Positions 1 through 64,000 of a stretch of 64,000 bases of DNA are shown piece by piece; the first letter of the stretch is position 1, and each line of letters begins with the position of its first letter. The notes beneath the pieces were generated by a model. That model saw only the letters and a program-made list of their open reading frames with translations. It did no database searches and was not told the origin of the DNA. Position numbers and translations under genes: made by a program. The stretch is from Escherichia phage JS10. The stretch is from sequence record EU863409. One strand, given 5' to 3'.

Positions 1-14
1 AATATTTCCTTAGA

Positions 15-2225
15 TTAAGCCGCTTCCACGGCTTTCATGAATTTAACGATTTGAGCTACAGAAGCCTCGGTAATGGATGTTCCACGACGATACATGTAGT
101 CCGAAACTAAATGGTAATCAGATTCAAACTGTACAGTCATTTTATCATTGTTACTTGAAGCATTATTGGTTAACGTATTGAACGTAGTGTTACAGATTTT
201 CTTGATAACAGAAAGTTTGTCATCAGTTATATACCCATGGAAATTCATATAACGGAATATATCATAGAAATTGCTCAGACGAGTATATGCTTCAGACACC
301 GGCTTATCACTGAAATATTTAGTCATAAAACCAAGCTCAGGGAACTTAGCAATGATTTCAAGATAATACCTTGCACGGGTATTACTACCAATATAATCAT
401 CAATATCTACAGCATCTAATGCTTCAGCATAAGCTTCTAACGTGGTTTCCATCAAGCATTCACATTGGCCTAACTTTTTAATCTTTTTGGCAATCTGAGG
501 GCGAATGATATGGAATTCGGTAGCACCAATCAAATTAGCCATACGGCACATGGTAGTGGTGTTGATGTCAAAGATACCATAAGCTTCATCCATTCCCATG
601 ATATCAGAACGACTACCAAACAATACGTACCCTGTAATTTCTTCTGCTTCTGCAGCAGTTAAGTATAAGGTCTCTTGTTGCCAACGTCCATCTTTAATGA
701 ACCAACGATAAGCACTTGGTGTTTTAGGACGAGGTTCTGATGAACGGACAGTAACCGGAATCCATGGCTTAACAATTTTATTCAGTTCAGAGACTTTATA
801 AAAATGAATAGTATCACCTTTAAAAAGTTCTTTAACCTTTTCAAGTTGTTGCATTTGCAGCATTGAATTTGGGTCGACAAAAATAAGGTCAGTTCCGTAT
901 TTAGGAATATTGTTCTCTTTAACAATTTTCTTAGCCGAAGCACTGTTGTCCATTGCCAGAGCCCAAAGTCCTCGAACTAGTGGCACACGACCCTTTTCAT
1001 CATCATAAACAATATGGATTTCTTTATTATTAATGCCTAATAGGCTACTAAGTCCTGCCACCGAAGAAGTATTACCACTCGGCTTAATTCGTTTCAAACG
1101 TGGGTCTGAAACGATTTCGTAAACAACACCCAAATTAATAAGGTCGTTTTGAAGTGTATAACGTTGGTACAATTTCTCGTATGTCAATTTTTCTGTAGTA
1201 AACAGGCTAGTCCCACCTTTTTTGGTAAGATAGTCACGAGCACTGTAACCAAGGTTAGAAAGGTCGCGATAAACATGGCGTGGATTATCAGATTCAACCC
1301 ATTCTTGTGTATCGTTTTTAAAGACCACTGCATCCAGTGCTTCGATACGGGTTGCAATATTTTCCATCGTACGTTTATCAAGAGACAACACTTCACGAGA
1401 CGGAGCAATATCCAGCGAGCCCATAGGGAACTTAATATAAACTACATCATGGCGAGTACGCATCCATGTGCCTTTATTATAAGCAGAATCCAATGGATAA
1501 ACAATACCACCATAAACTGCATAAAGTCCTGAACGTTCGAAGCTGCCATAATTTGTAGTGGTTACAGGATAGTAGTCTTCAAATTCAGGGAAATAATCAA
1601 CTTCAACACCGTCAACATCGCCAAGTCCAATGAACGGACGCATGATATATCGAACTTCAGTTTCAAACTTACGGAAATCTTCTTCATCGACAGGAACCGT
1701 GATTTCGATACCTGTTTTATCACCTGGCTGCATAGGTTCTACGAAAGTAGGTTTAATCTGCGGCCCATCACCATCCATATAAGCTACATAACCGCGAACT
1801 TCGCCATTGTGCCATGAGGTAATATTAAACGTTTCGGTATAACTGAACGGAGATTTTGAACCAAGGCCAAAGCCACCGATGAAATCGTTAGAAGCGGTTT
1901 TGGATGATGCGAAATAAGAGTTATACAAACCGGTTTCGTTTTCATCGCCACGAATCTGGAAATCACTCATACCCGGACCGAAGTCACGGCACACAAAGCG
2001 AGGGTCGAGCTTACCAGGAACCTGTACTTTCCAACGTTCTTTATTACCATTCAGAATATGAGCATCAATCATGTTGGTAATTAGTTCACGAACTACGGCA
2101 CGTACCTTATTACTATAAAGGTCTGATGAAAGAATTTTAAAGACCTTAGGCGAGGCCTGGATGGTAAATCCTGTGGACTTAGAGCCGTTGCCAATGATTT
2201 GTTCTTTTTCGGTTTCAATAATCAT
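15..2225 (-). CDS. rIIA: rIIA protein
   Basis: 736-aa ORF; N-terminus MIIETEKEQIIGNGSKS and downstream blocks match T4 rIIA as I recall it; first gene of the T4-collinear block. Confidence 0.85.
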   Translation of the reverse strand: MIIETEKEQIIGNGSKSTGFTIQASPKVFKILSSDLYSNKVRAVVRELITNMIDAHILNGNKERWKVQVPGKLDPRFVCRDFGPGMSDFQIRGDENETGLYNSYFASSKTASNDFIGGFGLGSKSPFSYTETFNITSWHNGEVRGYVAYMDGDGPQIKPTFVEPMQPGDKTGIEITVPVDEEDFRKFETEVRYIMRPFIGLGDVDGVEVDYFPEFEDYYPVTTTNYGSFERSGLYAVYGGIVYPLDSAYNKGTWMRTRHDVVYIKFPMGSLDIAPSREVLSLDKRTMENIATRIEALDAVVFKNDTQEWVESDNPRHVYRDLSNLGYSARDYLTKKGGTSLFTTEKLTYEKLYQRYTLQNDLINLGVVYEIVSDPRLKRIKPSGNTSSVAGLSSLLGINNKEIHIVYDDEKGRVPLVRGLWALAMDNSASAKKIVKENNIPKYGTDLIFVDPNSMLQMQQLEKVKELFKGDTIHFYKVSELNKIVKPWIPVTVRSSEPRPKTPSAYRWFIKDGRWQQETLYLTAAEAEEITGYVLFGSRSDIMGMDEAYGIFDINTTTMCRMANLIGATEFHIIRPQIAKKIKKLGQCECLMETTLEAYAEALDAVDIDDYIGSNTRARYYLEIIAKFPELGFMTKYFSDKPVSEAYTRLSNFYDIFRYMNFHGYITDDKLSVIKKICNTTFNTLTNNASSNNDKMTVQFESDYHLVSDYMYRRGTSITEASVAQIVKFMKAVEAA

Positions 2226-2232
2226 ATTTTTC

Positions 2233-2436
2233 TCAATTCAGGTTACGTTTAAAAATATCTGCTACTTCAAGGAGCTCTTCCTTAGTAGCGATGTCGTTGA
2301 GTATTTTATATCTGATTTCTTTAAAGCGTTCTTTAAAATCTTCAGCTGCATTGATATCAAAAAATCTCTGGATTAGTCGGAATTCTTTGTGGACAGCTTT
2401 ATCAAACAAATCAATGTTGACTTTAAAGTTTGTCAT
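2233..2436 (-). CDS. hypothetical small protein (rIIA.1 position)
   Basis: 67-aa ORF tightly packed between rIIA and the upstream ORF. Confidence 0.4.
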   Translation of the reverse strand: MTNFKVNIDLFDKAVHKEFRLIQRFFDINAAEDFKERFKEIRYKILNDIATKEELLEVADIFKRNLN

Positions 2437-2746
2437 TTTTAACTACCTCATGTTGAACATATTCTCTGGTAGAACCCAGTTCAGCCAGAATTCTTCTCAT
2501 AGAACCCATCGTACTTTTGTGCTCTCTGTGACGATACAATATCTCTAGAACCTTTTCCTGGACAACAGGAGAGAGCGCCTGGTTATCTTTAATCTTTAAG
2601 GCAATAGATTTTACAGCCTTAAGATATTCTAGTCCCTTGCCGCTTGTAATCACTACTCCTTCGTCTTTACAATTACGAATTGCAGTCTCCATAAAAGACA
2701 AAGCCAAGTTATCAGTGTTCACTATACTATTATCTTGCATAATCAT
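2423..2746 (-). CDS. hypothetical protein
   Basis: 107-aa ORF; early-promoter-like element lies just upstream at 2765-2794. Confidence 0.45.
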   Translation of the reverse strand: MIMQDNSIVNTDNLALSFMETAIRNCKDEGVVITSGKGLEYLKAVKSIALKIKDNQALSPVVQEKVLEILYRHREHKSTMGSMRRILAELGSTREYVQHEVVKNDKL

Positions 2747-2764
2747 ATTCTCACCTCTTAGAGA

Positions 2765-2794
2765 ATCGTATCACACTTTTAATCTGTTGTAAAC
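2765..2794 (-). promoter_or_regulatory. early-promoter-like element
   Basis: minus strand reads GTTTAC, 18-nt spacer, TACGAT. Confidence 0.45.
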
Positions 2795-2796
2795 CC

Positions 2797-2820
2797 CGAA
2801 AAGGGCCTTGCGGCCCTTAA
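2797..2820 (-). terminator. intrinsic terminator-like hairpin
   Basis: GC stem agggcc/ggccct with 4-nt loop, U-run on minus-strand RNA; directly downstream of the 53-aa ORF. Confidence 0.5.
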
Positions 2821-2982
2821 TTAGTTGCTTGAATCGACTCTATAAACTTGACCACGGGTTTGGTAAACTTCGCCGTCCCATGTTTCAACTGTGATAGTAA
2901 CGTACTCGGCAAAAAGAGGACGTGTATCTGTCCAGAGATAACCATATTCACCTGTGACGAGCGTAACCCAGTACTTTCTCAT
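2821..2982 (-). CDS. small hypothetical protein (53 aa)
   Basis: ATG at 2980-2982 preceded by AAGGAG 5-6 nt upstream; stop at 2821-2823; below track cutoff. Confidence 0.45.
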   Translation of the reverse strand: MRKYWVTLVTGEYGYLWTDTRPLFAEYVTITVETWDGEVYQTRGQVYRVDSSN

Positions 2983-3024
2983 AAAGTCTCCTTTTATACG
3001 GTACTCATGTACCGTACGTATTTA

Positions 3025-4842
3025 TTATGACATCCAAGCCTTGCGCAGCTGTGGGTCGTTTCCAAGGAGCATTTCGAACTGGTCTTTCCAATCTTCAGGT
3101 AATTGAACTACATCGAATTTAGGGTCTTGAATCATTCGACGGTATTCAGCCTTCTCAAGAGAACCGAGACCTTTAATATAACGAATAGAATGTTTTGGTA
3201 GAGAGTCCTTAGCTTTGGTATAACTAGGTACATCATAGAACCATTCCTGTTCTTTACCAACCTGAGCAATGATTACAGGAGTCTTACAGAAACGAATTCG
3301 TCCCTGTTCAAACAATTCCGGCCACTGACTAAAGAAAGCTAATAACGAAGGATAAATCGAACCAGTACCATCCACATCGGCGTCAGTCATGATAGCGATA
3401 TTGCGATAGTTGGTTTTATCTGCAGGTTCACCAATAACCAGTCCAGTGATTGCACAGATATCAAACAATTCTTTGTTCTTCATGATATCGGCAGCAGTCA
3501 TACCCCAGGTATTCATAACCTTTCCGCGTAACGGATAACCACCTTGGAGGTCTTTATTACGAACTTCAATGAAAGGACCCATTGCAGAATCACCTTCCGT
3601 AAGGAATAAAGTCGTATCAGCATCTTTGCCATACATATTGGCTTTAATATGCTTATGGACCTTGGCTTTCAAAGCTTTCTTAGCAGCTTTTGTTTCGGCT
3701 GCTTTTTCAGCAGCGAGTTTACGTGCTAAAGCTGCTTCGACAATAGGCATAATCAACCCATCGACCTTAAGAATAGCCGTTGCAATTTTCTTAGCATCAA
3801 TTTGGATATGGTTACGAATCTCACCAAACGGAGAGGTCAATCGCTCTTTAGTCTGTGAATCAAAACGCATATTGCTCATATCACGAATGAACATGACCAT
3901 CGTAAGGCATTCTTTAACACGAGCCTTAGTTACTTCGATTCCTTTATATTTCTTTTTAATACCAGGCAGAAGGTGCTCACAGATATCGTCAAACACACAT
4001 TCAACGTGATGGCCGCCATTCTTAGTATGGATATTGTTTACATACGTCAGTTGACGGAACCCGTCCGGAGAAGGAGTAAATGCCATCGAAACATTATCAG
4101 TTTCTTGGATTACAAAGTCTTCACCAAATTGCTTAGCATACTTTTTAAAGTTGCCATCTACTTTTTTACCATTAAAAGTAAATTGGATATCCGGATAAAT
4201 TACGGCCAGTGTTTGAAGACGGTCTAATGTAATATCCAGATAAATTTGGGACAGACTATTTTCTTCGAAATGGTTAAAGTCTGGGGTGAATATAACCGAA
4301 GTACCCTTACCTTTAGATTTCTTAGTAGACCAACCTTTGTTTTCCATTCCATTGGAACAGTTAACAGTAATCTCATTCTCACCATCAGAGGTGATGCCTG
4401 TGAACAAAACAGAGAAGATATTAGTTAAACTACTACCAACACCGTTCATGCCGCCTGTCTTACGCTCAGCGTCATCTCCAAAGTTACCACCGGCTTTTGG
4501 AATAGTCCATGCAGCTACAGGACCCGGAATTTGTTCACCGTTTTGGTCAGTAACCATTGCTTGAGGAATACCACGGCCATTATCAGAAACTGAAACCTGA
4601 TTATTCTTAATTTGAACATCGATTTTATTTGCGAATTTAAAATTGGTACGAATAGCTTCATCGACAGAGTTATCAATGATTTCGTCAATTAATTTAACCA
4701 GTCCAGGAACATAGTTCACCTGGGTAAAATTACCAAACAGGAATCGACCGTGAGCTTCATTAGCACTTGAGCCAATATACATCCCACTACGTTTTTTGAT
4801 ATGTTCAATGTCGGACAGTACTTTAATTTCATTCTTAATCAT
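3025..4842 (-). CDS. 39: DNA topoisomerase II large (ATPase) subunit, fused 39/60 type
   Basis: 605 aa; GyrB-like ATPase N-terminus; T4 synteny upstream of rIIA. Confidence 0.85.
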   Translation of the reverse strand: MIKNEIKVLSDIEHIKKRSGMYIGSSANEAHGRFLFGNFTQVNYVPGLVKLIDEIIDNSVDEAIRTNFKFANKIDVQIKNNQVSVSDNGRGIPQAMVTDQNGEQIPGPVAAWTIPKAGGNFGDDAERKTGGMNGVGSSLTNIFSVLFTGITSDGENEITVNCSNGMENKGWSTKKSKGKGTSVIFTPDFNHFEENSLSQIYLDITLDRLQTLAVIYPDIQFTFNGKKVDGNFKKYAKQFGEDFVIQETDNVSMAFTPSPDGFRQLTYVNNIHTKNGGHHVECVFDDICEHLLPGIKKKYKGIEVTKARVKECLTMVMFIRDMSNMRFDSQTKERLTSPFGEIRNHIQIDAKKIATAILKVDGLIMPIVEAALARKLAAEKAAETKAAKKALKAKVHKHIKANMYGKDADTTLFLTEGDSAMGPFIEVRNKDLQGGYPLRGKVMNTWGMTAADIMKNKELFDICAITGLVIGEPADKTNYRNIAIMTDADVDGTGSIYPSLLAFFSQWPELFEQGRIRFCKTPVIIAQVGKEQEWFYDVPSYTKAKDSLPKHSIRYIKGLGSLEKAEYRRMIQDPKFDVVQLPEDWKDQFEMLLGNDPQLRKAWMS

Positions 4843-4891
4843 GTTATTTCCTCATGTAGTAGGAGAATATTATCCCATTTCACTTAAAGCA

Positions 4892-4912
4892 TAAAAGGGC
4901 CGAAGCCCTTAA
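4892..4912 (-). terminator. UUCG-loop hairpin
   Basis: agggc-cgaa-gccct with flanking A/T runs. Confidence 0.45.
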
Positions 4913-5169
4913 TCAAATCGAATGGTCGACTTTTTAAAGAATAACCCAGAACAAACTGTTCCTTCAACCCTTTTACCTGTCGGCCCTACAGCAATAAAAC
5001 CTGTACGCTGGAAATCATCTTCAGAACAACCAAATAGGTTGTATCCTGTGATTTGGATTTGTTCGTAGCCATTTGCATCCAATACACGGGTGGCATTATC
5101 AGCATCAGTACAACCAGCCAACGAAACTGCTAGTACAAGAGCCGCAATAGAACGATTAACATATTTCAT
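4909..5169 (-). CDS. putative lipoprotein
   Basis: 86 aa; signal peptide with lipobox LAGC. Confidence 0.55.
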   Translation of the reverse strand: MKYVNRSIAALVLAVSLAGCTDADNATRVLDANGYEQIQITGYNLFGCSEDDFQRTGFIAVGPTGKRVEGTVCSGLFFKKSTIRFD

Positions 5170-5175
5170 AATTTC

Positions 5176-5352
5176 TCACTTAGTTAGCAGGTCATAGAAC
5201 CCGCCGTTAACATGTTTAGGAGCTGAAACTAACCGAACAGCCAGCCGATGGCAATCAGGGCAAACATCATTATCTCTTTCAGAGATTTTCTTGATTTTTT
5301 CGTATTCTTTTGCACAGTCTTCGGATTGGCATTTGTAATCATAAAGTGGCAT
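5176..5352 (-). CDS. FmdB-like zinc-ribbon protein (58 aa)
   Basis: MPLYDYKCQSEDCAKEYE...CPDC; AAGGA RBS; below track cutoff. Confidence 0.5.
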   Translation of the reverse strand: MPLYDYKCQSEDCAKEYEKIKKISERDNDVCPDCHRLAVRLVSAPKHVNGGFYDLLTK

Positions 5353-5353
5353 A

Positions 5354-5725
5354 TTATTCCTTAAAGTGGGCTTTCAACATCTGGTAAACTGTCCAGGCTT
5401 CAGAATTATTAGAGATAGTGATTTTAGTCAAAGGGAAATCACTCGGTTCCGATGGGCCCACGTCTTCGCATTCATCTTCAGTATCGTCATCTTTTTCTTC
5501 TTCAAAGAAACGACGCTCATCTTTCTTTATGAATAGGCTCGTAAATTCACCAGTTGATAATTCCATTTTATACACATCACCATCTTCAATTCTGACTGGT
5601 CTAAATCCCTCGCCATTGATTATAGTATTGGCTATATTATCATTATCTGTACATAACAAACGGAATTTGCTTTCAGCATCATTATCTTTAAAATAATACC
5701 ACTTATCAGTTTCAAATTTGGTCAT
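5354..5725 (-). CDS. hypothetical acidic protein
   Basis: track ORF 5354..5818 trimmed to internal ATG at 5723-5725 (MTKFETDKWYYFK), which avoids a long overlap with the upstream ORF. Confidence 0.45.
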   Translation of the reverse strand: MTKFETDKWYYFKDNDAESKFRLLCTDNDNIANTIINGEGFRPVRIEDGDVYKMELSTGEFTSLFIKKDERRFFEEEKDDDTEDECEDVGPSEPSDFPLTKITISNNSEAWTVYQMLKAHFKE

Positions 5726-5936
5726 TATAAGTTTCCTTCCAGAAGTCGGTGCCTTCAGCAGTGATTTCACGGAACACTGCATAGATAGGGTTTTTATCAC
5801 CTTGATTTTCGTATACATAAACCGACGATAAATGAGAAAACGTATCAGAATGTTCCTTTTGAACCACGATTAAATCAGGGTTGAACAGAACATCTTCAAA
5901 TTCTTCACGAGTCGAGTTCACAGTAACTTTAGCCAT
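5712..5936 (-). CDS. hypothetical protein
   Basis: 74-aa ORF; promoter-like element at 5955-5996 upstream. Confidence 0.45.
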   Translation of the reverse strand: MAKVTVNSTREEFEDVLFNPDLIVVQKEHSDTFSHLSSVYVYENQGDKNPIYAVFREITAEGTDFWKETYNDQI

Positions 5937-5954
5937 TTTATTTTCCTCTCATTT

Positions 5955-5996
5955 GTTGATAGGGTAATAGTATCACTACCCTACCGTATTGTATAC
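5955..5996 (-). promoter_or_regulatory. early-promoter cassette (variant -35)
   Basis: gttgatagggtaatagta...gtatac; minus strand gives GTATAC-N17-TACTAT. Confidence 0.45.
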
Positions 5997-6009
5997 TGTT
6001 TTTTAAACT

Positions 6010-6573
6010 TTATGCACGGTGAATGTTAGCATATTCAACAATAAAGCTTTCAGGAACAACCTTAAAGGTTCCAAGGAACACGATGTTATAGAGCTTAACG
6101 CCACCTTCAACCCACTGGTCTGTGATGTAACCAGACATGCTACTGGTTTCGTAAGTACCAAAAGGTTCGTCAACATATTTGAACGGTTTAGGAGTATTAA
6201 AACACACTCCTCGACCTAATTTCCATTTGAAATCAACGCCGACATGAGATTGGTCAATAGTTTCAACGTCTTGAGCTACTACGCCACGGATATCATTGCT
6301 TTCACATACATACCCATCATGGGATTCAACTTCTTCAACCACTGGGGTATGAACAAGTTCAGGAACTATTGGACGCGCTTTCCATCCCTTGGGAACCAAA
6401 GTGACATAACGTTCTTTAACGTAACCTACAAAAGAAGAAACGAAACCACTGGAACGAAATGCCTGGACTTTAACAAGGCCACGAGAGAAATTGAATCCAA
6501 TAATAATACATTTTTTACCAGCAACTTTAGATTTAGAATCTTCGGAAACCGTTACGATATCACCAATTTTCAT
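6010..6573 (-). CDS. hypothetical protein, paralog A
   Basis: 187 aa; C-terminal about 40 aa resembles the next ORF (DQWVEGGVKLYNIV...VVP). Confidence 0.55.
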   Translation of the reverse strand: MKIGDIVTVSEDSKSKVAGKKCIIIGFNFSRGLVKVQAFRSSGFVSSFVGYVKERYVTLVPKGWKARPIVPELVHTPVVEEVESHDGYVCESNDIRGVVAQDVETIDQSHVGVDFKWKLGRGVCFNTPKPFKYVDEPFGTYETSSMSGYITDQWVEGGVKLYNIVFLGTFKVVPESFIVEYANIHRA

Positions 6574-6650
6574 AATATTACCTTTTGTTTAGGAATTAGG
6601 TTTATTCTCCATAAGAGCCATTATAACATGGCTCTCGATAAAGTAAACTA

Positions 6651-7199
6651 TTAATTCAATACGTTAACCACTGCACTACGAGGTACTACGCTAAAATCAC
6701 CAGCATGTACAACGTTCAGCAGTTCAACACCATCTTCAATCCACTGGTCTGTTACCCAACCACAGATAGGATTATCAAAAGGACGACGGATAGCCACAGC
6801 AGCACACAACAGGTCGGTAGGGTCTTGTTCTTCAACTTCTTGGAACAGGATGAACTCATCTTCATAAACCAGGTTTTTCTCTATTTTGTTATTATCTAAC
6901 CGGCGACCGTGGATGACGTAAGATTTGTCAAACCAGTCACTTTTGGCGAATTCTTCAACAATAAATTCGCCTTCGCCAAAAACATCAGTCAGAGTTTTAT
7001 AACCAGAAATCAAGGCCTTAATTTTAATTTCAGGTTCAACCAGTTTGTAGGTTTTGCCGATTTCGATAGTCTGAGTAGTCATAGTGGTTTCCTTAATTTC
7101 CAGTGGTTTAACAGGGCATACATAAGTGCTTAAAACATCAAAATCAATCAGTTTAGCTGCCGGATTCGGGGTGTATTTAGGGTTGTAATTAAATTTCAT
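6651..7199 (-). CDS. hypothetical protein, paralog B
   Basis: 182 aa; C-terminus DQWIEDGVELLNVV...VVP shared with 6010..6573. Confidence 0.55.
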   Translation of the reverse strand: MKFNYNPKYTPNPAAKLIDFDVLSTYVCPVKPLEIKETTMTTQTIEIGKTYKLVEPEIKIKALISGYKTLTDVFGEGEFIVEEFAKSDWFDKSYVIHGRRLDNNKIEKNLVYEDEFILFQEVEEQDPTDLLCAAVAIRRPFDNPICGWVTDQWIEDGVELLNVVHAGDFSVVPRSAVVNVLN

Positions 7200-7705
7200 A
7201 TTGTTCTCAATTCAATAAAATCTACGAGTTCGGCATAGGATTTGCGGAACATTACTTGGCGCCCACCGATGACAACCTCATCTTCAGGTATTTCGTAAAC
7301 AGCAAGATAGAATCCTTTAGAAGATAATTCTTCGCGCTCTTCACGAGTGAACCAGCGCATCATATCATACTCACTGGCAAAAGCAAAATGGTAGAGGTTA
7401 ACAAACCAGCCTGGAATATAATCATCACAGCCTTCATAATCAGGCTGGTTCCACTTAGTTCTAATGGTTTTATTAGAATTTTCCACCAACAACTTGTCTT
7501 GACCTGGTAGCGGAATATTTTTATTATTGGTATGGTGGTGTCTAAAATTAGGTTTGTCGAAACCTACTTCTAATAACCAACCTTCGCTCCATTCATCAAA
7601 CGAGCCTCTATATGGTGTTAATTGGCGGCACTGTTGGTGAGTGATTGCTATGACATCGCTGTTATCTAAGATACTGAACGATGACTCAACTCGATAAATT
7701 TTCAT
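7196..7705 (-). CDS. hypothetical protein
   Basis: 169-aa ORF; promoter cassette upstream. Confidence 0.5.
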   Translation of the reverse strand: MKIYRVESSFSILDNSDVIAITHQQCRQLTPYRGSFDEWSEGWLLEVGFDKPNFRHHHTNNKNIPLPGQDKLLVENSNKTIRTKWNQPDYEGCDDYIPGWFVNLYHFAFASEYDMMRWFTREEREELSSKGFYLAVYEIPEDEVVIGGRQVMFRKSYAELVDFIELRTI

Positions 7706-7719
7706 TTTGTTCTCCTCAT

Positions 7720-7761
7720 GTTGATAGGGTAGATAATATCATGTCATGAGGAGAAGTAAAC
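7720..7761 (-). promoter_or_regulatory. early-promoter cassette
   Basis: minus strand GTTTAC-N17-TATTAT, then conserved leader with GAGGAG RBS. Confidence 0.55.
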
Positions 7762-7765
7762 ACTT

Positions 7766-8440
7766 TTATCGATTTTTTATACTTAATGGGTCTGGGTTCT
7801 CAGGAACATCTTCCAGGTTTAAAGCATATCGTTGAGCATATTTCAGCATCAAGATATCCTTAGCACAGTCATGGATAGAGTCATGAGCAACAAAGCCATT
7901 CAAGGTTCCGTTAGGCAGAGGGCACATGCTCAATCCACGCGTCAGTGAATAGGCTTCAATGGCCGTACGGATATCGCGTTGGTTCCAGAATTTAACCGGT
8001 TCCAACTTAGTGGTATCGATTTCGTTCTCAGGAACACCTTCAGAACGATAAGCATCACGAATAAGGTCCACTAAGATTGGAAAGTCAAAGGACATTCCGC
8101 GGCACCACATCTGCGATTTCCATTGGTCCACTTCGTTTTTACGGCAGTATTCCAGGAAATTACCAATGCCGATAGAAGTACTCACATCAATTTCGGACGG
8201 AGCCAGGTTTTTACGTGCTTCAGGTCCTTGTTCTTTCCACCACTGCAATGTGCTTTTAGAGAACAGACGTTTATCGCGTTGAGAAGCCAAATCGAATTTA
8301 ATACGAAGGCCGCGTTGAGTAAGCTCTTCAAACGATTCTACTACTTCTGGATTGGGGTCATAAGCAATTACGGCGAGGTCAATAACCGCTGCATTTTGGG
8401 TAGTGGCAAAGGTTTCGAAGTCAATAATTATATCTTTCAT
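7766..8440 (-). CDS. dexA: exonuclease A (DnaQ-like 3'-5' exonuclease)
   Basis: 224 aa; N-terminal IIIDFET exonuclease motif; T4 synteny next to dda. Confidence 0.75.
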   Translation of the reverse strand: MKDIIIDFETFATTQNAAVIDLAVIAYDPNPEVVESFEELTQRGLRIKFDLASQRDKRLFSKSTLQWWKEQGPEARKNLAPSEIDVSTSIGIGNFLEYCRKNEVDQWKSQMWCRGMSFDFPILVDLIRDAYRSEGVPENEIDTTKLEPVKFWNQRDIRTAIEAYSLTRGLSMCPLPNGTLNGFVAHDSIHDCAKDILMLKYAQRYALNLEDVPENPDPLSIKNR

Positions 8441-8727
8441 TTAACGTACCTCATAAGGTCTCGGATTTGGCCGACCGTATAGTCTTCAATATAAACCGAA
8501 GAGATATTGTCGTCCATCAGTTTTTGCACTGCAATAAAATCACTTTCAATCTCTTTAAGTGAATGCAAGACCTTATGAGCCTTGCCACGGATATTTGTAT
8601 CGTCTGGGTTGACCTTAATAATATATTCCGTCTCGAATTTCAACTTATAAAACTGGTCTTTAGTTACTTTAATCATATTTTCCTCAAACATAATAGGCAT
8701 CAGTACGAGCACGGGTAATACTAACAT
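8437..8727 (-). CDS. hypothetical protein
   Basis: 96-aa ORF between dexA and dda. Confidence 0.45.
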   Translation of the reverse strand: MLVLPVLVLMPIMFEENMIKVTKDQFYKLKFETEYIIKVNPDDTNIRGKAHKVLHSLKEIESDFIAVQKLMDDNISSVYIEDYTVGQIRDLMRYVK

Positions 8728-10015
8728 AAGCCAGCTGTGAAGCTAAATTGGCATCTGCCATGTGCATGCACGGAGTATAGATGAAACTGTTTTGGACAGT
8801 AAGGCCTTGTGATTTATGAACAGTGCTCACCGGAAGAGCTCGAACCTTAGTGAACATTCGCTTAGCTTTCCAGAAATCAGCCCACTTAGGTTTCTTACCA
8901 GTTCCACGCATAGCCTTGTACTCAGTAGCCACCTTAGCCAAGAAATAATGGAACTTCTCAACTGAAGCCTCATCAATAACTTTCAAGTGTTCTACATAGT
9001 ACTCGTCATCCTCATCAACAGATTCAACCTGGAGGTCCCAGTAATTAATCATCTGGCGAGTGCCTACATCCTTGGCAGACAAGAACAATGAGGTGTGGTT
9101 CACATCTAAAATACGAACCATTTGTCCGTTATTAAAAATGGTTTCAGAGAATTTCTTACCGTCGTATTCAAGTTCCTTAATAAAAGGCTCTTGCATCACG
9201 AGGATTTCGCCTTTGATATAAGGCGCATCGGTTTCATAAAGCTTTTTACGAATAATGCTATTCAGTTTTTCAACTGATTTATTTGTATAAGCAAACATCC
9301 TATTCTCAAACAAGGCATCTGCATCTTTTACGATGGAAAAATAATTCATCATAAAATCTTTTAAAGCCGTTTGAGATTTAAAACCATGGACACCGTGACC
9401 TTCGAATATACAATCTCGGAACCATCCACCATTACGGATTTCAGTAGCAACCTCAATGATAGGAGCATTACTACGCATTACTTCAGTAAGGTGTAGCTGT
9501 TTAATTTTAGGATGAGTAAAGAATGGAGACAACTGAGGACTTCCATCACTTCCTGGTTCTACAGGTTGTAACTGTGCTCGGTCGCCAATCCCTAGTACAG
9601 TGCACCACGGCGGAACCGAAGCTTCGATAATCTTAAACAACTTACCGTCAATCATTGAGCCTTCGTCGACCACAAGAACATTACATTTGCTCAAATCAGG
9701 AGCTTCACGCTGTTCAAAAATATCCTGGTCTTCGTATGTAGTCGGGTTAATCTTTAAGATTCGGTGGATTGTCGATGCTTCTTGGCCTGCGAGTTTCGAC
9801 AATACCTTCTTGGCCGCGTGTGTAGGTGCGGTCAAAATAACTCCGAGTTCGCCATTCTTGACTAAGTGGTCAAGGATAAATTTAGTAAGGGTCGTTTTAC
9901 CTGTACCGGCAGGACCATTCAATGTAATCCATTCGCCCTTACGTCGTTTAATAGCTTCAATGATTTCTTTAAAGGCCGTCCGTTGCCCAATATTCAAGTC
10001 TTCAAATGTAATCAT
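8684..10015 (-). CDS. dda: Dda DNA helicase (SF1B)
   Basis: 443 aa; Walker A GPAGTGKTT; N-terminus similar to T4 Dda. Confidence 0.85.
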   Translation of the reverse strand: MITFEDLNIGQRTAFKEIIEAIKRRKGEWITLNGPAGTGKTTLTKFILDHLVKNGELGVILTAPTHAAKKVLSKLAGQEASTIHRILKINPTTYEDQDIFEQREAPDLSKCNVLVVDEGSMIDGKLFKIIEASVPPWCTVLGIGDRAQLQPVEPGSDGSPQLSPFFTHPKIKQLHLTEVMRSNAPIIEVATEIRNGGWFRDCIFEGHGVHGFKSQTALKDFMMNYFSIVKDADALFENRMFAYTNKSVEKLNSIIRKKLYETDAPYIKGEILVMQEPFIKELEYDGKKFSETIFNNGQMVRILDVNHTSLFLSAKDVGTRQMINYWDLQVESVDEDDEYYVEHLKVIDEASVEKFHYFLAKVATEYKAMRGTGKKPKWADFWKAKRMFTKVRALPVSTVHKSQGLTVQNSFIYTPCMHMADANLASQLAYVSITRARTDAYYV

Positions 10016-10311
10016 GCCAATTTTACTCGCTTAACATATAAAGTGTCTAAAATCAATTTTAATTCTCGAGCCCGTTCTTTGGTAGGAAAAACTGTTTTAG
10101 TTTCCCACTTATCAAACCACCATTTTCTTGGCGTGCACACTGTTTCAAGGCGTCCAAGCCGAAGATATCTTTTTGTTGAGATTTCATAAGCCTCTAAAGC
10201 AGTGTCGGCTCCAATCTTTGTCGAATACAAAGTCACTTCACCGGCATCTTCTAACGGAATTTCATACCCGTCTTTGTCCTTGTGAACCAATACGTATGCA
10301 TAGTACATCAC
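10012..10311 (-). CDS. hypothetical protein (dda.1 position)
   Basis: 99-aa ORF. Confidence 0.45.
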   Translation of the reverse strand: MMYYAYVLVHKDKDGYEIPLEDAGEVTLYSTKIGADTALEAYEISTKRYLRLGRLETVCTPRKWWFDKWETKTVFPTKERARELKLILDTLYVKRVKLA

Positions 10312-10312
10312 G

Positions 10313-11062
10313 TTAACCTCTAATCAGTGAAAAAATTGAAGCATTCAGCGGAAGACCTTTTTTCAACTTCAATTTGTCAATAAAAGAAAGGTGTTCTAAA
10401 CGCTCCAGACCTTGAATAATTTTATCATACATATCGTAACGCGTTTCTGCTTCAGACAATTTAAACTTAACACGCCAATCAGGTCCACCAATTAAAGATT
10501 TAAGACCTTTTTCCATAGTACCGATTGAAGCATTAGAACCGTGGATACGGGCCTTAACTGCGATAACAGAAGGAGTCTTATCAGTAGCTCCCGATTTAAT
10601 AAGGTCTTTAAGACGTTTTTCACGTTTTTTAAGACCTCTTTGGGTATCTTTTATATTTTTAACGATTTTACGGATTTTATAATAGTTGTCAGGAGTAACT
10701 TTAAAACTATTAGGCATTTTAGAACTACCTGAAATACGAACTGCTAAACGAGTCTGAGCACGTTTCAGTTCATCAAGGGACAAATCGGCACGTAAGCTGT
10801 TATACTTAACTTTAACTGGGATTACATTACCCTCAATATAGCCGATATCGTTGTTAAAACGTTCAAATGAAATCTTATCATTAACTGAATTTTCATCAAA
10901 GTACTCGCCTGAATAAGCGCACACTTTTTGTTCGAGAAGTCTACGAACATACTTACTAGACAGATTGAAGTCCTTACCACGTTTATAAGCAGAAGCTTTG
11001 GTGTGTTTGCGGCGGTTGTAAACCTTTAACTCAAATTCATCGTTAGTTTTAATAGTAGGCAT
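10313..11062 (-). CDS. Srd-like protein (by position and size)
   Basis: 249 aa, basic; sits in the T4 srd slot between dda and modA; no motif confirmation. Confidence 0.4.
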   Translation of the reverse strand: MPTIKTNDEFELKVYNRRKHTKASAYKRGKDFNLSSKYVRRLLEQKVCAYSGEYFDENSVNDKISFERFNNDIGYIEGNVIPVKVKYNSLRADLSLDELKRAQTRLAVRISGSSKMPNSFKVTPDNYYKIRKIVKNIKDTQRGLKKREKRLKDLIKSGATDKTPSVIAVKARIHGSNASIGTMEKGLKSLIGGPDWRVKFKLSEAETRYDMYDKIIQGLERLEHLSFIDKLKLKKGLPLNASIFSLIRG

Positions 11063-11089
11063 GATATTTTCTCATCTTACGGACGATTA

Positions 11090-11130
11090 GTTGATAGGTC
11101 TATAGTATCATGTTGCTTGATAAAGTAAAC
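11090..11130 (-). promoter_or_regulatory. early-promoter cassette
   Basis: gttgataggtctatagtatca...gtaaac; minus strand GTTTAC-N17-TACTAT. Confidence 0.6.
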
Positions 11131-11199
11131 ACTTTTTTGCTTTAAATTTTCAACGGTATAATGAATCAAGGACTTTGCCTTTCAATTAAACCGGGCGGT

Positions 11200-11814
11200 T
11201 CAGTAAGAAAGAACGGAAAGATTCCAAATGGTGTAATTATTCCATTTAGGATTTCTCTCAATAGAGTCTACGCGTAGCGTAGTTCCCGCAGGGAACATCA
11301 TCTCATCTTCATCATTAATTAATTGTAAGTTTGCTACACGTGTAGATTCAGGAAATGCGCCTGGGAACTCTTCAGGGGGCGCAGCACATAACATTTTAAA
11401 GATTTCTTCCTGATAATTGTACACAAATGGTGCATCATTAATACAAAAGATATTAAATGTGCCGTAGAAGTTATAAGATGCGAAATTCCTTGCTACGTTG
11501 AAGTCTTTAGAGAAGCTCATCACACGGTCGAATTCAATTACCGCACCCACACACATTGTGGACTCTAGATACTTCAGGGTCTTTTTAGATATACCGCGAT
11601 AGAGCTTATCAGGCACTACAGAAGTCAGGTTCTTACGAATAATTTTGTTCAGAGTTTCCTGGATAGAATCAGGTTTATTTTCCATACACTGCCAGAGCGT
11701 GCTCTGTTCTAAATCAGAATACACCTCATCAATTTCTATCTGGGTATTCTCACGGAAATCATCGCATTTGGCATTGTTGATAAATTCTGCTAATTTATGG
11801 CTTGGATATAACAT
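11200..11814 (-). CDS. modA: ADP-ribosyltransferase ModA-like
   Basis: 204 aa; LYRG motif; paralogous to next ORF; T4 order srd-modA-modB. Confidence 0.65.
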   Translation of the reverse strand: MLYPSHKLAEFINNAKCDDFRENTQIEIDEVYSDLEQSTLWQCMENKPDSIQETLNKIIRKNLTSVVPDKLYRGISKKTLKYLESTMCVGAVIEFDRVMSFSKDFNVARNFASYNFYGTFNIFCINDAPFVYNYQEEIFKMLCAAPPEEFPGAFPESTRVANLQLINDEDEMMFPAGTTLRVDSIERNPKWNNYTIWNLSVLSY

Positions 11815-11827
11815 ATTATTCTCCTCA

Positions 11828-11869
11828 GTTGATAGAAAGATAGTACCACAAGCTTCCTTGCCTGTAAAC
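11828..11869 (-). promoter_or_regulatory. early-promoter cassette
   Basis: gttgatagaaagatagta...gtaaac, overlapping the modB stop. Confidence 0.5.
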
Positions 11870-12438
11870 TAAAAATCCAACATTTTTAAATGAATTATTT
11901 TGTACTCGATTTCGTATGGGTCTCTTTTGATAGTTTCGATTTCCACAATCTCAAACCGTGATAGACTAGAGACCATGAACTCACATTCAGTTTCAACCAT
12001 ATCATAGAGGTCAATACGGGTTTCATCTATTTCAAGTTCGTCCACATTCCCTGCAAGAACAAGGTCGATAGCATGATTGTAGTAGTCAAAAATGAAGGGT
12101 GCATTCCTGAGACTTAAGATGGTTTTGGTTCCATATTCCCATGCCCCTGCGAACTGACGAGCCTGAGAGTATTGTGTACTAAAAGAAGTAACCCGACCAG
12201 GAGACCAGTGGCACCCTACTGAAAGGAGCTCTAATTGCTCAAGTTCTCTGGTGGTAATCCCACGATAAAGCTCTACCGGAACCACTGAAGTGACATGCTT
12301 ACGAACCAGTTTGTCTAGGTCGTAATGGAAGTTAGGGTCTTTTTTGGCATCCAGACATTTCTCTAACAACGCTTGTTCAGATTTTGAAAATTTGGAATTG
12401 ATTCGGTCTTGATAAAGACATTTTTGTTCGATGTTCAT
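11869..12438 (-). CDS. modB: ADP-ribosyltransferase ModB-like
   Basis: 189 aa; ELYRG motif; paralog of the modA ORF. Confidence 0.65.
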   Translation of the reverse strand: MNIEQKCLYQDRINSKFSKSEQALLEKCLDAKKDPNFHYDLDKLVRKHVTSVVPVELYRGITTRELEQLELLSVGCHWSPGRVTSFSTQYSQARQFAGAWEYGTKTILSLRNAPFIFDYYNHAIDLVLAGNVDELEIDETRIDLYDMVETECEFMVSSLSRFEIVEIETIKRDPYEIEYKIIHLKMLDF

Positions 12439-12440
12439 AT

Positions 12441-12462
12441 GACCTCCGGTGATTTAGAGGTC
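12441..12462 (-). promoter_or_regulatory. RBS-sequestering hairpin in modB leader
   Basis: inverted repeat gacctc/gaggtc (6 bp) with 10-nt loop; the GGAGG RBS lies in the 3' arm. Confidence 0.45.
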
Positions 12463-12491
12463 ATTATAACATGAAGGGAAGGGTTGTAAAA
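12463..12491 (-). promoter_or_regulatory. early-type promoter of modB
   Basis: minus strand TTTTAC-N17-TATAAT, directly abutting the hairpin. Confidence 0.5.
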
Positions 12492-12493
12492 CT

Positions 12494-12682
12494 TTATTTT
12501 ACCCAAGGAGCCCAGGGTGGAGGGTCTTGATAGTAAGAAGCAAGGTCACTAAGAACATCTTTAGGCAACTTAAAACCGTGCTTCTGTATAATCATATCAA
12601 GTTCATTGACAAGGTCAATAGGCGGCTCCTGAGTTGTTTCAGGCTCAGGGTCCGGAATGACGAACATATCAAATAAGTCCAT
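12494..12682 (-). CDS. hypothetical protein
   Basis: 62-aa acidic, Pro-rich ORF. Confidence 0.4.
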   Translation of the reverse strand: MDLFDMFVIPDPEPETTQEPPIDLVNELDMIIQKHGFKLPKDVLSDLASYYQDPPPWAPWVK

Positions 12683-13173
12683 TAGTAACCACCGATAGGA
12701 CCATAACCATACATACGAGCTCGTAACTTAGCATCACGAATAGCTTCTTCGGTCAGGGTAAAGCGCAAACCGATATCAAAGTGTTTCCAAATCTGACATT
12801 CTACTTCCGTCAGGTCTTCGACCGTAGAAATCAGATAAGTACGACCTTTAAGACGTTCATTAGCCATTTTATCTCTATCTTTATAGAAAATATCCGTTGT
12901 TCCTTCGGCATACGGGTCTGCCGGATAACGATAGCCTTTGATATGCAAGGCTTGAGCCACACTAAAAGGACACCCATCAGCAACATCAACGTTTTGATTA
13001 TGGCGTACTTTCATCATAACATTTTCAGGAAGCTTGATATCTTTTAAGCGCGTTTCTAACTGGGTGATAGAATTCATACCATTGTCAACAAGGATAAGAC
13101 TTGCTGTAGCATCATAAGGACTCGTTTGACCTGATGAATCACGCACATGGAATTCGAGTTCATAGACTTTCAT
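12682..13173 (-). CDS. hypothetical protein (T4 mrh position)
   Basis: 163-aa ORF; assigned by synteny only. Confidence 0.4.
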
Positions 13174-13323
13174 TATGTTTTCCTCTTTTTAGTTTACCTA
13201 CTAAAGGACCATCCGGAATTTTATTTTCCTGGATGTATTTCTCGTTTTCTTCCATCATTTTACTACCAATTTTAAGAAGCAAATCCATTGCCTCTTTAGT
13301 ACGTGCTTCAGCTTCTTCAATAG

Positions 13324-13524
13324 TCATGATTTATCCCCATAGATATCACGCATAATCCTAAGGGCCTCGCGTTCTAATTTCTTTTCGCGTTCGTCACGGA
13401 TGCCTTTAAGAATCCATTCCTCGGATTCACGCTTCATTTCTGCATTAGCTTGGTCTAACCAACCGTCATCAAGATAATCACCTGGGCGGTCCAGCCAATC
13501 TTTAAGCCATGATAAAGGTTTCAT
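13324..13524 (-). CDS. hypothetical protein
   Basis: 66-aa ORF. Confidence 0.35.
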
Positions 13525-13841
13525 TAATCACACGAGCTTGACGAAGAGTCACAGCTTCCCGAGTCAGAATAAGACGAATCGCCGGTCCAAGAACTAACGG
13601 CAGCCGCTACTACAATAGGAGTGGTATCAATATGGCTTGTTCGACTAGCTTCTAGATGTTCTTTAAACTTTTTAGAATTCAAAGGAAGGGCCTTGGCATC
13701 CACATTACCCGCCTTTTCAGGTTGACGGGTAACTTCTTCCATCATACCATCGCCTACATAAACATATTCCTTCGGGCCTGAGATAGGAACTACACCTTCA
13801 CCAGGAGTGGTCTTGAAAAAATTTTTAAGCCAACGAATCAT
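13524..13841 (-). CDS. hypothetical protein
   Basis: 105-aa ORF with Ser/Cys-rich C-terminus. Confidence 0.4.
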   Translation of the reverse strand: MIRWLKNFFKTTPGEGVVPISGPKEYVYVGDGMMEEVTRQPEKAGNVDAKALPLNSKKFKEHLEASRTSHIDTTPIVVAAAVSSWTGDSSYSDSGSCDSSSSSCD

Positions 13842-14047
13842 AGGAAACCTCGTTTAAATTCAACCTTATCAATATCATCAGTCTCGTGACGGATTTCGGC
13901 GTTAAATTCGATAGAACCGTCTTCATGCATCATAAATGAATGGACAATAACTTCGGTATACCAAGGAGTATAGAAGTACTTTTTCAATACGTGATTAGCG
14001 ATAATTTCATCCAAAGTTTTATTTGGTTTAATCCAACGATTTAACAT
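13838..14047 (-). CDS. hypothetical protein
   Basis: 69-aa ORF. Confidence 0.4.
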   Translation of the reverse strand: MLNRWIKPNKTLDEIIANHVLKKYFYTPWYTEVIVHSFMMHEDGSIEFNAEIRHETDDIDKVEFKRGFL

Positions 14048-14114
14048 AGTGTTCTCCTCTATAAGATACGTCTATCTTAACATGGTCTACTCGTAAAGTA
14101 AACTACTAAAACGA

Positions 14115-14143
14115 AAAAAGGAACCCGAAGGTTCCTTATAATT
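14115..14143 (-). terminator. UUCG-loop intrinsic terminator after soc
   Basis: aaaaaaggaacccgaaggttcctt: 7-bp stem, cgaa loop, U-run on minus RNA. Confidence 0.6.
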
Positions 14144-14149
14144 AATCTA

Positions 14150-14383
14150 TCATGCCGCTGGAGTTACTTTAAACAAGTCTTCGTTTGCCGTAATCCATGC
14201 CTCCCGGTCATCCTTCTCAAAAACGGTAGAATATGCTGCATCTTTAGAAGGGAAAGTCTGGTAATGAGAGCCCGCAATTTTGTGGACATCTGAATACAGA
14301 GTAAAATCAATGGAAATTTCTTTGCCTTCTACAGTACCACCGGTGACGTCACGGGTAGCTGTTTTGATATTAACATAAGCCAT
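14150..14383 (-). CDS. soc: small outer capsid protein Soc
   Basis: 77 aa; MAYVNIKT...GKEISIDFTLYSDVHKIAGSHYQTFPSKDAAYSTVFEKDD matches T4 Soc closely. Confidence 0.85.
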   Translation of the reverse strand: MAYVNIKTATRDVTGGTVEGKEISIDFTLYSDVHKIAGSHYQTFPSKDAAYSTVFEKDDREAWITANEDLFKVTPAA

Positions 14384-14413
14384 GCAATTCTCCTTTATGA
14401 TTAATTACAAATG

Positions 14414-14421
14414 TATTTATA
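14414..14421 (-). promoter_or_regulatory. late promoter TATAAATA for soc
   Basis: plus-strand tatttata; about 30 nt upstream of the soc ATG, with AAGGAG RBS in between. Confidence 0.6.
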
Positions 14422-14423
14422 CC

Positions 14424-14447
14424 AAAAAAGGAACCCGAAGGTTCCTG
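14424..14447 (-). terminator. UUCG-loop intrinsic terminator after soc paralog
   Basis: same aaaaaaggaacccgaaggttcct hairpin as at 14115. Confidence 0.6.
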
Positions 14448-14451
14448 GTAA

Positions 14452-14682
14452 TTAAAACATATCGTCGACAAACATTTTACTATTTAAAGCAATCCATTCC
14501 TCCCTTTGGTCTTCTTCAAAGACCGGAGTATAAATTGGTTTTTCAGTAATAGAAATTGTATAGTTTGCACCAGCAACACGGTTAACATTGGAATAAAGAT
14601 TAAAATTAACCGAAGCTTTTCTGTTACCAATAGTCATATCGCCGTCAACATGAACGAAGGTCTTGATGTTTACATAAGCCAT
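14452..14682 (-). CDS. Soc paralog (divergent second copy)
   Basis: starts MAYVNIKT at ATG 14680-14682 (track gives 14694); 76 aa, alignable along its whole length with the soc ORF. Confidence 0.7.
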   Translation of the reverse strand: MAYVNIKTFVHVDGDMTIGNRKASVNFNLYSNVNRVAGANYTISITEKPIYTPVFEEDQREEWIALNSKMFVDDMF

Positions 14683-14724
14683 GCAATTCTCCATTTTATT
14701 AATTACATGACTTATTTATTAGTA

Positions 14725-15246
14725 TTAATAACCTCGGTCTTGACGAGCAAAGTTCTCGGCATTTTTAAGATAATACAGTTTAAAGATTTCTTCAGCAGTC
14801 AGTCCAAGACCCTGGAACATATTCAGAACAAAGTGCAGAATATCAATCATTTCGAATTTAATTTCGAGCTGGTCTTCAGGAGACAAATCATTAATCAGGG
14901 TTTCGCGACGTTCAGCATGTTGAGCTTTCCAAGGCTTCCATACTGCAGATGCATCTTTTTCACCATTGCTCATACCACCAAGAGAAGTCAGAAGTTCACG
15001 GAATTCGTCATCAATATAATCTTTCTGGTTGCGAAGCCAATCGACAACTTCACCCGCAGTGGCCAAATCATCAGGATGACGATTATATTCAGGCTTATCT
15101 TTAGCTAAACGAACCTGTAATGATTTCTGCATATCAAGCATAACCTGCAGAGGGTCTTTATCTTCGTGAATCAGAGCATTAAAATAAGCTTCTTCAGCTT
15201 TATCGGCACCGGCAATCAGTTGAGAACATTCATTAAAATGAGCCAT
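14725..15246 (-). CDS. 56: dCTP pyrophosphatase (dCTPase)
   Basis: MAHFNECSQL... matches T4 gp56 start; MazG-like; track start 15264 trimmed to ATG at 15244-15246. Confidence 0.85.
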   Translation of the reverse strand: MAHFNECSQLIAGADKAEEAYFNALIHEDKDPLQVMLDMQKSLQVRLAKDKPEYNRHPDDLATAGEVVDWLRNQKDYIDDEFRELLTSLGGMSNGEKDASAVWKPWKAQHAERRETLINDLSPEDQLEIKFEMIDILHFVLNMFQGLGLTAEEIFKLYYLKNAENFARQDRGY

Positions 15247-15340
15247 TATATTTTTCCTTATCAATTCATTTGTTAGTAAGTGAGATAATTATAAACTGCT
15301 AGATTAAAGCGAATAAATATTAATTTAACAGGAGGATAAC

Positions 15341-15541
15341 ATGGGTAGTATCTTTTATCAAATTTGGAAATTGGCTGAAAAGAAAGACAAGAAAATGATG
15401 TTAGGTTTTCTTGCGCTGGACGTATTCCTTTGGAATCTTCTGGTAGTCCCTGTAGCCGCTAGCCAAGGGATAATTTTACCAGCGGTTACAATGGAGCACG
15501 TAATGAGCATTATAGGATTCTTTACCGGAATCCCTGCTTAA
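15341..15541 (+). CDS. small hydrophobic protein (66 aa), plus strand
   Basis: AGGAGG 5 nt upstream of ATG; two predicted hydrophobic segments; lies in the 56-61 intergenic space. Confidence 0.4.
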   Translation: MGSIFYQIWKLAEKKDKKMMLGFLALDVFLWNLLVVPVAASQGIILPAVTMEHVMSIIGFFTGIPA

Positions 15542-16566
15542 ATCTTGGAATATTTCGAAAGTCTCATTTTTGCCATTAAACCCTGGGCTATATTAGCTTT
15601 CATATATGCCAATACATCATTTATATCAGCTTTATCTTTCATAACCATATCATTTATATCTTTAGAAGGCCATGGAGCCTTGTCCCAGAATAGAACCCTT
15701 TCGCCGGCATCAACTAATCGTTGCATACGCTTAATTGTGTCAGGATGACGGGGTTCATTGTCCATTACCCAAGCACGAGTTTCTTTACATGGAACCATAG
15801 CCAAGTCCAACGACCCACCAGTAATTGCTATTGCATTAGGTACGAATAATGAATCAATAGGACCTTCCATTACCCACACCAATTGACGTTCGTCAACTGT
15901 ATCCATTCCATATATTTTTGTAGCTTGGTCGTGAGCTTTTATTGTAATATATTTTTGTGGAGCATCTTTACGTAAGGCTCGGCCCTGAAAACTTTCAATT
16001 TGTTTATTCTTATTGAAAATCGGAATAACCAAACGTGGTTCAGGCATTTCTTTGGAATAGGTCCCTGGATTAACAGAATTCACCAATGCAGGCCATTCTT
16101 TAGTAAACCATAACCGATTCCATTTATTTTCAGGAATGCACCGCAGAGTTACATACTTAATAATAGGATGGTCTTTCGGCATTCTATCTAATCGTTCACA
16201 GAAATTAAGCTTTTCAATGACAGGCATCTTAGCTTTAATTTTTTCAGATATCTCCACCTTAGGTGCAGCTTGTCTCCCGAACGATTGCTCTTTATGTTTC
16301 TCAAGAATATATTCGCGATATAAATCAGGCTCATATTCGTATAGGTACTTCTTAATTCCTGCTGAATAATCGCAGTTAAAACAGTGTAGCATTACAGAGC
16401 CGTCATTGGCCGGATAGGCCCAGAATCGAGCTTTGTTCTCATCCTTTTGGGAGTCGCCACATACACGACAACGACAGTTTAATTTAAAATCACTACCAGT
16501 TACTTGTCTGAATTTAGGTTGGTAATTCAAGGCACGTACAGCAAATTCTCTATCGACATATGACAT
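15538..16566 (-). CDS. 61: DNA primase
   Basis: 342 aa (same length as T4 gp61); N-terminal Cys4 zinc ribbon CRCRVCGDS...CFNC. Confidence 0.85.
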   Translation of the reverse strand: MSYVDREFAVRALNYQPKFRQVTGSDFKLNCRCRVCGDSQKDENKARFWAYPANDGSVMLHCFNCDYSAGIKKYLYEYEPDLYREYILEKHKEQSFGRQAAPKVEISEKIKAKMPVIEKLNFCERLDRMPKDHPIIKYVTLRCIPENKWNRLWFTKEWPALVNSVNPGTYSKEMPEPRLVIPIFNKNKQIESFQGRALRKDAPQKYITIKAHDQATKIYGMDTVDERQLVWVMEGPIDSLFVPNAIAITGGSLDLAMVPCKETRAWVMDNEPRHPDTIKRMQRLVDAGERVLFWDKAPWPSKDINDMVMKDKADINDVLAYMKANIAQGLMAKMRLSKYSKI

Positions 16567-16782
16567 TATTTTTCCTTGGGCTCTAAATTAATAGAGCCAT
16601 TATATCATTCGTTTTCGGATTTTTCTTTACGCTTTTTAGATGGGATTTGTTCAGGCCCTTTGTTGACGACTGCGCCTGAGGTAGTTCCGGAGGCAATATT
16701 AGATGGATTTCCACCAGCATCGCCTGCGACCATATCTTCGTTCATAACTTCTTTAAAAGATTTCATAGGCTCCTGGCCTTAT

Positions 16783-16974
16783 TTATATTACGAAAATAGC
16801 TTTATCACCATTTGCATCAGTGACTTCATATGTATCTTCGTGGTAAAGTGGGATAATCCAAGTTACGCCATCACCGGCAATAATATGGATAGCTTCTTGG
16901 TCTTTTGATACGATTTCATATTCTTCGAACAGTTCGAATACAGAAATCTTAGAGCCCGTACACATTGCAGTCAT
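16783..16974 (-). CDS. hypothetical protein
   Basis: 63-aa ORF. Confidence 0.4.
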   Translation of the reverse strand: MTAMCTGSKISVFELFEEYEIVSKDQEAIHIIAGDGVTWIIPLYHEDTYEVTDANGDKAIFVI

Positions 16975-16975
16975 A

Positions 16976-17416
16976 TTAACCTCGGTTCATAAAGGCATTA
17001 AAAATCTGGTCGTCAATTGAATAAACCGGAGCTTCCAGAATTTTCAACAGACTGTTTTTGATATACTTGCTAGGGATATCCATATTAACAGCATCATTCA
17101 ATTCGTTGTCCGGGAGGATGTCTTTAAATTCGAATCCATCAAACTCAACCTTGTCAGGAATACCTTCAGCGAAAAAATAAACCAATTGATGCATTGCATT
17201 ACACGAAAATAATTTAGACCTTACCGCAATAAGTTCTTGCCAATGGTTTAATTCTCTGTTAAGAAGTTTATGGGCCATTGTAATTCTATCATCACTATCA
17301 ACAAGAAAATAGCCCAGGTACTGGTGGTCGTCGCTCCAAAACATCCTGTATGCTTGTGCATTTGGATTTTTGCAACGGAGCTTTTTGATAACCAAATTTC
17401 TGTTAATCTTATTCAC
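16976..17416 (-). CDS. hypothetical protein
   Basis: 146-aa ORF. Confidence 0.5.
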   Translation of the reverse strand: MNKINRNLVIKKLRCKNPNAQAYRMFWSDDHQYLGYFLVDSDDRITMAHKLLNRELNHWQELIAVRSKLFSCNAMHQLVYFFAEGIPDKVEFDGFEFKDILPDNELNDAVNMDIPSKYIKNSLLKILEAPVYSIDDQIFNAFMNRG

Positions 17417-17702
17417 CTGTCACCTCTTTAACAATATTTTTGTTATCGAAATTAGCATCACAGTACAGAACATAGTTATACTGCATAACACCGCTGGAAG
17501 CCAATTGGTCGGATACTTCTTTAACCATATCAGGACGGTCCCGTTTAGTGATATTCATGATATCAGCGTAAATCTGATGTTCAACTGATTCTTGGTCTGC
17601 AGTCATAGACCATTCACAAAGGTCTTTATCCAATCCAGCCGTAACTGGAGCTGTACCACATGATGCTACTGTAAGGATTGCTGCGATTAATAACTTTTTC
17701 AT
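17409..17702 (-). CDS. secreted/periplasmic protein, Spackle-like by size and position
   Basis: 97 aa with N-terminal signal peptide MKKLLIAAILTVASCG; T4 sp is about 97 aa in the 61-41 interval. Confidence 0.45.
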   Translation of the reverse strand: MKKLLIAAILTVASCGTAPVTAGLDKDLCEWSMTADQESVEHQIYADIMNITKRDRPDMVKEVSDQLASSGVMQYNYVLYCDANFDNKNIVKEVTGE

Positions 17703-17718
17703 TTTTAACTCCTCATTA

Positions 17719-17760
17719 GTTGATAGGTCTATAGTACCACTACCATAGACCGATGTAAAC
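17719..17760 (-). promoter_or_regulatory. early-promoter cassette
   Basis: gttgataggtctatagtacca...gtaaac. Confidence 0.6.
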
Positions 17761-17761
17761 T

Positions 17762-18001
17762 TTATTTTAACGAATCTTCCAAATAAATTTTACGGAATTT
17801 ACGTTTTGTCTGACGAATCTGACGCTTAGTAGGCTTCACAGGAAATTCGAAGAACTCTACGTATTCTTGTTCATAATCGTTGTGGCCGACTGAAAGAACT
17901 AGTTCCCAGCTGCTTACGGTGCGTTGGATAAACATATTATGCTTACCAAAAGATTTATTCCAAAAAGAGCTAGGGGTTGGCTTCATTAATACAATATTCA
18001 T
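17762..18001 (-). CDS. hypothetical protein
   Basis: 79-aa ORF. Confidence 0.45.
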   Translation of the reverse strand: MNIVLMKPTPSSFWNKSFGKHNMFIQRTVSSWELVLSVGHNDYEQEYVEFFEFPVKPTKRQIRQTKRKFRKIYLEDSLK

Positions 18002-18142
18002 TTATTCCTCGTCTTCATGTTTATGAGCAATTTCTTCGTATTCGCTATCGCAGTCTAAACAAGTTGCGTTGTCCCAAGCATCAAATACTGCCTGGTCTTC
18101 ACATACCGAACAACCACATACTACACATTCAACCTCTTCCAT
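18002..18142 (-). CDS. small Cys-rich (zinc-ribbon-like) protein, about 41-46 aa
   Basis: CxxC...CxxC (CSVCEDQ...CLDCDSEYEE); exact start uncertain by a few nt; stop at 18002-18004. Confidence 0.3.
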   Translation of the reverse strand: MEEVECVVCGCSVCEDQAVFDAWDNATCLDCDSEYEEIAHKHEDEE

Positions 18143-18346
18143 TTAGATTTCCTCAATGCGGGCATCATATTCAAAAACTTTATTATCATTAACAAAGGCT
18201 TTCACCAGTGCATTATTCACTTCTGCATACTGCACTGTAACCCATTCAATCATTTTTTGGTCACTAACATCCAGCGCAGTTTCTTTGGTAAACATATTAC
18301 CATTTTCAAACCAACCAATAAACACTACGTTCTCTAATTTATACAT
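18143..18346 (-). CDS. hypothetical protein
   Basis: 67-aa ORF; start overlaps stop of upstream gene (TAAATG junction). Confidence 0.45.
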   Translation of the reverse strand: MYKLENVVFIGWFENGNMFTKETALDVSDQKMIEWVTVQYAEVNNALVKAFVNDNKVFEYDARIEEI

Positions 18347-18664
18347 TTAGATTTCCTCACAGAAGGCCCATTCAGCGTGATAAACCGTAGCGCCTTTGGT
18401 ATCATTTAAACAAACCACATCTACCGGAGCAATTACACGATAAAGACGAGGTTCTCCTCCCACCGAACGAGCAGCTCGTCCAGCATAAATCTTAGCCAAA
18501 CCGATATCTTCAGTAAAGAACACACGATTTAGGTTTTTCTTACGACCAGTTTCAGACAGAACTCCTGTTTCCTCAGGAGGACAAAGCATATTACCAATAT
18601 TAGCAACACTACAACTTCCATGGTAATACACTTTATATTCCGCTTTACAGTCGATGGTTTTCAT
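18347..18664 (-). CDS. hypothetical protein
   Basis: ATG at 18662-18664 (MKTIDCK); track start 18676 is a TTG inside the promoter leader. Confidence 0.5.
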   Translation of the reverse strand: MKTIDCKAEYKVYYHGSCSVANIGNMLCPPEETGVLSETGRKKNLNRVFFTEDIGLAKIYAGRAARSVGGEPRLYRVIAPVDVVCLNDTKGATVYHAEWAFCEEI

Positions 18665-18676
18665 TTTGTTCTCCAA

Positions 18677-18717
18677 GTTGATAGGTCTATAGTATCATGC
18701 CTACAGGAGAAGTAAAC
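18677..18717 (-). promoter_or_regulatory. early-promoter cassette
   Basis: minus strand GTTTAC-N17-TACTAT-AGACCTATCAACTTGGAGAAC-ATG. Confidence 0.6.
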
Positions 18718-18727
18718 CCTTAAAACA

Positions 18728-18748
18728 AAAAAGGAGCCGAAGCTCCTT
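18728..18748 (-). terminator. UUCG-loop hairpin after gene 41
   Basis: aaaaaaggagccgaagctcc. Confidence 0.55.
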
Positions 18749-20186
18749 AAAATTTGATAGATGCTGCTAAATCGTCTAAATCGCTTCTATTAACACGCGA
18801 CTGGCGATTGACCTCTGCTTGGCGGTTCATTTCACCTGTAGCCTCACGAACGGTGTTCACTGGGCCTGGGTTAGAATCGTCTTCAACTTCATACCAACGT
18901 TGGTTTCCTTTCTTAACACCAATCTTAAATTTGTTGTAGTAGCTCTTATCGCCATAACGAGATTTAAGCTGCTTGACCATCTGCATACCCATCTGAGCAA
19001 ACTCTTCTGTCTCGACCACGCCTAACATGAAGTCTGCAGTATGTGCAATACCAAAGGATTCAGCAATATCAGCCATATCGATTTCGGCTGCAACGTTCGC
19101 ACCACGAGTAGTCTGGGCTGCAGTCCACAACAATAATTTCTTCTCTACTGCAAGTCCGCGTAGTTCTTCGGCAACCATCTTAATCAATCCATAACTGTTT
19201 TCAGAGAAAACTTTCGTACGGGATGAAGCACAGATAGCCAAGTAGTCGACGATAACGACCTGTGGAACAAAGTTTTGTTTGAGCTTGTATTCGTTTAATA
19301 ATGCACGGAATGTATCGGCATTAGCACCACCGGTAGGATACTGTTTAATCTTTAAACGACCCAAAGTAGCAGTTGAACGCCACTTATCCATCTTAGCTTT
19401 ATATTCAGGCCATGAGACGTGACCATCATCAATATCATCCAGTGATACATCCAGAAGGTTGGCATCGATACGCTTAGCACATACTTCCTCTGCCATCTCC
19501 ATGGAGATATAAAGAACATCGTAACCGGATTGAAGGTAATCAGCAGCCAATGAACACAGACCCAGAGACTTACCTACGTTTGTTCCTGCCAACAATACGT
19601 TTTCAGTACCAAACTCAGCGCCACCCTTAGTAATCTTATTCAGAATATTAAGACGGAATGGAACCTTACGTGCTTTATCGGAATAACTTTTGAATCGTTC
19701 TTCATAGTCATCCATCCAGTCATGGCCTAATTCAGAATCGAAACAAATCGATAATGCATCACGCATGATATCTGGAATAGCACCAATACCTGGGAGTTTT
19801 CTATTTTGTTGCTCAACCGGAAGGTCGGCATTAGTTTGAATTTCAATAATTTTTGAAGTGGCATTATACATCGCTGCCTTCTGAACATATTTCTCTGTCT
19901 CTTTAACCAACCATTCTTGGTCTTCAGGGCCAGCGTTCAGTGAACTTAAAAGCTCTTTAGCTCCTTGATGTTCAACTTCTGAAAGGGTGCTGTTATCTAA
20001 TGCAATACTCAAAGCATTTTTAGAAGGCACCGCATTATATTCATTGACATGTTTTTTGATTTCTTTGAAAAGGGTCTTTGCTGGACCCTGGTCAAAATAA
20101 GAATCATTCATATAAGGCCAGACCTTAGTAAAATAATCACTATTGCCTAGCAGTTGAGCCAAAATAGTTTCTACCACTTCCACCAC
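18747..20186 (-). CDS. 41: replicative DNA helicase (DnaB-like)
   Basis: 479 aa; Walker A GTNVGKS; T4 synteny with 61 and uvsX. Confidence 0.85.
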   Translation of the reverse strand: MVEVVETILAQLLGNSDYFTKVWPYMNDSYFDQGPAKTLFKEIKKHVNEYNAVPSKNALSIALDNSTLSEVEHQGAKELLSSLNAGPEDQEWLVKETEKYVQKAAMYNATSKIIEIQTNADLPVEQQNRKLPGIGAIPDIMRDALSICFDSELGHDWMDDYEERFKSYSDKARKVPFRLNILNKITKGGAEFGTENVLLAGTNVGKSLGLCSLAADYLQSGYDVLYISMEMAEEVCAKRIDANLLDVSLDDIDDGHVSWPEYKAKMDKWRSTATLGRLKIKQYPTGGANADTFRALLNEYKLKQNFVPQVVIVDYLAICASSRTKVFSENSYGLIKMVAEELRGLAVEKKLLLWTAAQTTRGANVAAEIDMADIAESFGIAHTADFMLGVVETEEFAQMGMQMVKQLKSRYGDKSYYNKFKIGVKKGNQRWYEVEDDSNPGPVNTVREATGEMNRQAEVNRQSRVNRSDLDDLAASIKF

Positions 20187-20500
20187 CTCTTAGATTTAAT
20201 TTTATCCAGTTCTTCTTGTATTTGCATTGTAACACATTTTTCTACATGAAGCGCTAGCTCTTCTTTTCGGTCTTCGGAAGGCGTTCCGAAATCAACCGAC
20301 ACTTTTCCATCTTTCTCAATAACAATATTCATCACATAAACGATGTGAGCAGTGCCATCGGGTAATGTAAGCATAATTTCCTGCTTAACAGAACCCATTG
20401 ACTTACGGATTATATCTAACGATTTCTCATAATAACGAGGGTCACTAGGACCCTCTTCAGTATCTTTAACAAAATTATCTAAATCAGATAAATCAGTCAT
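20171..20500 (-). CDS. 40: gp40-like protein (by position)
   Basis: 109-aa ORF between uvsX and 41. Confidence 0.5.
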   Translation of the reverse strand: MTDLSDLDNFVKDTEEGPSDPRYYEKSLDIIRKSMGSVKQEIMLTLPDGTAHIVYVMNIVIEKDGKVSVDFGTPSEDRKEELALHVEKCVTMQIQEELDKIKSKRWWKW

Positions 20501-21665
20501 CTAAATCCATCTCTTCTAAATCGTTTTCGATATCAGCTGCGCTTTGAGTGTCGCCACTCAATTTAACTGCAACGTTCTTAGAGACACGAGAGTTAATAAG
20601 GTCGTTCACCGCATCATCGACTTCTTTAATAGAATTAATTGCACCGAGCTTATACTTATTCTCGATTGCTTCACGGAATGGAGCATGTTTAAACAGCGGT
20701 CCCCAGAACTCGACACAATCGGTAGCTTTAGCACGCCATGATTTTTCTTCTTGAACCATTTCACCCGTGGTTTCGTCAAGGAATGCACGATTATACCAAC
20801 CAGCTTTAGGTTTCACGACAAAGCCAATATCAGTAGCCATTTCGAGCAGACCACTAAATGGGTCGATACCACCTTCAAAGTTCACAGTAATTGGGAACGT
20901 TGATTTCTCTTTAACAGTACGAGATTTTTCGGCCTTCAGGGTGAAGTCATAACCAGTGAGCTCGGTACCATCTTTAACCTGACGTTTAGAGATAAAGAAT
21001 ACGGTAGAAGCAGAGTACAGAATACCAGTACCACCACCCATAATCTCTTTAGGATACATTCCACCAATTTCCATAGCCGTATGGTTAATTGCTACACAAG
21101 GAATATCCTTGATAGTCAGATAAGGTGTTACGATACGGAACAGAGATTTCAGAGACTTAGCACGAGTCATATCACCTACAACTTTCTCGTTCAACGCATC
21201 TTCGGTTTCTTTCTTAGAAGCAGTGTTACCGATGGAGTCGATAAAGATAATAACCTTTTCGCCACGAGTAATTTCTTCTAATTGGTTGGTCATGTCAACC
21301 TTCAGTTGTTCGACTGACTGGATTGGTGTATGAACCACACGTTCCAGGTCAACACCCATTGAACGGAAATAAGATTCTGAAGCACCGAACTCAGAGTCAT
21401 AGAACAAGCAAATTGCGTCTGGATATTTCTTCATATATGCCGCAACCATAGTTAATCCAAACAACGTTTTAAAGTGTTTAGACGGTGCAGCAAAGATTGT
21501 CAAACCTGATTGTAAGCCTGCATTCAACGCACCGCCCAATGCAATATTAAGCATAGGAATACGAGTAGGAACTTCGTCACGACCATTAAACAATTTAGAT
21601 TTGGTCAGGTCGGCAGTCATTTTAGAAGTAGAAGCTTTAATCAAACGGGATTTTAAATCAGACAT
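20493..21665 (-). CDS. uvsX: UvsX recombinase (RecA-like)
   Basis: 390 aa; RecA-fold ATPase; T4 UvsX is about 391 aa. Confidence 0.85.
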   Translation of the reverse strand: MSDLKSRLIKASTSKMTADLTKSKLFNGRDEVPTRIPMLNIALGGALNAGLQSGLTIFAAPSKHFKTLFGLTMVAAYMKKYPDAICLFYDSEFGASESYFRSMGVDLERVVHTPIQSVEQLKVDMTNQLEEITRGEKVIIFIDSIGNTASKKETEDALNEKVVGDMTRAKSLKSLFRIVTPYLTIKDIPCVAINHTAMEIGGMYPKEIMGGGTGILYSASTVFFISKRQVKDGTELTGYDFTLKAEKSRTVKEKSTFPITVNFEGGIDPFSGLLEMATDIGFVVKPKAGWYNRAFLDETTGEMVQEEKSWRAKATDCVEFWGPLFKHAPFREAIENKYKLGAINSIKEVDDAVNDLINSRVSKNVAVKLSGDTQSAADIENDLEEMDLDD

Positions 21666-21699
21666 TATATTTTTCCATAGGCATCATTATATTTTTCTC

Positions 21700-21745
21700 A
21701 CGTTTTAAGATAGGGTAATTATATCACTTCACAGTTACAGCATTA
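21700..21745 (-). promoter_or_regulatory. possible middle (MotA-type) promoter of uvsX
   Basis: minus strand AATGCTGTAA box 12 nt upstream of a perfect TATAAT. Confidence 0.3.
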
Positions 21746-21867
21746 CTTAATTCCTCGGTTGATAGCCTTATCGACTATCTTCCGAACTTCTCGTTTCTCG
21801 AGCCACCCTAATAATAGCAAGGCTCCGAAAGAGAATAATAACAAACCTATAAAAAGCAATAGAGGAC

Positions 21868-22761
21868 CTAGCATACTACGTCCTCATAACGTGGCATTTC
21901 GTATTCAGAATGAATATTGGCACCGAAATAAATGAATTCAGCCAGACCAGGATGGAATACTAAACCTGGGTTCTCATGATAAATGATATGTGGTCTTGAT
22001 TTCAGAATTTGATAATATTCAACCTTACTCGGTTTGAATTTAATAATCTCTACATCAGGACGATAGTCTTCGCGCTTAAATGAATCATTCGGGTCGGTGA
22101 TATAAAGACGAGCACCTTCAGCGGCAGCTTGGTCTACAACTCTTTCGAATTGATAGCACTTATCCGAAATACGGAATGGATGGAAAATACCATCAATTTT
22201 AATAGGCGCTAGACCTTCAGAGTAACGCTCAATTACTGCAGGATTAATTACCTTTTGGTCTACAAAAATCTTATCAGAGGATGCACCTCGTGACACCAGG
22301 ACGTCTTTCTGGCATTGATTCAGGACTGTAGTATAAAGTGAACGTTCAACCGAAGCCACATCAATATCAATGAACTCGTCGATATAATAACGAGGAACTT
22401 CAGGGTCCATTGTGATATTAAAGTTGAATTGTACAGTGTGAGCACCATCATAACCGGTGATATCGGTTACCAGTCCTGAGCAATCGTAGTATTCGATTAG
22501 TGAATCGACTACAAACTCATTTTCAGACCAGAAATGTTTACGGGTTTCATAAGCATTTTCTTTATACCAAAGTGGTACGAAATTCAGTTCTGGGAATAAT
22601 TCAATGCATTCTTTGATATCGCTCGAATTTCTAGGATAAGCCAGATAATCACCTGGACGAGCACGATTTAAATGGAGTTGAAAATTACCGTCCTTAAGGA
22701 CGGCATATTCACCTGTTTCGTAACTACGCATACTGAAAATAGGAACGATAAACAAACTCAT
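21868..22761 (-). CDS. hypothetical protein at the T4 beta-glucosyltransferase locus; candidate DNA-sugar transferase
   Basis: 297 aa; sits between uvsX and gene 42 where T4 has bgt, but does not resemble T4 bgt. Confidence 0.5.
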   Translation of the reverse strand: MSLFIVPIFSMRSYETGEYAVLKDGNFQLHLNRARPGDYLAYPRNSSDIKECIELFPELNFVPLWYKENAYETRKHFWSENEFVVDSLIEYYDCSGLVTDITGYDGAHTVQFNFNITMDPEVPRYYIDEFIDIDVASVERSLYTTVLNQCQKDVLVSRGASSDKIFVDQKVINPAVIERYSEGLAPIKIDGIFHPFRISDKCYQFERVVDQAAAEGARLYITDPNDSFKREDYRPDVEIIKFKPSKVEYYQILKSRPHIIYHENPGLVFHPGLAEFIYFGANIHSEYEMPRYEDVVC

Positions 22762-23456
22762 TTCAGGAAACCTCGGACGTAGTCAAAATCACGTTCAAAC
22801 ACGTGTGCACTTACCATGGTGTGAGAATATGTACCTAAACCGACACCACACTGTTCAGCAATAAATGCCATCAGTTTACCCTGCAGATAGAAATCCAGCT
22901 GCATAACAACAGCACAGTTTTGTGAACGCATATGGGTGTGTGCATACAAACGTCCGTCACGAATATAATACGTTACCGAATCGGTGCACGGATATTCTAA
23001 GGATTCGTCAGAATCAAGGAGGGCTTGGTCTTGTTCTTGGAGAATCTGGAACACAACTCTTCGCGAGTTAGCCTTTTCTTTAAGCTCTTTAAGTAGGGCT
23101 GGGAGTTGGGCCACAATTCGAGGTCCATAGAAAGTGTTGAAGTTTGCAGGCAATACGTCACTTTTCGGCTTATCAATGAACTTAGCAACATTAGGATATT
23201 CCTTAAATGCTTCGGCGGCGTCAGTACCACCAGAAATCATAAATTTCCAAAAGGATTCGGCATATTCATAACTAATACGATTGATACGTGGGTCGGTGAA
23301 TTTATAGGTGCTTGCATCCAGTACTTCTACAGAAGCAGAACCAATTTCATAACAACGTCCGATACGAGAATCAACTGCAAACTGTGGAGCTTCCAGGATT
23401 TCTTCGTTCATTTGTTTAAATGCATTTTCAAAACTAACAGCGGTAATGTGTTTCAT
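22758..23456 (-). CDS. 42: dCMP hydroxymethylase (thymidylate-synthase fold)
   Basis: 232 aa; NSRRVVFQ...THMRSQNCAVVMQLDFY...HVFERDF align with T4 gp42 blocks. Confidence 0.8.
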   Translation of the reverse strand: MKHITAVSFENAFKQMNEEILEAPQFAVDSRIGRCYEIGSASVEVLDASTYKFTDPRINRISYEYAESFWKFMISGGTDAAEAFKEYPNVAKFIDKPKSDVLPANFNTFYGPRIVAQLPALLKELKEKANSRRVVFQILQEQDQALLDSDESLEYPCTDSVTYYIRDGRLYAHTHMRSQNCAVVMQLDFYLQGKLMAFIAEQCGVGLGTYSHTMVSAHVFERDFDYVRGFLK

Positions 23457-23989
23457 TTATTCACCTTATTTTCAATATATTCGTTCAGACGTTTTAATTC
23501 TACCATATCAACATTAAGCAAATTATTATGGCCGTCATGATTTAAGATTTTAAACACGTTTTCAAAACATGTTTCGTATTGCCGGATAGTTAGGTTGAAC
23601 TCATCTTTGGTTAATTTAATAAGGTCGTCTTCGAAGTCTTCGTCTAATGGATTACGAGTTAAAATAACCTCGATAACGTTAAATTCGGATTTAAACCCTT
23701 TCCAATCTTCCAGTTCTACATAAGGGTCCATTTCACCACGAAGGAATCCTGAGTAAACAATATTACTTGGATAACCACGGTCAAGGATATAAACGAAATT
23801 AGGGTCTAAAAACTTATACAGAGTTTCAACTAAAGCCTTATCGTTATCGGTTCCTAATGAAATACACTTGCCATTAATCTTTTTAGGAAAATCAATAAGG
23901 CGGTATTTCTTATTGGATAACAGATTTTTAATTAAAGTGGACTTCCCGGAATTATCCGGGCCGTCTATAACAATGATTTTTGGATTCAT
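23453..23989 (-). CDS. P-loop kinase, thymidylate-kinase-like
   Basis: 178 aa; Walker A IVIDGPDNSGKST typical of Tmk/dNK-type kinases. Confidence 0.55.
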   Translation of the reverse strand: MNPKIIVIDGPDNSGKSTLIKNLLSNKKYRLIDFPKKINGKCISLGTDNDKALVETLYKFLDPNFVYILDRGYPSNIVYSGFLRGEMDPYVELEDWKGFKSEFNVIEVILTRNPLDEDFEDDLIKLTKDEFNLTIRQYETCFENVFKILNHDGHNNLLNVDMVELKRLNEYIENKVNK

Positions 23990-24384
23990 GGATGATAGGC
24001 CTTATAACTATCAAGAGTTCCTTCACGAACCATTTCTTTAAAGTGGTCAGGACGGATTGCTCGGTCATCGATGATAAAAGTATAACTCGGCTTGTGTGTA
24101 AGCAAATTGTGATATTTCAATCCAATTTTTTCAAGGTTCTTAACCAATGCAGGAACTACTTCAACCAAGATTCGACCTGGGCCACATGAAGTCATGCCAC
24201 GGGCGGTGAACAATGTAATCTCGTACCCTTCATCATAAAGCTTATTAATCATGGACACCATTTCGGTGTCCGGTTTAAAGTTCTCATAATCACGGTCATG
24301 GTTCCAAATCGTGATTGTGTTATCGATATCAAAACATAAGTGTGGCTTATTTTCTACTCGATGCGACATTAAATTTTCTTCCAT
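23986..24384 (-). CDS. HAD-superfamily phosphatase
   Basis: 132 aa; motif I CFDIDNTIT (DxDxT). Confidence 0.6.
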   Translation of the reverse strand: MEENLMSHRVENKPHLCFDIDNTITIWNHDRDYENFKPDTEMVSMINKLYDEGYEITLFTARGMTSCGPGRILVEVVPALVKNLEKIGLKYHNLLTHKPSYTFIIDDRAIRPDHFKEMVREGTLDSYKAYHP

Positions 24385-26042
24385 TGTTTGTGGAGTTCAG
24401 TAGAACCTGTAGGTTTATATTTTACACCAGTTTCCTGGTCAAGCAAAACCCACTTATCAGGACAACGAGTAATAATTTGGGCCGTAATAGGGTCACGAAC
24501 TTCATCGACAAATTCACCTGTAATAAGCTTACGCTTACGAGGATGCCGCTTCAGCAGCACACTCAGTTGGTACAAACCGTTATAATAAGCACCCAGAGCT
24601 TTCAGAGGGTTATTCTTAAAGTAACCTGCCAGAGCCATCCAAATAACAGCAATCCAGAGCTTGTGCTTAAATGTGCACATAGGGATATCGTCTAAAGGCA
24701 TAACCTTTTCGATATCAACGAATACACGAGTTCCGTTACGAGTTAATCCACCCCATAGAGGGTCTGAGTTAAATTTGTCATAGCCATCGATAGAATAAAG
24801 CACCTTAGCTTCATCATAAATCGCAGGGCCTTTAGAACTATTACCGAAATAACCGCGTGGGTCGATGATTTTAATATCACCTTCGTCCGACAGCATAATA
24901 TTACTGTAGTGCGGGTCACCATGAATAAGTTGGTACGGTTCTTTATGTTCAGACAGAATTTCTAGTGCATGGCGGAGAAGTTTTTCAGGGTCGCCTACTT
25001 TGAAATCGTTAACATGGGTAATGCCTTGTGGAGCAAAGCCTTCAATCAATCCGGCAATAGAAGCATTACGAATAAGGACCTTGTCCAATACTTCTTTCTT
25101 AACATCAGAATACCATTGCTCATCGGACGGGTTATCGATAGTTCCACCGAATGAACGTAATGCACTAATGACCTTATAAACCATGAGGACTTTAGTTTCT
25201 TTGGACATAAACCGGTAGGCATCTGCCATGGTCCGACCAAAGATACGTTCCATTTTAATGAATTCGCCTGGAGAAAAGTCTACAATGCTAGGAACGAATT
25301 CAGAATCAATAGAATTATACCAATTGATTTCTTTAGATTGAATTTCTTTACCTAAATCGTTAGTTGGTACTTTAATAGCCAGATTCTCGGTGAATTCTAA
25401 TTTATTAAATTCACGGTTAATTTCAGATTCTTCATGGGCCTTAGCCAGTTTCAATTTGTCACCGACATCAACTACAAAGTCCAGTTTACGTTCAGTCAAA
25501 TAGACCATTGAATCCAGGTTATCAGCAAGGTCTTCACCGTAATTAGAACGGTCGAAACCTGTCCAATTAGCCACCTGATACAAACCAACTACACCGCCAC
25601 CGGTACCAATTTCACGTAAGTACGGTTCTTCAAATGTAAAACGACAATCGGTTCCATAAGTATAGCAGTAGTCGTTACCCCACTCAACTTTATGACCTTC
25701 AGGAATGATGTCACACCAGTTAAACAAGACATTATGACCAATGATATCTTCGGCAATGCAATCGATAGCATGAGCTGAACCATTAGCAACATCAACGTTA
25801 CGAATAGTGAATTTAGGCTTATCACCAGTAATCATGTTAATGGATTTAATATAGCCTTTAACGAGGTCGTTAAATTTGCTGTGAATAACCAGAATAATTT
25901 CATCTGATTGGTTACTATACAAATCATACAAATGCTTTAATACTGTATGTTGTTTGTAGTTAACCAATACCTTCGGGATTTCGTTAGTAATTGGGTACAA
26001 ACGTGAGCCAAGACCTGCGCCTAAAATAACAACCTTTTTCAT
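24369..26042 (-). CDS. bifunctional sugar-1-phosphate nucleotidyltransferase / APH-fold sugar kinase
   Basis: N-terminus VVILGAGLGSRL (NTP-transferase G-x-G-x-R); C-terminus HGDPHYSNIML...IIDPRGYFG (APH/choline-kinase catalytic loop); start trimmed to ATG 26040-26042 with GAGGAA RBS. Confidence 0.65.
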   Translation of the reverse strand: MKKVVILGAGLGSRLYPITNEIPKVLVNYKQHTVLKHLYDLYSNQSDEIILVIHSKFNDLVKGYIKSINMITGDKPKFTIRNVDVANGSAHAIDCIAEDIIGHNVLFNWCDIIPEGHKVEWGNDYCYTYGTDCRFTFEEPYLREIGTGGGVVGLYQVANWTGFDRSNYGEDLADNLDSMVYLTERKLDFVVDVGDKLKLAKAHEESEINREFNKLEFTENLAIKVPTNDLGKEIQSKEINWYNSIDSEFVPSIVDFSPGEFIKMERIFGRTMADAYRFMSKETKVLMVYKVISALRSFGGTIDNPSDEQWYSDVKKEVLDKVLIRNASIAGLIEGFAPQGITHVNDFKVGDPEKLLRHALEILSEHKEPYQLIHGDPHYSNIMLSDEGDIKIIDPRGYFGNSSKGPAIYDEAKVLYSIDGYDKFNSDPLWGGLTRNGTRVFVDIEKVMPLDDIPMCTFKHKLWIAVIWMALAGYFKNNPLKALGAYYNGLYQLSVLLKRHPRKRKLITGEFVDEVRDPITAQIITRCPDKWVLLDQETGVKYKPTGSTELHKQWKKI

Positions 26043-26102
26043 TATCTGTTCCTCAAGTGAATGTAGGTACATTATACACTATTTTTAATAAATTTCTATT
26101 GC

Positions 26103-26603
26103 TTAAATCTTATCTTTACCGTATTCCATGCACTGTTCTACTGCAGCAGGCACTTTGGACTTAAGCTTGTTGATTTGTTTCTTATAATCACGAGCCTTAT
26201 CGAAGCTCTCGGTTTCAAGCATTTCGTAATAACGGGCCTCGTGGACGGAAATCTGTAGATTGATATGGTTTACACACATAGAATACAGTTTCTGCTTTTT
26301 GTACAAATCATCTTGGCGCTTCATTTCTGCCTGGTGTTTGGCTAGTACCGCTTCACGCTTAGACTCTTGTTCACGTTGGAATTCGATTTCCCTTTGAGCA
26401 TATTTTGCACAGTTATTACCGCATTGATTATTAGCTCGGGTATACACAAGTCCAGAACCAGCACGGAATTTCATTTCGCCGTCGAATTGTTTCTGTTCAG
26501 CTGCGATACGAGCTTTACCAACTTCATCAGCAGAAACTGCATCACCGTATTGGACTGCGCAACCTGATAGGAGCATACTCATTGCGATAATTAACTTTTT
26601 CAT
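26103..26603 (-). CDS. putative lipoprotein
   Basis: 166 aa; signal peptide with lipobox LSGC. Confidence 0.55.
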   Translation of the reverse strand: MKKLIIAMSMLLSGCAVQYGDAVSADEVGKARIAAEQKQFDGEMKFRAGSGLVYTRANNQCGNNCAKYAQREIEFQREQESKREAVLAKHQAEMKRQDDLYKKQKLYSMCVNHINLQISVHEARYYEMLETESFDKARDYKKQINKLKSKVPAAVEQCMEYGKDKI

Positions 26604-26610
26604 AATATCC

Positions 26611-26748
26611 TCAATTAAAACAGTTATACTTAATTTGTGCTATAAGAATAATCCATCCCATGATTAATGTTGGAATCATTGGAGGAATTGCCACTGCCCA
26701 ATAAACAGTAAAGGCGGCCATTATAAGAAATAAAATAATTATCTTCAT
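26611..26748 (-). CDS. small membrane protein (45 aa)
   Basis: MKIIILFLIMAAFTVYWAVAIPP...; ATGA start/stop overlap with next gene; below track cutoff. Confidence 0.4.
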   Translation of the reverse strand: MKIIILFLIMAAFTVYWAVAIPPMIPTLIMGWIILIAQIKYNCFN

Positions 26749-26981
26749 TGTTTAACGATAATGATTTGTGCGTTTGATTTACGTTCAGCGACGATAGCCC
26801 AGATTAAAGCCACTACCCAACCAATCATCGTCCACCCTAACAGGAGATTAAGGAAGAAGATTCCGACATTGCTACGAGTGCCTCGCAGAAGAGCCAGAAT
26901 CCATGGTAAAAAGTAACCAATGAACATAATAACCAGAGAACCGAATCCTAAAACACCAGCACTAACGATTAAAGCTTCCAT
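26745..26981 (-). CDS. membrane protein, Imm-like by position
   Basis: 78 aa, two hydrophobic helices; T4 imm lies between 42 and 43. Confidence 0.45.
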   Translation of the reverse strand: MEALIVSAGVLGFGSLVIMFIGYFLPWILALLRGTRSNVGIFFLNLLLGWTMIGWVVALIWAIVAERKSNAQIIIVKQ

Positions 26982-26998
26982 TATAATTTCCTCATGTA

Positions 26999-27041
26999 GT
27001 TGATAGGAAGAATAATACCACGTTCCATGTGGTATGTAAAC
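26999..27041 (-). promoter_or_regulatory. early-promoter cassette
   Basis: gttgataggaagaataata...gtaaac. Confidence 0.5.
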
Positions 27042-27043
27042 AC

Positions 27044-29755
27044 TTAAAAGTCGAACATGTCAAATAATGTTGCTTTTTTCTCGTAGTCGATTTTAGCAGA
27101 CTCAGTAAAACCAGTCAGTGGTTTGATAAAGGTCTTTTGGAACAGTACGTTGTAGTCCATCCAACGGAGGACTTGGTCACGAATCTGAATCGGAAGTTCA
27201 ATACCTGACGGCCATGCCATACAAGCTTCACCGAACGGGTTGCCTTCTTTAAGTGGCAGTACATATACCTTTTCACCATCAACGATACGAGGCATAGTCA
27301 AATCACCAGCAGAAGCACGCATGTAAGCTAAGCAACCTTTGATGTGGTACGGGCATTTAGAACCAGGGAAACCGCCTTCATTATATTTCTCAATGTTGTT
27401 AGCACTGGATACTGCAGCAATGCTTACATAGTCTAGTTCGTTAAATTCCTTATTAAACTGTTTGAAATATTCTTGCAAAGAAGCCTCGCCTTCTTGAAGC
27501 ATACGACGGATACATTCTTTCAGTGCTTTCTGAACCGCTTTAGGCGTACTTGATTTCTGGGTTTCGAGACCCATGATTTTCAAGTGTGGTTCGGCATAAC
27601 GAGTACCTTCCATGTCCCAAACGTTCAGTGCGTAACGTTTCTTGCCTGTCCAGAATCCACCAAGACCTTTAGAACCAAGTGGAGGACCAGCGATAGCTTC
27701 TCGGTCCATGAACATCAAGTGCTGTTTATTGTTCATGTATTCACACATCTCACGGAAGCCTGCATCAATAGCTGGTTCCATACGTTCACGTGCAAATTTA
27801 TCTAAGAAGTCAACCCAGTGGTTAGTATCACGGAATTTGTCTTCGCCTACTTTATTGATGATTGCATCAGCCTTAACATAAATGGAGTCGGTATCACCAT
27901 AGAGCACGAACTTCTGGTTTTCAGTCTTGCACACGCCATTCAGATATTCGTTAACCTTACGTTCAATCCATTGGAGGGCCATTTGACCAAACAATGTGAT
28001 TGCAGTTGCGTTCCTGAGGTCATAGTAACGGAACCATACGTTACCAAGTGCACCATAAAGGGAGTTGATAAGCAACTTACGGTTAATCTGAGCAGTCATA
28101 CCTGCGACTTCAGTGCGTTCGGCTTTGAACAACATTTCTTTTAAAGAAGATGCTGACAATTTTTTAATCTGAGCTTTGATTTCGTCAGAGAAGTCGAAAC
28201 GATAATCGATATCCAGTGGACTATCAACAGACAGATTAGGATTTTCTAATGCTTCTTTAATTAACTCACCATTACGTTGAGCTGCAAGCATATAACCTTT
28301 ATGTTCTTTACGCTGTAAGAACACCTTCGTGATTTCTGTAGGAATCACACCATCACGGTCTTTATAGTACATCATGCCGTTAGGAGAGCAACTGTAGGTG
28401 TCGCTAGGACGCGGAGCAGTTCCGGCAATATATTCATGTATCGGTGCGTTGGCGAATGTCCCTGCGATGGTCTCTGGGCTTATATTCACTTGACGAATGA
28501 TACTCGGGTACAGAGATGTAAGGTCGAAACTCATTACATATTTGTACGCGTTAGGAATAGGTTCCTTAACGAAAGCACCCGGATAAGGTTGAACCGCATG
28601 CGATTTGGCCTGAGGAATAACTTTACCCTGTTCTTTAAGGCTATTAAAGATAATAGCGTCCCAAGTCTTAATTGGACTGAACACCGACTGAATCTGCATC
28701 TTGGCATAGTAACCCATGTCCAGACTAAGAAGAATGAACTGGCGTTTCATATCAATCTGCACAACACGATATACGTCGATAATGTTATAGGAAATATATC
28801 GTTGGTGGTTCGTCTCACGTAACTTGGAGATAGGACCATCATATTTCAACTTACCTACTTTCAATTCATATTCAGAAACATAATCCAGAGAATAAGAAGG
28901 CTGGTTGGTAAAGCTGAATTTTTTATAAAGGTCGATATAATCCAGAACAGAAATGCCGAACAGTGTAATAATTTCACGAACACCGTACATATTCTCGATA
29001 ACTTTAACACGAGTCTTACGATGTGGGCTTAATCGCTTAGCAGTGTTCTCACCAAACAGATTTTTCAGACGGTTATAAACGTATGGCACGTCAAATGATT
29101 CAACGTTCCATCCAGTCAAAATCACAGGAGTTTTCTGTTGCCAGAAATTCAGATACTCAAGCATCATTTCTTCTTCAGAATTAAACGGAAGATAAACGAT
29201 TTTGTCAATGATTTCTTGTGGAACTTCGTCACCACCTTCGTCTTGGAGTTTCTCAGCGATTTTAATCGACCACTCTTCGACCGTACCATAAGGTGAAACT
29301 AAAAGGTCAAATACATAGAATTTATCATCAATCGAGTCGTAGTGAGTAATGGCATCGATAGGATGTTTAGCCTGGGCAGGTTCAGGGAATCCATCAGGAG
29401 ATGTTACCTCGATGTCGAAGTTAGCAATACGAATCTTGGAAGAATCATACTTGATTTCTTTACGATAGGTATCAGACAAATAGGCTAATTTATAGTCGTC
29501 CATACCAAGGGCTTCGAGACCCATATCGTCCATGCGCTTCATCCACTGAGAAGCATCGCGCATTGAATCGAATTCTTTCTTAACACAGCCCTTACCGTAG
29601 ATGTCAATATATTTTACGGCTTGCTCTGGGTTGGCATGCATAAACATTGTAGGCTTGTAAGGAACTTCACGACTACGTTCTTTACCATTTTTATCGATGT
29701 AACGTTCGAGAATATTATCACCGATTTGTTCGACTGTCAAATAGAATTCTTGCAT
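27044..29755 (-). CDS. 43: DNA polymerase (family B)
   Basis: starts MQEFYLTVEQIGDN as T4 gp43; YGDTDS motif; track start 29815 trimmed to ATG 29753-29755. Confidence 0.9.
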   Translation of the reverse strand: MQEFYLTVEQIGDNILERYIDKNGKERSREVPYKPTMFMHANPEQAVKYIDIYGKGCVKKEFDSMRDASQWMKRMDDMGLEALGMDDYKLAYLSDTYRKEIKYDSSKIRIANFDIEVTSPDGFPEPAQAKHPIDAITHYDSIDDKFYVFDLLVSPYGTVEEWSIKIAEKLQDEGGDEVPQEIIDKIVYLPFNSEEEMMLEYLNFWQQKTPVILTGWNVESFDVPYVYNRLKNLFGENTAKRLSPHRKTRVKVIENMYGVREIITLFGISVLDYIDLYKKFSFTNQPSYSLDYVSEYELKVGKLKYDGPISKLRETNHQRYISYNIIDVYRVVQIDMKRQFILLSLDMGYYAKMQIQSVFSPIKTWDAIIFNSLKEQGKVIPQAKSHAVQPYPGAFVKEPIPNAYKYVMSFDLTSLYPSIIRQVNISPETIAGTFANAPIHEYIAGTAPRPSDTYSCSPNGMMYYKDRDGVIPTEITKVFLQRKEHKGYMLAAQRNGELIKEALENPNLSVDSPLDIDYRFDFSDEIKAQIKKLSASSLKEMLFKAERTEVAGMTAQINRKLLINSLYGALGNVWFRYYDLRNATAITLFGQMALQWIERKVNEYLNGVCKTENQKFVLYGDTDSIYVKADAIINKVGEDKFRDTNHWVDFLDKFARERMEPAIDAGFREMCEYMNNKQHLMFMDREAIAGPPLGSKGLGGFWTGKKRYALNVWDMEGTRYAEPHLKIMGLETQKSSTPKAVQKALKECIRRMLQEGEASLQEYFKQFNKEFNELDYVSIAAVSSANNIEKYNEGGFPGSKCPYHIKGCLAYMRASAGDLTMPRIVDGEKVYVLPLKEGNPFGEACMAWPSGIELPIQIRDQVLRWMDYNVLFQKTFIKPLTGFTESAKIDYEKKATLFDMFDF

Positions 29756-29812
29756 TTCATTTCCTTTATAGACGAGTGATTGTCTTTTGTTTGTTGATGA
29801 ATAATTATACTC

Positions 29813-29836
29813 CAAAAAGGGACCGAAGTCCCTTTG
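29813..29836 (-). terminator. UUCG-loop hairpin upstream of gene 43 leader
   Basis: aaaaagggaccgaagtccctttgc. Confidence 0.5.
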
Positions 29837-29837
29837 C

Positions 29838-30053
29838 TTAAATTTCTATTGTCAAGCGTTTAATAGTCGGATTGCCATCTTCGCCTTTAGTTCTAATCAT
29901 AGCCTGGAAGACTTGCTGACCTGGATGTAGTAACTTATGGAGGTCCTTTTGAAATTCTATTTGGAGCTCTTCGGAAAGGTCAAAAACAGTTTGAGTTGGT
30001 GAAAGCCCGTACACCTCTTTAAGACGTTCACACGTTTCAATTTCAAGAATCAT
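29838..30053 (-). CDS. small hypothetical protein (about 71 aa)
   Basis: internal ATG (MILEIETCE) just after the regA stop; the longer track form overlaps regA. Confidence 0.3.
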   Translation of the reverse strand: MILEIETCERLKEVYGLSPTQTVFDLSEELQIEFQKDLHKLLHPGQQVFQAMIRTKGEDGNPTIKRLTIEI

Positions 30054-30054
30054 A

Positions 30055-30417
30055 TTAATTACCAATGGTATACTTAGACAATAGTTCCCAGTCATTTTTC
30101 TGTTTAAAGGAAATGACACGGAAATTATTAGTAATTTCGAACAATTCAGAATCGTCTACAATATCAATAAGTCCCCAATCCTTAAGAAGCTGGGCGATAG
30201 AATCACGGCGTTGGTAGTCTTCACCATCGATATCTACCTGGCGACCGTCCATACGCAACATCTCTTTAAAGTGGACAATATAATATCGTCCTTGCTTTTG
30301 CAAAATGTGACAGGATTGATATAGTTTCTTTTCTTTATTATTAGCGATACCCATACGAGTTAGGGTCTCTTTCACTTTCAAGAAGTCTTCAGGTTGTTTC
30401 AGAGTAATTTCAATCAT
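30055..30417 (-). CDS. regA: translational repressor RegA
   Basis: 120 aa; MIEITLKQPEDFLKVKETLTRMGIANNK... near-identical to T4 RegA over the N-terminal half. Confidence 0.9.
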   Translation of the reverse strand: MIEITLKQPEDFLKVKETLTRMGIANNKEKKLYQSCHILQKQGRYYIVHFKEMLRMDGRQVDIDGEDYQRRDSIAQLLKDWGLIDIVDDSELFEITNNFRVISFKQKNDWELLSKYTIGN

Positions 30418-30423
30418 TTTAAT

Positions 30424-30996
30424 TTACCATTCCAATGCTTTCTTTTTCAAGTCTTTTTGTTCTTTCACATTTTTAGTTACGGATTTCAGGAACTCGTCCG
30501 TAACCAACCCTTTCATCTTCTTAAGCATTGCCGGAAGATGGCCTTTAATTTTATAAGTCTCGAGATAACGATAAGCGTCATCATTATTAATTGAATGGTA
30601 TTTCATCAATAAACGAGTAATAAAAACTACACTAACTTCATCATCATGGGCCTTAGCCCATTTACCAAATCTCTTACCCTTAGGAACAGCATGTAAAAGA
30701 TAATTGAAGTGACTTTGGTCGTCAAGTTTAAGACAGTTAACCATCGCGGCTTGCATAATGCAATCTACGTGTTGGCTCAAACTATTATCTAGCCAAAATT
30801 GATTATAGTTTTCTGATTGAGCCAAGTTACGTTGTTTTTTACCGTATGTGATATCGTTCATAATGGCAAACAATTCGTTTTCAGCCTTTTCTTTAAATGA
30901 ATCGGCCAAGGCTTGAATAGCAGCGTCGTTACGTTGTTTCCAAGCAACTTCATGTTCATTCAGTTCAACGTCATCATCAAAAAGACTTATAGCCAT
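30424..30996 (-). CDS. 62: clamp-loader small subunit
   Basis: 190 aa; T4 synteny between regA and 44. Confidence 0.8.
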   Translation of the reverse strand: MAISLFDDDVELNEHEVAWKQRNDAAIQALADSFKEKAENELFAIMNDITYGKKQRNLAQSENYNQFWLDNSLSQHVDCIMQAAMVNCLKLDDQSHFNYLLHAVPKGKRFGKWAKAHDDEVSVVFITRLLMKYHSINNDDAYRYLETYKIKGHLPAMLKKMKGLVTDEFLKSVTKNVKEQKDLKKKALEW

Positions 30997-31946
30997 TGGA
31001 GCTCCAGAGCAAGTTGGATAAACAGATAAGTCAGGTGAATTTCTGGGTTAGCAGCAATACCATGGTATTGGTTATTTTCACCGACGATTTCATACATTCT
31101 AACAATGCTCGGCCCAGGCAATTTACCATAGAGTTCGTTAGCCAATGCCATAATAAAGTTGGCATAATCATTGACATGACGTGGAGCTAATGCACGGAGT
31201 TCTTTAAAGTTTTTATCTTTCAGTGCAGCCACTACTTCATCAATAGGCGAATTGGTATTCATTACAATACTCAAAATGCCTGCATCGATTTTACCACTTG
31301 AGGAATAACGGTCCAGTTGGTTAACTGTTTTACGGAAGTCAGGGAAGTTTTGTTTAACTAAAGCAGCAATAACTTTAAGGTCTTCGACTTCGATATTTTC
31401 GTTTTTACAAATTGCTACGGCACGATGAATCATTTCTTTCATCATGGCTGTTTGGTCAGCTGGAGTGGCTTCACCAAATTTAATTACACGACAACGGGAT
31501 TGAAGTGGACCGATGATACCATCAATATTGTTTGCTGTAATAATTACAGAACAGTTTGAGGAATAGGCCTCTAAGAATGAACGAAGGTGGCGTTGAGCTT
31601 CAGCAACACCAGCACGGTCGAATTCGTCAATAACAATTACCTTACGTTTACCTTCGATAGATTTAGAAGATGCAAAACGAGTAAGTTCGTTACGAACGAA
31701 ATCAATACGGCAGTCAGAACCGTTAACAAACAACATTTCTGAATTTGTATCAGCACACAATGCTTTAGCTACGGTAGTTTTACCTGTGCCTGGTGAAGCA
31801 GAGACTAGGATAATGTTAGGGATTAGGCCCTTATTAACAATGGCTTGGAGAGTTTCTTTATCATGAGCAGGCAGAATACATTCAGATAAAGTACCTGGAC
31901 GATATTTCTGTTCGAACATGAATTCATTATTATTTACTGTAAGCAT
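30987..31946 (-). CDS. 44: clamp-loader ATPase (AAA+)
   Basis: 319 aa; Walker A SPGTGKTT. Confidence 0.85.
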   Translation of the reverse strand: MLTVNNNEFMFEQKYRPGTLSECILPAHDKETLQAIVNKGLIPNIILVSASPGTGKTTVAKALCADTNSEMLFVNGSDCRIDFVRNELTRFASSKSIEGKRKVIVIDEFDRAGVAEAQRHLRSFLEAYSSNCSVIITANNIDGIIGPLQSRCRVIKFGEATPADQTAMMKEMIHRAVAICKNENIEVEDLKVIAALVKQNFPDFRKTVNQLDRYSSSGKIDAGILSIVMNTNSPIDEVVAALKDKNFKELRALAPRHVNDYANFIMALANELYGKLPGPSIVRMYEIVGENNQYHGIAANPEIHLTYLFIQLALELQWL

Positions 31947-32007
31947 ATTAATTTCCTCAGGTTTGTTTTTACATTATACTCCAAGGGAGGAATTTCCTCC
32001 CTATGCT

Positions 32008-32706
32008 TTAGAACGAGTGGCTTGAGCCTGCTTCCATAGCTAATACGTAAGAAGCTTGTGTACCTTCAAACTTAGCTGCAAATCGAGCATCCTGACCTTC
32101 ACCGCGTGCCCATAACAACACATGATAATCGGCAGGCATCATTTTCATATTGGTTTTGTTAATGATGAACTTAAAGTCAGGACCATCATGGTCAGCCACG
32201 ACCAGAGAATACAGTGGACGAGTTAATTCTTTATCGTCGACTTGTTTATAACCGTTGATAACAATTTTACCATCGTCTACAGTGATTGCAAATGTATCAA
32301 TACTCAGACCAGAGGACACACGCATCAACTGTTGATAATCTTCGGCTTTCAGGTCGAAAATAACTTCGGCCACAGGGAACGGAATAGCTTTACTTGGGAA
32401 TGCGATTGTGCTTGGGTCGGCAATAGGCCACTTAATTGTTGAACGTTGGTCTTTAATAATTAATGTTGTTTGGTCTTCACTTACCGAAACTTCAGCACTT
32501 TCCGATACCAAAGACAGAATACTTAAGAAGCCATTCAAATCATAGATTGCTGCTTCGATATCGAAGGTATCACTTACAGTAGCTTCACCATAACTTGCAC
32601 CGGTAACAGATCGGGTCAGAATGGTGTTACCTGGTTTAAGCATAATGCCTGGGTTAATACCGGAGAAGTTTTTAAGAATGTTCAGGGTTTCTTTAGAGAA
32701 TTTCAT
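32008..32706 (-). CDS. 45: sliding clamp
   Basis: 232 aa; alignable with T4 gp45 along its length. Confidence 0.9.
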   Translation of the reverse strand: MKFSKETLNILKNFSGINPGIMLKPGNTILTRSVTGASYGEATVSDTFDIEAAIYDLNGFLSILSLVSESAEVSVSEDQTTLIIKDQRSTIKWPIADPSTIAFPSKAIPFPVAEVIFDLKAEDYQQLMRVSSGLSIDTFAITVDDGKIVINGYKQVDDKELTRPLYSLVVADHDGPDFKFIINKTNMKMMPADYHVLLWARGEGQDARFAAKFEGTQASYVLAMEAGSSHSF

Positions 32707-32731
32707 AATGTTTCCTTATCAAGTCAAATTA

Positions 32732-33166
32732 TTAAGCAATTACGATCATTTGTTTACGGATTGATTCAGGCAGAGATTCAATATACTCTGGAATCTTGGA
32801 AGCAATAATAGAACCGGCTTCAAGCAACTGCTCATCAGGGTCGACGCAATAATCATCTTCTAAACGTTCAGAACCGTCGCGGTCGATAACAAGTTTAGCA
32901 CCTGCAGCCAAAGAATCTTTAAAGTGTTTACGCATGATTTCAATCCACTTATCAGATACATCATTATCGATGATACTGTACAGCATAAACTTGGTTTCTT
33001 GTGGAAGAGACTGCAATCGGCGTGCAGAGTCGGTATCAATATTCAGTACCCATGATTTACGGATACGGTTCTGATTATGTGGGTTGGAATCAGTACGGAT
33101 GGTTTTAACTTGGATATCTTTAACGGTAACGCCATTAGAAGTAGCAAACATAATATTTTCTCTCAT
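32732..33166 (-). CDS. RpbA-like protein (by position)
   Basis: 144-aa ORF between 45 and 46. Confidence 0.45.
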   Translation of the reverse strand: MRENIMFATSNGVTVKDIQVKTIRTDSNPHNQNRIRKSWVLNIDTDSARRLQSLPQETKFMLYSIIDNDVSDKWIEIMRKHFKDSLAAGAKLVIDRDGSERLEDDYCVDPDEQLLEAGSIIASKIPEYIESLPESIRKQMIVIA

Positions 33167-33207
33167 TTAGTTGGTAAATGTATTATAAATCAATATTTTA
33201 AAGCAAT

Positions 33208-33399
33208 TTAATCAAAGTACTCATAGACAAACCATGCTGGATTTCTATTTGACATGATTGTAACATATTCTGACTTAAAAGCATTTTGGAGATAATCTTC
33301 AGTAACAAGATGTTCGTCTCCAGAGAAGTTGTTAACTAAAACATATCTCTTTATTTCTGGAACGGCCAACAAATGCTGGCCTGTTATAAAATCACTCAT
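33208..33399 (-). CDS. hypothetical protein
   Basis: 63-aa ORF. Confidence 0.45.
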   Translation of the reverse strand: MSDFITGQHLLAVPEIKRYVLVNNFSGDEHLVTEDYLQNAFKSEYVTIMSNRNPAWFVYEYFD

Positions 33400-35078
33400 T
33401 CTAACACCGTGAATCGCCCAACTTTCTTCATTTGAAGATGTTGGCCATAAGCTTGTGGGTCATGGTCTCGGTGAGAGATAATGAACACGTTCGTATCCTC
33501 AAGGCTATTCAAGATGGTTGCAATGCTCTTAACGCCTTCAGAATCCGTGGCACTATCAAAAACTTCATCAAGAATTAACGTGCTGATATTAACACCTGAT
33601 ACCTTAGAAGCAATATCACGCCATGTAAAAAGAAGTGCGATATCAATACGTGCTTTCTCACCCTGTGAAAATGAAGCATAACTAAAGTCTTCACGTCCAC
33701 GTGATTTAATCGTCTCATTGAATTCTTCGTCTAGGGTAAAGACGTAGTCCGCTTCCATAATCTTCAAATAAGAATTAATCTGCTTATTAAAGATAGGAAT
33801 GTATTTCTTAATAATGGAACCTTTAATACCAGTATCCTTCAACATTTCTGTCAGAATTCCACGATGATATTTTTCCATTACCAAGGACGATTTGGTAGAG
33901 ACGATTTTATCAAGCTCTGCTTGAAGCGCAGCAATCTCTTCGGCATTACTTACGAACTCAGCTGCTGCCTGGTCAATTAATACCTTAACCTTTTTGGCTT
34001 TCTCTACGGCAGTAATGGCTTGCTGCTTATGAGTAGCTATCTGAGATTTAATAGCCAACGCTTTATTGCGTTGTTCGGTTACTTGGTCTTTAATGAGCTT
34101 GAGCTCTTGGTATTGCTCATTAATCTTATCCAAAGATTTTTGAAGCTCAAAGTTTTTATCCTTAATTTTAGTAAGGATATTACCATGCTCTTCTAACCCT
34201 TGCATACACGTAGGGCAGTGACCACCAGTTTCGTATAACTTAACCACCTTTGTAAAGGTTGCCATATCATTTTTGATTGCAAATCCTTTATTACTCAGGT
34301 CACTCATGGAGTCGCTAGGGTCATCATCTACGATAACATTGAGTAATTCATCAGTCAGGGATTCTATGCTCGCCTTCGCAGTCCTGGCTTCTTTAACGAG
34401 CTCATCATACATTAATTGTAGGCGGGCGGCGTTCTCGCCGGATAATTTACGTTGACGTTCTTCGTTGTCATTATAAATTTTAATTTGTTGGGTAATAGAA
34501 TCTTGCTTAACGTCTATTACTTGGATTTGGCTATTAGTCTCACGAATTAAAGATTTGTTCAACTTATCCATATCCGCTAATACAGAAACCTCTAAGAGGT
34601 CTTCGACGAGTTTTCTTCTTGCAGGAGTGGATAGGCCCATAAAAGGGGTATATCCAGCTGTGCCGAGTACGACAATTTGTTTGAAGCTTGCATAGGACAT
34701 TCCGATAAGCTGTTCAAATTCCGCTTGGAAGTCTTTACTGCTGGCAGATTCATCAAGACGTTCACCGTCACAAGAGATTTCAAAAACGTTGGGTTTTTGC
34801 CCGCGTTTGATATAGTATTCTTTGCCATCATATTCCATCCACAGTTCGACCAAAAGGTCTTTCTTGTTACTTGAGTTAATCAACTGCCCTTTCTTAACAT
34901 CACGAAAAGGCTTACCGAACAGAGCAAATGTTACAGCTTCAAGGAATGTTGATTTCCCTGCACCATTTTTACCAGTGACTAAGGTCTTTTGGACCTTATC
35001 AAGTTGGATTGTAATAGGCTGCTGCCCTACCGACATAATATTTTTATACGTTACTTTTTTTAACTTAAAAGTCTTCAT
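33396..35078 (-). CDS. 46: recombination nuclease ATPase subunit (Rad50/SbcC-like)
   Basis: 560 aa from ATG 35076-35078 (MKTFKLKKV); Walker A GKNGAGKST; closely matches T4 gp46. Confidence 0.9.
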   Translation of the reverse strand: MKTFKLKKVTYKNIMSVGQQPITIQLDKVQKTLVTGKNGAGKSTFLEAVTFALFGKPFRDVKKGQLINSSNKKDLLVELWMEYDGKEYYIKRGQKPNVFEISCDGERLDESASSKDFQAEFEQLIGMSYASFKQIVVLGTAGYTPFMGLSTPARRKLVEDLLEVSVLADMDKLNKSLIRETNSQIQVIDVKQDSITQQIKIYNDNEERQRKLSGENAARLQLMYDELVKEARTAKASIESLTDELLNVIVDDDPSDSMSDLSNKGFAIKNDMATFTKVVKLYETGGHCPTCMQGLEEHGNILTKIKDKNFELQKSLDKINEQYQELKLIKDQVTEQRNKALAIKSQIATHKQQAITAVEKAKKVKVLIDQAAAEFVSNAEEIAALQAELDKIVSTKSSLVMEKYHRGILTEMLKDTGIKGSIIKKYIPIFNKQINSYLKIMEADYVFTLDEEFNETIKSRGREDFSYASFSQGEKARIDIALLFTWRDIASKVSGVNISTLILDEVFDSATDSEGVKSIATILNSLEDTNVFIISHRDHDPQAYGQHLQMKKVGRFTVLE

Positions 35079-35328
35079 CGTTATAAGCATCCTTGATGCA
35101 TGATTCAGCCATATGAATTAATGTTTCTGGAGTATCATCTACCATTACATTAAAGCTAAATTCCACAGCCCAATCGGTAGCAACATAAACTTTAATAAGC
35201 TCGCCGGTATCACGAGTGCTCACGGCTTCAAACCAGAACTTAATTGTACTAGGTTGTCCATCATCATCAATAACTATACAGTCGTGTTCCAGTTCAAGTC
35301 CCGATTTTTTGAATTCATCTAAAGTCAT
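35065..35328 (-). CDS. hypothetical protein (46.1 position)
   Basis: 87-aa ORF. Confidence 0.5.
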   Translation of the reverse strand: MTLDEFKKSGLELEHDCIVIDDDGQPSTIKFWFEAVSTRDTGELIKVYVATDWAVEFSFNVMVDDTPETLIHMAESCIKDAYNDEDF

Positions 35329-36347
35329 CGTGTAACCTCATTATAAAGTTGTGCGGCCATAGTCTTAAGGGCTTTAACGTCTTCTTCAGTGTGGCCATCA
35401 GGAAGGGCGTCGATATAATCATACATCATATCCAAGAGGGATTTAACTTCATCTTCCTCTTCAGAATCATCGATATCAACACTATTATCTACCTTAGACA
35501 CAATACGTAAAGAGTGAACAACCTTTTCAAGCTCTGATTCGAACTTAGTAAGACCGTCATCAATTTTATCGACTATAACACGAACTGCGATATTTGTAAA
35601 ATCTTTGTAATCGATAGTCGCGTTAGGATAATGAATCTTACGGTGCCAACAGGTTTCATTAATGATGAAATCCATTTTATGAGTTTCGGTATCGAAAATC
35701 CAGAAACCACGAGGGTCGTTCTCATCGCCTGCAGTAAGGGTCCATGGAGTACCAATGTACTTGACGTTTGCTGCATCAGAAATAGTATGGAAGTGGCCTG
35801 ACCAAACTTGCTTATACTTTTTAAGGAAATCAGGTTCTAAACCGTGAGATTTCATTCCTTTATAGAAATAGAAACCATTTAATTCCCAATGACCAATACA
35901 GAAATCTGCTGTGGTATTTTTGATATGGTCCATGATATCGGTCGTGTTTTCTTCACACATCCATGGAATCAAATCAATTTCGGTGCCATCAAAGTTAACC
36001 GTAGTAGGTTTTTCAATAACCTTGATATGGTCATATTTACCGAGAACTTCAGAAGCAGCATTAGGAGTCAAGGTATTTTTGTAGTGCATATCATGATTAC
36101 CAACAATGGTATACATGGTAATGCCATTAGCTTTAAGCAAATCAGAGATTTCGCGAGCGAATTCCATACACTTATGGGTAATTGCTTTACGAACGTCAAA
36201 GATATCACCGTATTGAATCCATACGGTAATACCATTTGCTTTAGAATAATCAATAGCGTCTTGGATACCTTGACGTTGGATATTTTGTACCCACACATCA
36301 TCGGCCTTCACTCCAAGGTGCCAGTCACCTGTGTTTAATATTTTCAT
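35325..36347 (-). CDS. 47: recombination nuclease subunit (Mre11/SbcD-like)
   Basis: starts MKILNTGDWHLG as T4 gp47; track start 36374 trimmed to ATG 36345-36347. Confidence 0.9.
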   Translation of the reverse strand: MKILNTGDWHLGVKADDVWVQNIQRQGIQDAIDYSKANGITVWIQYGDIFDVRKAITHKCMEFAREISDLLKANGITMYTIVGNHDMHYKNTLTPNAASEVLGKYDHIKVIEKPTTVNFDGTEIDLIPWMCEENTTDIMDHIKNTTADFCIGHWELNGFYFYKGMKSHGLEPDFLKKYKQVWSGHFHTISDAANVKYIGTPWTLTAGDENDPRGFWIFDTETHKMDFIINETCWHRKIHYPNATIDYKDFTNIAVRVIVDKIDDGLTKFESELEKVVHSLRIVSKVDNSVDIDDSEEEDEVKSLLDMMYDYIDALPDGHTEEDVKALKTMAAQLYNEVTR

Positions 36348-36487
36348 AAGCCGAGCACCGTTATCGCAATGCAAAATAAAATTATTGAGATGAACCCATC
36401 AGGAGTAGAAAAGAATCCTATCCAACAGGCTCGTGTGAATGTGTAGAATGCCATGAATAACACGACATATCCTAAAAGTAATTCCAT
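36344..36487 (-). CDS. small membrane protein (47 aa)
   Basis: MELLLGYVVLFMAFYTF...; GAGGAG RBS; ATGA overlap with gene 47 start. Confidence 0.4.
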   Translation of the reverse strand: MELLLGYVVLFMAFYTFTRACWIGFFSTPDGFISIILFCIAITVLGL

Positions 36488-36530
36488 ATGTTCTCCTCAG
36501 TTGGTTCATTTTATCATCCGAATATAAAGC

Positions 36531-36550
36531 AAAAAAGGAGCCTAAGCTCC
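36531..36550 (-). terminator. intrinsic terminator-like hairpin
   Basis: aaaaaaggagcctaagctcc. Confidence 0.45.
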
Positions 36551-36804
36551 TTTACCAATTAATACCCCGTACAGAGGTTCATGAGAAGACCTGAACTTGA
36601 TAGGCTTATAGGTAATAGTACCTTCATTTTCCGCTTTAATACGAGCAGCTTCAAATTTAAGTATCATCTCATTTTTGTCAGATTTAATCTTATCAAAATC
36701 CATCGAATTCGTCATTCATATAACCTCTTAAACTTTTTCGTATTCGTCATTCATAAGCTTAAAAATCCGGATGTTCATCTTTCATTAGCCACCTGTCCAC
36801 GTTA

Positions 36805-37089
36805 TCATCGTTGCCACCATTTCTTAAGTTGGTGTGAATCCACCCAAACCTTGGCTACAGGCTCAATCCGAAAAATTTCATCGGAATATTGACCCACCAT
36901 TTTGTATTCGGTTTCAGTCTGCTTAATACAAATATTACCGTATGAGCGAAGTCTGAAGGCGGCTCCAATAAGAAGCCGTTTAAAGGGTTTATTTACTAGC
37001 GCCATTGATAATTTCCCAAATCTGTTTACGCGTAGTTTCCCACATAACTCTAACGATTTCGTCAGTAGTTGGTTGACGGTAAATACCAC
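36805..37089 (-). CDS. hypothetical protein
   Basis: 94-aa ORF; real start probably internal because of overlap with next ORF. Confidence 0.35.
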   Translation of the reverse strand: MVFTVNQLLTKSLELCGKLRVNRFGKLSMALVNKPFKRLLIGAAFRLRSYGNICIKQTETEYKMVGQYSDEIFRIEPVAKVWVDSHQLKKWWQR

Positions 37090-37300
37090 GTAATTTAATT
37101 ATAGCATATTTGTAAGCTTCGAAATTGTTTTCGAGAACAGCGCCCTGAGCATGTGTATTAAGACGCTTAATTTCACGGGCATTCTTTTTAAGAATTTTGG
37201 CAGCTTGGGAAGCGGCTTCTTTAGCATTATTCTCTTCTAAACGCTTCTGGGCTTCTTCAATTTGCTCTTCGGTCAATTGAGAAATGTCGGTGCTTTGCAT
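36989..37300 (-). CDS. hypothetical protein
   Basis: 103-aa ORF. Confidence 0.45.
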   Translation of the reverse strand: MQSTDISQLTEEQIEEAQKRLEENNAKEAASQAAKILKKNAREIKRLNTHAQGAVLENNFEAYKYAIIKLRGIYRQPTTDEIVRVMWETTRKQIWEIINGASK

Positions 37301-37301
37301 A

Positions 37302-37550
37302 TTAATCCTTGTAATTCAGTTTTATATAAAAATCTTCGTCGGTAACGTGATAGTTATAAGTTAATGTTCCTTTTTCAGCTTTAATTTCTACCGAATCAGG
37401 GTGTTTTGGGTCTATTACAATAGGAAGCTTGGCAATATCCTTAAGATACATTTTAAGAACATAAGGAATTGCCGAATACTCTCCATCTACTTCTTCTAAA
37501 AGGCCTACCAGGTTAATCTTGAGTTCCATATAAAAAATCCAGCTCACCAA
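37302..37550 (-). CDS. hypothetical protein
   Basis: 82-aa ORF. Confidence 0.45.
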
Positions 37551-38070
37551 CTTTAGATTCGGCGCTCTTATCAGACCCTGGCGCTTTAACTAAAGAGGTT
37601 TCATACTGAGTCATTTTGTCGTAAATATCCTGGATAAAAGTTTCATCTGCGATACCTACCATGTCGTCGTCATTGGCGTCATAAACGTTATGGACGAAGT
37701 AGCTGTATTTCTTTGCCATTTCTTTACGTTCTTTCTTGATACGCTGAACAAAGGCATTAAAACAAGCCATAGTGATATATGCATGTGGGTTGTCGTATTT
37801 TGTTTCGTCGAAGTTATGAAGACCTTTAATAGAGGCTTCGATTCCATCAGCAATCATTTCTTGCTTCCAAGATTGGGTATATCCGGAGAAGTTGAAACGC
37901 TTAGAAAGGCCTTCAGCAATGAGCATAATAGCCAAGCCGATAACGTCGTTCTGACGAACTATTTTATTAGGGTCGGTATTTTCTCGGAGTTCCGTTTTCC
38001 ACTGGGTAATGGCTTTCAGAAGCTCCTTATTATTTACATAGTTATTTTTAGTCAGTTTAATTTCGGTCAT
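37513..38070 (-). CDS. 55: late-transcription sigma factor
   Basis: 185 aa; long blocks near-identical to T4 gp55 ([52 protein letters not shown]). Confidence 0.9.
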
Positions 38071-38136
38071 TGTTACCTCAGATAACTCAAATCATAGGTC
38101 TATTATATCATAGTATTTGGAGACCCGTTTAAAGCA

Positions 38137-38400
38137 TCAACGGAGTAAGCAATAAGCCTGAAATACTGTTTCAAGGATTTGTATGAACTCGGGATAAGAA
38201 ATTGTATCAGTACATCCATGTTCGGACATATATCCGCAAAATTCTTTAAAAAGTTCCGGATAATCCCGATGGTTGTATTTGGAAATATGAGACTTCCATA
38301 CTAAAGAAGTCTCACCACAAACAAACTCAACATCCATACAGTTATCTATTAAGAAAAATCCGAGACCTTCATAAGCGAGGGTGGTGGATATGGGTTTCAT
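38137..38400 (-). CDS. hypothetical protein
   Basis: 87-aa ORF. Confidence 0.45.
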   Translation of the reverse strand: MKPISTTLAYEGLGFFLIDNCMDVEFVCGETSLVWKSHISKYNHRDYPELFKEFCGYMSEHGCTDTISYPEFIQILETVFQAYCLLR

Positions 38401-38663
38401 TGTAGGAATCGAGCTCCTTCTAATGCATCATCAAGATTATCAAACTCATCGACGTAATCAATACCGCCAACTTCATCTTTAGCGTATAGCCAGTACCGTT
38501 TAAATTCATATTCGATAATAAAGTGGTCACCTTCAATCTGGAGAGCCCCATCACCATTAAATTGGACTGCATAACCTGTAAAGCGGACATCATTCAGGAG
38601 TTCTTCTTTCATAGCAATCATTTCCAAGTTTTTATCGTAATTAGAGAGTTTTATTTTAATCAT
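38397..38663 (-). CDS. hypothetical protein
   Basis: 88-aa ORF. Confidence 0.45.
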   Translation of the reverse strand: MIKIKLSNYDKNLEMIAMKEELLNDVRFTGYAVQFNGDGALQIEGDHFIIEYEFKRYWLYAKDEVGGIDYVDEFDNLDDALEGARFLQ

Positions 38664-39031
38664 TTCGCAGCCTTAACAATTTTCAGGTCAACGAATTTTT
38701 TCTTACGCTGGTTCTTCATACGACGGATGGTTTTGTCTGTGATTTCACCCGGATGCCAAGCTTTAGATTCAACACCGAAGGCAGCAACATCAAACTCATC
38801 AAGAATATATTGAACCAGGATTTCACGAATACCATTCTTACCGATTTTTTGGTCTTTAGAATGCATAATTGGTAACAGTTCAGCAACCCATTGGTCAAGA
38901 ACCTGAGGAGTTACAAAGCCAGTTTTCATCAGTTCATTAACTTTATCGAAAGCGAAAGAGTTCAGTACGTTTTTAATAGCTTGTGACATAATAATTTCCT
39001 CAGTTTTAAAATTTATAATCCGTAGGACCAT
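38660..39031 (-). CDS. hypothetical protein
   Basis: 123-aa ORF; may start at internal MSQAIKNV. Confidence 0.45.
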   Translation of the reverse strand: MVLRIINFKTEEIIMSQAIKNVLNSFAFDKVNELMKTGFVTPQVLDQWVAELLPIMHSKDQKIGKNGIREILVQYILDEFDVAAFGVESKAWHPGEITDKTIRRMKNQRKKKFVDLKIVKAAK

Positions 39032-39058
39032 TATACTCTGGTCCCAAGAGTTTGTAAA

Positions 39059-39259
39059 CTATTTTTGTGCTAATGCACCTTTCCAACCTTCATACATCAT
39101 TGCGGCTGATATTAATATTGCTCCTGCGCATTTTGAATATTTGTTATTCCAAAACCAGTTTAGAAAAACTTCGTCATCAATACCTTGAGCTATCATATTT
39201 TCAAAGAATTGACGACGGGCTTCAGCAATTCGTTGTGATAATTTAGATTCAGGATTCAT
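39059..39259 (-). CDS. hypothetical protein
   Basis: 66-aa ORF. Confidence 0.4.
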   Translation of the reverse strand: MNPESKLSQRIAEARRQFFENMIAQGIDDEVFLNWFWNNKYSKCAGAILISAAMMYEGWKGALAQK

Positions 39260-39398
39260 TTAAATTTTCCAGTTGCCGTTTTCATCAATAAATTTAATCC
39301 AGTCATTTACTGACCACTTAGTCGTATCGCCTTTTGGAGCAACATTTAAGGTGTATAATCCTTGTTTAAAAAGCATACGTTTGATATTCATATTTTCC

Positions 39399-39692
39399 TC
39401 AGCTGTAACGATAGCACTCGTTTGATTTACGTTTTGCAACTCGATGAGAAGTATTGTAATCAGGTTCATCGTCGTTGTAAACATCTTTTTTCAGCTTTCT
39501 CACTTCTTTACGAAGTTGGCGATTCATTTCATTCTTAACTTCAGAATCAACGCCACGCATACGTTTCCACTTGTCAGAACGGAAGATATTTTCATTCAAA
39601 GTTTCTTCCGATACGCCATCAGGTGCTTTACGTCTAGCAATGCAATTAAAATCTCTAGATGGCAATTCTTTACGACGGATAGTTTTACCCAT
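39399..39692 (-). CDS. hypothetical basic protein
   Basis: 97-aa ORF, Lys/Arg-rich. Confidence 0.45.
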   Translation of the reverse strand: MGKTIRRKELPSRDFNCIARRKAPDGVSEETLNENIFRSDKWKRMRGVDSEVKNEMNRQLRKEVRKLKKDVYNDDEPDYNTSHRVAKRKSNECYRYS

Positions 39693-39694
39693 AG

Positions 39695-39949
39695 TTACCT
39701 CAACAGTTTGTATCCAATAAGGTTTTTAATGTACTGGATGTCTTTGATATCCAAATCCAACTTAAGGTCTTTCAGACGGTCGGCCAGGGTCAAAAAGGTT
39801 ACATGCTTCCAATTCTTCACTGGGCAGCAATAAGTTTTCGGGCCGTTGGCGATTTCAATATTCTTATCAGTGACGGTAAGAAAAATTAGGCGCTCATCAT
39901 CCAGATTAAGGGTGATGACATTTTTCATTGAATGCAATTTCAGGCTCAT
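39695..39949 (-). CDS. hypothetical protein
   Basis: 84-aa ORF. Confidence 0.45.
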   Translation of the reverse strand: MSLKLHSMKNVITLNLDDERLIFLTVTDKNIEIANGPKTYCCPVKNWKHVTFLTLADRLKDLKLDLDIKDIQYIKNLIGYKLLR

Positions 39950-40138
39950 AATTTAATTTCCTTAGCTATCGAACAAAATACACCACGGTCACAAATCATT
40001 TTAATATTAAGGTCAATTATGGTATACCACACATCCAGGCTAGATATTTCAGTTACTAGAACAGCTTTGCCGTTGATTGAATAATACTGGTTGACTTTAA
40101 TTTCTTTATCTTGGATAGTCATAATGTTCTCCTCGTGT

Positions 40139-40180
40139 GTTGATAGGATAGACTATAACACGTGAGGAGAGGAAGTAAAC
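40139..40180 (-). promoter_or_regulatory. early-promoter cassette
   Basis: gttgataggatagactata...gtaaac. Confidence 0.5.
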
Positions 40181-40181
40181 A

Positions 40182-40499
40182 CTAATCTTCAATTAAATCT
40201 CGGTCATAGCCAAGCTCAATCAAAAGGGATTTGAAGGCAGGAATATTTTCTATTTTCTTATTATCAACAAAGATTACAGGATAGCGTATAGCTAAGCTCT
40301 TGAAGCCAGCACGTTTGGCCAATGATACTATAAGAGGCTTATCATATACTGCGCCTGACGGTGTCTGGTTAATCACAGGATAGAAAGTATATTGGATAGA
40401 AAGGGAATTTAGGAGCGATAGAACTGCAATGCACCCTGGACAGCGCATGACCGTCTCAGGGATACCGTAAATCTCAATTTTAGTTAACTTTTGGTCCAC
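40182..40499 (-). CDS. glutaredoxin/NrdH-like redoxin
   Basis: CPGC active-site motif after KIEIYGIPET; probable GTG start at 40497-40499 with AAGGAG 9 nt upstream; the longer track ORF overlaps its neighbour. Confidence 0.45.
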   Translation of the reverse strand: MDQKLTKIEIYGIPETVMRCPGCIAVLSLLNSLSIQYTFYPVINQTPSGAVYDKPLIVSLAKRAGFKSLAIRYPVIFVDNKKIENIPAFKSLLIELGYDRDLIED

Positions 40500-40776
40500 A
40501 GGAAATAACTCCTTGGTAGTCCCAAGTTTTGATAACTTCGTCTTCATTAGTTCCATATGGGATGTAAATCTGGATAAGGAACCCAGTATCATCAAAAGAG
40601 AAGTAGACGGTAGGTTTAATACCATGAATCTCTGACAGAGCATAGATATCTTTAAGGTCTTCTTCCTTATCTTTAAAGAATTCTGGGTTCAGGTCACAGT
40701 CATGGAAGTACCATTCTTGGCCAAACTTGTCCCAAGCAGCCCAATCAGTAGCTACATACTCTTCAAAACGTTTCAT
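40480..40776 (-). CDS. hypothetical protein
   Basis: 98-aa ORF. Confidence 0.45.
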   Translation of the reverse strand: MKRFEEYVATDWAAWDKFGQEWYFHDCDLNPEFFKDKEEDLKDIYALSEIHGIKPTVYFSFDDTGFLIQIYIPYGTNEDEVIKTWDYQGVISCGPKVN

Positions 40777-41000
40777 TCTTTCACCTTCATCATTTTAGAA
40801 ATAACACTATGAACAGACTGGATTCGTTTTTCGAACTCAGAATCTTCAAGACCCTTTTCAGTACTCAGCGCACCAATCATCACAAACAGCAATCCAAATG
40901 GGATAACCAGGATTAAAAGGCACACAATAAACAGGACAAATGTAATATTGGCCAGGATATCAGAAACAGCATTACGAAATTTATTCATACGATAGTCCAT
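40773..41000 (-). CDS. small membrane protein
   Basis: 75 aa with a central hydrophobic helix. Confidence 0.45.
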   Translation of the reverse strand: MDYRMNKFRNAVSDILANITFVLFIVCLLILVIPFGLLFVMIGALSTEKGLEDSEFEKRIQSVHSVISKMMKVKE

Positions 41001-41094
41001 GTATTAGTTACAACAAATAACCATTGAGCAGGATACTCAACACCCATGCGCCGGATAATATCATTCATAGATTCGGTTAAGGCATAAAAATTAA

Positions 41095-41568
41095 TCATTT
41101 AAGCGATTTCCTCAGTTGTTTTTTAAATGAATCGACCATTTGTTTCTTTGTGTCAGATTCATTATAAGTCATTCCATGTGAAAGCATTTCAGCAATCATT
41201 TCTTCCTTACCTAATCTACTGAACTCTTTGGTTTTATCAGGAACGAAATTAGGATGGATATTGTTTTCAGTATAATCAGATTTCAGATAGACCAGCAAAT
41301 TCTCTAACCATTCGAGGTAGTCAACATTTTGACCTTTAAGACCAGAACGGTTGAACTTATGCTTCATTTGTCCTTCTGCAGCATTGCACAGGTTACATAG
41401 TAAACCACGAACCTTACCAGCTTTTGGCCCGCTCAATTCATGGTCGTGGTCAAGGTGGTTACTTTGAACATCAGGGTTTAATTCACGTTTACAAATCAAA
41501 CACTTACCACATTGTGCATCATAAAGTTTTTGTTTTTCTTCTTTGTATAATTTGCCGGTCAACAACAT
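41095..41568 (-). CDS. 49: endonuclease VII (Holliday-junction resolvase)
   Basis: 157 aa; MLLTGKLYKEEKQK...NHLDHDHEL...GLLCNLCNAAEG near-identical to T4 gp49. Confidence 0.9.
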   Translation of the reverse strand: MLLTGKLYKEEKQKLYDAQCGKCLICKRELNPDVQSNHLDHDHELSGPKAGKVRGLLCNLCNAAEGQMKHKFNRSGLKGQNVDYLEWLENLLVYLKSDYTENNIHPNFVPDKTKEFSRLGKEEMIAEMLSHGMTYNESDTKKQMVDSFKKQLRKSLK

Positions 41569-41603
41569 AATAAACCCTTACCATTATTAGATAAGGGTAT
41601 TTA

Positions 41604-41789
41604 TTATTTTTCAAATGTGCTATAGAACGAACGGTGCAACCGTTTAAATTGACGAATCATCTTTTTGGTAGGACGAGTATACAATCCCACACAGGTGGCC
41701 ATAAACTGGTCAGTAGGGCTTCCTTTGATAAGAAGTTTCCAGACCTTGTCACCGTTTAACTTTTCGGTATAGACTAATGCAGTTTTCAT
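41604..41789 (-). CDS. hypothetical protein
   Basis: 61-aa ORF. Confidence 0.4.
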   Translation of the reverse strand: MKTALVYTEKLNGDKVWKLLIKGSPTDQFMATCVGLYTRPTKKMIRQFKRLHRSFYSTFEK

Positions 41790-42088
41790 GCGACCTCAAA
41801 TTCATTATCATCGTTAGTCCAAAAACACCAGAATGAAGCTTTAGTATCTTCAAACATTTCTTTAGTGTATTCGTATACCTTACCATTGAATTCGATAGCA
41901 GTTACGCCAATGATTCCAGGATTGCCCCATGGAGAAATCTCCACCTTCAAGATTTTAACTTCAGCACCTTCACAGAGCTCGCCTGACTCAAAACCGCGAT
42001 TGCCGTTTAATTCAGGCCAGTCAACATAATGGTCGACATCTTCTTCAGTAATACGAACAGTTTTACCTTCAAATTCAAATAAATTCAT
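41786..42088 (-). CDS. hypothetical protein
   Basis: 100-aa ORF. Confidence 0.45.
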   Translation of the reverse strand: MNLFEFEGKTVRITEEDVDHYVDWPELNGNRGFESGELCEGAEVKILKVEISPWGNPGIIGVTAIEFNGKVYEYTKEMFEDTKASFWCFWTNDDNEFEVA

Positions 42089-42377
42089 CAGAAGGCCTCA
42101 TCAGAAAAGCGGAGTTGAGCTTCAAGCCAATGAATATAATCCGCTGCGGCAAAAATTAAAGCAGATTCTTCATCGGGTAACTTACGAGAATCCGACAATT
42201 CATAAAGCGAATGTTCAATCAGACGGCCTTTATGACGGCCAACTTCAATTTTGGTACTCATATCCAAACTCCATATCGATTAAATCATTGTTTGAAGGTT
42301 CATTATACTCTATTTCGGAATCGTTGTAAACCGGTTCCTCTGGCTCGGTAGTTTCCCACCGAGCGACATACCACGGC

Positions 42378-42686
42378 TTAACGGTCACACCACCAACTAC
42401 TTACTTCAAAATCAGGCTCGCCGTCTTCCCAATACCAAGGGCCGATTGGATGCCAATCACCATGCTCATCTTCTTCAAATTCTTCGGATTCGAGCCCAAC
42501 GTATTGCCATTGGACTTCATAAGCAATGTCACCGATTACAACGGTGTTCTCGCCATATGGGTGAGCTACAACAAAGTCTATACCTTCTGCTTTAGCCAGC
42601 CAAACCATATATTCGTATAGTTTATATTCTAGGTCATCTTCGGTGCCATCACCTAGAAAAATGGTCTGTTCATTTAATTCAATCAT
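42378..42686 (-). CDS. hypothetical acidic protein
   Basis: 102-aa ORF. Confidence 0.45.
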   Translation of the reverse strand: MIELNEQTIFLGDGTEDDLEYKLYEYMVWLAKAEGIDFVVAHPYGENTVVIGDIAYEVQWQYVGLESEEFEEDEHGDWHPIGPWYWEDGEPDFEVSSWWCDR

Positions 42687-42946
42687 TTAAAATATGCTCG
42701 CAGTTGGTCAAAGCCGCCAATAGAAGTTCCATCAGGAGCAAATACCTGAGGCATAGTCAAACCTACTTGAGATTCACGACCAAGAGCAGCCAGGAGTTCA
42801 GCAATCTTCTCATCATCAAATACGCCTTTTTCCGGCATAACGTTAATGAATTCGTAAGGTTGTTTCTTAACATCAAGTAGACGTTTGGCATTATCACAGA
42901 AAACACAACGGTGAATATTTGAATCGTAACCATAAACTTTAAACAT
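42683..42946 (-). CDS. nrdC: thioredoxin (glutaredoxin-like)
   Basis: 87 aa; MFKVYGYDSNIH-CV-CDNAKRLL... near-identical to T4 NrdC. Confidence 0.9.
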   Translation of the reverse strand: MFKVYGYDSNIHRCVFCDNAKRLLDVKKQPYEFINVMPEKGVFDDEKIAELLAALGRESQVGLTMPQVFAPDGTSIGGFDQLRAYFK

Positions 42947-42947
42947 T

Positions 42948-43190
42948 TTAAATTCCTAATACTTGTTTGAATGCTTCAGAACGGTCAAGTTCTGTTCCAT
43001 ATTTTTCTAGGTGTTCGTATTTTAAATCATACACATCAGATAGTATATTATTATACGAACGAGTTAAAGCAGATTTCAATACTGAATAACTGTCCGGGAA
43101 TTTACCATGCTCTTTATAATAAGCCAGAGTAAGTTCGCGGACTGCCTTATCGGCAGCCTCTACATATTCTTTACGCTTTGCCATTTTCAT
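42948..43190 (-). CDS. hypothetical protein
   Basis: track ORF 42948..43367 trimmed to an internal Met to limit overlap with the zinc-ribbon ORF. Confidence 0.35.
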
Positions 43191-43392
43191 CTCGCTCAAA
43201 TCGGTGTTTACAATGGCGGCATTTATACTGAAGCGGATTATGACGCCATTGAACCAACTGGACCTGTTCAGTTCCACATTCAGGACAATTTGGAACATTC
43301 TTAGAAGCTTTTTCACGACGTTCGACAATTTTAATAATTTGATTCCAATCAGGAATAGTTTGGTCAATATCGTCAGCTAATTGGTATTTCAT
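43171..43392 (-). CDS. zinc-ribbon protein
   Basis: 73 aa; CPECG...CRHC. Confidence 0.45.
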
Positions 43393-44399
43393 TTCAACAG
43401 CTCCAGAGCCTGTTCAAGACGGTCTAAACGATTGGTAGACTCTTCCCAAAGTTTCTTGGCAGCAGTATATTGTCCGGTCAGTTTTTTGTTGATAGCAAGG
43501 GCATCTTTATACGCTTTTTCTAAGGCAACGATTTCCGGTAACTTGGATTTAGTAATTGGTGTATGGGCCATGATAGGGCTGTTCAAGTCGTTAATCAAGT
43601 CTTCTAATGTAGCAGGCTCTTTATCAGTGTTCACAATTTCCTCACATTTTTCTTGGTAAATTTCAGCATCAGTTTTTGGAACAGGGCATTTGATTTCGCG
43701 AACTGTTACTAAAACTTCATATCCTTTCCATCCTAAGTGGTGTTTAACTTCTTGGGTCTCATATTTCTCTACTGTATCCATCAAAGCTAAGGCTTGTTCG
43801 ATAGTATTCAAGGTATCGTAAGCAATATCTTGATACTTTACAACTTCCGCATCATCTTTGGGTTTCCTATTTGGTGACCAGATAACAGAAATAAGCACCT
43901 TTCCTTTATAGCCGTTTGTTTTAATCATGCAATTTGCCATAGGATGAATGGTGCGGCTATCACCGGCAACTACTGTTTTAGTGGCGGCTTTGAGGATTAA
44001 TGCAGAGTTAGCCTTGAATTCAGCGGCCCAACGTTGTGGAAATAAACTACTAGGGTCCATACCTTTAATTTTGACATAACCTTTTATGGTATCACCAAAC
44101 CATTTGTAGCTAACAACATGGCTAGAACCTGGGTGTTTCTCTTTGCCAAACTCTGAAAGGATATCCTTATTAACCAACCGCGAAAGCAGTCGAGAACCTT
44201 TAAATGTATCTACGATATCAGGAATAAACAAGCGGCCCGCGATCTTTTCGATTTCAGCTTTGAAACAGCGCGATAATGCATCATCAATTTGGTCTACCCA
44301 TTTATTGATATTAGAAACTATTACCACATATGGGGTTAATGGAGGGGTATTGGCAGTGATATACGTAGTAAAGGCATTGATGTATTCAGTACGAGTCAT
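43389..44399 (-). CDS. hypothetical protein
   Basis: about 336 aa from ATG 44397-44399 (MTRTEY), downstream of the promoter at 44416-44457. Confidence 0.5.
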   Translation of the reverse strand: MTRTEYINAFTTYITANTPPLTPYVVIVSNINKWVDQIDDALSRCFKAEIEKIAGRLFIPDIVDTFKGSRLLSRLVNKDILSEFGKEKHPGSSHVVSYKWFGDTIKGYVKIKGMDPSSLFPQRWAAEFKANSALILKAATKTVVAGDSRTIHPMANCMIKTNGYKGKVLISVIWSPNRKPKDDAEVVKYQDIAYDTLNTIEQALALMDTVEKYETQEVKHHLGWKGYEVLVTVREIKCPVPKTDAEIYQEKCEEIVNTDKEPATLEDLINDLNSPIMAHTPITKSKLPEIVALEKAYKDALAINKKLTGQYTAAKKLWEESTNRLDRLEQALELLK

Positions 44400-44415
44400 G
44401 ATATTCTCCTCAGTA

Positions 44416-44457
44416 GTTGATAAAAGGATTATACTCCATCCATCCTTGGATGTAAAC
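44416..44457 (-). promoter_or_regulatory. early-promoter cassette
   Basis: minus strand GTTTAC-N17-TATAAT (perfect -10), GAGGAG RBS in leader. Confidence 0.6.
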
Positions 44458-44458
44458 A

Positions 44459-45364
44459 TTATTTTAGAGCTAATAGTGCCGCACTGAGCTTGTCACGCTG
44501 GTTTTCCATATTCTTGATGCGGGTCAATACGTCTTGAATACTCTTTTTCTCATCTTCAATCTGACCATTTAAACGGTGGATTGATTCCTGAATGCTATCT
44601 GCATAATAGGTCTCAATAGGTTTCATCGTAGGGTTAGTAACAACCAAAGAATTATCAGGTTTAATTTTCCAATGATACGGTTCGGAATTGAATGGACTAG
44701 GCACAGCAGTGGTTTTGAATTTGTCATAGGCTGCATACTGGCCTACGCTGTCACATGATACTGTAGAGGTAGCGATAGATATACGACGTTCCATTTGTGG
44801 GTCCTTTTGTTGAGATTGATAAGGGGTATAAGACAAAAGATATTCACGAGTTAGTTTAACATTAAAATACACTGCATCGGCTCGCCCAGAACAATCAGCA
44901 TATTCATCGGTTGTAACCTTATATGATTCTACAGCCTTAATACGAGTCATTGCTTCTCTGAATAAGGTTTCGAATGCTTCACGAAGGGCCTTATTACCTT
45001 TTGAGGTAGGACGGAAACGAACTTGAATACCGTCAGCCAGAATATTAATGACTAGGTTACGAGCCGTAAAATTAATATTCTTGATATTAACAGGAACCGT
45101 AGAAATACGTCCTGCAGTGGCCAAGAGGTCTTTGATATTAGCTCGCAATGTTGCACCAAACAGGTGGGCTGGGCAACGGCAATAATCGTTCAAAGAACCA
45201 ATATAAGTTCCTTTACGACCTACACCATAAGTATAATTACCATTACAAATATGACCAAAGTCGGCCAGCCGATCGATAGCGATACGACGAGTCGTGTCAT
45301 GGTCGTATATAGAGTATTCTTTACGTGTTTTAATGTTCATATTAAAGTCCAAATAATTTTTCAT
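44459..45364 (-). CDS. hypothetical protein
   Basis: 301-aa ORF. Confidence 0.5.
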   Translation of the reverse strand: MKNYLDFNMNIKTRKEYSIYDHDTTRRIAIDRLADFGHICNGNYTYGVGRKGTYIGSLNDYCRCPAHLFGATLRANIKDLLATAGRISTVPVNIKNINFTARNLVINILADGIQVRFRPTSKGNKALREAFETLFREAMTRIKAVESYKVTTDEYADCSGRADAVYFNVKLTREYLLSYTPYQSQQKDPQMERRISIATSTVSCDSVGQYAAYDKFKTTAVPSPFNSEPYHWKIKPDNSLVVTNPTMKPIETYYADSIQESIHRLNGQIEDEKKSIQDVLTRIKNMENQRDKLSAALLALK

Positions 45365-45557
45365 AAAATTTAGCGAAAGGCCATGCGATACACATTATAA
45401 TGCCCACTATCCAGAATATAGGCCATACTAGTGTAATGAATACTGCATCATAGCTTGATTCAATTTCGATTGGATTCCAATCACCCGATTTATGAATGAT
45501 AAAGGTCGTCATAAATCCTAGCACAAAGTAAAGGAGAATAAAACCTAAGATTTCCAT
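45342..45557 (-). CDS. small membrane protein
   Basis: 71 aa, two hydrophobic helices. Confidence 0.45.
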   Translation of the reverse strand: MEILGFILLYFVLGFMTTFIIHKSGDWNPIEIESSYDAVFITLVWPIFWIVGIIMCIAWPFAKFYEKLFGL

Positions 45558-45641
45558 ATTAACCTATAATGTTTGAGAAAATTAGCCACAGAATACCTGT
45601 GGCTATGATTACATAACCAAGAACAGCGAGCCATTCCATAA

Positions 45642-46484
45642 TTAATCCTTAAGAAGATTTAGGATATCGATATATTTCTGGCGTTCAGCCTTAGCTTTGG
45701 CATTCAGGCCAGAGAGTCGGAAAATCTCATCATCTTGTTGTTGGATTGTAACATTCAAGCAAGTAAGCAAATTGCTAAAATACTCGATTTGGGCTTGATG
45801 TTTCTCATTGCTGCGCACTGGCACAGGTTCTGGTTTAGGAGCTTCTGAATGCTCTTCAGCCAGGTCTTTAATTTTATAAAGTTTAATACGTTGGCCTACT
45901 CCAGTTTCAGCATCACCAAAACTAAGAACACCGTGTTGTTCTAATTCAGACAGGGCCAAGCGCAGATGGAACTTCCAGTTGTCATATTGACAACCACTAA
46001 AAGTTGAAATGGTATACTCATTTTCATTTCCAGGGTGGTTAACAATATTAAAGATAATCCAATCACCTGAACCGTTAGTCTTAAATGTCATTTGTTTATC
46101 AAGACCTTTTGCAAGGCGAGCACCAAGAGCCAGTAGACGTCGTTGGTTGGCATGAAGGTCTTGAACAACTTCGCCAAATGACATCGCCGGGATTAAACGA
46201 CCGTAGAGGTCGTAGCCTTTGTTATAATTTTTAAGAATAATTTTGGCATTAGCACGAGACAACATACCTGTTTTACGAAGAGTTTTCATGACCCGGTCTT
46301 CTAAGGTAAACAACCCTTTGGTCTTGTCAAAGATTTTAGTGAAGTCATCTTTAACAGTACAAACATTGAACTTGTCCCACATCATATATAGGACCTTTTC
46401 AACCACTTCTTTAGAACTCGGAATACGACCAAATTTAACAACTTTTTTAACTTCAGAACGAATTTGATTAATTGCTTGTGACAT
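45642..46484 (-). CDS. hypothetical protein
   Basis: 280-aa ORF. Confidence 0.5.
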   Translation of the reverse strand: MSQAINQIRSEVKKVVKFGRIPSSKEVVEKVLYMMWDKFNVCTVKDDFTKIFDKTKGLFTLEDRVMKTLRKTGMLSRANAKIILKNYNKGYDLYGRLIPAMSFGEVVQDLHANQRRLLALGARLAKGLDKQMTFKTNGSGDWIIFNIVNHPGNENEYTISTFSGCQYDNWKFHLRLALSELEQHGVLSFGDAETGVGQRIKLYKIKDLAEEHSEAPKPEPVPVRSNEKHQAQIEYFSNLLTCLNVTIQQQDDEIFRLSGLNAKAKAERQKYIDILNLLKD

Positions 46485-46547
46485 AATAATTTCCTCAGTA
46501 AGTAATTAAGAACCTAGAACCATTATACCATCCTTGGTATAAAGCGT

Positions 46548-47072
46548 TTATGCGAGAACCGTCTTTAAACGCTCTTCAAATTTCTGAAGCAGAGCTTGGC
46601 GTTCAGCTCGTTGTGATTTGTACTGCTCGATACGACCTGAAGTGAGGGCGTACTGTTCGTTTACTGATTCCCGCATGAATTCAGGAATCTCTTTACAAGC
46701 TTTGATTTCGTCAAACTTATCAATAACCGCTTGTTGTTCGGCAATCAAGTTATCAAAATAAGCGATATCTGATTTAACGTTTGCCAGGTCAGATTCGGTA
46801 GGCATTAAACGTTTATTACGCTCAGCTTGATAAGCTTGGTTGGTTTCACGACTCCAGTGAAGAGTACGTTTTTTGTTGGTGTTTTTATAGAGCTCTACAA
46901 TACCAACTGAATCGATGATAGCAATCCAGTTCCAACGGTTTTTGTAAATCTCTCCTCCAGATACGGTAATCTCATTACCACAAGCAACATCATTAAAGAA
47001 CTTGCTTTGTTTTTCAGATTTGAAATTACCATTGTTAAAATTAATCAGTGAAAAAATATCTTTAGCGTTCAT
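46548..47072 (-). CDS. hypothetical protein
   Basis: 174-aa ORF. Confidence 0.5.
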   Translation of the reverse strand: MNAKDIFSLINFNNGNFKSEKQSKFFNDVACGNEITVSGGEIYKNRWNWIAIIDSVGIVELYKNTNKKRTLHWSRETNQAYQAERNKRLMPTESDLANVKSDIAYFDNLIAEQQAVIDKFDEIKACKEIPEFMRESVNEQYALTSGRIEQYKSQRAERQALLQKFEERLKTVLA

Positions 47073-47086
47073 GATAACCTCCAGTA

Positions 47087-47127
47087 GTTGATAGGTCTAT
47101 AGTATCATGTCTAATGGAGATGTAAAC
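47087..47127 (-). promoter_or_regulatory. early-promoter cassette
   Basis: gttgataggtctatagtatcatg...gtaaac. Confidence 0.6.
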
Positions 47128-47129
47128 AA

Positions 47130-47471
47130 CTAATAGAAACTTTTTTCACCGGCTTGCCCACTAAACCAGGCGGATTGTGTGTTCTCTTTCCGTTGGTGTT
47201 TAATACGAATAAGGTATTCGTTCCTGATGGCGCAGAGTTCATCTCTGAAGTCGCCTGCCAACTTAACCTGCTTACGGTCTAGATTTATTAAGGCTTGGGT
47301 CTTCGCGGCCAAGCGCAACCTCTTGAAGTCTCCTCCTTCACAACCGGTTTTATAAACCTTCTCAGCGAATTTGTGTTTAGATTCATTATCATAGTCTTCA
47401 ATAGACTGTTTCATGGCATTAGAGTATTTCAACTCTGCTTTTACAAGGTCATAACTAAATTGTTCGAACAT
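47130..47471 (-). CDS. hypothetical protein
   Basis: 113-aa ORF. Confidence 0.5.
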   Translation of the reverse strand: MFEQFSYDLVKAELKYSNAMKQSIEDYDNESKHKFAEKVYKTGCEGGDFKRLRLAAKTQALINLDRKQVKLAGDFRDELCAIRNEYLIRIKHQRKENTQSAWFSGQAGEKSFY

Positions 47472-47481
47472 AATTTCACCT

Positions 47482-48462
47482 TTATTTCAGAAGGGTAACT
47501 TCGGCGATTTCGCTCCAGTCATTTTTATCGGTGGCAATGAAGTCCGCCAGATAAAGAGCTGTACGTAATGATACGTTACGAAGACGAGATACATTGGCCT
47601 TCATCCATGCTAGAGCTTGATAAGTCTCGGCATCAGTCAGACCTCGGTTTTGCATCATATCGGTGGACAGGATAACGTCTTCAACACGAACCATAATCTC
47701 TTCGTTCGAGTGAACTCCGAGGTCTAAGTAAACTGAACGAGATACTAAAGCCTGGAGGTGTGGAGCAAGTTTAGTGCCACGTTCTAATTCACGGTCAATA
47801 TCAACGTTGGTGATGAATACGATGGTGCCTTCATATTCGAATTCTTTATCGATATTTTTATCATCGAGATAAGAACTTGAAGTGCTCCAGCACACCTTAC
47901 GTTTCTCACCGGTATCCAATGCGGCTTTCAGAAGGTTCAGGATATCCATGTCAGAGAATACATCAACATCATCAATAAGAAGAACACTATTAGGGCCGCG
48001 GTTATTCCAAAGTTGCTCGTAAAGACCGATTCCACTAATCTTTCCGTTGATTGATTTATATTCGATAGTTTCATTTTCGTGGGCATTTTGTAATGCTTTA
48101 TCCAAAGAGTATGTTTTACCAATACCTGCGGCACCAGAGATGATAAGGGAACGAATTTTACCATCAATGATTCCGTTAGTCATCATGTTCATTACTTTAA
48201 AACGTTTGTTGATGCGATGTTTCATTTCTTCAGCAGATTCAGTAACCATTGCAGGAGCTTCAGCACCTTCCATTTCAACGTCACATTTGAACACCCATAC
48301 ACCACGTTCAACACCATCAATCTGTACAAATACCTTGCCATCACCGAGGTGAGCTTCAGATTCATGAATTTTATTAGGGAACCAGGTTTTACCTGAACTC
48401 ATGAACGTACCAGAGATTTCATTACCGCGATAGATACCTTTGTTGATTTTGATAGTTAACAT
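47482..48462 (-). CDS. AAA-type ATPase
   Basis: Walker A GAAGIGKT and Walker B VLLIDDVD; ATG at 48460-48462 with AAGGAG RBS (track start is an upstream GTG). Confidence 0.6.
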   Translation of the reverse strand: MLTIKINKGIYRGNEISGTFMSSGKTWFPNKIHESEAHLGDGKVFVQIDGVERGVWVFKCDVEMEGAEAPAMVTESAEEMKHRINKRFKVMNMMTNGIIDGKIRSLIISGAAGIGKTYSLDKALQNAHENETIEYKSINGKISGIGLYEQLWNNRGPNSVLLIDDVDVFSDMDILNLLKAALDTGEKRKVCWSTSSSYLDDKNIDKEFEYEGTIVFITNVDIDRELERGTKLAPHLQALVSRSVYLDLGVHSNEEIMVRVEDVILSTDMMQNRGLTDAETYQALAWMKANVSRLRNVSLRTALYLADFIATDKNDWSEIAEVTLLK

Positions 48463-48485
48463 TTTATTCTCCTTCACTCAGTAGA

Positions 48486-48526
48486 TTTGATAGGTCTATA
48501 ATAACATGTTTAAAGCAGATGTACAC
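48486..48526 (-). promoter_or_regulatory. early-promoter cassette, copy 1 of a duplicated pair
   Basis: gataggtctataataacatgtttaaagcagatgtacac; same 38-nt string recurs at 48797-48838. Confidence 0.5.
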
Positions 48527-48528
48527 AC

Positions 48529-48759
48529 TTATTTTGCAATAATTTCACAGAAGCCATCTTTATAGCGGGCCCATGTTTCACCATTTACTGTATAAAGAGC
48601 AGCTTTACGACCATTAGGCATAACAACTTGTTTACCTTTGTTTTTAGTTACAGCTTCAATAATTTCGTATTCTTCAGCACGATCAGCTTTAAAGGTATCT
48701 TCCAGAGCGATCAAGTTAGTAGTGTAAGAACCGTATTTGTAATTTTTGATAGCGTACAT
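48529..48759 (-). CDS. hypothetical protein
   Basis: 76-aa ORF flanked by two identical promoter cassettes. Confidence 0.5.
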   Translation of the reverse strand: MYAIKNYKYGSYTTNLIALEDTFKADRAEEYEIIEAVTKNKGKQVVMPNGRKAALYTVNGETWARYKDGFCEIIAK

Positions 48760-48796
48760 TTTTATATCTCCGTTTGGTTTAAGTTTTCAGCTCTTT

Positions 48797-48838
48797 AGCT
48801 GATAGGTCTATAATAACATGTTTAAAGCAGATGTACAC
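48797..48838 (-). promoter_or_regulatory. early-promoter cassette, copy 2
   Basis: identical core to 48486-48526. Confidence 0.5.
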
Positions 48839-48858
48839 TACTTTTTTGCACTAAACCC

Positions 48859-48882
48859 AAAAAAGGCCCGAAGGCCTTTTAT
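48859..48882 (-). terminator. UUCG-loop terminator
   Basis: aaaaaaggcccgaaggcctttt. Confidence 0.55.
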
Positions 48883-49892
48883 CATTTATAATACGAGTTA
48901 TGGTTTTCTAGGTAAACCTGCTCAACGAACTTGTCCCAGAACTTCATGTCCACCTTCGCAGGCATACCATTCTTAGCTGCCCAGATGGCATTGGTTTCGA
49001 CTTCATCAACTATAGCTTCGAGCTCAGCCTGTACATCTTTAAAAGCATGTAGCCCTTGTTTGATTTCAAGGATAAATGGTGCTGTTCGTAAAGGATATTG
49101 AAGGTCGCCGGTCATATAGATTTCCTTCAACTGATATCCAGCACGATAAGCATGGCTCAGAGCTTTCCAATCAATGCCTTCATTAGCTTCGGCCTTACGA
49201 GCACGTTCACCATATTCAGCATCAAGTTTATTCAGAGATTGCTTAAGCTCGATTAATGACAAAGTAGTTTGGTACTTACGTCCGAGGACAGTATAGAACG
49301 TTTGAGGACCTGTTTTCTCATGGTTATGAAATACCCATTCACAGAACTCGTTTTCAGGAAGTCGATGTTTGATATCTTCTACCTTAGTGCGACGTTGCTT
49401 AGTAGAACCATCTTCTTGATAATCAACCCACTGTTCAGGAATCTGGTTAACGATAGCCAGTACACCACGCAGAGCAGCCAGACGAGAACCCTTAACACCA
49501 TATTTAGAAGCTTGCTTACGGACGTACCCTAAATAGGCTTTCATGTTAGTTGTATAGAAACGCGAACGGTTATCTTGGATAAATTTCCATACATCAGGTA
49601 AATCAGATTTAACCACCATTTCGGGTGGAGTGTGGAGCATATCCAGAGCAACGGTTTCGCCATCAGCAGCCAGTTTAAAGAAATATTTCAGGCTGTAAAG
49701 CTCATGGTCAACATCATCTTTAGTGTTTTTGGAAGCAGTGTTATTCGTGTTCAGGTTGGTATGGTTCATTGCCGTACCTAACAGAATATCACGCGGATGT
49801 GGAACAAAGATTTCTTTAAAATCGACATCAGATTCCGGAGTACTTGTTCCATAAAGATGGCTACCGAAGTAGCCTTTCATAACTGTTCTCAT
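48882..49892 (-). CDS. nucleotidyltransferase-fold protein (Pol-beta-like)
   Basis: GYFGSHLYGTSTPESDVDFKEIF (hG[GS]...D-x-D); start placed at ATG 49890-49892 forming ATGA overlap with upstream gene. Confidence 0.5.
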   Translation of the reverse strand: MRTVMKGYFGSHLYGTSTPESDVDFKEIFVPHPRDILLGTAMNHTNLNTNNTASKNTKDDVDHELYSLKYFFKLAADGETVALDMLHTPPEMVVKSDLPDVWKFIQDNRSRFYTTNMKAYLGYVRKQASKYGVKGSRLAALRGVLAIVNQIPEQWVDYQEDGSTKQRRTKVEDIKHRLPENEFCEWVFHNHEKTGPQTFYTVLGRKYQTTLSLIELKQSLNKLDAEYGERARKAEANEGIDWKALSHAYRAGYQLKEIYMTGDLQYPLRTAPFILEIKQGLHAFKDVQAELEAIVDEVETNAIWAAKNGMPAKVDMKFWDKFVEQVYLENHNSYYK

Positions 49893-50341
49893 TCTTTGTT
49901 CTCGAAGTGAATTACAGGACACATCTTAGATTTACGAGCTTTAATGTATTGGACGACGATATTTTCTTTAGTTTCTCGGCCTTCACGCTCAGCTTGAATA
50001 CGTTGCCATTCCTTTTCTTCTCTACGTGCATCATACCACGCGTGTAAATTCATCGCACCTAATGCCAAACCAATGGATAGAGCAATAATAAGAGCTATTG
50101 CAATCAACCCTAAAACAAACCCTAGACTCAACAGAACAGGAGTACTTAATACAAAGAAATGCTCTAATACACCAGCTCCTGCAACAGTTAATCCAAAAAG
50201 CGTACTACCTGCAACAACAGCACAAGCAAAACAAGCCCAAACCATTTTCCAGAAATAAGCACACAAAGAGTGTGGTCGAGAATGACGGTCATAAAAACGG
50301 TCGTGTAATTTAACGTGCCAAGAGTTTGAATTGATAATCAT
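49889..50341 (-). CDS. membrane protein
   Basis: 150 aa with several hydrophobic helices. Confidence 0.5.
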   Translation of the reverse strand: MIINSNSWHVKLHDRFYDRHSRPHSLCAYFWKMVWACFACAVVAGSTLFGLTVAGAGVLEHFFVLSTPVLLSLGFVLGLIAIALIIALSIGLALGAMNLHAWYDARREEKEWQRIQAEREGRETKENIVVQYIKARKSKMCPVIHFENKE

Positions 50342-50351
50342 AATATTTTCC

Positions 50352-50912
50352 TTAAGGGTTCATAGTTGGGATAACAGAGTTCAGATAAGAGACTAAAACT
50401 TTTAGCTCGTCTTTAGTAAATACCACTTCATTTTCACCGTCGTGTCTTTGGGTCAAGGATAGCAAATCACGACCCTGGTGTTGATACACGGATAATTCGG
50501 TATCATAATCCAGTTCTTCTTCATCACCTTCAAATGTTTCACTAGAACGAATCACCGCATCTTGACCTGGAACTTTCCATTCAACTTCAGGCTTGCATTC
50601 TTCCTGGAACAGTTTAAAAATACATTTAAAGAAATTACTAGAATTCCTAATGCTTAGACATTCAGTATCAGTTTCGATATTAAATCCGTCTTCATTTTTA
50701 TAAATTTGGGCCCATACATCGTCGTTAATATCAAACGATGCTCTATGGCGTCCATCAAGATACCCATCTTTATCCAAAACCTTTAAATCATAAAGTGGTT
50801 TAATATCTTGGATAGTTAGTACGATTTTATCGTCTTCTTGTGAAAGCACAATTGCATTATCAACTACTTCAGCGGTCAGTTCACCAAACAATTCAGTTGT
50901 TTCAATAATCAT
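50352..50912 (-). CDS. hypothetical acidic protein
   Basis: 186-aa ORF. Confidence 0.5.
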   Translation of the reverse strand: MIIETTELFGELTAEVVDNAIVLSQEDDKIVLTIQDIKPLYDLKVLDKDGYLDGRHRASFDINDDVWAQIYKNEDGFNIETDTECLSIRNSSNFFKCIFKLFQEECKPEVEWKVPGQDAVIRSSETFEGDEEELDYDTELSVYQHQGRDLLSLTQRHDGENEVVFTKDELKVLVSYLNSVIPTMNP

Positions 50913-50922
50913 TTTCTGTTCC

Positions 50923-51195
50923 TCAACGGTTATGTTTTAAAATACTATAAAGTTCTTCGACTTGGCTTGCATTCAGACAAATCATATCATTTTCTTGTTG
51001 GAGCGTGATTCCGCCTTTTTCTTCCCAATCTTTAACAAAGATGTCATCGTCAGACTCTTCAACATCTGCCAAAAGGACAATAATACCGTCTTCAGAATTA
51101 CCACTTGGGTCGTATAACATTACAGTTTCCTCGCTAGCCATGAAAAGAATAAACCTATTAAAACTGGACCAATAAGCATTGTAAGCCAAGCCCAA
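50923..51195 (-). CDS. hypothetical protein
   Basis: 90-aa ORF. Confidence 0.45.
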   Translation of the reverse strand: MGLAYNAYWSSFNRFILFMASEETVMLYDPSGNSEDGIIVLLADVEESDDDIFVKDWEEKGGITLQQENDMICLNASQVEELYSILKHNR

Positions 51196-51211
51196 GGTTC
51201 AAGATAGTAAA

Positions 51212-51469
51212 TCATCTCATGCTCCTGTGCCAACAGTTACGTGGCTCACGTTTAAAAATTTCATCATGCATTGACTGACAACCTATACAATATATCACAC
51301 CTTTGATAGCTTGACGTCGTGCTTCAGGAATCTCTTCATCACAATCAAAACAATATTTAGCCGATTCACGTTCAACTGCTACTTGCTTACGGGCGTGTAC
51401 TATAGCGGCCTGAACGACCGCTTCCATTTCGAGCTGTTCAGCTCCGTCCTTAGCAAATCCAACAGCCAT
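51212..51469 (-). CDS. DksA/TraR-family C4 zinc-finger protein
   Basis: CFDCDEEIPEARR...CIGCQ (C-x2-C-x16-C-x2-C with the IPxxRR signature). Confidence 0.55.
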   Translation of the reverse strand: MAVGFAKDGAEQLEMEAVVQAAIVHARKQVAVERESAKYCFDCDEEIPEARRQAIKGVIYCIGCQSMHDEIFKREPRNCWHRSMR

Positions 51470-51651
51470 TATGCTTTCAACTCATTAAGATACTCAACCA
51501 ATGCTGCTTTAGAGTTAGTCAAATCTCTTTTACACTGCTCTATTCCAGAATATGAATAACCTTCGCAATATTCAACAGCTAGGTCATTGGAGGCGTTTTC
51601 AATATGCTGGGCGAGTTTAATAATTTTCTCAATCTGTTCGGTAGTTAACAT
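51469..51651 (-). CDS. hypothetical protein
   Basis: 60-aa ORF. Confidence 0.4.
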   Translation of the reverse strand: MLTTEQIEKIIKLAQHIENASNDLAVEYCEGYSYSGIEQCKRDLTNSKAALVEYLNELKA

Positions 51652-51655
51652 AATA

Positions 51656-51892
51656 TCACCAGTATTTGTTGATAGTAGAAATTAATTCTTGGGCCTGGGT
51701 AGTCTTCAGTTTACATCCACAACCCTTTAATGTGTCTTTAAGGAGCCATGGTTCCTTGAGCTCGTCCTTTTCTAGACGAATTCTGTATCCTCGATAATCG
51801 GCAAAGATACTTCGGTCGTCGAATATCTTAATCTCAAGGATACGACCGTTGATTTCATATTCTAATGAAACCGTAGTACTTGTAAGTTTCAT
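51656..51892 (-). CDS. hypothetical protein
   Basis: 78-aa ORF downstream of a promoter cassette. Confidence 0.45.
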   Translation of the reverse strand: MKLTSTTVSLEYEINGRILEIKIFDDRSIFADYRGYRIRLEKDELKEPWLLKDTLKGCGCKLKTTQAQELISTINKYW

Positions 51893-51908
51893 ACTGTTCT
51901 CCTCATTA

Positions 51909-51949
51909 GTTGATAGGTCTATAGTATCACGTTCCTAGAGGATGTAAAC
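51909..51949 (-). promoter_or_regulatory. early-promoter cassette
   Basis: gttgataggtctatagtatcacg...gtaaac. Confidence 0.6.
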
Positions 51950-51960
51950 ACTAAAACGAA

Positions 51961-51986
51961 AAAAGGTCCCACCGAAGTGGGACCTT
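51961..51986 (-). terminator. hairpin terminator
   Basis: aaaaaggtcccaccgaagtgggaccttt. Confidence 0.5.
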
Positions 51987-51989
51987 TGA

Positions 51990-52376
51990 TTATTCTAACG
52001 TTAACAAATACTTAGTCTGGTAAAAGACACCAGTGATGTCGTCCAAAGTCGATTGGATGGCCTTAGGAAGATTTTTGTAGATTTTATCAGACGCTTTAAT
52101 AAGTTCATCAAGAAAATCTATGGGGTCTTTAGGCAGTTCTGAAGCAGATGGTAGTGATGCTTTATATTCTTTGCCACTAAATCCTAAATACTGTTCACTG
52201 AACTGGTCTAGTGGTCCTTGAACTTCTGTATAATAGAAGTCATATGCTTTGTGTCTTGCATAGCTTTTGGTTTCCAAATGGGCTGACTTAAAATAGGCTA
52301 AAGAAACCAACAGCCAACCAATATAAGAATCTACTTCAGTCCCTCGACTAAGTACGAAATCATTGAATTTCATCAT
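51990..52376 (-). CDS. hypothetical protein
   Basis: 128-aa ORF. Confidence 0.5.
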   Translation of the reverse strand: MMKFNDFVLSRGTEVDSYIGWLLVSLAYFKSAHLETKSYARHKAYDFYYTEVQGPLDQFSEQYLGFSGKEYKASLPSASELPKDPIDFLDELIKASDKIYKNLPKAIQSTLDDITGVFYQTKYLLTLE

Positions 52377-52653
52377 CTACCTTCATTAGTTTAGCGTATC
52401 GTTCTCCGATAGCCCGACCTTCAATCGAGCAAGACTCTATTGTATTGCAATTTGAAATTTTCCAAGAAGCAGTTACATAAGCCCAGTAGTCTTCGGAGGC
52501 CTTTACACTAGGTTTACTCATTTGCGCATAAACTGGCATCGCACTACTAGCAAAGGCGTCCATCAATTTAGGGTCGGATTTGTTTGCTAGTGAAGATGTT
52601 GGGCTTAAACATCCAATCATAAGGATACAAGCCACTGTACGGAAAATACCCAT
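52360..52653 (-). CDS. rI: lysis-inhibition regulator rI (periplasmic antiholin)
   Basis: 97 aa with signal-anchor N-terminus; resembles T4 rI in size and C-terminal Cys-containing region; correct position upstream of tk. Confidence 0.6.
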   Translation of the reverse strand: MGIFRTVACILMIGCLSPTSSLANKSDPKLMDAFASSAMPVYAQMSKPSVKASEDYWAYVTASWKISNCNTIESCSIEGRAIGERYAKLMKVDDEIQ

Positions 52654-52746
52654 ACAAAAGTCCTTTGTTATTTTATACGAATTTGCCTTTCGGCCTTAAC
52701 CGATAGCGATTACCAAAAGCTAAAGCTCTACGGTTAGTATTACTAT

Positions 52747-53025
52747 TTATAGCTTTTTAAGCTTACGACAATACGAATAGAACACGTCGTTAAAATTATA
52801 TTCAACCCAATTCCTCTGTATAGGCGAGGTAATGGAAAGCATATAATGCGCTTTAATTAAATCCATCCCATTTTTATTAGGGCATTCTTTATTATTAGCA
52901 TTATACGTCGCTGCTACAACTTCTATCTCTCTTTTGTAAGCCGCATCATCCATGATGGGCGAAAGAACAATATAAGAGATGGCCACAGCGAACGCTAGAA
53001 TTAAAATCTTTGAATTTAGGTCCAT
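52747..53025 (-). CDS. small membrane/secreted protein
   Basis: 92 aa with hydrophobic N-terminus. Confidence 0.45.
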   Translation of the reverse strand: MDLNSKILILAFAVAISYIVLSPIMDDAAYKREIEVVAATYNANNKECPNKNGMDLIKAHYMLSITSPIQRNWVEYNFNDVFYSYCRKLKKL

Positions 53026-53032
53026 AGTACCC

Positions 53033-53605
53033 TCAACTCGTTATTTCTATCCAGTGCTTCCTGCACAATGACACGTAAGAATCGTTGCCACCTATAGAAA
53101 CTTGGGCTCCGTCCTTAATTGCGACACCATCTTGGACCCTAGCAGTCATAGTAGCTTTACGGCCGCAATGGCACACACCTTTGTACTCAACGAGTTTATC
53201 TGCCGTAGCGAGTAATTCAGCAGAACCAGGAAACAGTTTACCCTGAAAATCAGTTCTTAGCCCGTAACACATAACTGGAACATTATAATTGTCTACTATC
53301 TTTGCCAGTTGTTTTATCTGTGCAGGTTCTAAGAACTGTGCTTCATCCACAAACACACAGTGGATATCTTTTTGAGATTCAGCCCAACGATAGAACTCGT
53401 ATAGGTCCATATCCGGAGTCACTGCATTAGCCTCTTGACTAATCCCTATACGAGACGAAATGGTATGGCTTGATTCTCTATTGTCTATCGCAGGCTTTAA
53501 AAGGAGCACGCCCATACCACGTTCTTTGTAGTTATGAGCTGCCGTTAGCAATGAAGCGGTCTTACCTGAGTTCATTGCCGCATAATGAAAATAAAGTTGA
53601 GCCAT
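53033..53605 (-). CDS. tk: thymidine kinase
   Basis: 190 aa; Walker A NSGKT, C-terminal zinc-binding Cys pairs (CHCGRKA...CRKH). Confidence 0.85.
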   Translation of the reverse strand: MAQLYFHYAAMNSGKTASLLTAAHNYKERGMGVLLLKPAIDNRESSHTISSRIGISQEANAVTPDMDLYEFYRWAESQKDIHCVFVDEAQFLEPAQIKQLAKIVDNYNVPVMCYGLRTDFQGKLFPGSAELLATADKLVEYKGVCHCGRKATMTARVQDGVAIKDGAQVSIGGNDSYVSLCRKHWIEITS

Positions 53606-53614
53606 ATTACCTTC

Positions 53615-53800
53615 TTAAAGCGTATTCACATAAGCTATTAATTCGTTTTCTTTCTCATCAAACCGATCAGCAAATTCTTCTTGCTGTTCGGGAGATAGCG
53701 GGCCATATTCATCGTAAAAAGCGTTTGCTTCTGTATGCTCATCCAAAAGCTCATGGATAAGCTCAAACAATCTACTTTTCTGACTAATACTTAAACTCAT
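53615..53800 (-). CDS. hypothetical acidic protein
   Basis: 61-aa ORF. Confidence 0.4.
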   Translation of the reverse strand: MSLSISQKSRLFELIHELLDEHTEANAFYDEYGPLSPEQQEEFADRFDEKENELIAYVNTL

Positions 53801-54024
53801 TTAGGTTCACCATATCGCACAAATTTAGGATGTTCGCAATAACCGGAATGAAAACCTTCACCCTTATGATTAGAACATCCTTTATTAGAACAGTACCACC
53901 AGTAATCAAATTCACATTCCATTTCATCGTTGCATAAAGCTGCGATTACCGGCCATTCACATTTTTCGCATTTAGCAGTTTTAAGAATTCGGGCTTGGCT
54001 CATAACCATTGCACCTTTAAGCAA
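53797..54024 (-). CDS. Cys-rich small protein
   Basis: 75 aa with multiple CxxC pairs. Confidence 0.45.
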   Translation of the reverse strand: MLKGAMVMSQARILKTAKCEKCEWPVIAALCNDEMECEFDYWWYCSNKGCSNHKGEGFHSGYCEHPKFVRYGEPK

Positions 54025-54212
54025 TATTCTTCTACATGCTGTTTACGTTTATTTTTATCTATAAAAGTATATTCAACGTATTCACCAATATACCATTTAT
54101 CGGTGTTATGCTGACTTTTTATAGGGCATTTAGTTACTCGGGTTTCGGTCCAGCGCCGAATAATTTCCGCTTTGTTTTTAGGGTCAAACGGATGCGGATA
54201 ATGGGCTTTCAT
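54000..54212 (-). CDS. hypothetical protein
   Basis: 70-aa ORF. Confidence 0.4.
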   Translation of the reverse strand: MKAHYPHPFDPKNKAEIIRRWTETRVTKCPIKSQHNTDKWYIGEYVEYTFIDKNKRKQHVEEYCLKVQWL

Positions 54213-54651
54213 AATCTACCACCACTAAATTAACATCAGGAGTAAACAAATTAATCAATTGATAAACCTTGTCCCAATCACCACCAGCAATACCACAACC
54301 AATGCGAGGAATATAAATTCTTGGTTTAAACAAAAGACCTTTTGCTTGTTGATTTAATTCTATCATACAGTTTACTAAAGCACCATAATCAAGATTAGGG
54401 CCTGGTTCGTATTGGGTGTATAAATTATAGCAAATTTGTCCATTATTACCTGTGGCTTGGGTATATGTTCCAAGTTTTGCTATATCACCTAAATAAGTGG
54501 TTTTATCGATAGCAAGAATAGGTGGATAAGCCTTAGCCAATTGTCCAGCTACACCTGAACCCATTGTGTGAAAGCAGTTACACCCGTGTGCAACATTATT
54601 GCCTTGAAGAAACAGGGCGACGATATCGCCCTTAATATAATCAATAATCAT
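54184..54651 (-). CDS. macro-domain-like protein
   Basis: 155 aa; VAHGCNCFHTMGSGVAGQLA resembles the macro-domain N-x-x-N...G-x-G-V-A-G ADP-ribose pocket. Confidence 0.5.
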   Translation of the reverse strand: MIIDYIKGDIVALFLQGNNVAHGCNCFHTMGSGVAGQLAKAYPPILAIDKTTYLGDIAKLGTYTQATGNNGQICYNLYTQYEPGPNLDYGALVNCMIELNQQAKGLLFKPRIYIPRIGCGIAGGDWDKVYQLINLFTPDVNLVVVDYESPLSASV

Positions 54652-55004
54652 TTAGAGTTTAGCCCTCGGTTGTAAGAGTCAACGAGTCTGTCTACCATAG
54701 ACGCGCACATTTCTTTGTACTTTTTATCAGATGGAACACATTCAGTAACGTTTAGACGTTGCTCGTATCTTTTAGAAAGAGTTTTCTCTTTCATTCGGCG
54801 ATGCTCGACGTCGTTCTGTCCATCTTTAAAAGCAGCTGTTATTTTTGAACTGAATTCAATAACACATTCAGTATTACTCGGATGACAATAATCTTTTGCT
54901 GTACGGGTGGCATACTCGACAATTGAATTATTTGTATCATCAACCTGTGATGCTAATACTCCCGGAGCAATCAACATAAGCGCTATAGTCATCTGTTTAA
55001 TCAT
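54648..55004 (-). CDS. secreted/periplasmic protein
   Basis: 118 aa with signal peptide. Confidence 0.5.
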   Translation of the reverse strand: MIKQMTIALMLIAPGVLASQVDDTNNSIVEYATRTAKDYCHPSNTECVIEFSSKITAAFKDGQNDVEHRRMKEKTLSKRYEQRLNVTECVPSDKKYKEMCASMVDRLVDSYNRGLNSK

Positions 55005-55544
55005 TTAATATACCGCCTCAAACATCTTTTTAGATTTTAGGTAATTGGCCTTTTCTAGAACTTCGGAAGCATATTTACTGCCTGCTTTGACATTCCAGCC
55101 CGCATTATAAGAAGCAATCGCTTTTCTCAGGTCACCTTTGTGAACATCAATCCAATAAGACAGTTCAATGTAGGCCCAAGAGGCACTGTTCTGTCGTTTT
55201 TGGACCATACGGATTATTTCTTTGTCTGTCATCTTCCAACCTACCTGTTTAACACGACTTCTTAACGTAGGCAAGTAATTTTGGAACATGCCATAAGCAT
55301 GGTGCTTATCTTTATTTAAACCCTGATTAATTCCGGCGGATGATTCTTGCCATAGTAATCCGGCCATGATATATCCTAATCCTTTTTGATTAGGGTTTTC
55401 TTTGAACTTTCCCGACTTTTGGTATTGTTCACCGAAAGCATACGCATAATGTAAATTATCGAGTTGTTCATTACTGAAAGTAGGCTCTACGCTATAGGCA
55501 GACATACTAACTGTCAATAGTAAAGTGGCTAATACTTTTTTCAT
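55005..55544 (-). CDS. secreted lytic-transglycosylase-like protein
   Basis: 179 aa; signal peptide; LLWQESSAG and AYGMFQ resemble the SLT-domain E-S and GLMQ motifs. Confidence 0.5.
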   Translation of the reverse strand: MKKVLATLLLTVSMSAYSVEPTFSNEQLDNLHYAYAFGEQYQKSGKFKENPNQKGLGYIMAGLLWQESSAGINQGLNKDKHHAYGMFQNYLPTLRSRVKQVGWKMTDKEIIRMVQKRQNSASWAYIELSYWIDVHKGDLRKAIASYNAGWNVKAGSKYASEVLEKANYLKSKKMFEAVY

Positions 55545-55556
55545 GAGACCTCATTA

Positions 55557-56015
55557 TTAAAGATAGATTACTTTCGTGCTGGTTTTACCTTCTAAACGTT
55601 TAGAGTTAACAAATGCCATACGACATTTTAATGAATACCCTTTATCAGGATGTTTACGATCTACGGTCATACCCAACCATAAGGTTTTATCGGTAATCTC
55701 GAGACGCAGTGGACGATACACTTTACCTGGGACAATTTCAGATTCTACGTCAGGAAGAGGCTCCTGGATTAAAAATTCATGGATTTCTTTAACATGATTG
55801 TGGAGCTTCTTGAACAAAGAGAAAACATATTTTTCGTCAATTTCACGTTGGATAGCACGGTCCAACAAGTGATTAGAGTACTTAATAAAGAAAGCTGGGA
55901 CACCGCTCTTAATGGCGGCTTTTTTGATGGACGCGTTAAGTTCACGAAATTCGGTTTCGAACTGACGACGTAATTTGTTGCGGCGGATGAATACTTCTGA
56001 ATTAATTTCTGACAT
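55557..56015 (-). CDS. regB: RegB endoribonuclease
   Basis: 152 aa; EVFIRRNKLRR-FE-EFR... and HLLDRAIQREID... blocks match T4 RegB. Confidence 0.85.
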   Translation of the reverse strand: MSEINSEVFIRRNKLRRQFETEFRELNASIKKAAIKSGVPAFFIKYSNHLLDRAIQREIDEKYVFSLFKKLHNHVKEIHEFLIQEPLPDVESEIVPGKVYRPLRLEITDKTLWLGMTVDRKHPDKGYSLKCRMAFVNSKRLEGKTSTKVIYL

Positions 56016-56031
56016 TTTGTAATCTCCTGTA

Positions 56032-56072
56032 GTTGATAGGTCTATAGTACCACGTCTACAGGAGATGTAAAC
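56032..56072 (-). promoter_or_regulatory. early-promoter cassette
   Basis: gttgataggtctatagtacca...gtaaac. Confidence 0.6.
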
Positions 56073-56077
56073 TGCTT

Positions 56078-56356
56078 TTAGTATTTTTCTTCAGGTTGGA
56101 AAACGGAACGACAGGCCCACATGGATGCTTCTTTCAAGCGTTCGATTGCCGTACGAATCTGGGCGAGACGTTCATGAGTGAGGTCGAATTCTTCATCACT
56201 CATTTTATCAACACCCGAGCATGTAAAGGCTTCAACATATTCTTCTTCTAGTGCTTTAAAGATTAAGCCTAATCGAACTTCAGCATCTTTAATGGCATTC
56301 ACTTTACTGATTTTATCGTCGGTATGTGGCTTGTAACCTTTGATATCTTCAATCAT
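56078..56356 (-). CDS. hypothetical protein
   Basis: 92-aa ORF. Confidence 0.45.
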   Translation of the reverse strand: MIEDIKGYKPHTDDKISKVNAIKDAEVRLGLIFKALEEEYVEAFTCSGVDKMSDEEFDLTHERLAQIRTAIERLKEASMWACRSVFQPEEKY

Positions 56357-56571
56357 TTCACTTCCTCATCAGATGCAATATCATATTCTACAAAACGAAG
56401 GCCGTCATATCCACCACTAACAGAGATATACGTAGTCGGGTAAACAGTTTCTTTACCATTCCATTGGCCACCGTCCCAACATTCCATAAAGCCTTGTTCG
56501 CCCTGTTCGTGGAACCAGTCAACAAACATCTTCAGAGCTTCATCAGAGCCTTCAATTGTCAATTTAGACAT
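56353..56571 (-). CDS. hypothetical protein
   Basis: 72-aa ORF. Confidence 0.45.
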   Translation of the reverse strand: MSKLTIEGSDEALKMFVDWFHEQGEQGFMECWDGGQWNGKETVYPTTYISVSGGYDGLRFVEYDIASDEEVK

Positions 56572-56860
56572 ATTTTTTCCAGTCAGAAATCATATGAATC
56601 TCTTGGTCATACGTCAAGAGACTACGAGTTATAATACCCTTACAAGGCCCTGAGATGAACTCGAGGGTGAAGTAAGGAACCTGTTTCATTAATCGGATAC
56701 TAGGAGCGTGGCATCTAAAACGAGAGCCCTTAAAGGGCCCTGACATGAATACATATTCTAATGGATAGAAATAAGCATGCTCAAAGTTTGTAGTAAGGTC
56801 CTCTCTTCGAACCTTACGTGAGAAATAACAGAACTCAAAAAGTTCTTCATCGGTCATCAT
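56564..56860 (-). CDS. hypothetical protein
   Basis: 98-aa ORF. Confidence 0.45.
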   Translation of the reverse strand: MMTDEELFEFCYFSRKVRREDLTTNFEHAYFYPLEYVFMSGPFKGSRFRCHAPSIRLMKQVPYFTLEFISGPCKGIITRSLLTYDQEIHMISDWKKYV

Positions 56861-57384
56861 TGCATTCCTATCACAAAGAACAGTGGCAGAGGTTTAGAAC
56901 CCTGGCACATAAATTTGTTAATCATTACCTGGTAAGCTTCATAGAACTTATCCATCGATGGAAGGCGCATTGGCTCTTCGATAATAATCAATAATCGAGT
57001 AACTGATAGACCACGATACTTATGGAAGTTATCTTCGTCTAAAAATGAACGCACGGTATCATATACAACAAATCCAGGACCTTCTACTTGAAGGTGTGGT
57101 TGGGCCTTAGAAACCCTTTTTATTATATTACAGATTTCTCGTGAGCGATGCGAAGAACTTGACATAACAATCACATCATTACCCTTGGAAACCCAATCAG
57201 CTGCGAACTGAGCAAGGGCACTTGTTTTACCTGTTTGACGCCCGCCGTCAAGTCGAAGAGTACCAAATTCTTGCATTCTTGAAGTGGGTTCGTACCAGGT
57301 ATATTGGTCTGAGTCTAAACGTTCAATGGCGCGTTCAGCGAAGGCGTGCATTAAGGTTAGATAAATGGGAGTTAAAAATTTCAT
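56857..57384 (-). CDS. P-loop NTPase
   Basis: 175 aa; Walker A GGRQTGKTS. Confidence 0.5.
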   Translation of the reverse strand: MKFLTPIYLTLMHAFAERAIERLDSDQYTWYEPTSRMQEFGTLRLDGGRQTGKTSALAQFAADWVSKGNDVIVMSSSSHRSREICNIIKRVSKAQPHLQVEGPGFVVYDTVRSFLDEDNFHKYRGLSVTRLLIIIEEPMRLPSMDKFYEAYQVMINKFMCQGSKPLPLFFVIGMQ

Positions 57385-57544
57385 AATGGTCTCTTAGTTG
57401 TGGGGCCGTTCCTTGGCACATAATTCATCCATGTATCCGTATGTAAACCCTTTACCGCACTTGGGCTCGACCTTATTACAGGTAGGGAAAGGTCCATCAC
57501 TCAGAGGACGCGACGTTCATGAGGAGAGGGCCGGCTTGCCTTTA

Positions 57545-57844
57545 TTAGAAAGAACCAGAACCTTTAATTGTATTCTGGCGACCTTTATTTTCTAATTCAG
57601 AGTGGTCGATTTCGTATGCTTGGGCTACACCAAAGGCCTTTTTAACTTTAGCTAAAGAGCCTTTAGATGTAACAATATTAAAAGTATTACCTTTAGTAAA
57701 ATCAACCAAATCCACTTGTACGCCCTGTTTACCGAGGCTTGCTACAATAGCATCAACATATTCTTGGTCTAAGGTGCCTTGGACACCTATTTGGAATGCT
57801 TTAGGAGCTTTGGCTTCTGTAATAAATTCTTGATAGGTTTTCAT
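57545..57844 (-). CDS. internal protein (capsid-targeted), IP family
   Basis: 99 aa; N-terminal capsid-targeting sequence MKTYQEFITEA as in T4 IPs. Confidence 0.65.
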   Translation of the reverse strand: MKTYQEFITEAKAPKAFQIGVQGTLDQEYVDAIVASLGKQGVQVDLVDFTKGNTFNIVTSKGSLAKVKKAFGVAQAYEIDHSELENKGRQNTIKGSGSF

Positions 57845-57856
57845 ATTATTCCTTAA

Positions 57857-57898
57857 GTTGATAGAAGTATTCTATCACGGATTTAATTAAGCGTAAAT
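57857..57898 (-). promoter_or_regulatory. early-promoter cassette (variant -35)
   Basis: gttgatagaagtattcta...gtaaat. Confidence 0.45.
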
Positions 57899-58303
57899 AG
57901 CCTTGCCATAGTGTTTGTACCAGGTAGGGCGTTGTGCAATTTTTTCGTCCAAACGGGCTTGTGAAATAGCGATAGAAGCTTCGTGAGGAACATAATCACC
58001 ACGGAATTCCTGAGGAATATCACTAATGTCCTGGACTGTAGTATCCTTGATATTAAAGCCACGTTTTAAACATTCGGCTATAAGCTCGATTTGACGCTTA
58101 CGTAAAAATTCAAGCTTATCATAAAAGAATGTAACGTGGCCTGTACCAAGGATAAAAGTAGGGCTGATTTTAAAATCACGAACACGTTTACCGTTAGCAA
58201 CATGCTTACGAACTGCACCGAAAACACGTGGTAATTCACGATATTCAGCCATTAAGTGTTGGTCAGCCAATTCAGATACTAAGGTAAGGTTGATACGAGT
58301 CAT
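57887..58303 (-). CDS. denV: endonuclease V (pyrimidine-dimer DNA glycosylase)
   Basis: 138 aa; essentially identical to T4 DenV ([34 protein letters not shown]...). Confidence 0.95.
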
Positions 58304-58318
58304 TTTTAATCTCCTGTA

Positions 58319-58359
58319 GTTGATAGGTCTATAGTATCATGCCTACAGGAGAAGTAAAC
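58319..58359 (-). promoter_or_regulatory. early-promoter cassette
   Basis: gttgataggtctatagtatcatg...gtaaac. Confidence 0.6.
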
Positions 58360-58758
58360 TTATTTGTAAGTTTTCATCCAATTCTTGAACAGAGCTGCAA
58401 CGTCTTTCTCTTTAACGTTCAATTTAACGTCCAGCATTTTGCCACCAGCGGCACGTGTCTGACGAATCTTAGCCGTACCGGTTTCGCCATTCCACTCAAC
58501 ATAATACTGCCCGGTGTTCATAGCGATACCATCGCCATAGTCTTCGTTCTTAGAAGTAGTGAATGCCAACTTCATGGTCTTAGAGACACGGGCCTGCATG
58601 CCTGTCTGCAGAGCGTTACGAACGCGAATAACCTGAGGAGTGGCCTGGGTCAGGTTCTCGTTCAGTTCTTCGGTGAACTCTTCTGATTCAAACATTGCCA
58701 AAAGTTCAGCGGGCGCCGGGATTACAGCTTCGGCGATAAATTCATTGTAAGTTTTCAT
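58360..58758 (-). CDS. internal protein (capsid-targeted), IP family
   Basis: 132 aa; N-terminus MKTYNEFIAEA. Confidence 0.6.
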   Translation of the reverse strand: MKTYNEFIAEAVIPAPAELLAMFESEEFTEELNENLTQATPQVIRVRNALQTGMQARVSKTMKLAFTTSKNEDYGDGIAMNTGQYYVEWNGETGTAKIRQTRAAGGKMLDVKLNVKEKDVAALFKNWMKTYK

Positions 58759-58799
58759 ATAGGTCCTTTAAAGGTAAATGTGTTTAAGTATAGGCTTTA

Positions 58800-59396
58800 T
58801 TAATTACCACGGGCTGCATTAGCAACGGCGTAAGCGTACTGAATATTAGCGTCTTTAAACGTACCTTTAGAGGTATCTAGCTCTGCCTTAAAGCCGGCTT
58901 TAGTCATAACATCGGCAAATTCTTTACGGAAAGCCATTGTATCAAGACCTTTCCATGCTGATTTATGCTTGGCAAATTCAAGACCAGCGAAGTTGACTGC
59001 TTTAGCCAATTTATTATCAATAGTCCATTTACCTGCTTTAGGCACAAATATCGGACCTTTCTGTTTAGAGAATAGTTTTAAATTCCAGCGACGAAGGTCG
59101 CCGTCGGCTTTAACAAAAGCTGCGTCCAAGTTACTAGCAACAACATCTTGAATATGGCCAAATTTAAGCCCATCAGCTTCAATATTTAGGTCGTTACGCC
59201 AGCGAAGTCCTTCCCAGGCGAAAGCTTTAAAGTCGGAAGCTTTTGTAGCTAAATACCGTTCAATAGGAGCTGTTTTAGCGTCAAAGCCGTTTCCTGGGTT
59301 GTCAACGCCGTTTCCTCGGTAGGTCCACTCATCTTTATTAATGCCTTTGACCTTTCCTGCAGTAGCTTCGGTGATAAATTCTTTATACGTTTTCAT
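58800..59396 (-). CDS. internal protein (capsid-targeted), IPIII-like
   Basis: 198 aa; N-terminus MKTYKEFITEA; basic. Confidence 0.6.
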   Translation of the reverse strand: MKTYKEFITEATAGKVKGINKDEWTYRGNGVDNPGNGFDAKTAPIERYLATKASDFKAFAWEGLRWRNDLNIEADGLKFGHIQDVVASNLDAAFVKADGDLRRWNLKLFSKQKGPIFVPKAGKWTIDNKLAKAVNFAGLEFAKHKSAWKGLDTMAFRKEFADVMTKAGFKAELDTSKGTFKDANIQYAYAVANAARGN

Positions 59397-59434
59397 ACGG
59401 GTCCTTCAAATGTAAATTTAATTAGTCTGTTCAA

Positions 59435-59475
59435 GTAACTGTAGATATACTATCACAATTCTAGGAGATGTAAAC
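59435..59475 (-). promoter_or_regulatory. early-promoter cassette (degenerate)
   Basis: gtagatatactatcac...gtaaac. Confidence 0.4.
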
Positions 59476-59480
59476 TGCTT

Positions 59481-59969
59481 TTATCTATAAGCAGCCCAAG
59501 TACCTGTTTTAAAGGTGGCGATAACACGCTTGGCACGATTCGGGGTTTGCTTGTACCAACGAGACTGCGCCAGGTTAACTGCCGCATCGTCCCAACGTTT
59601 CTGTTGGAGCATACGTAAAGAGTTAGTGAACCCTGCCACACCTGCTTCACCCATTTGGAAGACCATATTAATCAATGCGCAACGACGAACTTCGTCCAAC
59701 ACATCATAAACCGGTTTCAATTTAGGATTGCGCATTATAGCTCTACGAGCATTTTCCACTGAACGATTAAAGAGTTGTTCAGCTTCAGCCATAGTAATAC
59801 GACCATTACAAACTCGACCCATAAGCTTATCAAGTTCAGCGCGAGCAACATCTTTAGATGGGTTCTTGGTAACTAACTGGCCAATACCAATAGTCCAATA
59901 ACCTTCGGTGTCTTTATAAAGGTTTAAATCAAGACCTTCGTCTTGACGTAACATATCAAAAATATCCAT
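59481..59969 (-). CDS. e: endolysin (T4 lysozyme)
   Basis: 162 aa; long identical blocks with T4 lysozyme ([62 protein letters not shown]). Confidence 0.95.
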
Positions 59970-59974
59970 AATTA

Positions 59975-59992
59975 CCTCCTGATTATAGGAGG
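59975..59992 (-). promoter_or_regulatory. RBS-sequestering hairpin of gene e
   Basis: inverted repeat cctcct/aggagg around a 6-nt loop; the AGGAGG RBS is in the 3' arm. Confidence 0.6.
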
Positions 59993-60000
59993 TATTTATA
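59993..60000 (-). promoter_or_regulatory. late promoter TATAAATA of gene e
   Basis: plus-strand tatttata immediately upstream of the hairpin. Confidence 0.6.
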
Positions 60001-60450
60001 TCAAAAGAGTGAATCTAAAACCTTAAACATCGACGGGCCCATGACATATTCCCATTGCGGACGTTTAATCAAAGCGAAAGCGTCGAATTCCGGAATCGTA
60101 CGACCATCAGGGAACGTATGGTAAGCTGTACATTTGCAATTCTTGAACTGCTCGTGTTCGACAGGCACAGTATATAAGAACAGGTGTAGATTCTTATTGC
60201 TTGAATATTTGAACTCACCTAGGTCTTTCAGGAACGCAGGGTCATATGCTGTGAATCCAATCTCTTCTTCGGTTTCACGCATTGCCGCTTGAATAGGCTC
60301 TTCACCCGGTTCGACATGACCTTTAGGGATGTCCCATTTATGACGCATGTTCTCTGGATTACGAGAGCCTGTTACACGACCCATAACCAATTCTTTATCG
60401 GCGGTCATGAACAAAATACCAGCGGATAATTCTTTCGCTTTCTTACTCAT
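60001..60450 (-). CDS. nudE: Nudix hydrolase
   Basis: Nudix box [22 protein letters not shown]; start trimmed to internal MSKKAKEL to about 149 aa, near the T4 NudE size. Confidence 0.75.
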
Positions 60451-60679
60451 CGTCTCGTTCCCATGATTGTTTAAAGATATCTCGTATAATAATTTCAACA
60501 CACGTTTCTGTTGACGGACTTTCACTATCAGACACTTGAATCATATAATCAGAAATAGGTCGGAACATATCCAAGTCGCTTTCTAAATCTTCTTTGATTT
60601 TCTCTTCTGATGTTCCTGTGTCATAGGAATACAGATAAGAATCGCATGACTCGGATTTAATATAAATCGCAATACTCAT
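60443..60679 (-). CDS. hypothetical acidic protein
   Basis: 78-aa ORF. Confidence 0.4.
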   Translation of the reverse strand: MSIAIYIKSESCDSYLYSYDTGTSEEKIKEDLESDLDMFRPISDYMIQVSDSESPSTETCVEIIIRDIFKQSWERDDE

Positions 60680-61263
60680 TTACGGCATTCCTCAATAAAA
60701 GAATTTAATGTATTTTTCTTAGTGATATCGTCATACACCTTTTTAACTTTAGAAATACGAAAAGGTACTTCAATAACTGCAGTCCATAAAAATGATGCGA
60801 TAAGTCCTAAGATGGCCGCAGACATCGCTGAAGCGAATACACTAATGGGTAAGTCATTATCTGTTGTCAGGAAAAACCCTAGGAGTGGGAAAAATAATAT
60901 CCCCATCCAAACATAGAACCTAGAACTCACTAATTTGTCGTATTCATCACTCCATGTACGGAAGCCGTATTTTTTACTATAACAAATCAATGGGTCTGGT
61001 GTCTGTTCTTTATGGGGTTCTGGTTGCCAACCATTTACGATATAGCCCATTTTATATTCCTCAATTAAAAGTTGTTTCATTTCAGCAGTACAACCCGACC
61101 AATCTATTGTACTGGCTGAAATTCCTTCATCACCATCATCAATATTTCGCCAGGACTTTTTAATAATCATATTCTCACCACTTGGGATAATGATTCCGGC
61201 ATTTTCTGACCGACGGATGAAGTTTACATCAACACCCATGCAACCAGGTTCATAAAGGGCCAT
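60676..61263 (-). CDS. membrane protein
   Basis: 195 aa with C-terminal hydrophobic helices. Confidence 0.5.
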   Translation of the reverse strand: MALYEPGCMGVDVNFIRRSENAGIIIPSGENMIIKKSWRNIDDGDEGISASTIDWSGCTAEMKQLLIEEYKMGYIVNGWQPEPHKEQTPDPLICYSKKYGFRTWSDEYDKLVSSRFYVWMGILFFPLLGFFLTTDNDLPISVFASAMSAAILGLIASFLWTAVIEVPFRISKVKKVYDDITKKNTLNSFIEECRK

Positions 61264-61949
61264 TACCAGCCCTCCATAGGAAATTCCAGATATACTTGAG
61301 CATTAACACGGATTTCATTAGTAATCTTTTTAACACGGTCAGTATTACGAGAGACACGACCAAACCAGCGCCAACCGTTACTTACCGCACGAGAACCCGT
61401 ATGCCATGTCTGCCAATCAAACTGGAGCAATGTGCGGTCAGGAGCATCCCACTTGGTTAATTCATTGGACTCAATTTTTTCCAGAACTTCTTTATGCCAC
61501 TGGCGATAGATAAGTTCGCCTTCAGGAATCTGACTAAATTGCGCAGTTCCGGTTGCAAAATAAGTAGGACACACATCAGCGTTAACAAGACCAAGAATAT
61601 GTTCAGAATGGTATCGAGGATTATCATAATCAGGTTGGCCTGCGGTAATAAAGTGTTGACCCACCGGAATATCCGGACGTGGTACATCATCATGGTGATA
61701 ACCTGGGATAGCAGGATACCAACCAGGCATAAGCATATGAACTCGGGAATCAAATACAACCTGGTCGGTGTTCCACTCATCTGGCAGGTTCATAATGAAG
61801 CTGCGAGTAATAGGGCCACCATTATCAAAAGCGAAAGCCAATGAGCTGTTGAAGAACATAGTTTCGTTTTTGATTTTATCGTTAGAAATTTTACCGGCAA
61901 AACTACCCACTGCACGAGCTTGAGAATTAAAAGTTTTCGGGCTGTTCAT
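61263..61949 (-). CDS. hypothetical protein
   Basis: 228-aa ORF, His/Asp-rich. Confidence 0.5.
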   Translation of the reverse strand: MNSPKTFNSQARAVGSFAGKISNDKIKNETMFFNSSLAFAFDNGGPITRSFIMNLPDEWNTDQVVFDSRVHMLMPGWYPAIPGYHHDDVPRPDIPVGQHFITAGQPDYDNPRYHSEHILGLVNADVCPTYFATGTAQFSQIPEGELIYRQWHKEVLEKIESNELTKWDAPDRTLLQFDWQTWHTGSRAVSNGWRWFGRVSRNTDRVKKITNEIRVNAQVYLEFPMEGW

Positions 61950-61963
61950 AATATTTTCCTCAA

Positions 61964-62188
61964 TTACTTTTTGTTGAAAAAGTACATTTTACCTTTAGGG
62001 GATAAGGATACACGAAGTGCGTTACCGATACCAACTGAACATTTAACCAGGTCAGCAGATTTCAATTCACCAAATGCTTGACGAAGGTCACCGTCACGAG
62101 TGTTAACCATCAGACATTTAGCACCAGCTGCACGAACTTCATTTAACATGTTGATTGCTTGGTTAGAAAGTTTCATTTTATTCTCCAT
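61964..62188 (-). CDS. hypothetical protein
   Basis: ATG at 62186-62188 or 62174-62176 (MENKMKLSN), downstream of the promoter cassette; track start 62254 lies upstream of that promoter. Confidence 0.45.
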   Translation of the reverse strand: MENKMKLSNQAINMLNEVRAAGAKCLMVNTRDGDLRQAFGELKSADLVKCSVGIGNALRVSLSPKGKMYFFNKK

Positions 62189-62202
62189 TTCACTCTGTTG
62201 TT

Positions 62203-62242
62203 TTGATAGGTCTATAGTATCACACCTATAGACCTTGTATAC
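62203..62242 (-). promoter_or_regulatory. early-promoter cassette (variant -35)
   Basis: ttgataggtctatagtatcac...gtatac. Confidence 0.5.
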
Positions 62243-62254
62243 TGTTTTATGCAA

Positions 62255-63214
62255 TTATTTTTCGAAAGGACGAATTAAATGTTGGTTAGCCTTGAAACGA
62301 TTAACATAGTCTTCGCGACCCAGGGTGTTATACATATTAACCACAGCTTGGTAGTTTTCCCAGGCATACTCACGGAACCATCCAGAAGTAATGGAGGTAC
62401 AGACTTTTTCCAGAGCAACATGGAAGCTCACGGATGGAGAGATATTGAACTCATTAGGAACCTGCGAACGCTCTAGAGCAAGTACACATGCTTCTTCATA
62501 TACGCCAGCCAGTTTAATAGCTTCAGGCAAAGCTTCAAACTTCTCACGTGAGGTCATGACTTCAGAACCATCTTTCATATAAAAGGTATACGCTGGGCGT
62601 CCAGCCAATGCCACAGCTTCATGGATAGAGTCATGGTCTAATGTATAAATGGTATCATTAAAGAACGATGATTTGTTTACATCCAATTTAGGATGAGAAT
62701 AGCTCAACGTTTCTTTCTGGCGTTGCAGCATGATTTCTTGGAGCTCTTCATTCAAGGTTACACCTTTATTACGAAGATATTTGATGTGGGACATCGTCTT
62801 CAAAAAGAACGGGTTGTTCTTCAAATAACGATGGCTCATTTTGATAGCCAGACAGATATCAGGCGTGGCCCAATAGAAACCAGTAAGACGATCCTTTTTA
62901 ATATGATTTTCAGCATATTTCAGGAGACGATAACTTGAGGTGAAATCTTCGTCCTGAAGCTCACCGGTAATTTCTCGTACGTTAGTCAGAGCACGGACAA
63001 TATAAGCTTCAAAATAGGTTTCTTTACCATTGTACATACATTTAAAGGCCTGGACATCTGGATTATCCACAGGGACATGGGCGCCGAACATCCGGGCTTT
63101 AAATTGATTCCATGAGCCTTGGTCGGCAATAAAATCCCAATCAGAATTTTCAATATACTTACTTTCAATCAGACCAGCGTGGTGCAGTGCACGAGAACCA
63201 ATAACTAGCATCAT
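62255..63214 (-). CDS. hypothetical protein, possible nucleotidyltransferase fold
   Basis: 319 aa; N-terminal VIGSRALHH...SDWDFIAD resembles the G-S...D-x-D NTase signature. Confidence 0.4.
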   Translation of the reverse strand: MMLVIGSRALHHAGLIESKYIENSDWDFIADQGSWNQFKARMFGAHVPVDNPDVQAFKCMYNGKETYFEAYIVRALTNVREITGELQDEDFTSSYRLLKYAENHIKKDRLTGFYWATPDICLAIKMSHRYLKNNPFFLKTMSHIKYLRNKGVTLNEELQEIMLQRQKETLSYSHPKLDVNKSSFFNDTIYTLDHDSIHEAVALAGRPAYTFYMKDGSEVMTSREKFEALPEAIKLAGVYEEACVLALERSQVPNEFNISPSVSFHVALEKVCTSITSGWFREYAWENYQAVVNMYNTLGREDYVNRFKANQHLIRPFEK

Positions 63215-63415
63215 AATATTTTCCTCATTAATAAAGACGAGTTACTTCATATTTACCCAGTTCAGATTTTTTGCTTCAATACGCGTTGCGGCTAGATTAG
63301 CAGCCTCTAGTGAAGAAAATTGAACCACTTGGGAAGTATTCTGCCTTACGCCACCTTGTGGGTGAGTAACAAAAACAATAAGAACATTATACATAATATT
63401 TTCCTCAGAGTAAAC

Positions 63416-63664
63416 TTAAATTTCAGCAACGTAATCGTTATGCAATTCCCACATATTATCAGAATTATTCTTAACGATAGGAATTATCTCATTAGAGATT
63501 TCTTCTGCATAAGGGTCATTGATACAGTGAGCATCTTCAAAACGAACACCGTAATCAGACTTCTTATAGGCAAAGCCATAAATCTTTTTAAACTTAGCAC
63601 GACTAATTCGTACCGGCTCATCAGACTTATCAGACTTATCAGACAGCGGAGAGTAATACCACAT
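63416..63664 (-). CDS. hypothetical protein
   Basis: 82-aa ORF containing a short SDKSDKSDE repeat. Confidence 0.45.
   Translation of the reverse strand: MWYYSPLSDKSDKSDEPVRISRAKFKKIYGFAYKKSDYGVRFEDAHCINDPYAEEISNEIIPIVKNNSDNMWELHNDYVAEI
63622..63644. repeat. 9-bp tandem repeat (cagacttat x2.5)
   Basis: tcagacttatcagacttatcagac read directly. Confidence 0.7.
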
Positions 63665-63708
63665 AATGTTCTCCTCATGTTGGTGTACGGTAATAGTAAC
63701 ACGGTTTT

Positions 63709-63984
63709 CTAGAGTTGTACATCACTTCTACAATATTCTAAAAATAATTTATCGTTGTCTACTGTATCCCAACGTCGCCAAGATGGATTCCAGACCAAAG
63801 CGTTGTCACCACAATCATTGAGCTTAAAATGGTCATAGTACATGGCTATGTGTCTAGTCTCGTCACCAGAGAACCCTAGTATAGGCTCGCCGTGGGTATG
63901 ATACATATGGTGATGCATTGAGAGGTCGCATTTATAAAACATCTCACGTTTACCACGAATGAACAAGAAAGCTTGTCCATTCAT
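63709..63984 (-). CDS. hypothetical His/Cys-rich protein
   Basis: 91-aa ORF near the window edge. Confidence 0.4.
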   Translation of the reverse strand: MNGQAFLFIRGKREMFYKCDLSMHHHMYHTHGEPILGFSGDETRHIAMYYDHFKLNDCGDNALVWNPSWRRWDTVDNDKLFLEYCRSDVQL

Positions 63985-64000
63985 ATAGAATTCTTTATCC

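What the first reader, a model, noticed from the sequence alone, without database searches (positions are those of the whole stretch)
36344..37550. No alpha-glucosyltransferase between gene 47 and gene 55
T4 carries a-gt (about 400 aa) between 47 and 55. Here that interval (about 1.1 kb) holds only small ORFs, including a 47-aa membrane peptide overlapping the gene 47 start. This fits a non-glucosyl DNA modification.
Basis: partly seen in the sequence, partly recalled or inferred. Interest (0 to 1): 0.4.

Follow-up and report, generated by a model that had tools for sequence, protein, structure and literature searches.

The report
Empty a-gt site in JS98-like phage
This T4-like coliphage (a JS98-type Dhakavirus) lacks T4's DNA glucosyltransferase genes and instead carries, 12 kb away in the same window, the RB69-type genes for sugar-coated 5-hydroxycytosine. 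The gene absence has been in the literature since 2010 and the pathway since 2025-26.

Summary
Between gene 47 (35325..36347, -) and gene 55 (37513..38070, -) lie 1165 bp. They hold only the small T4 genes 47.1, a-gt.2, a-gt.3, a-gt.4 and a-gt.5, in T4 order. T4's a-gt and the homing endonuclease mobB are missing, and RB69 and JS98 have the same layout.

No a-gt, b-gt, ba-gt or RB69-ORF003c homologue was found by sequence in the window or in the complete genome of JS98, 97-99% identical over the two stretches compared.

Between uvsX and gene 43 sit:
- a thymidylate-synthase homologue 80% identical to RB69 gp48, with the D169N signature of 5-hydroxy-dCMP synthases;
- a GT-B glycosyltransferase orthologous to RB69 gp46:47 and DLP3 gp79;
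- a P-loop kinase, a HAD phosphatase and a bifunctional sugar kinase/nucleotidyltransferase.

The predicted base is mono-arabinosyl-5-hydroxycytosine, not glucosyl-hmC.

This is already known: Petrov 2010 lists JS98 as lacking gt genes, and Lee 2026 lists Dhakaviruses among phages with the arabinosylation cluster.

One open point remains. Dhaka-, Marfa- and Bragaviruses share a reduced variant with no phage arabinose-5-P isomerase and a divergent sugar-activating enzyme; a second transferase was excluded only for Dhakaviruses. I found no report of the sugar being measured in a Dhakavirus.

The parts
35325..36347 (-). gene 47 (SbcD/Mre11-like recombination nuclease subunit), lower boundary of the interval
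   Evidence: 71% identical to T4 gp47 over 341 aa. JS98 annotation.
36344..36487 (-). gene 47.1, a 47-aa predicted membrane peptide; its stop overlaps the gene 47 start (ATGA)
   Evidence: 80% identical to T4 47.1. phrog_6693 E 1e-30. Two hydrophobic segments and the ATGA overlap.
36534..36553 (-). GC-rich hairpin followed by a T run (terminator-like) just downstream of a-gt.2. This is the point where T4 carries a-gt + mobB
   Evidence: Terminator scan. The same hairpin occurs in T4 and RB69 at the equivalent place.
36508..36531 (-). TGCTTTA, 11 nt, TAAAAT: resembles a T4 MotA-dependent middle promoter, upstream of 47.1/47 (inferred from consensus only)
   Evidence: Sequence read. T4 has the same motif after a-gt.2 and again after a-gt; RB69 has it once. 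The consensus is from general knowledge of T4 middle promoters; function not tested.
36542..36715 (-). a-gt.2 homologue (57 aa, DUF5486), function unknown
   Evidence: 58% identical to T4 a-gt.2. Pfam PF17588 E 2e-20.
36805..37005 (-). a-gt.3 homologue (66 aa), function unknown
   Evidence: 45% identical to T4 a-gt.3. phrog_1648 E 6e-29.
36989..37300 (-). a-gt.4 homologue (103 aa, DUF2654), function unknown
   Evidence: 43% identical to T4 a-gt.4. Pfam PF10849 E 1e-24.
37302..37529 (-). a-gt.5 homologue (75 aa, DUF5491), function unknown; overlaps the end of gene 55 by 17 nt
   Evidence: 51% identical to T4 a-gt.5. Pfam PF17595 E 1e-18.
37513..38070 (-). gene 55 (late sigma factor), upper boundary of the interval
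   Evidence: 78.5% identical to T4 gp55.
21868..22761 (-). GT-B fold glycosyltransferase (297 aa), orthologue of RB69 gp46:47 and DLP3 gp79 (proposed first arabinosyltransferase). It sits where T4 has b-gt
22758..23456 (-). thymidylate-synthase homologue (232 aa) predicted to be a 5-hydroxy-dCMP synthase. It occupies the place of T4 gene 42
   Evidence: 79.7% identical to RB69 gp48 and 24.5% to T4 gp42. PDB 9iqu/9iqc E 2e-125. Cys146, L143E, N177D and the diagnostic D169N (criterion from PMC13326640).
23453..23989 (-). P-loop nucleotide kinase (178 aa), homologue of RB69 gp45 and DLP3 gp78
   Evidence: 38-40% identity. phrog_761 'thymidylate kinase' E 1.5e-39. Walker A GPDNSGKST.
23986..24384 (-). 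HAD-family phosphatase (132 aa), homologue of RB69 gp51, DLP3 gp81 and HY126 AfhF
   Evidence: 62-64% identity. DxDxT motif DIDNT. NCBIfam TIGR01689 capsule biosynthesis phosphatase, E 1e-14, below its cut-off.
24369..26072 (-). bifunctional sugar-1-phosphate nucleotidyltransferase (N-terminal) and APH-like kinase (C-terminal), 567 aa, of the AfhE / RB69 gp52:53 type but a divergent lineage
   Evidence: Pfam NTP_transferase 13-110 and APH 356-427. 41-45% identical to RB69 and DLP3, while those two are 52-65% alike. 80% identical to Marfavirus and 71% to Bragavirus.
14725..15246 (-). gene 56 dCTPase, which removes dCTP so that the modified dCTP replaces it
   Evidence: 91% identical to RB69 gp56.
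2437..3024 (-). gap between rIIA.1 and gene 39, where RB69 carries ORF003c (second arabinosyltransferase); no transferase here
   Evidence: RB69 annotation. No RB69p003 hit in the window or in JS98. The gap holds a 107-aa DUF7367 ORF.

Best explanation
The 47-55 interval is the 'empty' form of the locus where T4 carries a-gt + mobB, as also seen in RB69 and JS98. It holds only five small conserved genes that are named after a-gt by position, not function. A hairpin plus a middle-promoter-like motif sit at the exact point where the a-gt-mobB cassette lies in T4.

The phage does not glucosylate hydroxymethylcytosine. It is predicted to replace cytosine with glycosylated 5-hydroxycytosine by these steps:
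1. gp56 hydrolyses dCTP to dCMP.
2. The thymidylate-synthase homologue (22758..23456) hydroxylates dCMP to 5-hydroxy-dCMP. Kinases then raise it to the triphosphate, and the polymerase incorporates it.
3. The 567-aa bifunctional enzyme and the HAD phosphatase turn a pentose 5-phosphate into a UDP-pentose. The substrate is most likely host-made D-arabinose 5-phosphate, and the route runs through the 1,5-bisphosphate and the 1-phosphate.
4. The single GT-B transferase (21868..22761) attaches one sugar to the 5-hydroxyl.

Shown here: the gene content, the orthology, the active-site signature and the fold. Inferred: every enzymatic step, the identity of the sugar and the number of sugars (one).
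For: Interval and gt genes:
- The interval holds only T4 47.1 and a-gt.2 to a-gt.5 homologues. The layout is identical in JS98 and RB69.
- No a-gt, b-gt, ba-gt, RB69p003 or DLP3 gp76/77 hit in the window or in the complete JS98 genome by tblastn or phmmer (best E >= 0.01).

The modification cluster:
- The TS homologue is 80% identical to RB69 gp48, which was shown experimentally to make 5-hydroxy-dCMP (PMC13326640). It carries D169N, N177D, L143E and Cys146. It matches PDB 9iqu/9iqc at E 2e-125.
- The HAD phosphatase and the bifunctional NTP-transferase/kinase are homologous to the enzymes reported to make UDP-arabinose in HY126, RB69 and DLP3.
- gp56 is present.

Literature: Lee 2026 names Dhakaviruses among genera with the syntenic cluster.
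Against: - In the literature I could search, I found no chemical analysis of any Dhakavirus DNA.
- The phage has no arabinose-5-phosphate isomerase, unlike RB69 and DLP3.
- Its sugar-activating enzyme is only 41-45% identical to theirs, although those two are 52-65% alike. The sugar could therefore differ.
- The first-transferase family has never shown activity in vitro: Lee 2026 saw none with single enzymes.
- Only 64 kb of this genome is in hand. The rest is inferred from JS98, 97-99% identical over the two stretches compared.
Confidence: 0.8

Rival explanations
1. Same pathway architecture but a different sugar. The divergent bifunctional enzyme of Dhaka-, Marfa- and Bragaviruses would activate a pentose or other sugar phosphate other than arabinose 5-phosphate, for example an abundant pentose-phosphate-pathway intermediate. 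The base would then be a glycosyl-5-hydroxycytosine not yet described.
For: - The 567-aa enzyme shows a bimodal identity distribution over 366 phage records: 79 at >= 60% and 287 at <= 45%.
- The high-identity rows listed are Dhakaviruses, a Marfavirus and a Bragavirus. Klebsiella (25) and Proteus (7) rank among the hosts of phages with this enzyme but not among the ten best-represented with the isomerase, and the Escherichia count falls from 175 to 137.
- The two non-Dhaka loci examined have no isomerase gene.
- RB69 and DLP3, both proven arabinose users, are 52-65% alike, yet only 41-45% like this enzyme.
Against: - The phosphatase (62-64%), the first transferase (50-70%) and the synthase (71-80%) are ordinary orthologues of the arabinose-pathway proteins.
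- The hosts are enterobacteria, which make arabinose 5-phosphate for Kdo synthesis (general knowledge), so loss of the phage isomerase needs no change of sugar.
- Lee 2026 groups Dhakaviruses with arabinosylating phages.
Confidence: 0.13
2. Glucosylation by a non-orthologous enzyme. The 297-aa GT-B transferase would use host UDP-glucose, so the DNA would still be glucosylated even though a-gt and b-gt are missing.
Against: - A dedicated sugar-nucleotide pathway (kinase/nucleotidyltransferase plus phosphatase) sits next to it. That would be pointless for UDP-glucose, which the host supplies.
- The orthologues in RB69, DLP3 and related phages accompany arabinose, not glucose.
- The acceptor base is predicted to be 5-hydroxy-, not 5-hydroxymethyl-cytosine.
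Confidence: 0.04
3. No sugar at all. The phage would carry bare hydroxymethyl- or hydroxy-cytosine and rely on anti-restriction proteins, as Petrov 2010 considered possible for JS98 and RB69.
For: Absence of all T4-type gt genes. Petrov 2010 left this open.
Against: An intact, highly conserved transferase and sugar-activation genes are present. The transferase has 25 invariant positions over 39 homologues and full-length coverage. The same argument failed for RB69, which proved to be arabinosylated.
Confidence: 0.02
4. a-gt is present but lies outside the 64-kb window.
For: Only 64 of about 170 kb is available.
Against: - The complete JS98 genome, 97-99% identical over the two stretches compared, has no hit.
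- Escherichia-phage rows listed in the sampled a-gt search are all at least 89.8% identical, as expected for Tequatroviruses, and only 2 of 657 records fall between 80% and 90%.
- Petrov 2010 restricts a-gt to T-even-type phages.
Confidence: 0.01

Closest known systems
Escherichia phage JS98 (Dhakavirus JS98, NC_010105), genes 47 to 55 and orf38 to orf42
   Same: 98.7% nucleotide identity over the locus. Same gene order 47, 47.1, a-gt.2, a-gt.3, a-gt.4, a-gt.5, 55. Same uvsX-to-43 cluster.
   Different: The window lacks gene 46.1, which JS98 has next to gene 46. JS98's annotation calls the cluster genes 'hypothetical', 'thymidylate kinase' and 'phosphoheptose isomerase'.
Escherichia phage RB69 (Mosigvirus): arabinosyl-5-hydroxycytosine pathway (gp45 to gp55 plus gp3)
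   Same: The same empty 47-55 interval. Orthologous 5hodCMP synthase (80%), first GT (65-70%), phosphatase (62%), kinase (38%) and bifunctional enzyme (41-44%).
   Different: RB69 also has a second transferase gp3, an arabinose-5-P isomerase gp55, gp49 and the U32-peptidase-like gp50; none is present here or in JS98. Gene order within the cluster differs. RB69 DNA carries one or two arabinoses; one is predicted here.
Phage T4 47-55 region and glucosyl-hmC system (a-gt, b-gt, gene 42)
   Same: Flanking genes and all five small ORFs are conserved. The logic is the same: dCTPase, a TS-family enzyme, then a GT-B transferase.
   Different: T4 has a-gt + mobB inserted between 47.1 and a-gt.2, and b-gt next to gene 42. 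T4 gp42 keeps Asp169 and makes hydroxymethyl-dCMP. The sugar donor is host UDP-glucose.
Acinetobacter phage DLP3 (Lazarusvirus) gp76 to gp83
   Same: Orthologues of gp78 to gp82 are present at 40-71% identity.
   Different: DLP3 has three transferases and an isomerase, and makes tri-arabinosyl-5hoC.
Marfavirus (Klebsiella phage VAC36/F48) and Bragavirus (Proteus phage PM2) clusters
   Same: The same divergent lineage of the bifunctional enzyme (80% and 71%) and no phage isomerase at the locus.
   Different: Both keep the gp50-like gene (83-86% identical to RB69 gp50), which Dhakaviruses lack. Their full genomes were not searched for further transferases.

Membership tests
T4 alpha-glucosyltransferase (a-gt) | An ORF of about 400 aa between 47.1 and a-gt.2 | tested here: not met
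   Only 54 nt separate 47.1 and a-gt.2. The largest ORF on the coding strand of the interval is 103 aa.
T4 alpha-glucosyltransferase (a-gt) | Sequence similarity to T4 a-gt anywhere in the genome | tested here: not met
   tblastn and phmmer against the window and whole JS98 give best E 0.027-0.18 on short chance segments. The profile of the 297-aa GT family against T4 a-gt gives hhalign probability 0.2%.
T4 beta-glucosyltransferase / T2-type beta-alpha-glucosyltransferase | Sequence similarity to T4 b-gt or RB14 ba-gt, normally between uvsX and gene 42 | tested here: not met
   No hit better than E 0.026. The position is occupied by the 297-aa GT.
5-hydroxy-dCMP synthase (thymidylate synthase superfamily; RB69 gp48, DLP3 gp80) | Thymidylate synthase domain with the catalytic Cys (E. 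coli ThyA C146) | tested here: met
   Pfam PF00303 E 3.6e-13, above its cut-off. The Cys is aligned in YPCTD.
5-hydroxy-dCMP synthase (thymidylate synthase superfamily; RB69 gp48, DLP3 gp80) | N177D (dCMP rather than dUMP substrate) and L143E/D | tested here: met
   The motif HMRSQNCAVVMQLD has Asp at the 177 position, and Glu precedes YPC. Criteria from PMC13326640.
5-hydroxy-dCMP synthase (thymidylate synthase superfamily; RB69 gp48, DLP3 gp80) | D169N, the residue proposed as diagnostic for hydroxylating members | tested here: met
   Asn at the 169 position, as in RB69 gp48. T4 gp42, E. coli ThyA and JS98 td keep Asp. Criterion from PMC13326640.
5-hydroxy-dCMP synthase (thymidylate synthase superfamily; RB69 gp48, DLP3 gp80) | Flavin-dependent conversion of dCMP to 5-hydroxy-dCMP | not testable with these tools
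   Activity is inferred from 80% identity to the characterised RB69 enzyme and E 2e-125 to PDB 9iqu/9iqc.
First DNA arabinosyltransferase (RB69 gp46:47, DLP3 gp79) | Orthology and position next to the synthase gene | tested here: met
   65-70% identical to RB69 and 49.8% to DLP3. Its start overlaps the stop of the synthase gene.
First DNA arabinosyltransferase (RB69 gp46:47, DLP3 gp79) | GT-B (two Rossmann-like domains) glycosyltransferase fold | tested here: met
First DNA arabinosyltransferase (RB69 gp46:47, DLP3 gp79) | Transfer of arabinose from UDP-arabinose to 5-hydroxycytosine | not testable with these tools
   In Lee 2026, reactions with individual DLP3 GTs gave no arabinosylation; RB69 gp46:47 was not reported as assayed.
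AfhE-type bifunctional arabinose-5-P kinase / UDP-arabinose pyrophosphorylase (RB69 gp52:53, DLP3 gp82) | N-terminal nucleotidyltransferase plus C-terminal APH-like kinase in one protein of about 560 aa | tested here: met
   Pfam NTP_transferase at 13-110 and APH at 356-427. Full-length alignment to DLP3 gp82.
AfhE-type bifunctional arabinose-5-P kinase / UDP-arabinose pyrophosphorylase (RB69 gp52:53, DLP3 gp82) | Close similarity to the characterised arabinose enzymes (same substrate) | tested here: inconclusive
   Only 41-45% identical, below the 52-65% between RB69 and DLP3. It forms a separate lineage with the Marfa- and Bragavirus enzymes.
Complete RB69-type arabinosylation cluster | Phage-encoded arabinose-5-phosphate isomerase (RB69 gp55, DLP3 gp83) | tested here: not met
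   No hit in the window or in JS98 (best E > 1).
Complete RB69-type arabinosylation cluster | Second or third transferase (RB69 gp3, DLP3 gp76/77) | tested here: not met
   No significant hit: best E 0.01 on NrdC.4, which hhalign did not link to the first-GT profile. In the phage collection, homologues fall at >= 95% or < 60% identity, with none in between where Dhakavirus orthologues would be expected.

The most novel reading that the evidence does not exclude
Dhakaviruses, with Marfa- and Bragaviruses, carry a reduced and divergent form of the glycosyl-5-hydroxycytosine pathway. They have no phage arabinose-5-phosphate isomerase and a separate lineage of the sugar kinase/nucleotidyltransferase; in Dhakaviruses there is also only one transferase. 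The least ordinary reading the evidence allows is that this lineage activates a different sugar, so that these phages carry a cytosine modification not yet described. The ordinary alternative is mono-arabinosyl-5hoC made from host arabinose 5-phosphate.
Probability: 0.13. Interest if true: 0.55.

Novelty: already known. Interest (0 to 1): 0.18.

Why it matters
DNA hypermodification decides which restriction, CRISPR and type IV defence systems a therapeutic or model phage can escape. It also decides whether the DNA can be cut, cloned or sequenced normally.

For this window, the practical result is a corrected annotation. The gene usually labelled 'dCMP hydroxymethylase / thymidylate synthase' is a predicted 5-hydroxy-dCMP synthase. 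The 'hypothetical protein' beside it is the DNA glycosyltransferase. The 'a-gt.x' genes have nothing to do with glucosylation.

The only forward-looking value lies in the isomerase-less variant with a divergent sugar-activating enzyme (single-transferase in Dhakaviruses). I found no report of its sugar being measured.

Tried and rejected
- Remnants of a-gt or mobB in the interval: none.
- A hidden glycosyltransferase among the larger unassigned ORFs of the window (nrdC.4, orf86, nrdC.6, nrdC.10, nrdC.11, orf120, orf122 and others): Pfam, PHROG and NCBIfam gave no GT family.
- A weak phmmer hit of DLP3 gp77 to NrdC.4 (E 0.01) was not supported by profile comparison with the first-GT family (probability 0.2%). 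I did not model NrdC.4.
- Sequence-level kinship between the 297-aa GT family and T4 a-gt: none. The link is fold-level only.
- PDB sequence search of the 297-aa protein: nothing.
- Published chemistry on Dhakavirus DNA: not found.
- Mahler 2025 (Cell Host Microbe) and the He et al. HY126 paper are not in the library, so their content is cited only through Lee 2026.
- The sigma-70 promoter scan of the interval found fewer sites than the shuffles (3 against 6.5) and is not informative for T4-type middle or late promoters.
Full report
**Identity of the window.** The window is the first ~64 kb of a T4-like coliphage of the genus Dhakavirus. The segment 35000-38500 is 98.7-98.8% identical to phages UP19, JS98 and IME281. 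Bases 1-25000 are 97.4% identical to JS98 over 96% of their length, starting at rIIA as JS98's record does. G+C is about 39% throughout.

**The observation.**
- Gene 47 ends the interval at 36347: ATG start, 71% identical to T4 gp47. Gene 55 begins it at 37513: 78.5% identical to T4 gp55.
- The 1165 bp between them are 88% coding.
- They contain five ORFs on the minus strand: 36344..36487, 36542..36715, 36805..37005, 36989..37300 and 37302..37529.
- These are homologues of T4 47.1, a-gt.2, a-gt.3, a-gt.4 and a-gt.5 (80, 58, 45, 43 and 51% identity). They belong to families of unknown function: phrog_6693, DUF5486, phrog_1648, DUF2654 and DUF5491.
- In T4 the same interval is 3152 bp, because a-gt (400 aa) and the HNH homing endonuclease mobB lie between 47.1 and a-gt.2.
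- In the window those two genes are replaced by 54 nt, with no remnant.
- JS98 and RB69 have the same 'empty' layout.
Its stop overlaps the gene 47 start as ATGA.

**The junction.**
- The 54-nt junction carries a GC hairpin with a T run (36553..36534).
- It is followed by TGCTTTA, 11 nt, then TAAAAT (36531..36508). This resembles the MotA-box middle-promoter consensus of T4; the consensus is from general knowledge and function was not tested.
- T4 has the same hairpin-plus-motif module twice, once after a-gt.2 and once after a-gt, so the modules flank the a-gt-mobB cassette. RB69 and the window have it once.
- This fits a cassette gained or lost between repeated regulatory modules. I did not pursue which state is ancestral.

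**Are there glucosyltransferases elsewhere?**
- I took T4 a-gt and b-gt, the RB14 (T2-type) beta-alpha-gt, RB69 ORF003c and DLP3 gp76/gp77 from annotated records.
- I searched the window and the assembled complete JS98 genome by tblastn, and by phmmer against all six-frame ORFs.
- Nothing was found: best E-values were 0.01-0.2 on short segments.
- Pfam, PHROG and NCBIfam scans of the larger unassigned ORFs of the window gave no glycosyltransferase family.
- In the phage collection, T4 a-gt homologues occur in 657 records: 502 at >= 90% identity, 2 at 80-90%, 143 at 60-80% and 10 below 60%. The rows listed are Tequatrovirus-type phages and, at about 66%, Klebsiella phages. No Dhakavirus appeared among the 30 sampled rows.
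- This agrees with Petrov et al. 2010. They restrict a-gt to T-even-type phages and name RB69 and JS98 as phages with genes 42 and 56 but without glucosyltransferase genes (PMC2993671).

**What the phage has instead.** T4 carries segA, b-gt and gene 42 between uvsX and imm/gene 43. At the same place, after uvsX (20493..21665), the window has five genes.

1. *Thymidylate-synthase homologue, 22758..23456.*
   - It is a thymidylate-synthase family protein (Pfam PF00303).
   - It is 79.7% identical to RB69 gp48 and 71% to DLP3 gp80, but only 24.5% to T4 gp42.
   - It matches PDB entries 9iqu, 9iqc and 9ir2 at E 2e-125.
   - Lee et al. 2026 showed that RB69 gp48 and DLP3 gp80 convert dCMP to 5-hydroxy-dCMP, with oxygen from O2 and a flavin cofactor (PMC13326640).
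   - The same paper shows that RB69 DNA carries arabose linked directly to 5-hydroxycytosine, not arabinosyl-hmC. It proposes Asn at E. coli ThyA position 169 as diagnostic of hydroxylating members.
   - In my alignment the window protein reads HMRSQNCAVVMQLD, exactly like RB69 gp48. That gives D169N, N177D, L143E and Cys146. T4 gp42, E. coli ThyA and JS98 td keep Asp169.

2. *297-aa protein, 21868..22761.*
   - It has no Pfam or NCBIfam match.
   - It is 65-70% identical to RB69 ORF046c plus ORF047c, a single gene split by a sequencing error according to Lee 2026. It is 49.8% identical to DLP3 gp79.
   - An AlphaFold2 model built on 39 homologues is confident (pLDDT 94.4, pTM 0.89).
   - No sequence-level relation to T4 a-gt is detectable.

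3. *P-loop kinase, 23453..23989.* It is 38-40% identical to RB69 gp45 and DLP3 gp78.

4. *HAD phosphatase, 23986..24384.* It has the motif DIDNT and is 62-64% identical to RB69 gp51 and DLP3 gp81, the AfhF type.

5. *567-aa bifunctional protein, 24369..26072.* It has an N-terminal sugar-1-phosphate nucleotidyltransferase domain and a C-terminal APH-like kinase domain. This is the architecture of HY126 AfhE, RB69 gp52:53 and DLP3 gp82.

Gene 56 (dCTPase) is also present at 14725..15246, 91% identical to RB69's. Lee 2026 names Dhakaviruses among the genera with this syntenic cluster.

**Mechanism proposed (inferred from orthology).**
- gp56 supplies dCMP.
- The TS homologue hydroxylates it.
- Kinases and the polymerase place 5-hydroxycytosine in DNA.
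- The bifunctional enzyme and the phosphatase convert a pentose 5-phosphate into a UDP-pentose, through the 1,5-bisphosphate and the 1-phosphate.
- The single GT-B enzyme attaches one sugar to the 5-hydroxyl.

**How this phage differs from RB69 and DLP3.**
- It lacks the second transferase (RB69 gp3; the rIIA.1-gene 39 gap at 2437..3024 holds only a DUF7367 ORF). It also lacks the arabinose-5-phosphate isomerase (gp55), gp49 and the U32-peptidase-like gp50.
- One transferase predicts one sugar. Lee 2026 says the same of phage Thanatos, which has a single transferase and is mono-arabinosylated.
- Without a phage isomerase, arabinose 5-phosphate would have to come from the host's Kdo pathway. 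This is general knowledge and was not tested.
- The bifunctional enzyme is unusually divergent: 41-45% identical to both RB69 and DLP3, although those two are 52-65% alike.
- Across 366 phage records its identity to the window protein is bimodal: 79 records at >= 60% and 287 at <= 45%. The high-identity rows listed are Dhakaviruses, Klebsiella Marfaviruses at about 80% and a Proteus Bragavirus at about 71%.
- The isomerase occurs in 276 records. Its Escherichia count (137) equals that of RB69 gp3 homologues. Klebsiella and Proteus phages are not among its ten best-represented groups.
- The Marfavirus VAC36 and Bragavirus PM2 loci have no isomerase gene, although they keep gp50 at 83-86% identity.
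- So a distinct enzyme lineage appears to go together with loss of the phage isomerase. This comes from aggregate counts and two loci, not a per-record comparison.
- Two explanations fit: adaptation to scarce host-made arabinose 5-phosphate, or, less likely, a change of sugar. I found no chemical analysis of any Dhakavirus DNA.

**Verdict.**
- The gene absence in JS98-type phages was published in 2010.
- The replacement pathway was worked out in RB69, DLP3 and HY126 in 2025-26, with Dhakaviruses listed by comparative genomics.
- The residual interest is the unmeasured sugar of the reduced, isomerase-less variant.

Noticed in passing
window 36508..36553 (-); L004 (T4) about 16586..16624 and 18681..18731: T4 carries the module 'GC hairpin + TTGCTTTATA...TAAAAT/TATAAT' (middle-promoter-like) twice, flanking the a-gt-mobB cassette. 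The window and RB69 carry it once at the empty site. This suggests the cassette was gained or lost between repeated regulatory modules.
   Followed up: partly
window 24369..26072 (-): The bifunctional sugar kinase/nucleotidyltransferase forms a lineage (Dhaka-, Marfa-, Bragavirus; >= 71% identity) well separated from the RB69/DLP3 lineage (<= 45%). By aggregate counts and two loci, that lineage goes with absence of a phage arabinose-5-phosphate isomerase.
   Followed up: partly
window 2423..2746 (-): A 107-aa ORF matching Pfam DUF7367 (E 3e-44) lies in the rIIA.1-gene 39 gap. JS98's annotation leaves this gap empty, and RB69 carries its second arabinosyltransferase (ORF003c) there.
   Followed up: partly
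window 26103..26603 (-): A 166-aa ORF with a lipoprotein-like N-terminus (MKKLIIAMSMLLSGC) and a coiled, charged remainder lies between the sugar-activation gene and imm, at the gene-43 end of the cluster where RB69 has the isomerase gene. It matches phrog_1754; function unknown.
   Followed up: no
window 35065..35328 versus L001 (JS98) 1576..1788: The window, like phage UP19, lacks gene 46.1 (213 bp), which JS98 has between genes 46 and 46.2. This accounts for the ~210-bp length difference (3709 vs 3501 bp) between the JS98 match and the query.
   Followed up: partly
window about 40773..41568; JS98 annotation in L006, L007 and L008: Gene 55.8 is followed directly by gene 49. No anaerobic ribonucleotide reductase genes nrdG/nrdD are annotated here or anywhere in JS98. 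In RB69 nrdG follows 55.8, as I recall it also does in T4.
   Followed up: no
L011 8687..9844 and L012 9850..11004: The U32-peptidase-like gene (RB69 gp50) is 83-86% identical between RB69, a Marfavirus and a Bragavirus, higher than the 76-78% of the synthase at the same loci. It is nevertheless absent from the Dhakavirus (window and JS98), and none is annotated in the DLP3 locus. Its role in the pathway is unclear.
   Followed up: partly
window 43389..44459 (-): NrdC.4 (356 aa; no Pfam or NCBIfam family; phrog_1435, unknown function) gave a weak phmmer hit to DLP3 gp77 (E 0.01 for the JS98 copy). Comparison with the profile of the first-GT family did not support a link. No structure was modelled.
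   Followed up: partly

Follow-up and report, generated by a model that had tools for sequence, protein, structure and literature searches.

A variable slot for small genes, bounded by predicted early promoters, between nrdC.11 and nrdC.10 of a JS98-like phage

The locus and its repeats

The window analysed was a 64,000-nt stretch of the genome of Escherichia phage JS10 (EU863409), a JS98-like Dhakavirus (T4-like coliphage). In the interval between nrdC.11 and nrdC.10 a gene for a 76-aa protein is enclosed by an exact direct repeat of 39 nt, at 48488-48526 and 48800-48838 (start-to-start distance 312), both copies being on the minus strand, where they read GTGTACATCTGCTTTAAACATGTTATTATAGACCTATCA. 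An earlier note on this DNA had described a 38-nt core present twice; the repeat is real, with slightly shifted edges, and the single small ORF of the note, 48529..48759, was borne out as a minus-strand reading frame of 76 aa. A search of the window with the earlier 38-mer, allowing up to 3 mismatches, gave 2 matches, both of them the repeat copies, and 0 of 100 dinucleotide-preserving shuffles matched it. At a lower level (85% identity) the two copies remain alike over 66 nt, as far as the A-rich tract that precedes the -35 (TGCAAAAAAGTA in one, TGCAAAATAAGT in the other). The 27 nt around the ATGs of the 76-aa gene and nrdC.10 are alike at 21 of 27 positions.

The features of the locus, all on the minus strand, are:

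48882..49892, minus: nrdC.11, the upstream gene, about 336 aa, predicted nucleotidyltransferase (ORF listing; Pfam RlaP PF10127, E = 1.6e-10)
48855..48880, minus: terminator-like hairpin AAAAGGCCTTCGGGCCTTTT and T-run, directly 3' of nrdC.11 (terminator scan)
48839..48854, minus: linker and A-rich tract GGGTTTAGTGCAAAAAAGTA, 5' of the copy 1 -35 (sequence; kept in relatives)
48800..48838, minus: copy 1, putative own early promoter of the small gene (exact 39-mer; promoter scan; family alignment)
48760..48799, minus: leader of the small gene, GCTAAAGAGCTGAAAACTTAAACCAAACGGAGATATAAAA, with Shine-Dalgarno GGAG (sequence; kept in PEi20 and the Serratia phages)
48529..48759, minus: the 76-aa gene, phrog_33156 (ORF, conserved family, fold prediction)
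48488..48526, minus: copy 2, putative nrdC.10-proximal early promoter, 39/39 identical to copy 1 (exact 39-mer; promoter scan)
48463..48487, minus: nrdC.10 leader AATCTACTGAGTGAAGGAGAATAAA with Shine-Dalgarno (common to Dhakaviruses with or without the small gene)
47482..48462, minus: nrdC.10, the downstream gene, 326 aa from a conserved ATG at 48462, P-loop/AAA-like (phrog_1250, E = 3e-163)
47089..47127, minus: next predicted promoter of the same family, GTTTACATCTCCATTAGACATGATACTATAGACCTATCA, 33/39 identical to the pair, before nrdC.8 (third repeat copy; family alignment; promoter scan)

The upstream gene, annotated as nrdC.11/nucleotidyltransferase in JS98 and IME08, ends with a TGA at 48882-48884. 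The name nrdC.10 is likewise that annotated in JS98; the AAA-domain Pfam matches of this gene are weak and all fall under the curated cut-offs. The hairpin behind nrdC.11 was placed at 48861-48880 by the terminator scan, with an 8-bp stem (4 GC pairs), a 4-nt loop and a T tail, and the fold of 48850-48895 has -13.4 kcal/mol (z = -2.7). IME08 has an identical hairpin and linker, GGGTTTAGTG, and its linker/A-rich module is also found after gene 52; hairpins of the same form and variant sequence are present in IME341 and fDHCT2.

In copy 1 the -35, GTGTAC (48833-48838), is followed by a 17-nt spacer containing TGCTTTA (48823-48829), a TG-extended -10, TGtTATTAT (hexamer 48810-48815), and then AGACCTATCA. 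The same heptamer in the spacer of copy 2 is at 48511-48517. The A-rich tract of copy 2 takes in the last codons of the 76-aa gene (GCA AAA TAA) and, as the stop codon of this gene ends 2 nt 5' of the copy 2 -35, there is no upstream room for a stem-loop. No stem-loop was found at copy 2, the region from the -35 to the ATG giving -6.1 kcal/mol (z = +0.75).

The 76-aa ORF is a genuine gene: it is annotated elsewhere (in WG01, PSD9 and ABTNLsp5), it belongs to a conserved family and its fold is predicted with confidence (AF2 model, pLDDT 84). It starts with an ATG that has GGAG 8 nt upstream. The analysis flags it as a real gene where both JS98 records (GenBank and RefSeq) have no annotation. 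Its family consists of 13 clusters among 5.8 billion proteins, all from T4-like phages, and the family alignment has 13 invariant columns. No Pfam match and no match in a sequence search of the PDB were obtained, PHROGs gave only matches of unknown function, and a Foldseek search of the model against the PDB gave no match (best E = 0.73, TM at most 0.3). That the protein might be a paralog of the N-terminal domain of nrdC.10, by an old tandem duplication of promoter and gene start, was considered and rejected (hhalign probability 0.1%, E = 0.57).

The two repeats look like T4-type early promoters in the promoter scan and the family alignment, in keeping with their earlier description as promoter cassettes. 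Both copies fit TGTACA-16-TATTAT with an upstream TG in a scan whose background is high (15 promoter-like sites vs 11 expected in shuffles). About ten minus-strand family members in the window have the form GTTTAC-N17-TAYTAT-AGACCTATCA, each before a Shine-Dalgarno and an ATG, and the motif TGNTAYTATRGACCTATC occurs 10 times exactly and 15 times with up to 3 mismatches, always on the minus strand, vs 0.7 expected. Other members of the family typically match at 27-35 of 39 positions. A second pair, at 58321-58359 and 18679-18717, is also 39/39 identical and its members are 40 kb apart, so exact identity is not special to the gene-flanking pair. Some family members have internal stem-loops (z from -2.1 to -4.8); an RBS-masking hairpin of the kind seen in other members was not found in copies 1 and 2 (z = -0.2 and +0.75). 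Promoter and terminator activity are both predicted here from matches to consensus.

Middle promoters of T4 have a MotA box, TGCTTtA, with its centre near -30 and a TAnnnT -10 about 11-13 nt further downstream. The repeats were rejected as canonical MotA-dependent middle promoters, as just 7 nt separate TGCTTTA from TATTAT and there is no TAnnnT at the canonical distance.

Contents of the slot and age of the arrangement

Comparison with related genomes, the check proposed in the earlier note, showed presence, absence and replacement of the gene among close relatives. Among the top 40 related records, 7 phages have the 76-aa gene, about 11 have an empty slot, about 8 have an extra ORF after nrdC.11, 2 have an 84-aa gene and 2 have an opposite-strand gene for a tail-needle-knob-like protein. 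The slot thus has at least five alleles, which suggests that it is a recombination hotspot. Empty slots are found in IME08, Bp7, MX01, KIT01 and others; the 84-aa gene, which is unrelated, is found in IME341 and probably also in 04086 and E33; and fDHCT2 and MN04 have other cargo. Where the gene is present the intergenic distance is 419 nt, and where it is absent 108 nt; the difference of 311 nt is about one repeat period.

The 5' half of the empty-slot promoter, GTTTACAxCCTCGTAGAGCATG, is of the type found upstream of the 84-aa gene of IME341, and its 3' half, TTATTATgGACCTATCAAATCTACTGAG, is of the nrdC.10-proximal type. As it is a chimera of upstream-type and downstream-type halves, the breakpoint must be inside the promoter. 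Since this promoter differs in type at the -35 and spacer, the empty slots seen are not the deletion product of the present identical-copy pair, nor could the empty-slot promoter be converted to the present arrangement by a single crossover. The exact 39-mer is restricted to genomes with the 76-aa gene. The predicted deletion joint, GCAAAAAAGTA-[39-mer]-AATCTACTGAG, was absent from IMG/VR and the phage collection and the predicted circle/tandem joint, TTGCAAAATAAGT-GTGTACATCTGCTTTAAACATGTTATTATAGACCTATCA-GCTAAAGAGC, was absent from IMG/VR; this is weak negative evidence only but, as neither joint was found in the collections searched, exchange between copies 1 and 2 themselves is not directly documented. 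The nrdC.10-proximal -10 and leader, used as a query, gave no new alleles, IMG/VR returning isolate genomes only and metagenomes nothing.

One gene between direct repeats, in a slot that also takes different cargo, could be a dedicated mobile element of an integron-like or transposon-like kind, whose site-specific recombinase would act at the repeats. This is very improbable. There is no integrase, transposase or homing endonuclease among the neighbours (the flanking genes have the Pfam labels RlaP, AAA_14 and DUFs), the repeats do not stand out from a promoter family that is spread through the genome and the circle joint was not found in IMG/VR. Furthermore, the exact protein was found on 9 contigs (a look-up having added five uncultured contigs), in the same slot every time and at no other locus, which argues against a mobile element and against a recent insertion alike.

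The cassette is younger than its flanks. Leader and gene are 99.3-99.6% identical among carriers, vs 90-95% for nrdC.11 and 94.6-98.7% for nrdC.10 (Fisher p from 1e-6 to 8e-3 across carriers); in the comparison with WG01 the cassette has 2 mismatches in 271 nt vs 89 in 1207 nt for the flanks (Fisher p = 1e-6). The near-identical block runs from about 48950 to 48474, ending just beyond copy 2, and only this right edge is informative because the sequence at the left edge is kept in empty genomes too.

A cassette far more conserved than its flanks would agree with a recent insertion or tandem duplication of promoter and gene, by which identical copies were made and of which identity marks a young event in the lineage. 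So would the 39/39 identity of the copies, vs the 27-35/39 typical of the family, the confinement of the exact 39-mer to carriers of the gene and the many Dhakaviruses without it. More distant relatives, however, speak against this. Homologs of the 76-aa protein are found in the nrdC.11-nrdC.10 interval of four other T4-like lineages (EcS1; PEi20; CC31/KaAlpha/CkP1; Serratia 92A1/WSPA), and in three of the four (EcS1, PEi20 and the Serratia phages) the whole promoter-gene-promoter-nrdC.10 layout is present. In these phages (Kagamiyamavirus, Kanagawavirus, Karamvirus and the Serratia phages) the homologs have 39-54% amino-acid identity and nrdC.10 has 59-80%. A promoter and leader orthologous to those of copy 1 occur in PEi20, 92A1, WSPA, CC31, KaAlpha and CkP1. 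Even among carriers of the identical 76-aa protein, the downstream copy differs from the upstream one at 3 or more positions in 9 of 13.

Relatives with the same arrangement and diverged repeats, which the earlier note had named as the observation that would refute its reading and speak for an ancient origin, are thus found, and the identical repeats cannot be taken as the scar of an insertion. In favour of the recombinational origin that the note had proposed are the variable slot, the chimeric promoter and a cassette younger than its flanks, but the gene is not a recent arrival. The diverged repeats of relatives largely refute the recent-insertion reading, and we regard it as quite unlikely. 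In these genomes the insertion of a gene cannot be dated from identical repeats on either side of it, because such a pair can be ancient and repeatedly homogenised.

Likeness and divergence of the copies

The stretch over which the two copies are alike differs between lineages. In the window, JS98, WG01 and PSD9 they share -35 to +10. In EcS1 they share -35 to about +27, with lineage-specific states (GCTTCAAAC, AGCTxCATCGAAACAAAACA), and in Serratia 92A1 and WSPA the shared part takes in the -10, the leader, the Shine-Dalgarno and the first codons, the -35 and the spacer being different; the two copies of PEi20 are unlike. In most JS98-like carriers the changes in the downstream copy are transitions within TGCTTTA only, giving CATTTCA (with an intermediate, CATTTTA), and across those carriers the 231-nt gene has changed at 1-2 sites only. 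No donor for the CATTTCA spacer was found elsewhere in the carrier genomes.

Purifying selection alone explains part of the likeness, since the core (-35 to -10) of the nrdC.10-proximal promoter is 30/31 identical between this phage and EcS1, with unrelated leaders, and since the dispersed pair 40 kb apart is identical too. It could be supposed that strong purifying selection keeps the whole element constant, down to each base of the spacer, with TGCTTTA as a protein-binding site for instance, and that recombination has no role; the conservation across genera of (A/C)TGCTTTAA in the spacer of the gene's own promoter fits with this. Such constraint by itself is, however, an unlikely explanation: most carriers tolerate the CATTTCA spacer and the spacer of the empty-slot promoter is unrelated, the derived states shared within the EcS1 and Serratia genomes reach into the non-promoter leader and even the first codons, and the chimeric promoter of empty genomes has its breakpoint inside the element.

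The explanation that we favour, and think probable, is that of two promoters long present in tandem, whose likeness is maintained by selection and repeated conversion and which serve as a recombination substrate, in shuffling of the type described for PeSL (promoter-early stem-loop) cassettes. Both repeats would be T4-type early promoters, read by host sigma-70 RNA polymerase as infection starts. Copy 1, behind the nrdC.11 terminator hairpin, would drive the 76-aa gene and copy 2 would drive nrdC.10; as there is no terminator between the copies, nrdC.10 would be transcribed from both promoters. The identity of the copies in this genome would result from strong selection on the promoter elements and from repeated homogenisation, whether by gene conversion or by unequal exchange, through homologous recombination, which is very active in the phage. 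The short homologies may make the slot a hotspot, with breakpoints in or beside the promoters deleting the gene or swapping in other small genes, and the whole segment of about 475 nt may move between co-infecting Dhakaviruses. We infer the read-through into nrdC.10, the mechanism of conversion and the direction of each event of gain or loss.

More tentatively, the pair may be long-lived and under opposing pressures, independent conversions in at least three genera re-homogenising different stretches while most JS98-like downstream copies change only at TGCTTTA. This possibility, doubtful as it is, would imply either that selection acts on the homology of the repeats itself or that TGCTTTA is a functional protein-binding site. 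In the first case the break in the middle of the repeat, which leaves a longest exact run of 24 nt, would stabilise the gene against deletion. In the second, the heptamer, MotA-box-like and at a non-canonical distance, may set the timing of these early promoters.

Comparison with known cassette systems

PeSLs were described in RB49 and phi1 (Arbiol, Comeau, Kutateladze, Adamia and Krisch, 2010, PMC2839356). RB49 has ORFan192 between two PeSLs and phi1 has a single PeSL there, which is the same picture as the window vs IME08, and the crossovers there fell within the module, either 3' of the -10 and before the SD or in the loop, much like the breakpoint of the empty-slot promoter here. The same work demonstrated mini-circles by inverse PCR and gives the homology needed for T4 recombination as less than 50 bp. 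In RB49 the promoters come very close to the sigma-70 consensus (TTGACA/TATAAT) and the stems consist of a G-run and a C-run, whereas the promoters here are T4-type (GTTTAC or GTGTAC, then TAYTAT). Copy 2 here has no stem-loop, and mini-circles would be a prediction in the present case. The great age of the present pair, with copies that are non-identical in most carriers, is an aspect outside that paper.

For T4 and PST, a PeSL consensus of TTTACW-N17-TAYWAT was reported, with the stem-loop just upstream of the promoter, and the PeSLs adjoin insertions, deletions and replacements in hyperplastic regions; degraded or 'half' PeSLs missing one component were also described (Comeau, Arbiol and Krisch, 2014, PMC4122927). 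The consensus here is of the same type, in another genus (Dhakavirus) and at another locus (nrdC.10/nrdC.11), the JS98 group being outside that analysis. Both copies fit the early promoter consensus. The A/T-rich tract 5' of the -35, usually with an upstream stop codon, is present in copy 1 as GCAAAAAAGTA and in copy 2 as GCAAAATAAGT, the TAA stop of the 76-aa gene being part of it. Copy 1 has a stable stem-loop 5' of the -35, as in one of the PeSL subclasses; copy 2 has none and would count either as an early promoter by itself or as one of the 'half PeSLs' of PMC4122927. A repeated, conserved motif family among small accessory genes is also present, and close relatives differ by indels and replacements whose breakpoints fall within the element.

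Two other systems show a partial likeness. Lambdoid morons (Hendrix and colleagues; via PMC2839356) are also single accessory genes with their own promoter between conserved genes, but they are thought to have arrived through illegitimate recombination and their regulatory sequences are not a vehicle of mobility, whereas here promoter homology marks the breakpoints. Integrons likewise offer a slot for alternative single-gene cargos, with circular intermediates proposed, but they depend on an integrase and attC/attI sites. Here there is neither, each cassette has its own promoter and exchange would be by general homologous recombination; the marks of a site-specific system, namely a recombinase among the neighbouring genes and occurrence of the cassette at more than one locus, were not found.

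No prior description of the nrdC.11-nrdC.10 slot or of JS98 early promoters was found in the literature searched, whose scope did not include the original JS98 genome paper. Phages that are otherwise near-identical and have 39/39 repeats (JS98, WG01) vs 35/39 repeats with a longest exact run of 24 nt (EcWhh-1, UP19) are natural substrates for relating deletion frequency to homology length. The locus appears to be an ordinary local example of the PeSL cassettes already described, through which homologous recombination can remove, add or exchange the accessory genes of these phages, and it offers a well-sampled natural case, in a genus without an earlier description, of the shuffling of T4-like accessory genes via short promoter homologies.

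The repeat pair and its promoter family

The window is from a Dhakavirus, a T4-type phage resembling JS98, and positions 47000-50500 align over their full length with Escherichia phage JS98 at 98.0% identity. As all genes surrounding the repeat pair lie on the minus strand, the reverse complement of the repeat is the strand to read, giving the following order.

48882-48884, minus strand: stop codon of nrdC.11, a predicted nucleotidyltransferase (Pfam RlaP)
48855-48880, minus strand: hairpin AAAAGGCCTTCGGGCCTTTT with T-run, after nrdC.11
Between hairpin and copy 1, minus strand: linker and A-tract GGGTTTAGTGCAAAAAAGTA
48838 to 48800, minus strand: repeat copy 1
Between copy 1 and the 76-aa gene, minus strand: 40-nt leader of this gene, with GGAG
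48759 to 48529, minus strand: 76-aa gene
48526 to 48488, minus strand: repeat copy 2, 2 nt after the 76-aa gene
Between copy 2 and nrdC.10, minus strand: 25-nt leader of nrdC.10, with GGAG
ATG at 48462, minus strand: nrdC.10, with weak AAA-like matches that do not reach the Pfam cut-offs

The identical direct repeats around one small gene that the earlier note had described were confirmed: the exact repeat is 39 nt long (GTGTACATCTGCTTTAAACATGTTATTATAGACCTATCA) with a period of 312, and the 76-aa ORF between the copies is a real gene, annotated in WG01, PSD9, ABTNLsp5 and others. The 38-mer of the earlier note had no match in any of 100 shuffles of the window, even at three mismatches. Weaker similarity (66 nt at 85%) reaches the A-rich tract upstream of the repeat.

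In a mechanical list of ORFs nrdC.10 begins at GTG 48477 (331 aa, 47482-48477), which would overlap the leader of copy 2; the conserved start, so annotated in relatives and preceded by GGAG, is the ATG at 48462 (326 aa). The IME08 annotation of nrdC.10 (1068 nt) is also overlong at its 5' end and crosses the promoter. In both JS98 records (NC_010105.1 and EF469154.1) the 76-aa gene, at 49270-49497 (about 2033-2263 of the extracted JS98 locus, L001), is unannotated.

The 76-aa protein belongs to a small conserved family with the invariant core MPNG.KA...V..(E).WA...DG. In a set of 5.8 billion proteins this family makes up 13 clusters, all of them from T4-like phages. A Pfam search with the protein matched no family, and the PHROG families that it matched are all of unknown function. 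Its predicted fold is confident (pLDDT 84, pTM 0.68), the model being small and mostly beta, and no relative was found in the PDB by sequence or by fold.

Each copy consists of GTGTAC, a 17-nt spacer and TG-n-TATTAT, called as TGTACA-16-TATTAT with TG by a promoter scan. About ten minus-strand sites in the window have the same design, GTTTAC-N17-TACTAT-AGACCTATCAAC, each 20-45 nt ahead of a Shine-Dalgarno sequence and ATG. The 18-nt family motif gave 10 exact and 15 near matches in the window against 0.7 expected, and no match on its plus strand. The early-promoter consensus of T4/PST promoter-early stem-loop (PeSL) cassettes is TTTACW-N17-TAYWAT (PMC4122927), and both copies have this T4-group early-promoter design, their activity being predicted from consensus matches. 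The hairpin ahead of copy 1 (-13.4 kcal/mol, z = -2.7) was called by the scan and is a predicted terminator.

Usual members of the family have 27-35 of 39 positions in common and copies 1 and 2 all 39; the derived states GTGTAC, TATTAT and spacer CTGCTTTAA are present in these two and in no other copy in the window. A second 39/39 pair, GTTTACTTCTCCTGTAGGCATGATACTATAGACCTATCA, lies at 58321-58359 and 18679-18717 (minus strand), 40 kb apart, and could reflect dispersed promoter-promoter conversion or extreme constraint. Exact identity alone is therefore no evidence for recent local duplication.

Inverted repeats within the promoter are found in many members of the family (minus strand). Those at about 62186-62242, 17700-17759 and 5934-5995 join the spacer to the -10/+1 region, e.g. 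GGTCTATAG...CTATAGACC; those at 58301-58359, 56013-56072 and 47070-47127 join the spacer CTCCTGTAG to the Shine-Dalgarno region CTACAGGAG. As read-through RNA they folded with z values of -2.1 to -4.8, the promoter-started transcript being unstructured. Pairing of spacer and Shine-Dalgarno would mask the ribosome-binding site in read-through transcripts and in no others. The ribosome-binding sites of the T4 genes e and soc are hidden in read-through transcripts. Stem-loops internal to the promoter, such as those of these family members, define subclasses of PeSL (PMC2839356).

A second locus of the composite module, outside the window, was seen in IME08, upstream of motA and between gene 52 and orf245 (1160-1250 of the extracted locus, L014). 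It has a variant of the hairpin, then the sequence TTTTTTGGGTTTAGTG, an A-tract and a promoter that belongs to the same subtype (GTATACATCTGCTTTAAACGTGTTATTATAGACCTATCA), followed by the leader found after the promoter at window 62204-62242. From this mix of parts, hairpin, promoter core and leader appear to have been reassorted among loci.

The nrdC.11-nrdC.10 slot among relatives

The 40 best-matching phage records and individually read loci gave at least five states of the nrdC.11-nrdC.10 junction, referred to here as the slot.

States of the slot among the relatives compared
76-aa gene: JS98, UP19, Ec2-ASingh, EcWhh-1, ABTNLsp5, WG01, PSD9
Empty: IME08, KIT01, Bp7, MX01, NC-G and others
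Extra small ORF behind nrdC.11: fDHCT2, QL01, CLB_P2 and others
Extra ORF and unrelated 84-aa gene: IME341 (read); 04086, E33 (inferred from match span or similarity)
Opposite-strand 251-aa tail-needle-knob gene: MN04 (read); C6 (inferred from match span)

The 251-aa gene (2066-2821 of the MN04 locus, L004, on its plus strand) encodes collagen-like repeats ahead of an Sf6-type tail-needle-knob domain (PF16532, E = 5e-32). ORF-099 of PEi20 (1597-2370 of its locus, L011) is the same cargo in the same place, so that it occurs in two genera. It is an unexpected cargo for the early region of a myovirus.

nrdC.11 and nrdC.10 are 419 nt apart when the 76-aa gene is present and 108 nt apart when it is absent; the 311 nt by which these values differ is about one repeat period. 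Empty genomes have a single promoter, GTTTACACCCTCGTAGAGCATG|TTATTATGGACCTATCAAATCTACTGAG, whose left half is that of the promoter before the 84-aa gene of IME341 and whose right half is that of the nrdC.10-proximal promoter. Such a structure would be expected if a crossover had taken place within the promoter, at the extended -10's TG, and had either deleted an IME341-type cassette or, in reverse, inserted a circle. The empty-slot promoter is not the product expected from deletion of the 76-aa cassette of the window, as the left half is GTGTAC...CTGCTTTAA in both copies there. In keeping with this, neither the predicted precise-deletion joint (in IMG/VR or the phage collection) nor the reciprocal circle or tandem joint (in IMG/VR) was found. 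Searching more widely with the nrdC.10-proximal -10 and leader gave no new alleles in IMG/VR or metagenomes.

Leader and gene together (271 nt) differ from the window at only 1-2 positions in the carriers (99.3-99.6% identity), against 90-95% for the adjacent part of nrdC.11 and 94.6-98.7% for nrdC.10 (one-sided Fisher p 1e-6 for WG01 and PSD9, 3e-5 for ABTNLsp5, 8e-3 for Ec2-ASingh). The near-identical block runs from ~48950 to ~48474, ending ~15 nt beyond copy 2; as its left edge falls in a stretch also conserved in empty genomes, only the right edge is informative. The cassette is younger than its flanks, a pattern that fits recent lateral spread among Dhakavirus backbones by recombination.

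Age and homogenisation of the promoter pair

A tblastn search with the 76-aa protein gave matches in 33 phage records. Among the loci read, all homologs outside Dhakavirus lie in the nrdC.11-nrdC.10 interval: immediately ahead of nrdC.10 in EcS1 (Kagamiyamavirus, 54% identity), PEi20 (Kanagawavirus, 51%) and the Serratia phages 92A1 and WSPA (39-40%), and one to three small genes from it in the Karamviruses CC31, KaAlpha and CkP1. As the neighbours are more conserved outside Dhakavirus (nrdC.10 59-80%, nrdC.11 69%), the 76-aa gene is an old, faster-evolving resident. The exact protein was found in nine public contigs, always in the slot. Each homolog directly preceding nrdC.10 is bracketed by two predicted early promoters, and in the Karamvirus interval the small genes mostly have their own promoter of the same design (all in CkP1, not all in KaAlpha and CC31).

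The repeats were compared in 13 carriers of the identical 76-aa protein. The copies are identical in only four (the window, JS98, WG01 and PSD9); in nine (ABTNLsp5, EcWhh-1, UP19, Ec2-ASingh and five uncultured contigs) the arrangement is the same and the downstream copy has a changed spacer, with 3-5 differing positions where both copies can be read. The upstream copy of Ec2-ASingh, an unverified record, also has one substitution and a 2-nt insertion. Recombination through promoter modules, as the earlier note proposed, survives these comparisons, but the scar of a recent insertion does not, given the old layout and the diverged repeats.

The spacer changes across carriers are transitions. 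Four (48517, 48516, 48515 and 48512) lie inside the heptamer TGCTTTA and give CATTTCA. An intermediate, CATTTTA, occurs in one contig, and a further transition just outside the heptamer in Ec2-ASingh. The variant spacer was not found at other loci of these carrier genomes, which therefore offer no conversion donor. Both copies contain TGCTTTA in their spacers (48823-48829 and 48511-48517, minus strand), and (A/C)TGCTTTAA is kept in the spacer of the 76-aa gene's promoter across four genera. The heptamer is the core of the T4 MotA box, yet only 7 nt from the -10, a wrong spacing that rules out a canonical MotA middle promoter. This transitions-only divergence, confined to a conserved MotA-box-like heptamer apart from the one Ec2-ASingh change, is one of two new points.

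In the window, JS98, WG01 and PSD9 the two promoters share -35 to +10, the leaders differing beyond. In EcS1 they share -35 to about +27, and EcS1-specific states (GCTTCAAAC; AGCT(G/A)CATCGAAACAAAACA) are present in both copies. In 92A1 and WSPA the pair shares the -10, whole leader, Shine-Dalgarno and first codons (TTACTATAGACCTATCAGCTAAATGGCTTAA...CCTGGAGTA.TAAAATGAAAACT), and the -35 and spacer differ. PEi20 has unlike copies, the upstream with a JS98-type and the downstream with an EcS1-type leader. Since lineage-specific states are shared within a genome and the tract varies by lineage, the homogenised tracts are the signature of independent conversion or unequal exchange and not of one duplication. 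Evidence that one ancient promoter pair was homogenised repeatedly and independently is the other new point.

Around the two start codons, 48736-48762 and 48439-48465 are identical at 21 of 27 nt, a likeness reached by only 5 of 4560 gene-start pairs in the window. It may be what is left of a conversion tract that reached the first codons, as in the Serratia phages. The 76-aa protein starts MYAIKNYK and nrdC.10 MLTIKINK; the rest of the proteins is unrelated, and the 76-aa gene was therefore rejected as a duplicated 5' end of nrdC.10.

Mechanism and comparison with PeSL systems

The most likely overall mechanism, and one that we regard as probable, combines promoter function with promoter-module recombination. 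Both copies would act as early promoters, insulated from nrdC.11 transcription by the hairpin; the 76-aa gene would be transcribed from copy 1 and nrdC.10, because nothing terminates between the copies, from both. On comparative evidence, promoter modules are shown to be points at which the region has been cut and rejoined in evolution. To judge from the work on PeSLs, the exchanges were probably made by general homologous recombination of the phage, between copies or with co-infecting relatives, and would result in deletion, replacement, lateral spread or conversion. Mini-circles of RB49/phi1 were seen by inverse PCR, and the homology requirement of T4 is <50 bp (PMC2839356). An integron-like element was rejected, as the neighbouring genes include no recombinase and the cassette was found at no other locus.

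A literature search gave no description of the slot in the collection searched; in PMC2839356 and PMC4122927 JS98 comes up only in connection with PeSL-like sequences at the g43 locus, the JS98 group being otherwise untreated. The slot is an instance of the phenomenon already described in these two papers (Arbiol et al. 2010; Comeau et al. 2014). Copy 1 and its hairpin have all sequence components of a PeSL (subclass 'stem-loop upstream of the -35'), whereas copy 2 lacks the stem-loop on folding (z = +0.75) and is better described as a bare early promoter or 'half' PeSL. The exact analogue is ORFan192 of RB49, which lies between two PeSLs where phi1 has a single PeSL (PMC2839356).

Follow-up and report, generated by a model that had tools for sequence, protein, structure and literature searches.

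The classical tRNA repair of phage T4, in which Pnkp and Rnl1 act together, reseals a nick and cannot replace a nucleotide that has been lost, a gap that host nucleases such as RloC were proposed to turn to their advantage. The RlaP family (Pfam PF10127, 'RNA repair pathway DNA polymerase beta family') takes its name from its gene neighbourhood with RNA ligases and other RNA-repair enzymes. Two members from Pseudomonas, PfRlaP and PaRlaP, extend RNA, and not DNA or protein, by one or two NMPs (or dAMP) at its 3'-OH end, prefer Mn2+ and a nicked-tRNA mimic, and partly restore the aminoacylation of a tRNA that is short of one anticodon-loop nucleotide, before ligation; RlaP was proposed as an antidote to the nucleotide-removing ribotoxins RloC and PaOrf2 (Carruthers, Fatma and Huang, 10.64898/2025.12.29.696909). 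Excision of the wobble nucleotide by RloC was predicted to frustrate T4 tRNA repair (PMC3458546). In the PF10127 network, T4 NrdC.11 was put in cluster 5, where function is unknown (10.64898/2025.12.29.696909). The RlaP membership of T4 NrdC.11 is already published and the family assignment already stands in Pfam and RefSeq; the present analysis of the gene in Escherichia phage JS10 makes a modest addition, namely that NrdC.11 belongs to a long-form clade that has its own C-terminal region and that in bacteria is found in RNA-repair operons and often in tandem with short RlaP.

Identity and borders of nrdC.11 in phage JS10

The window analysed is a stretch of 64,000 nt from Escherichia phage JS10 (EU863409), in which positions 48882-49892 enclose one minus-strand ORF. 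By sequence comparison, this ORF is the catalogued T4-type phage gene nrdC.11 (with the note 'tk.-11'), which is known, named and annotated. The encoded protein is 99.7% identical to NrdC.11 of JS98 (YP_001595220.1) and 84% identical to that of T2, and over 2 kb the DNA matches phages UP19 and JS98 at 98% identity (98.1% against JS98; genus Dhakavirus, family Straboviridae). The RefSeq record of JS98 labels nrdC.11 'nucleotidyltransferase' and the gene upstream 'membrane protein', and PHROGs assigns the ORF to phrog_388 ('nucleotidyltransferase', E 1.9e-133). The gene and its borders comprise the following features.

48882-49892, minus strand: nrdC.11 coding sequence, 336 aa and a TAA stop (ATG at 49892-49890, TAA at 48884-48882)
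49889-49892, minus strand: ATGA stop/start overlap with the upstream gene (the plus strand reads TCAT; RB32 is annotated with the same 4-base overlap)
49889-50341, minus strand: upstream gene for a 150-aa membrane protein, phrog_944 (hydrophobic stretch at about aa 25-103, charged tail)
48861-48880, minus strand: intrinsic-terminator-like hairpin AAAAGGCCUUCGGGCCUUUUUUGG and U-run, one base past the nrdC.11 stop

The initial annotation had located the gene in the nrdC-tk region, coupled translationally through ATGA to an upstream membrane-protein gene and ending at a terminator, and all three statements agree with what we found: nrdC.11 lies in the interval bounded by nrdC (42683-42946, glutaredoxin fold) and by tk (53033-53605, PF00265), its ATG overlaps the TGA that ends the 150-aa ORF, and the hairpin and U-run occupy 48880 to 48861, with the 81 nt around the hairpin folding at -21.7 kcal/mol (z = -3.0 against shuffles). 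As the last gene, nrdC.11 closes its transcription unit. A GTG start at 49922 (346 aa) was rejected, given that it would reach 34 bases into the membrane gene, that homologs start at M1 and that the modelled strand 1 runs from residue 2. The terminator scan also picked up a hairpin with a perfect 6-bp stem and a UUCG loop (GGCUACUUCGGUAGCC; 49859-49874, minus strand) that nevertheless lies inside the coding sequence, within codons 7-12 of nrdC.11 (G-Y-F-G-S-H); it starts 18 nt past the coupled start codon and spans the codons of the catalytic G-S. Rfam returned 0 families at gathering score across the whole window.

The gene was also described as part of a variable region, which is true of the nrdC-tk region but not of nrdC.11 itself. 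With NrdC.11 as query, tblastn found a match in 1548 phage records, 1442 of which cover at least 80% of the protein; the hosts of the matched phages are Escherichia, Klebsiella, Aeromonas, Acinetobacter, Vibrio and others. On these sequence matches, nrdC.11 is a widely kept component of T4-type genomes despite the variability of its surroundings. Viable laboratory mutants of T4 can lack the nrdC.11-mobD.3 fragment (PMC9825161), which fits an accessory, host-dependent role. In public records (GenBank, UniRef), many orthologs are misnamed 'thioredoxin', and the labels 'glutaredoxin' and 'HNH homing endonuclease' occur in a few; such names seem to trace back to the designation nrdC.11 or to genes nearby.

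The gene of T4 and other Straboviridae is the same gene in the same position, between nrdC.10 and mobD.1. In JS10, unlike T4, nrdC.11 and nrdC.10 are separated by a 76-aa ORF and a promoter-like repeat in two copies, and T4 has mobD where JS10 has the upstream membrane gene; the RB32 annotation states that the membrane gene 'replaces mobD', that is, the homing endonuclease found at that position in T4. An identical 39-nt promoter-like core (TGTACA, 16-nt spacer, TATTAT, upstream TG) occurs twice on the minus strand (48488-48526 and 48800-48838) within extended repeats (48488-48553 and 48800-48865), one closely following the nrdC.11 terminator, the second immediately preceding nrdC.10. The repeats enclose the 76-aa ORF (48529-48759, minus strand; phrog_33156), which is unannotated in the 98%-identical JS98 RefSeq record. 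The arrangement has the look of a duplicated cassette of terminator and early promoter, with a small gene inserted between the copies. NrdC.10 (47482-48477, minus strand), whose gene adjoins nrdC.11 in T-even phages, is a P-loop ATPase with Walker A GAAGIGKT and Walker B LLIDDVD (Pfam AAA/STAND matches are sub-threshold). On the other side are a MobD.1 homolog (50352-50912, minus strand; Pfam T4_y05I_N and T4_y05I_C, 'putative transcription factor') and an 85-aa ORF (51212-51469, minus strand) with a DksA/TraR C4 zinc finger.

Catalytic residues and predicted structure

A profile search against 1.84 billion cluster representatives yielded 3840 families at E <= 1e-3. The best 150 of these 3840 are mostly full-length (about 310-350 aa), and from them we scored conservation in 146 homologs with 33-52% identity to NrdC.11. 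The residues and motifs that stand out are listed below.

49860-49865, minus strand: G10-S11, the G-S of hG[GS], which follows strand 1 and precedes helix 1 (G10 retained in 100% and S11 in 99% of the 146)
49821-49829, minus strand: D22-V23-D24, two predicted metal-binding carboxylates at the start of strand 2 (D22 and D24 in 99% each of the 146; invariant in T4-type orthologs)
49707-49709, minus strand: D62 on strand 4 (61-67), probably the third of the catalytic carboxylates (96% of the 146)
49641-49643, minus strand: D84, in the conserved helix G-E-T-x-A-x-D-M-L-H (98% of the 146)
49143-49172, minus strand: DWKALSHAYR signature, aa 241-250 (D241, K243, H247 and R250 near-invariant)

The initial annotation read a Pol-beta NTase signature in this ORF, and that reading was borne out: GSHLYGTSTPESDVDFKEIF corresponds to residues 10-29, with F9-G10-S11 separated by ten residues from D22-V23-D24, and the catalytic aspartates on whose conservation in orthologs the claim depended are retained at the frequencies given above. 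Because G10, S11, D22 and D24 are each kept in at least 99% of the 146 distant homologs, the motif is no chance match. The Pol-beta catalytic pattern of RlaP is complete in NrdC.11 (hG[GS], [DE]h[DE] and, on a strand further along, the third carboxylate). Conservation extends to D60 (93%), to K130, Y131, R137, R230, K243, H247, R250 and K278 (96-100%) and to the near-invariant P267, and the pattern DWKAx[SH]HAxR drew 156 confirmed relatives out of genome contigs.

An AF2 model built from 143 diverse sequences reached a mean pLDDT of 94.5 and a pTM of 0.83; an earlier model from a shallow 12-sequence alignment had pLDDT <50 for aa 1-68 and for most of 78-96. In the model, a minimal Pol-beta core is followed by helices, then by a small insert of beta strands and, at 213-335, by a helical bundle.

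49488-49892, minus strand: N-terminal Pol-beta/RlaP NTase core, about aa 1-135 (Pfam PF10127, hhalign, AF2)
49257-49445, minus strand: variable beta insert, about aa 150-212, with five strands (154-158, 164-168, 184-191, 195-202 and 205-208 in the AF2 model)
48885-49256, minus strand: aa 213-336, the C-terminal helical bundle peculiar to the long-form clade

The strands of the core are modelled at 2-9, 23-30, 44-48 and 61-67, which puts G-S after strand 1 and D22 and D24 where strand 2 begins, with D62 in strand 4; as modelled, D22, D24 and D62 have the canonical layout of three metal-binding carboxylates. The beta insert is the least conserved and most gapped segment of the family alignment. 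The best matches of the model among solved structures are HalB (score 9.9) and 3c18, an uncharacterised NTase-like protein (8.9), followed by the MNT/HEPN entry 4nqf_B (7.5), kanamycin NTase (7.4) and LinB (6.8). The initial annotation had suggested fold recognition against the CD-NTase, MNT/HEPN-partner and tRNA-NTase families; the second of these is represented by 4nqf_B, whereas the best matches are neither CD-NTases nor CCA-adding enzymes. Searches of PDB sequences with NrdC.11, the long-form profile and a short-RlaP profile, in a set without the PfRlaP structure, gave no meaningful match. In BFVD, the model matched giant-virus proteins in which the domain is fused (Yasminevirus, 1081 aa, 'Endonuclease V'; Terrestrivirus, 794 aa, 'exonuclease'), and also baculovirus HE65 proteins and gp218 of Bacillus phage G (519 aa).

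A long-form clade of the RlaP family

NrdC.11 matches PF10127 with 41.5 bits (cut-off 23, E 1.6e-10), a match that covers aa 8-134 only and profile positions 25-142 of 249, and its close homologs all carry a precomputed PF10127 match. In hhalign comparisons with 14 canonical short RlaP sequences, the alignment spans aa 1-130 only (probability 94.7, E 6e-8; the next-best alignment has a probability of 0.2) and sets D62 opposite the invariant Asp in the 'lDinGWD' motif of canonical RlaP; D84 is aligned with the invariant Glu of 'L-E-W-L-x-S-P'. For the C-terminal half, neither Pfam nor hhalign detected homology to canonical RlaP, and the family match is not full-length. Given that the alignment stops at about aa 130, NrdC.11 represents a separate long form: its profile matches place it in RlaP by the catalytic core, but in a distinct clade. 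The two forms share the homologous core, the G-S, D-x-D and D pattern and an overall layout in which an NTase domain is joined to a helical one, and differ in that NrdC.11 is about 80 aa longer, with the beta insert and an unrelated C-terminal half, and in that the phage gene is unlinked to an RNA ligase gene. Since the C-terminal half, where substrate would be bound, differs from that of canonical RlaP, the substrate may differ too. Considering sequence and model together, NrdC.11 is very probably an active NTase of the RlaP type.

Gene context in bacteria, archaea and phages

We examined 80 bacterial and archaeal loci that encode full-length homologs of 34-51% identity. Genes for Pnkp, Hen1, RtcB, RtcA or Ro60/TROVE lie within 6 kb in 16 of the 80. 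Directly downstream, 14 loci encode a canonical short RlaP that matches PF10127 over its full length (175-272 bits); either kind of neighbour is present in 27 loci, 11 of which have the short RlaP alone, and missing in the other 53, a number that speaks against the RNA-repair reading. Pfam confirmed the identity of the neighbours (PNKP_ligase 574 bits, Hen1_L 366, RtcB 443, RTC 268). In Asticcacaulis, the order is Hen1 - Pnkp - long RlaP - short RlaP, and in Nitrosospira it is Ro60 ... RtcB - RtcA - long RlaP - short RlaP - Hen1 - AAA ATPase. Because RNA-repair genes are rare in genomes, we judge their frequency near the clade to be far above chance, an estimate drawn from that rarity rather than from a statistic. 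The long form often stands beside canonical short RlaP in bacteria, which makes the two paralogs rather than interchangeable copies, and their pairing suggests that they cooperate there. In the tandem loci, the long gene (about 310-330 aa) and the short gene (about 255-290 aa) often overlap by a few bases (L060:2088-7802 and L041:1555-10277, and 12 further loci, L005, L008, L012, L019, L025, L033, L049, L050, L062, L069, L076 and L077), and some of these pairs lie within Hen1-Pnkp or RtcB-RtcA operons.

The phage context is less informative. JS98 encodes pseT (Pnkp) and rnlA (RNA ligase 1), but about 85 kb from nrdC.11, a distance that counts against a role in RNA repair. Among 78 IMG/VR loci, only two weak RNA-repair neighbours were found (one Rnl1-like, one kinase-like), and in the Vibrio and Shewanella T4-type phages examined the neighbours were unrelated and included no RNA-repair genes. 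The recurrent neighbour is the phrog_944 membrane gene, a homolog of which lies within 1.7 kb upstream of the NTase gene in 42 of the 78 viral loci and abuts it directly in about 14; this synteny reaches phages whose NTase is only 45-53% identical. The membrane gene is thus a syntenic neighbour of nrdC.11 and only a candidate functional partner. The annotation of Aeromonas phage 65 lists no NTase up to 2.5 kb away from its homolog of the membrane gene. A membrane partner was considered as a general feature of the clade and rejected, with an adjacent membrane-like gene in only 5 of the 80 cellular loci. The 150-aa protein showed no similarity to solved chains, and neither HalA chains nor PADLOC models matched it. 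Across the viral loci (IMG/VR L088-L165), phrog_944 diverges fast, with 25-35% identity where the NTase still has 50-85%, and one to three small ORFs are often inserted between the two genes.

Proposed function and alternatives

From the family membership of the core, the conserved G-S and aspartates, the fold and the association of the clade with RNA repair in bacteria, we infer the substrate, product and infection role of NrdC.11. By analogy with the assayed family members, there is about an even chance that it adds nucleotides to broken RNA 3' ends and so enables repair by the phage Pnkp and Rnl1. Like the two Pseudomonas RlaP enzymes, NrdC.11 would bind a divalent metal through D22, D24 and D62 and use NTPs; it would extend the 3'-OH of a broken RNA by one or a few nucleotides and could thereby replace, during infection, nucleotides excised by host anticodon nucleases of the RloC type. 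Pnkp and RNA ligase 1 of the phage, whose genes lie elsewhere in its genome, could then reseal a functional tRNA. Counter-defence, one of two roles that the initial annotation had put forward for such phage NTases, is plausible in this form, by analogy, as counter-defence through RNA repair.

The same chemistry might serve another end, such as rebuilding the trimmed 3' (CCA) end of tRNA or tailing host or phage transcripts. This we regard as rather unlikely, although the assayed RlaP labelled rRNA-, tRNA- and fragment-sized E. coli RNAs with all four NTPs (10.64898/2025.12.29.696909), the lack of linkage to pseT and rnlA in phage genomes is in keeping with it, and the presence of nrdC.11 in many T4-type phages across host genera suggests a general role. 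NrdC.11 itself does not belong to the tRNA CCA-adding enzymes or poly(A) polymerases, as it has neither a PolyA_pol head nor the tRNA-binding body and tail domains. Transfer to a protein or a small molecule, in the manner of MNT, which AMPylates a HEPN toxin, or of the kanamycin and lincosamide NTases, perhaps so as to inactivate a host toxin, is improbable: what speaks for it is the resemblance of fold, and the features of that group are missing. NrdC.11 scores 13.1 bits against the NCBIfam MntA model (NF047752; cut-off 60) and 13.8 against Pfam NTP_transf_2 (21), so that a family-level match is absent; its helical bundle lacks the HEPN motif Rx4-6H, the conserved residues there being K243, H247 and R250; and with no toxin-like partner gene and no HEPN partner bearing Rx4-6H, it has neither the antibiotic or toxin context of the group nor the make-up of an MNT antitoxin or HEPN-MNT module. 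Moreover, the assayed RlaP left E. coli proteins unlabelled (10.64898/2025.12.29.696909).

The structural match to HalB raises the question of a nucleotide signal, the second role envisaged in the initial annotation. HalB is reported to make oligo-dA, and Hailong is a host defence system, whereas nrdC.11 is a conserved phage gene. That NrdC.11 works in a Hailong-like or anti-Hailong manner, its product (for example, an oligodeoxynucleotide) regulating the membrane protein or acting as a decoy that keeps the HalA channel of the host shut, is highly improbable. HalB is the best solved structural match and a membrane gene is translationally coupled to nrdC.11, but HalB (PDB 9dbh, 9dbj) is only 14% identical with no sequence-profile link, has 217 aa and lacks the extra C-terminal region; T4 has no membrane gene at this position; and bacterial members of the clade partner RNA-repair genes. 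We give still less credence to the proposal that the phage membrane protein and NTase form a Hailong-like module of their own, or that the NTase makes oligodeoxynucleotide decoys by which host channels of the Hailong type are kept shut; either, if true, would constitute a new class of counter-defence. The idea of a nucleotide-signal synthase fared poorly in general: NrdC.11 has no sequence or fold match to CD-NTase/CBASS or cGAS-like synthases and no adjacent effector, no HalA-type partner was found, and the partners in bacteria are RNA-repair genes. PADLOC matched neither the NTase nor the membrane protein, and NCBIfam gave nothing significant for the NTase. Finally, a catalytically inactive NrdC.11 that keeps only the fold, with a structural or regulatory role, is scarcely credible. 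No phenotype is known and viable mutants can lack the T4 region (PMC9825161), but the catalytic carboxylates and G-S are invariant or nearly so across distant homologs, which is unexpected for a pseudo-enzyme.

The addition of nucleotides to RNA ends by NrdC.11 would have consequences beyond JS10. If NrdC.11 is an enzyme of this kind, T4-type phages would already carry the missing step of repair, and a gene present in about 1500 sequenced phages would gain a function.
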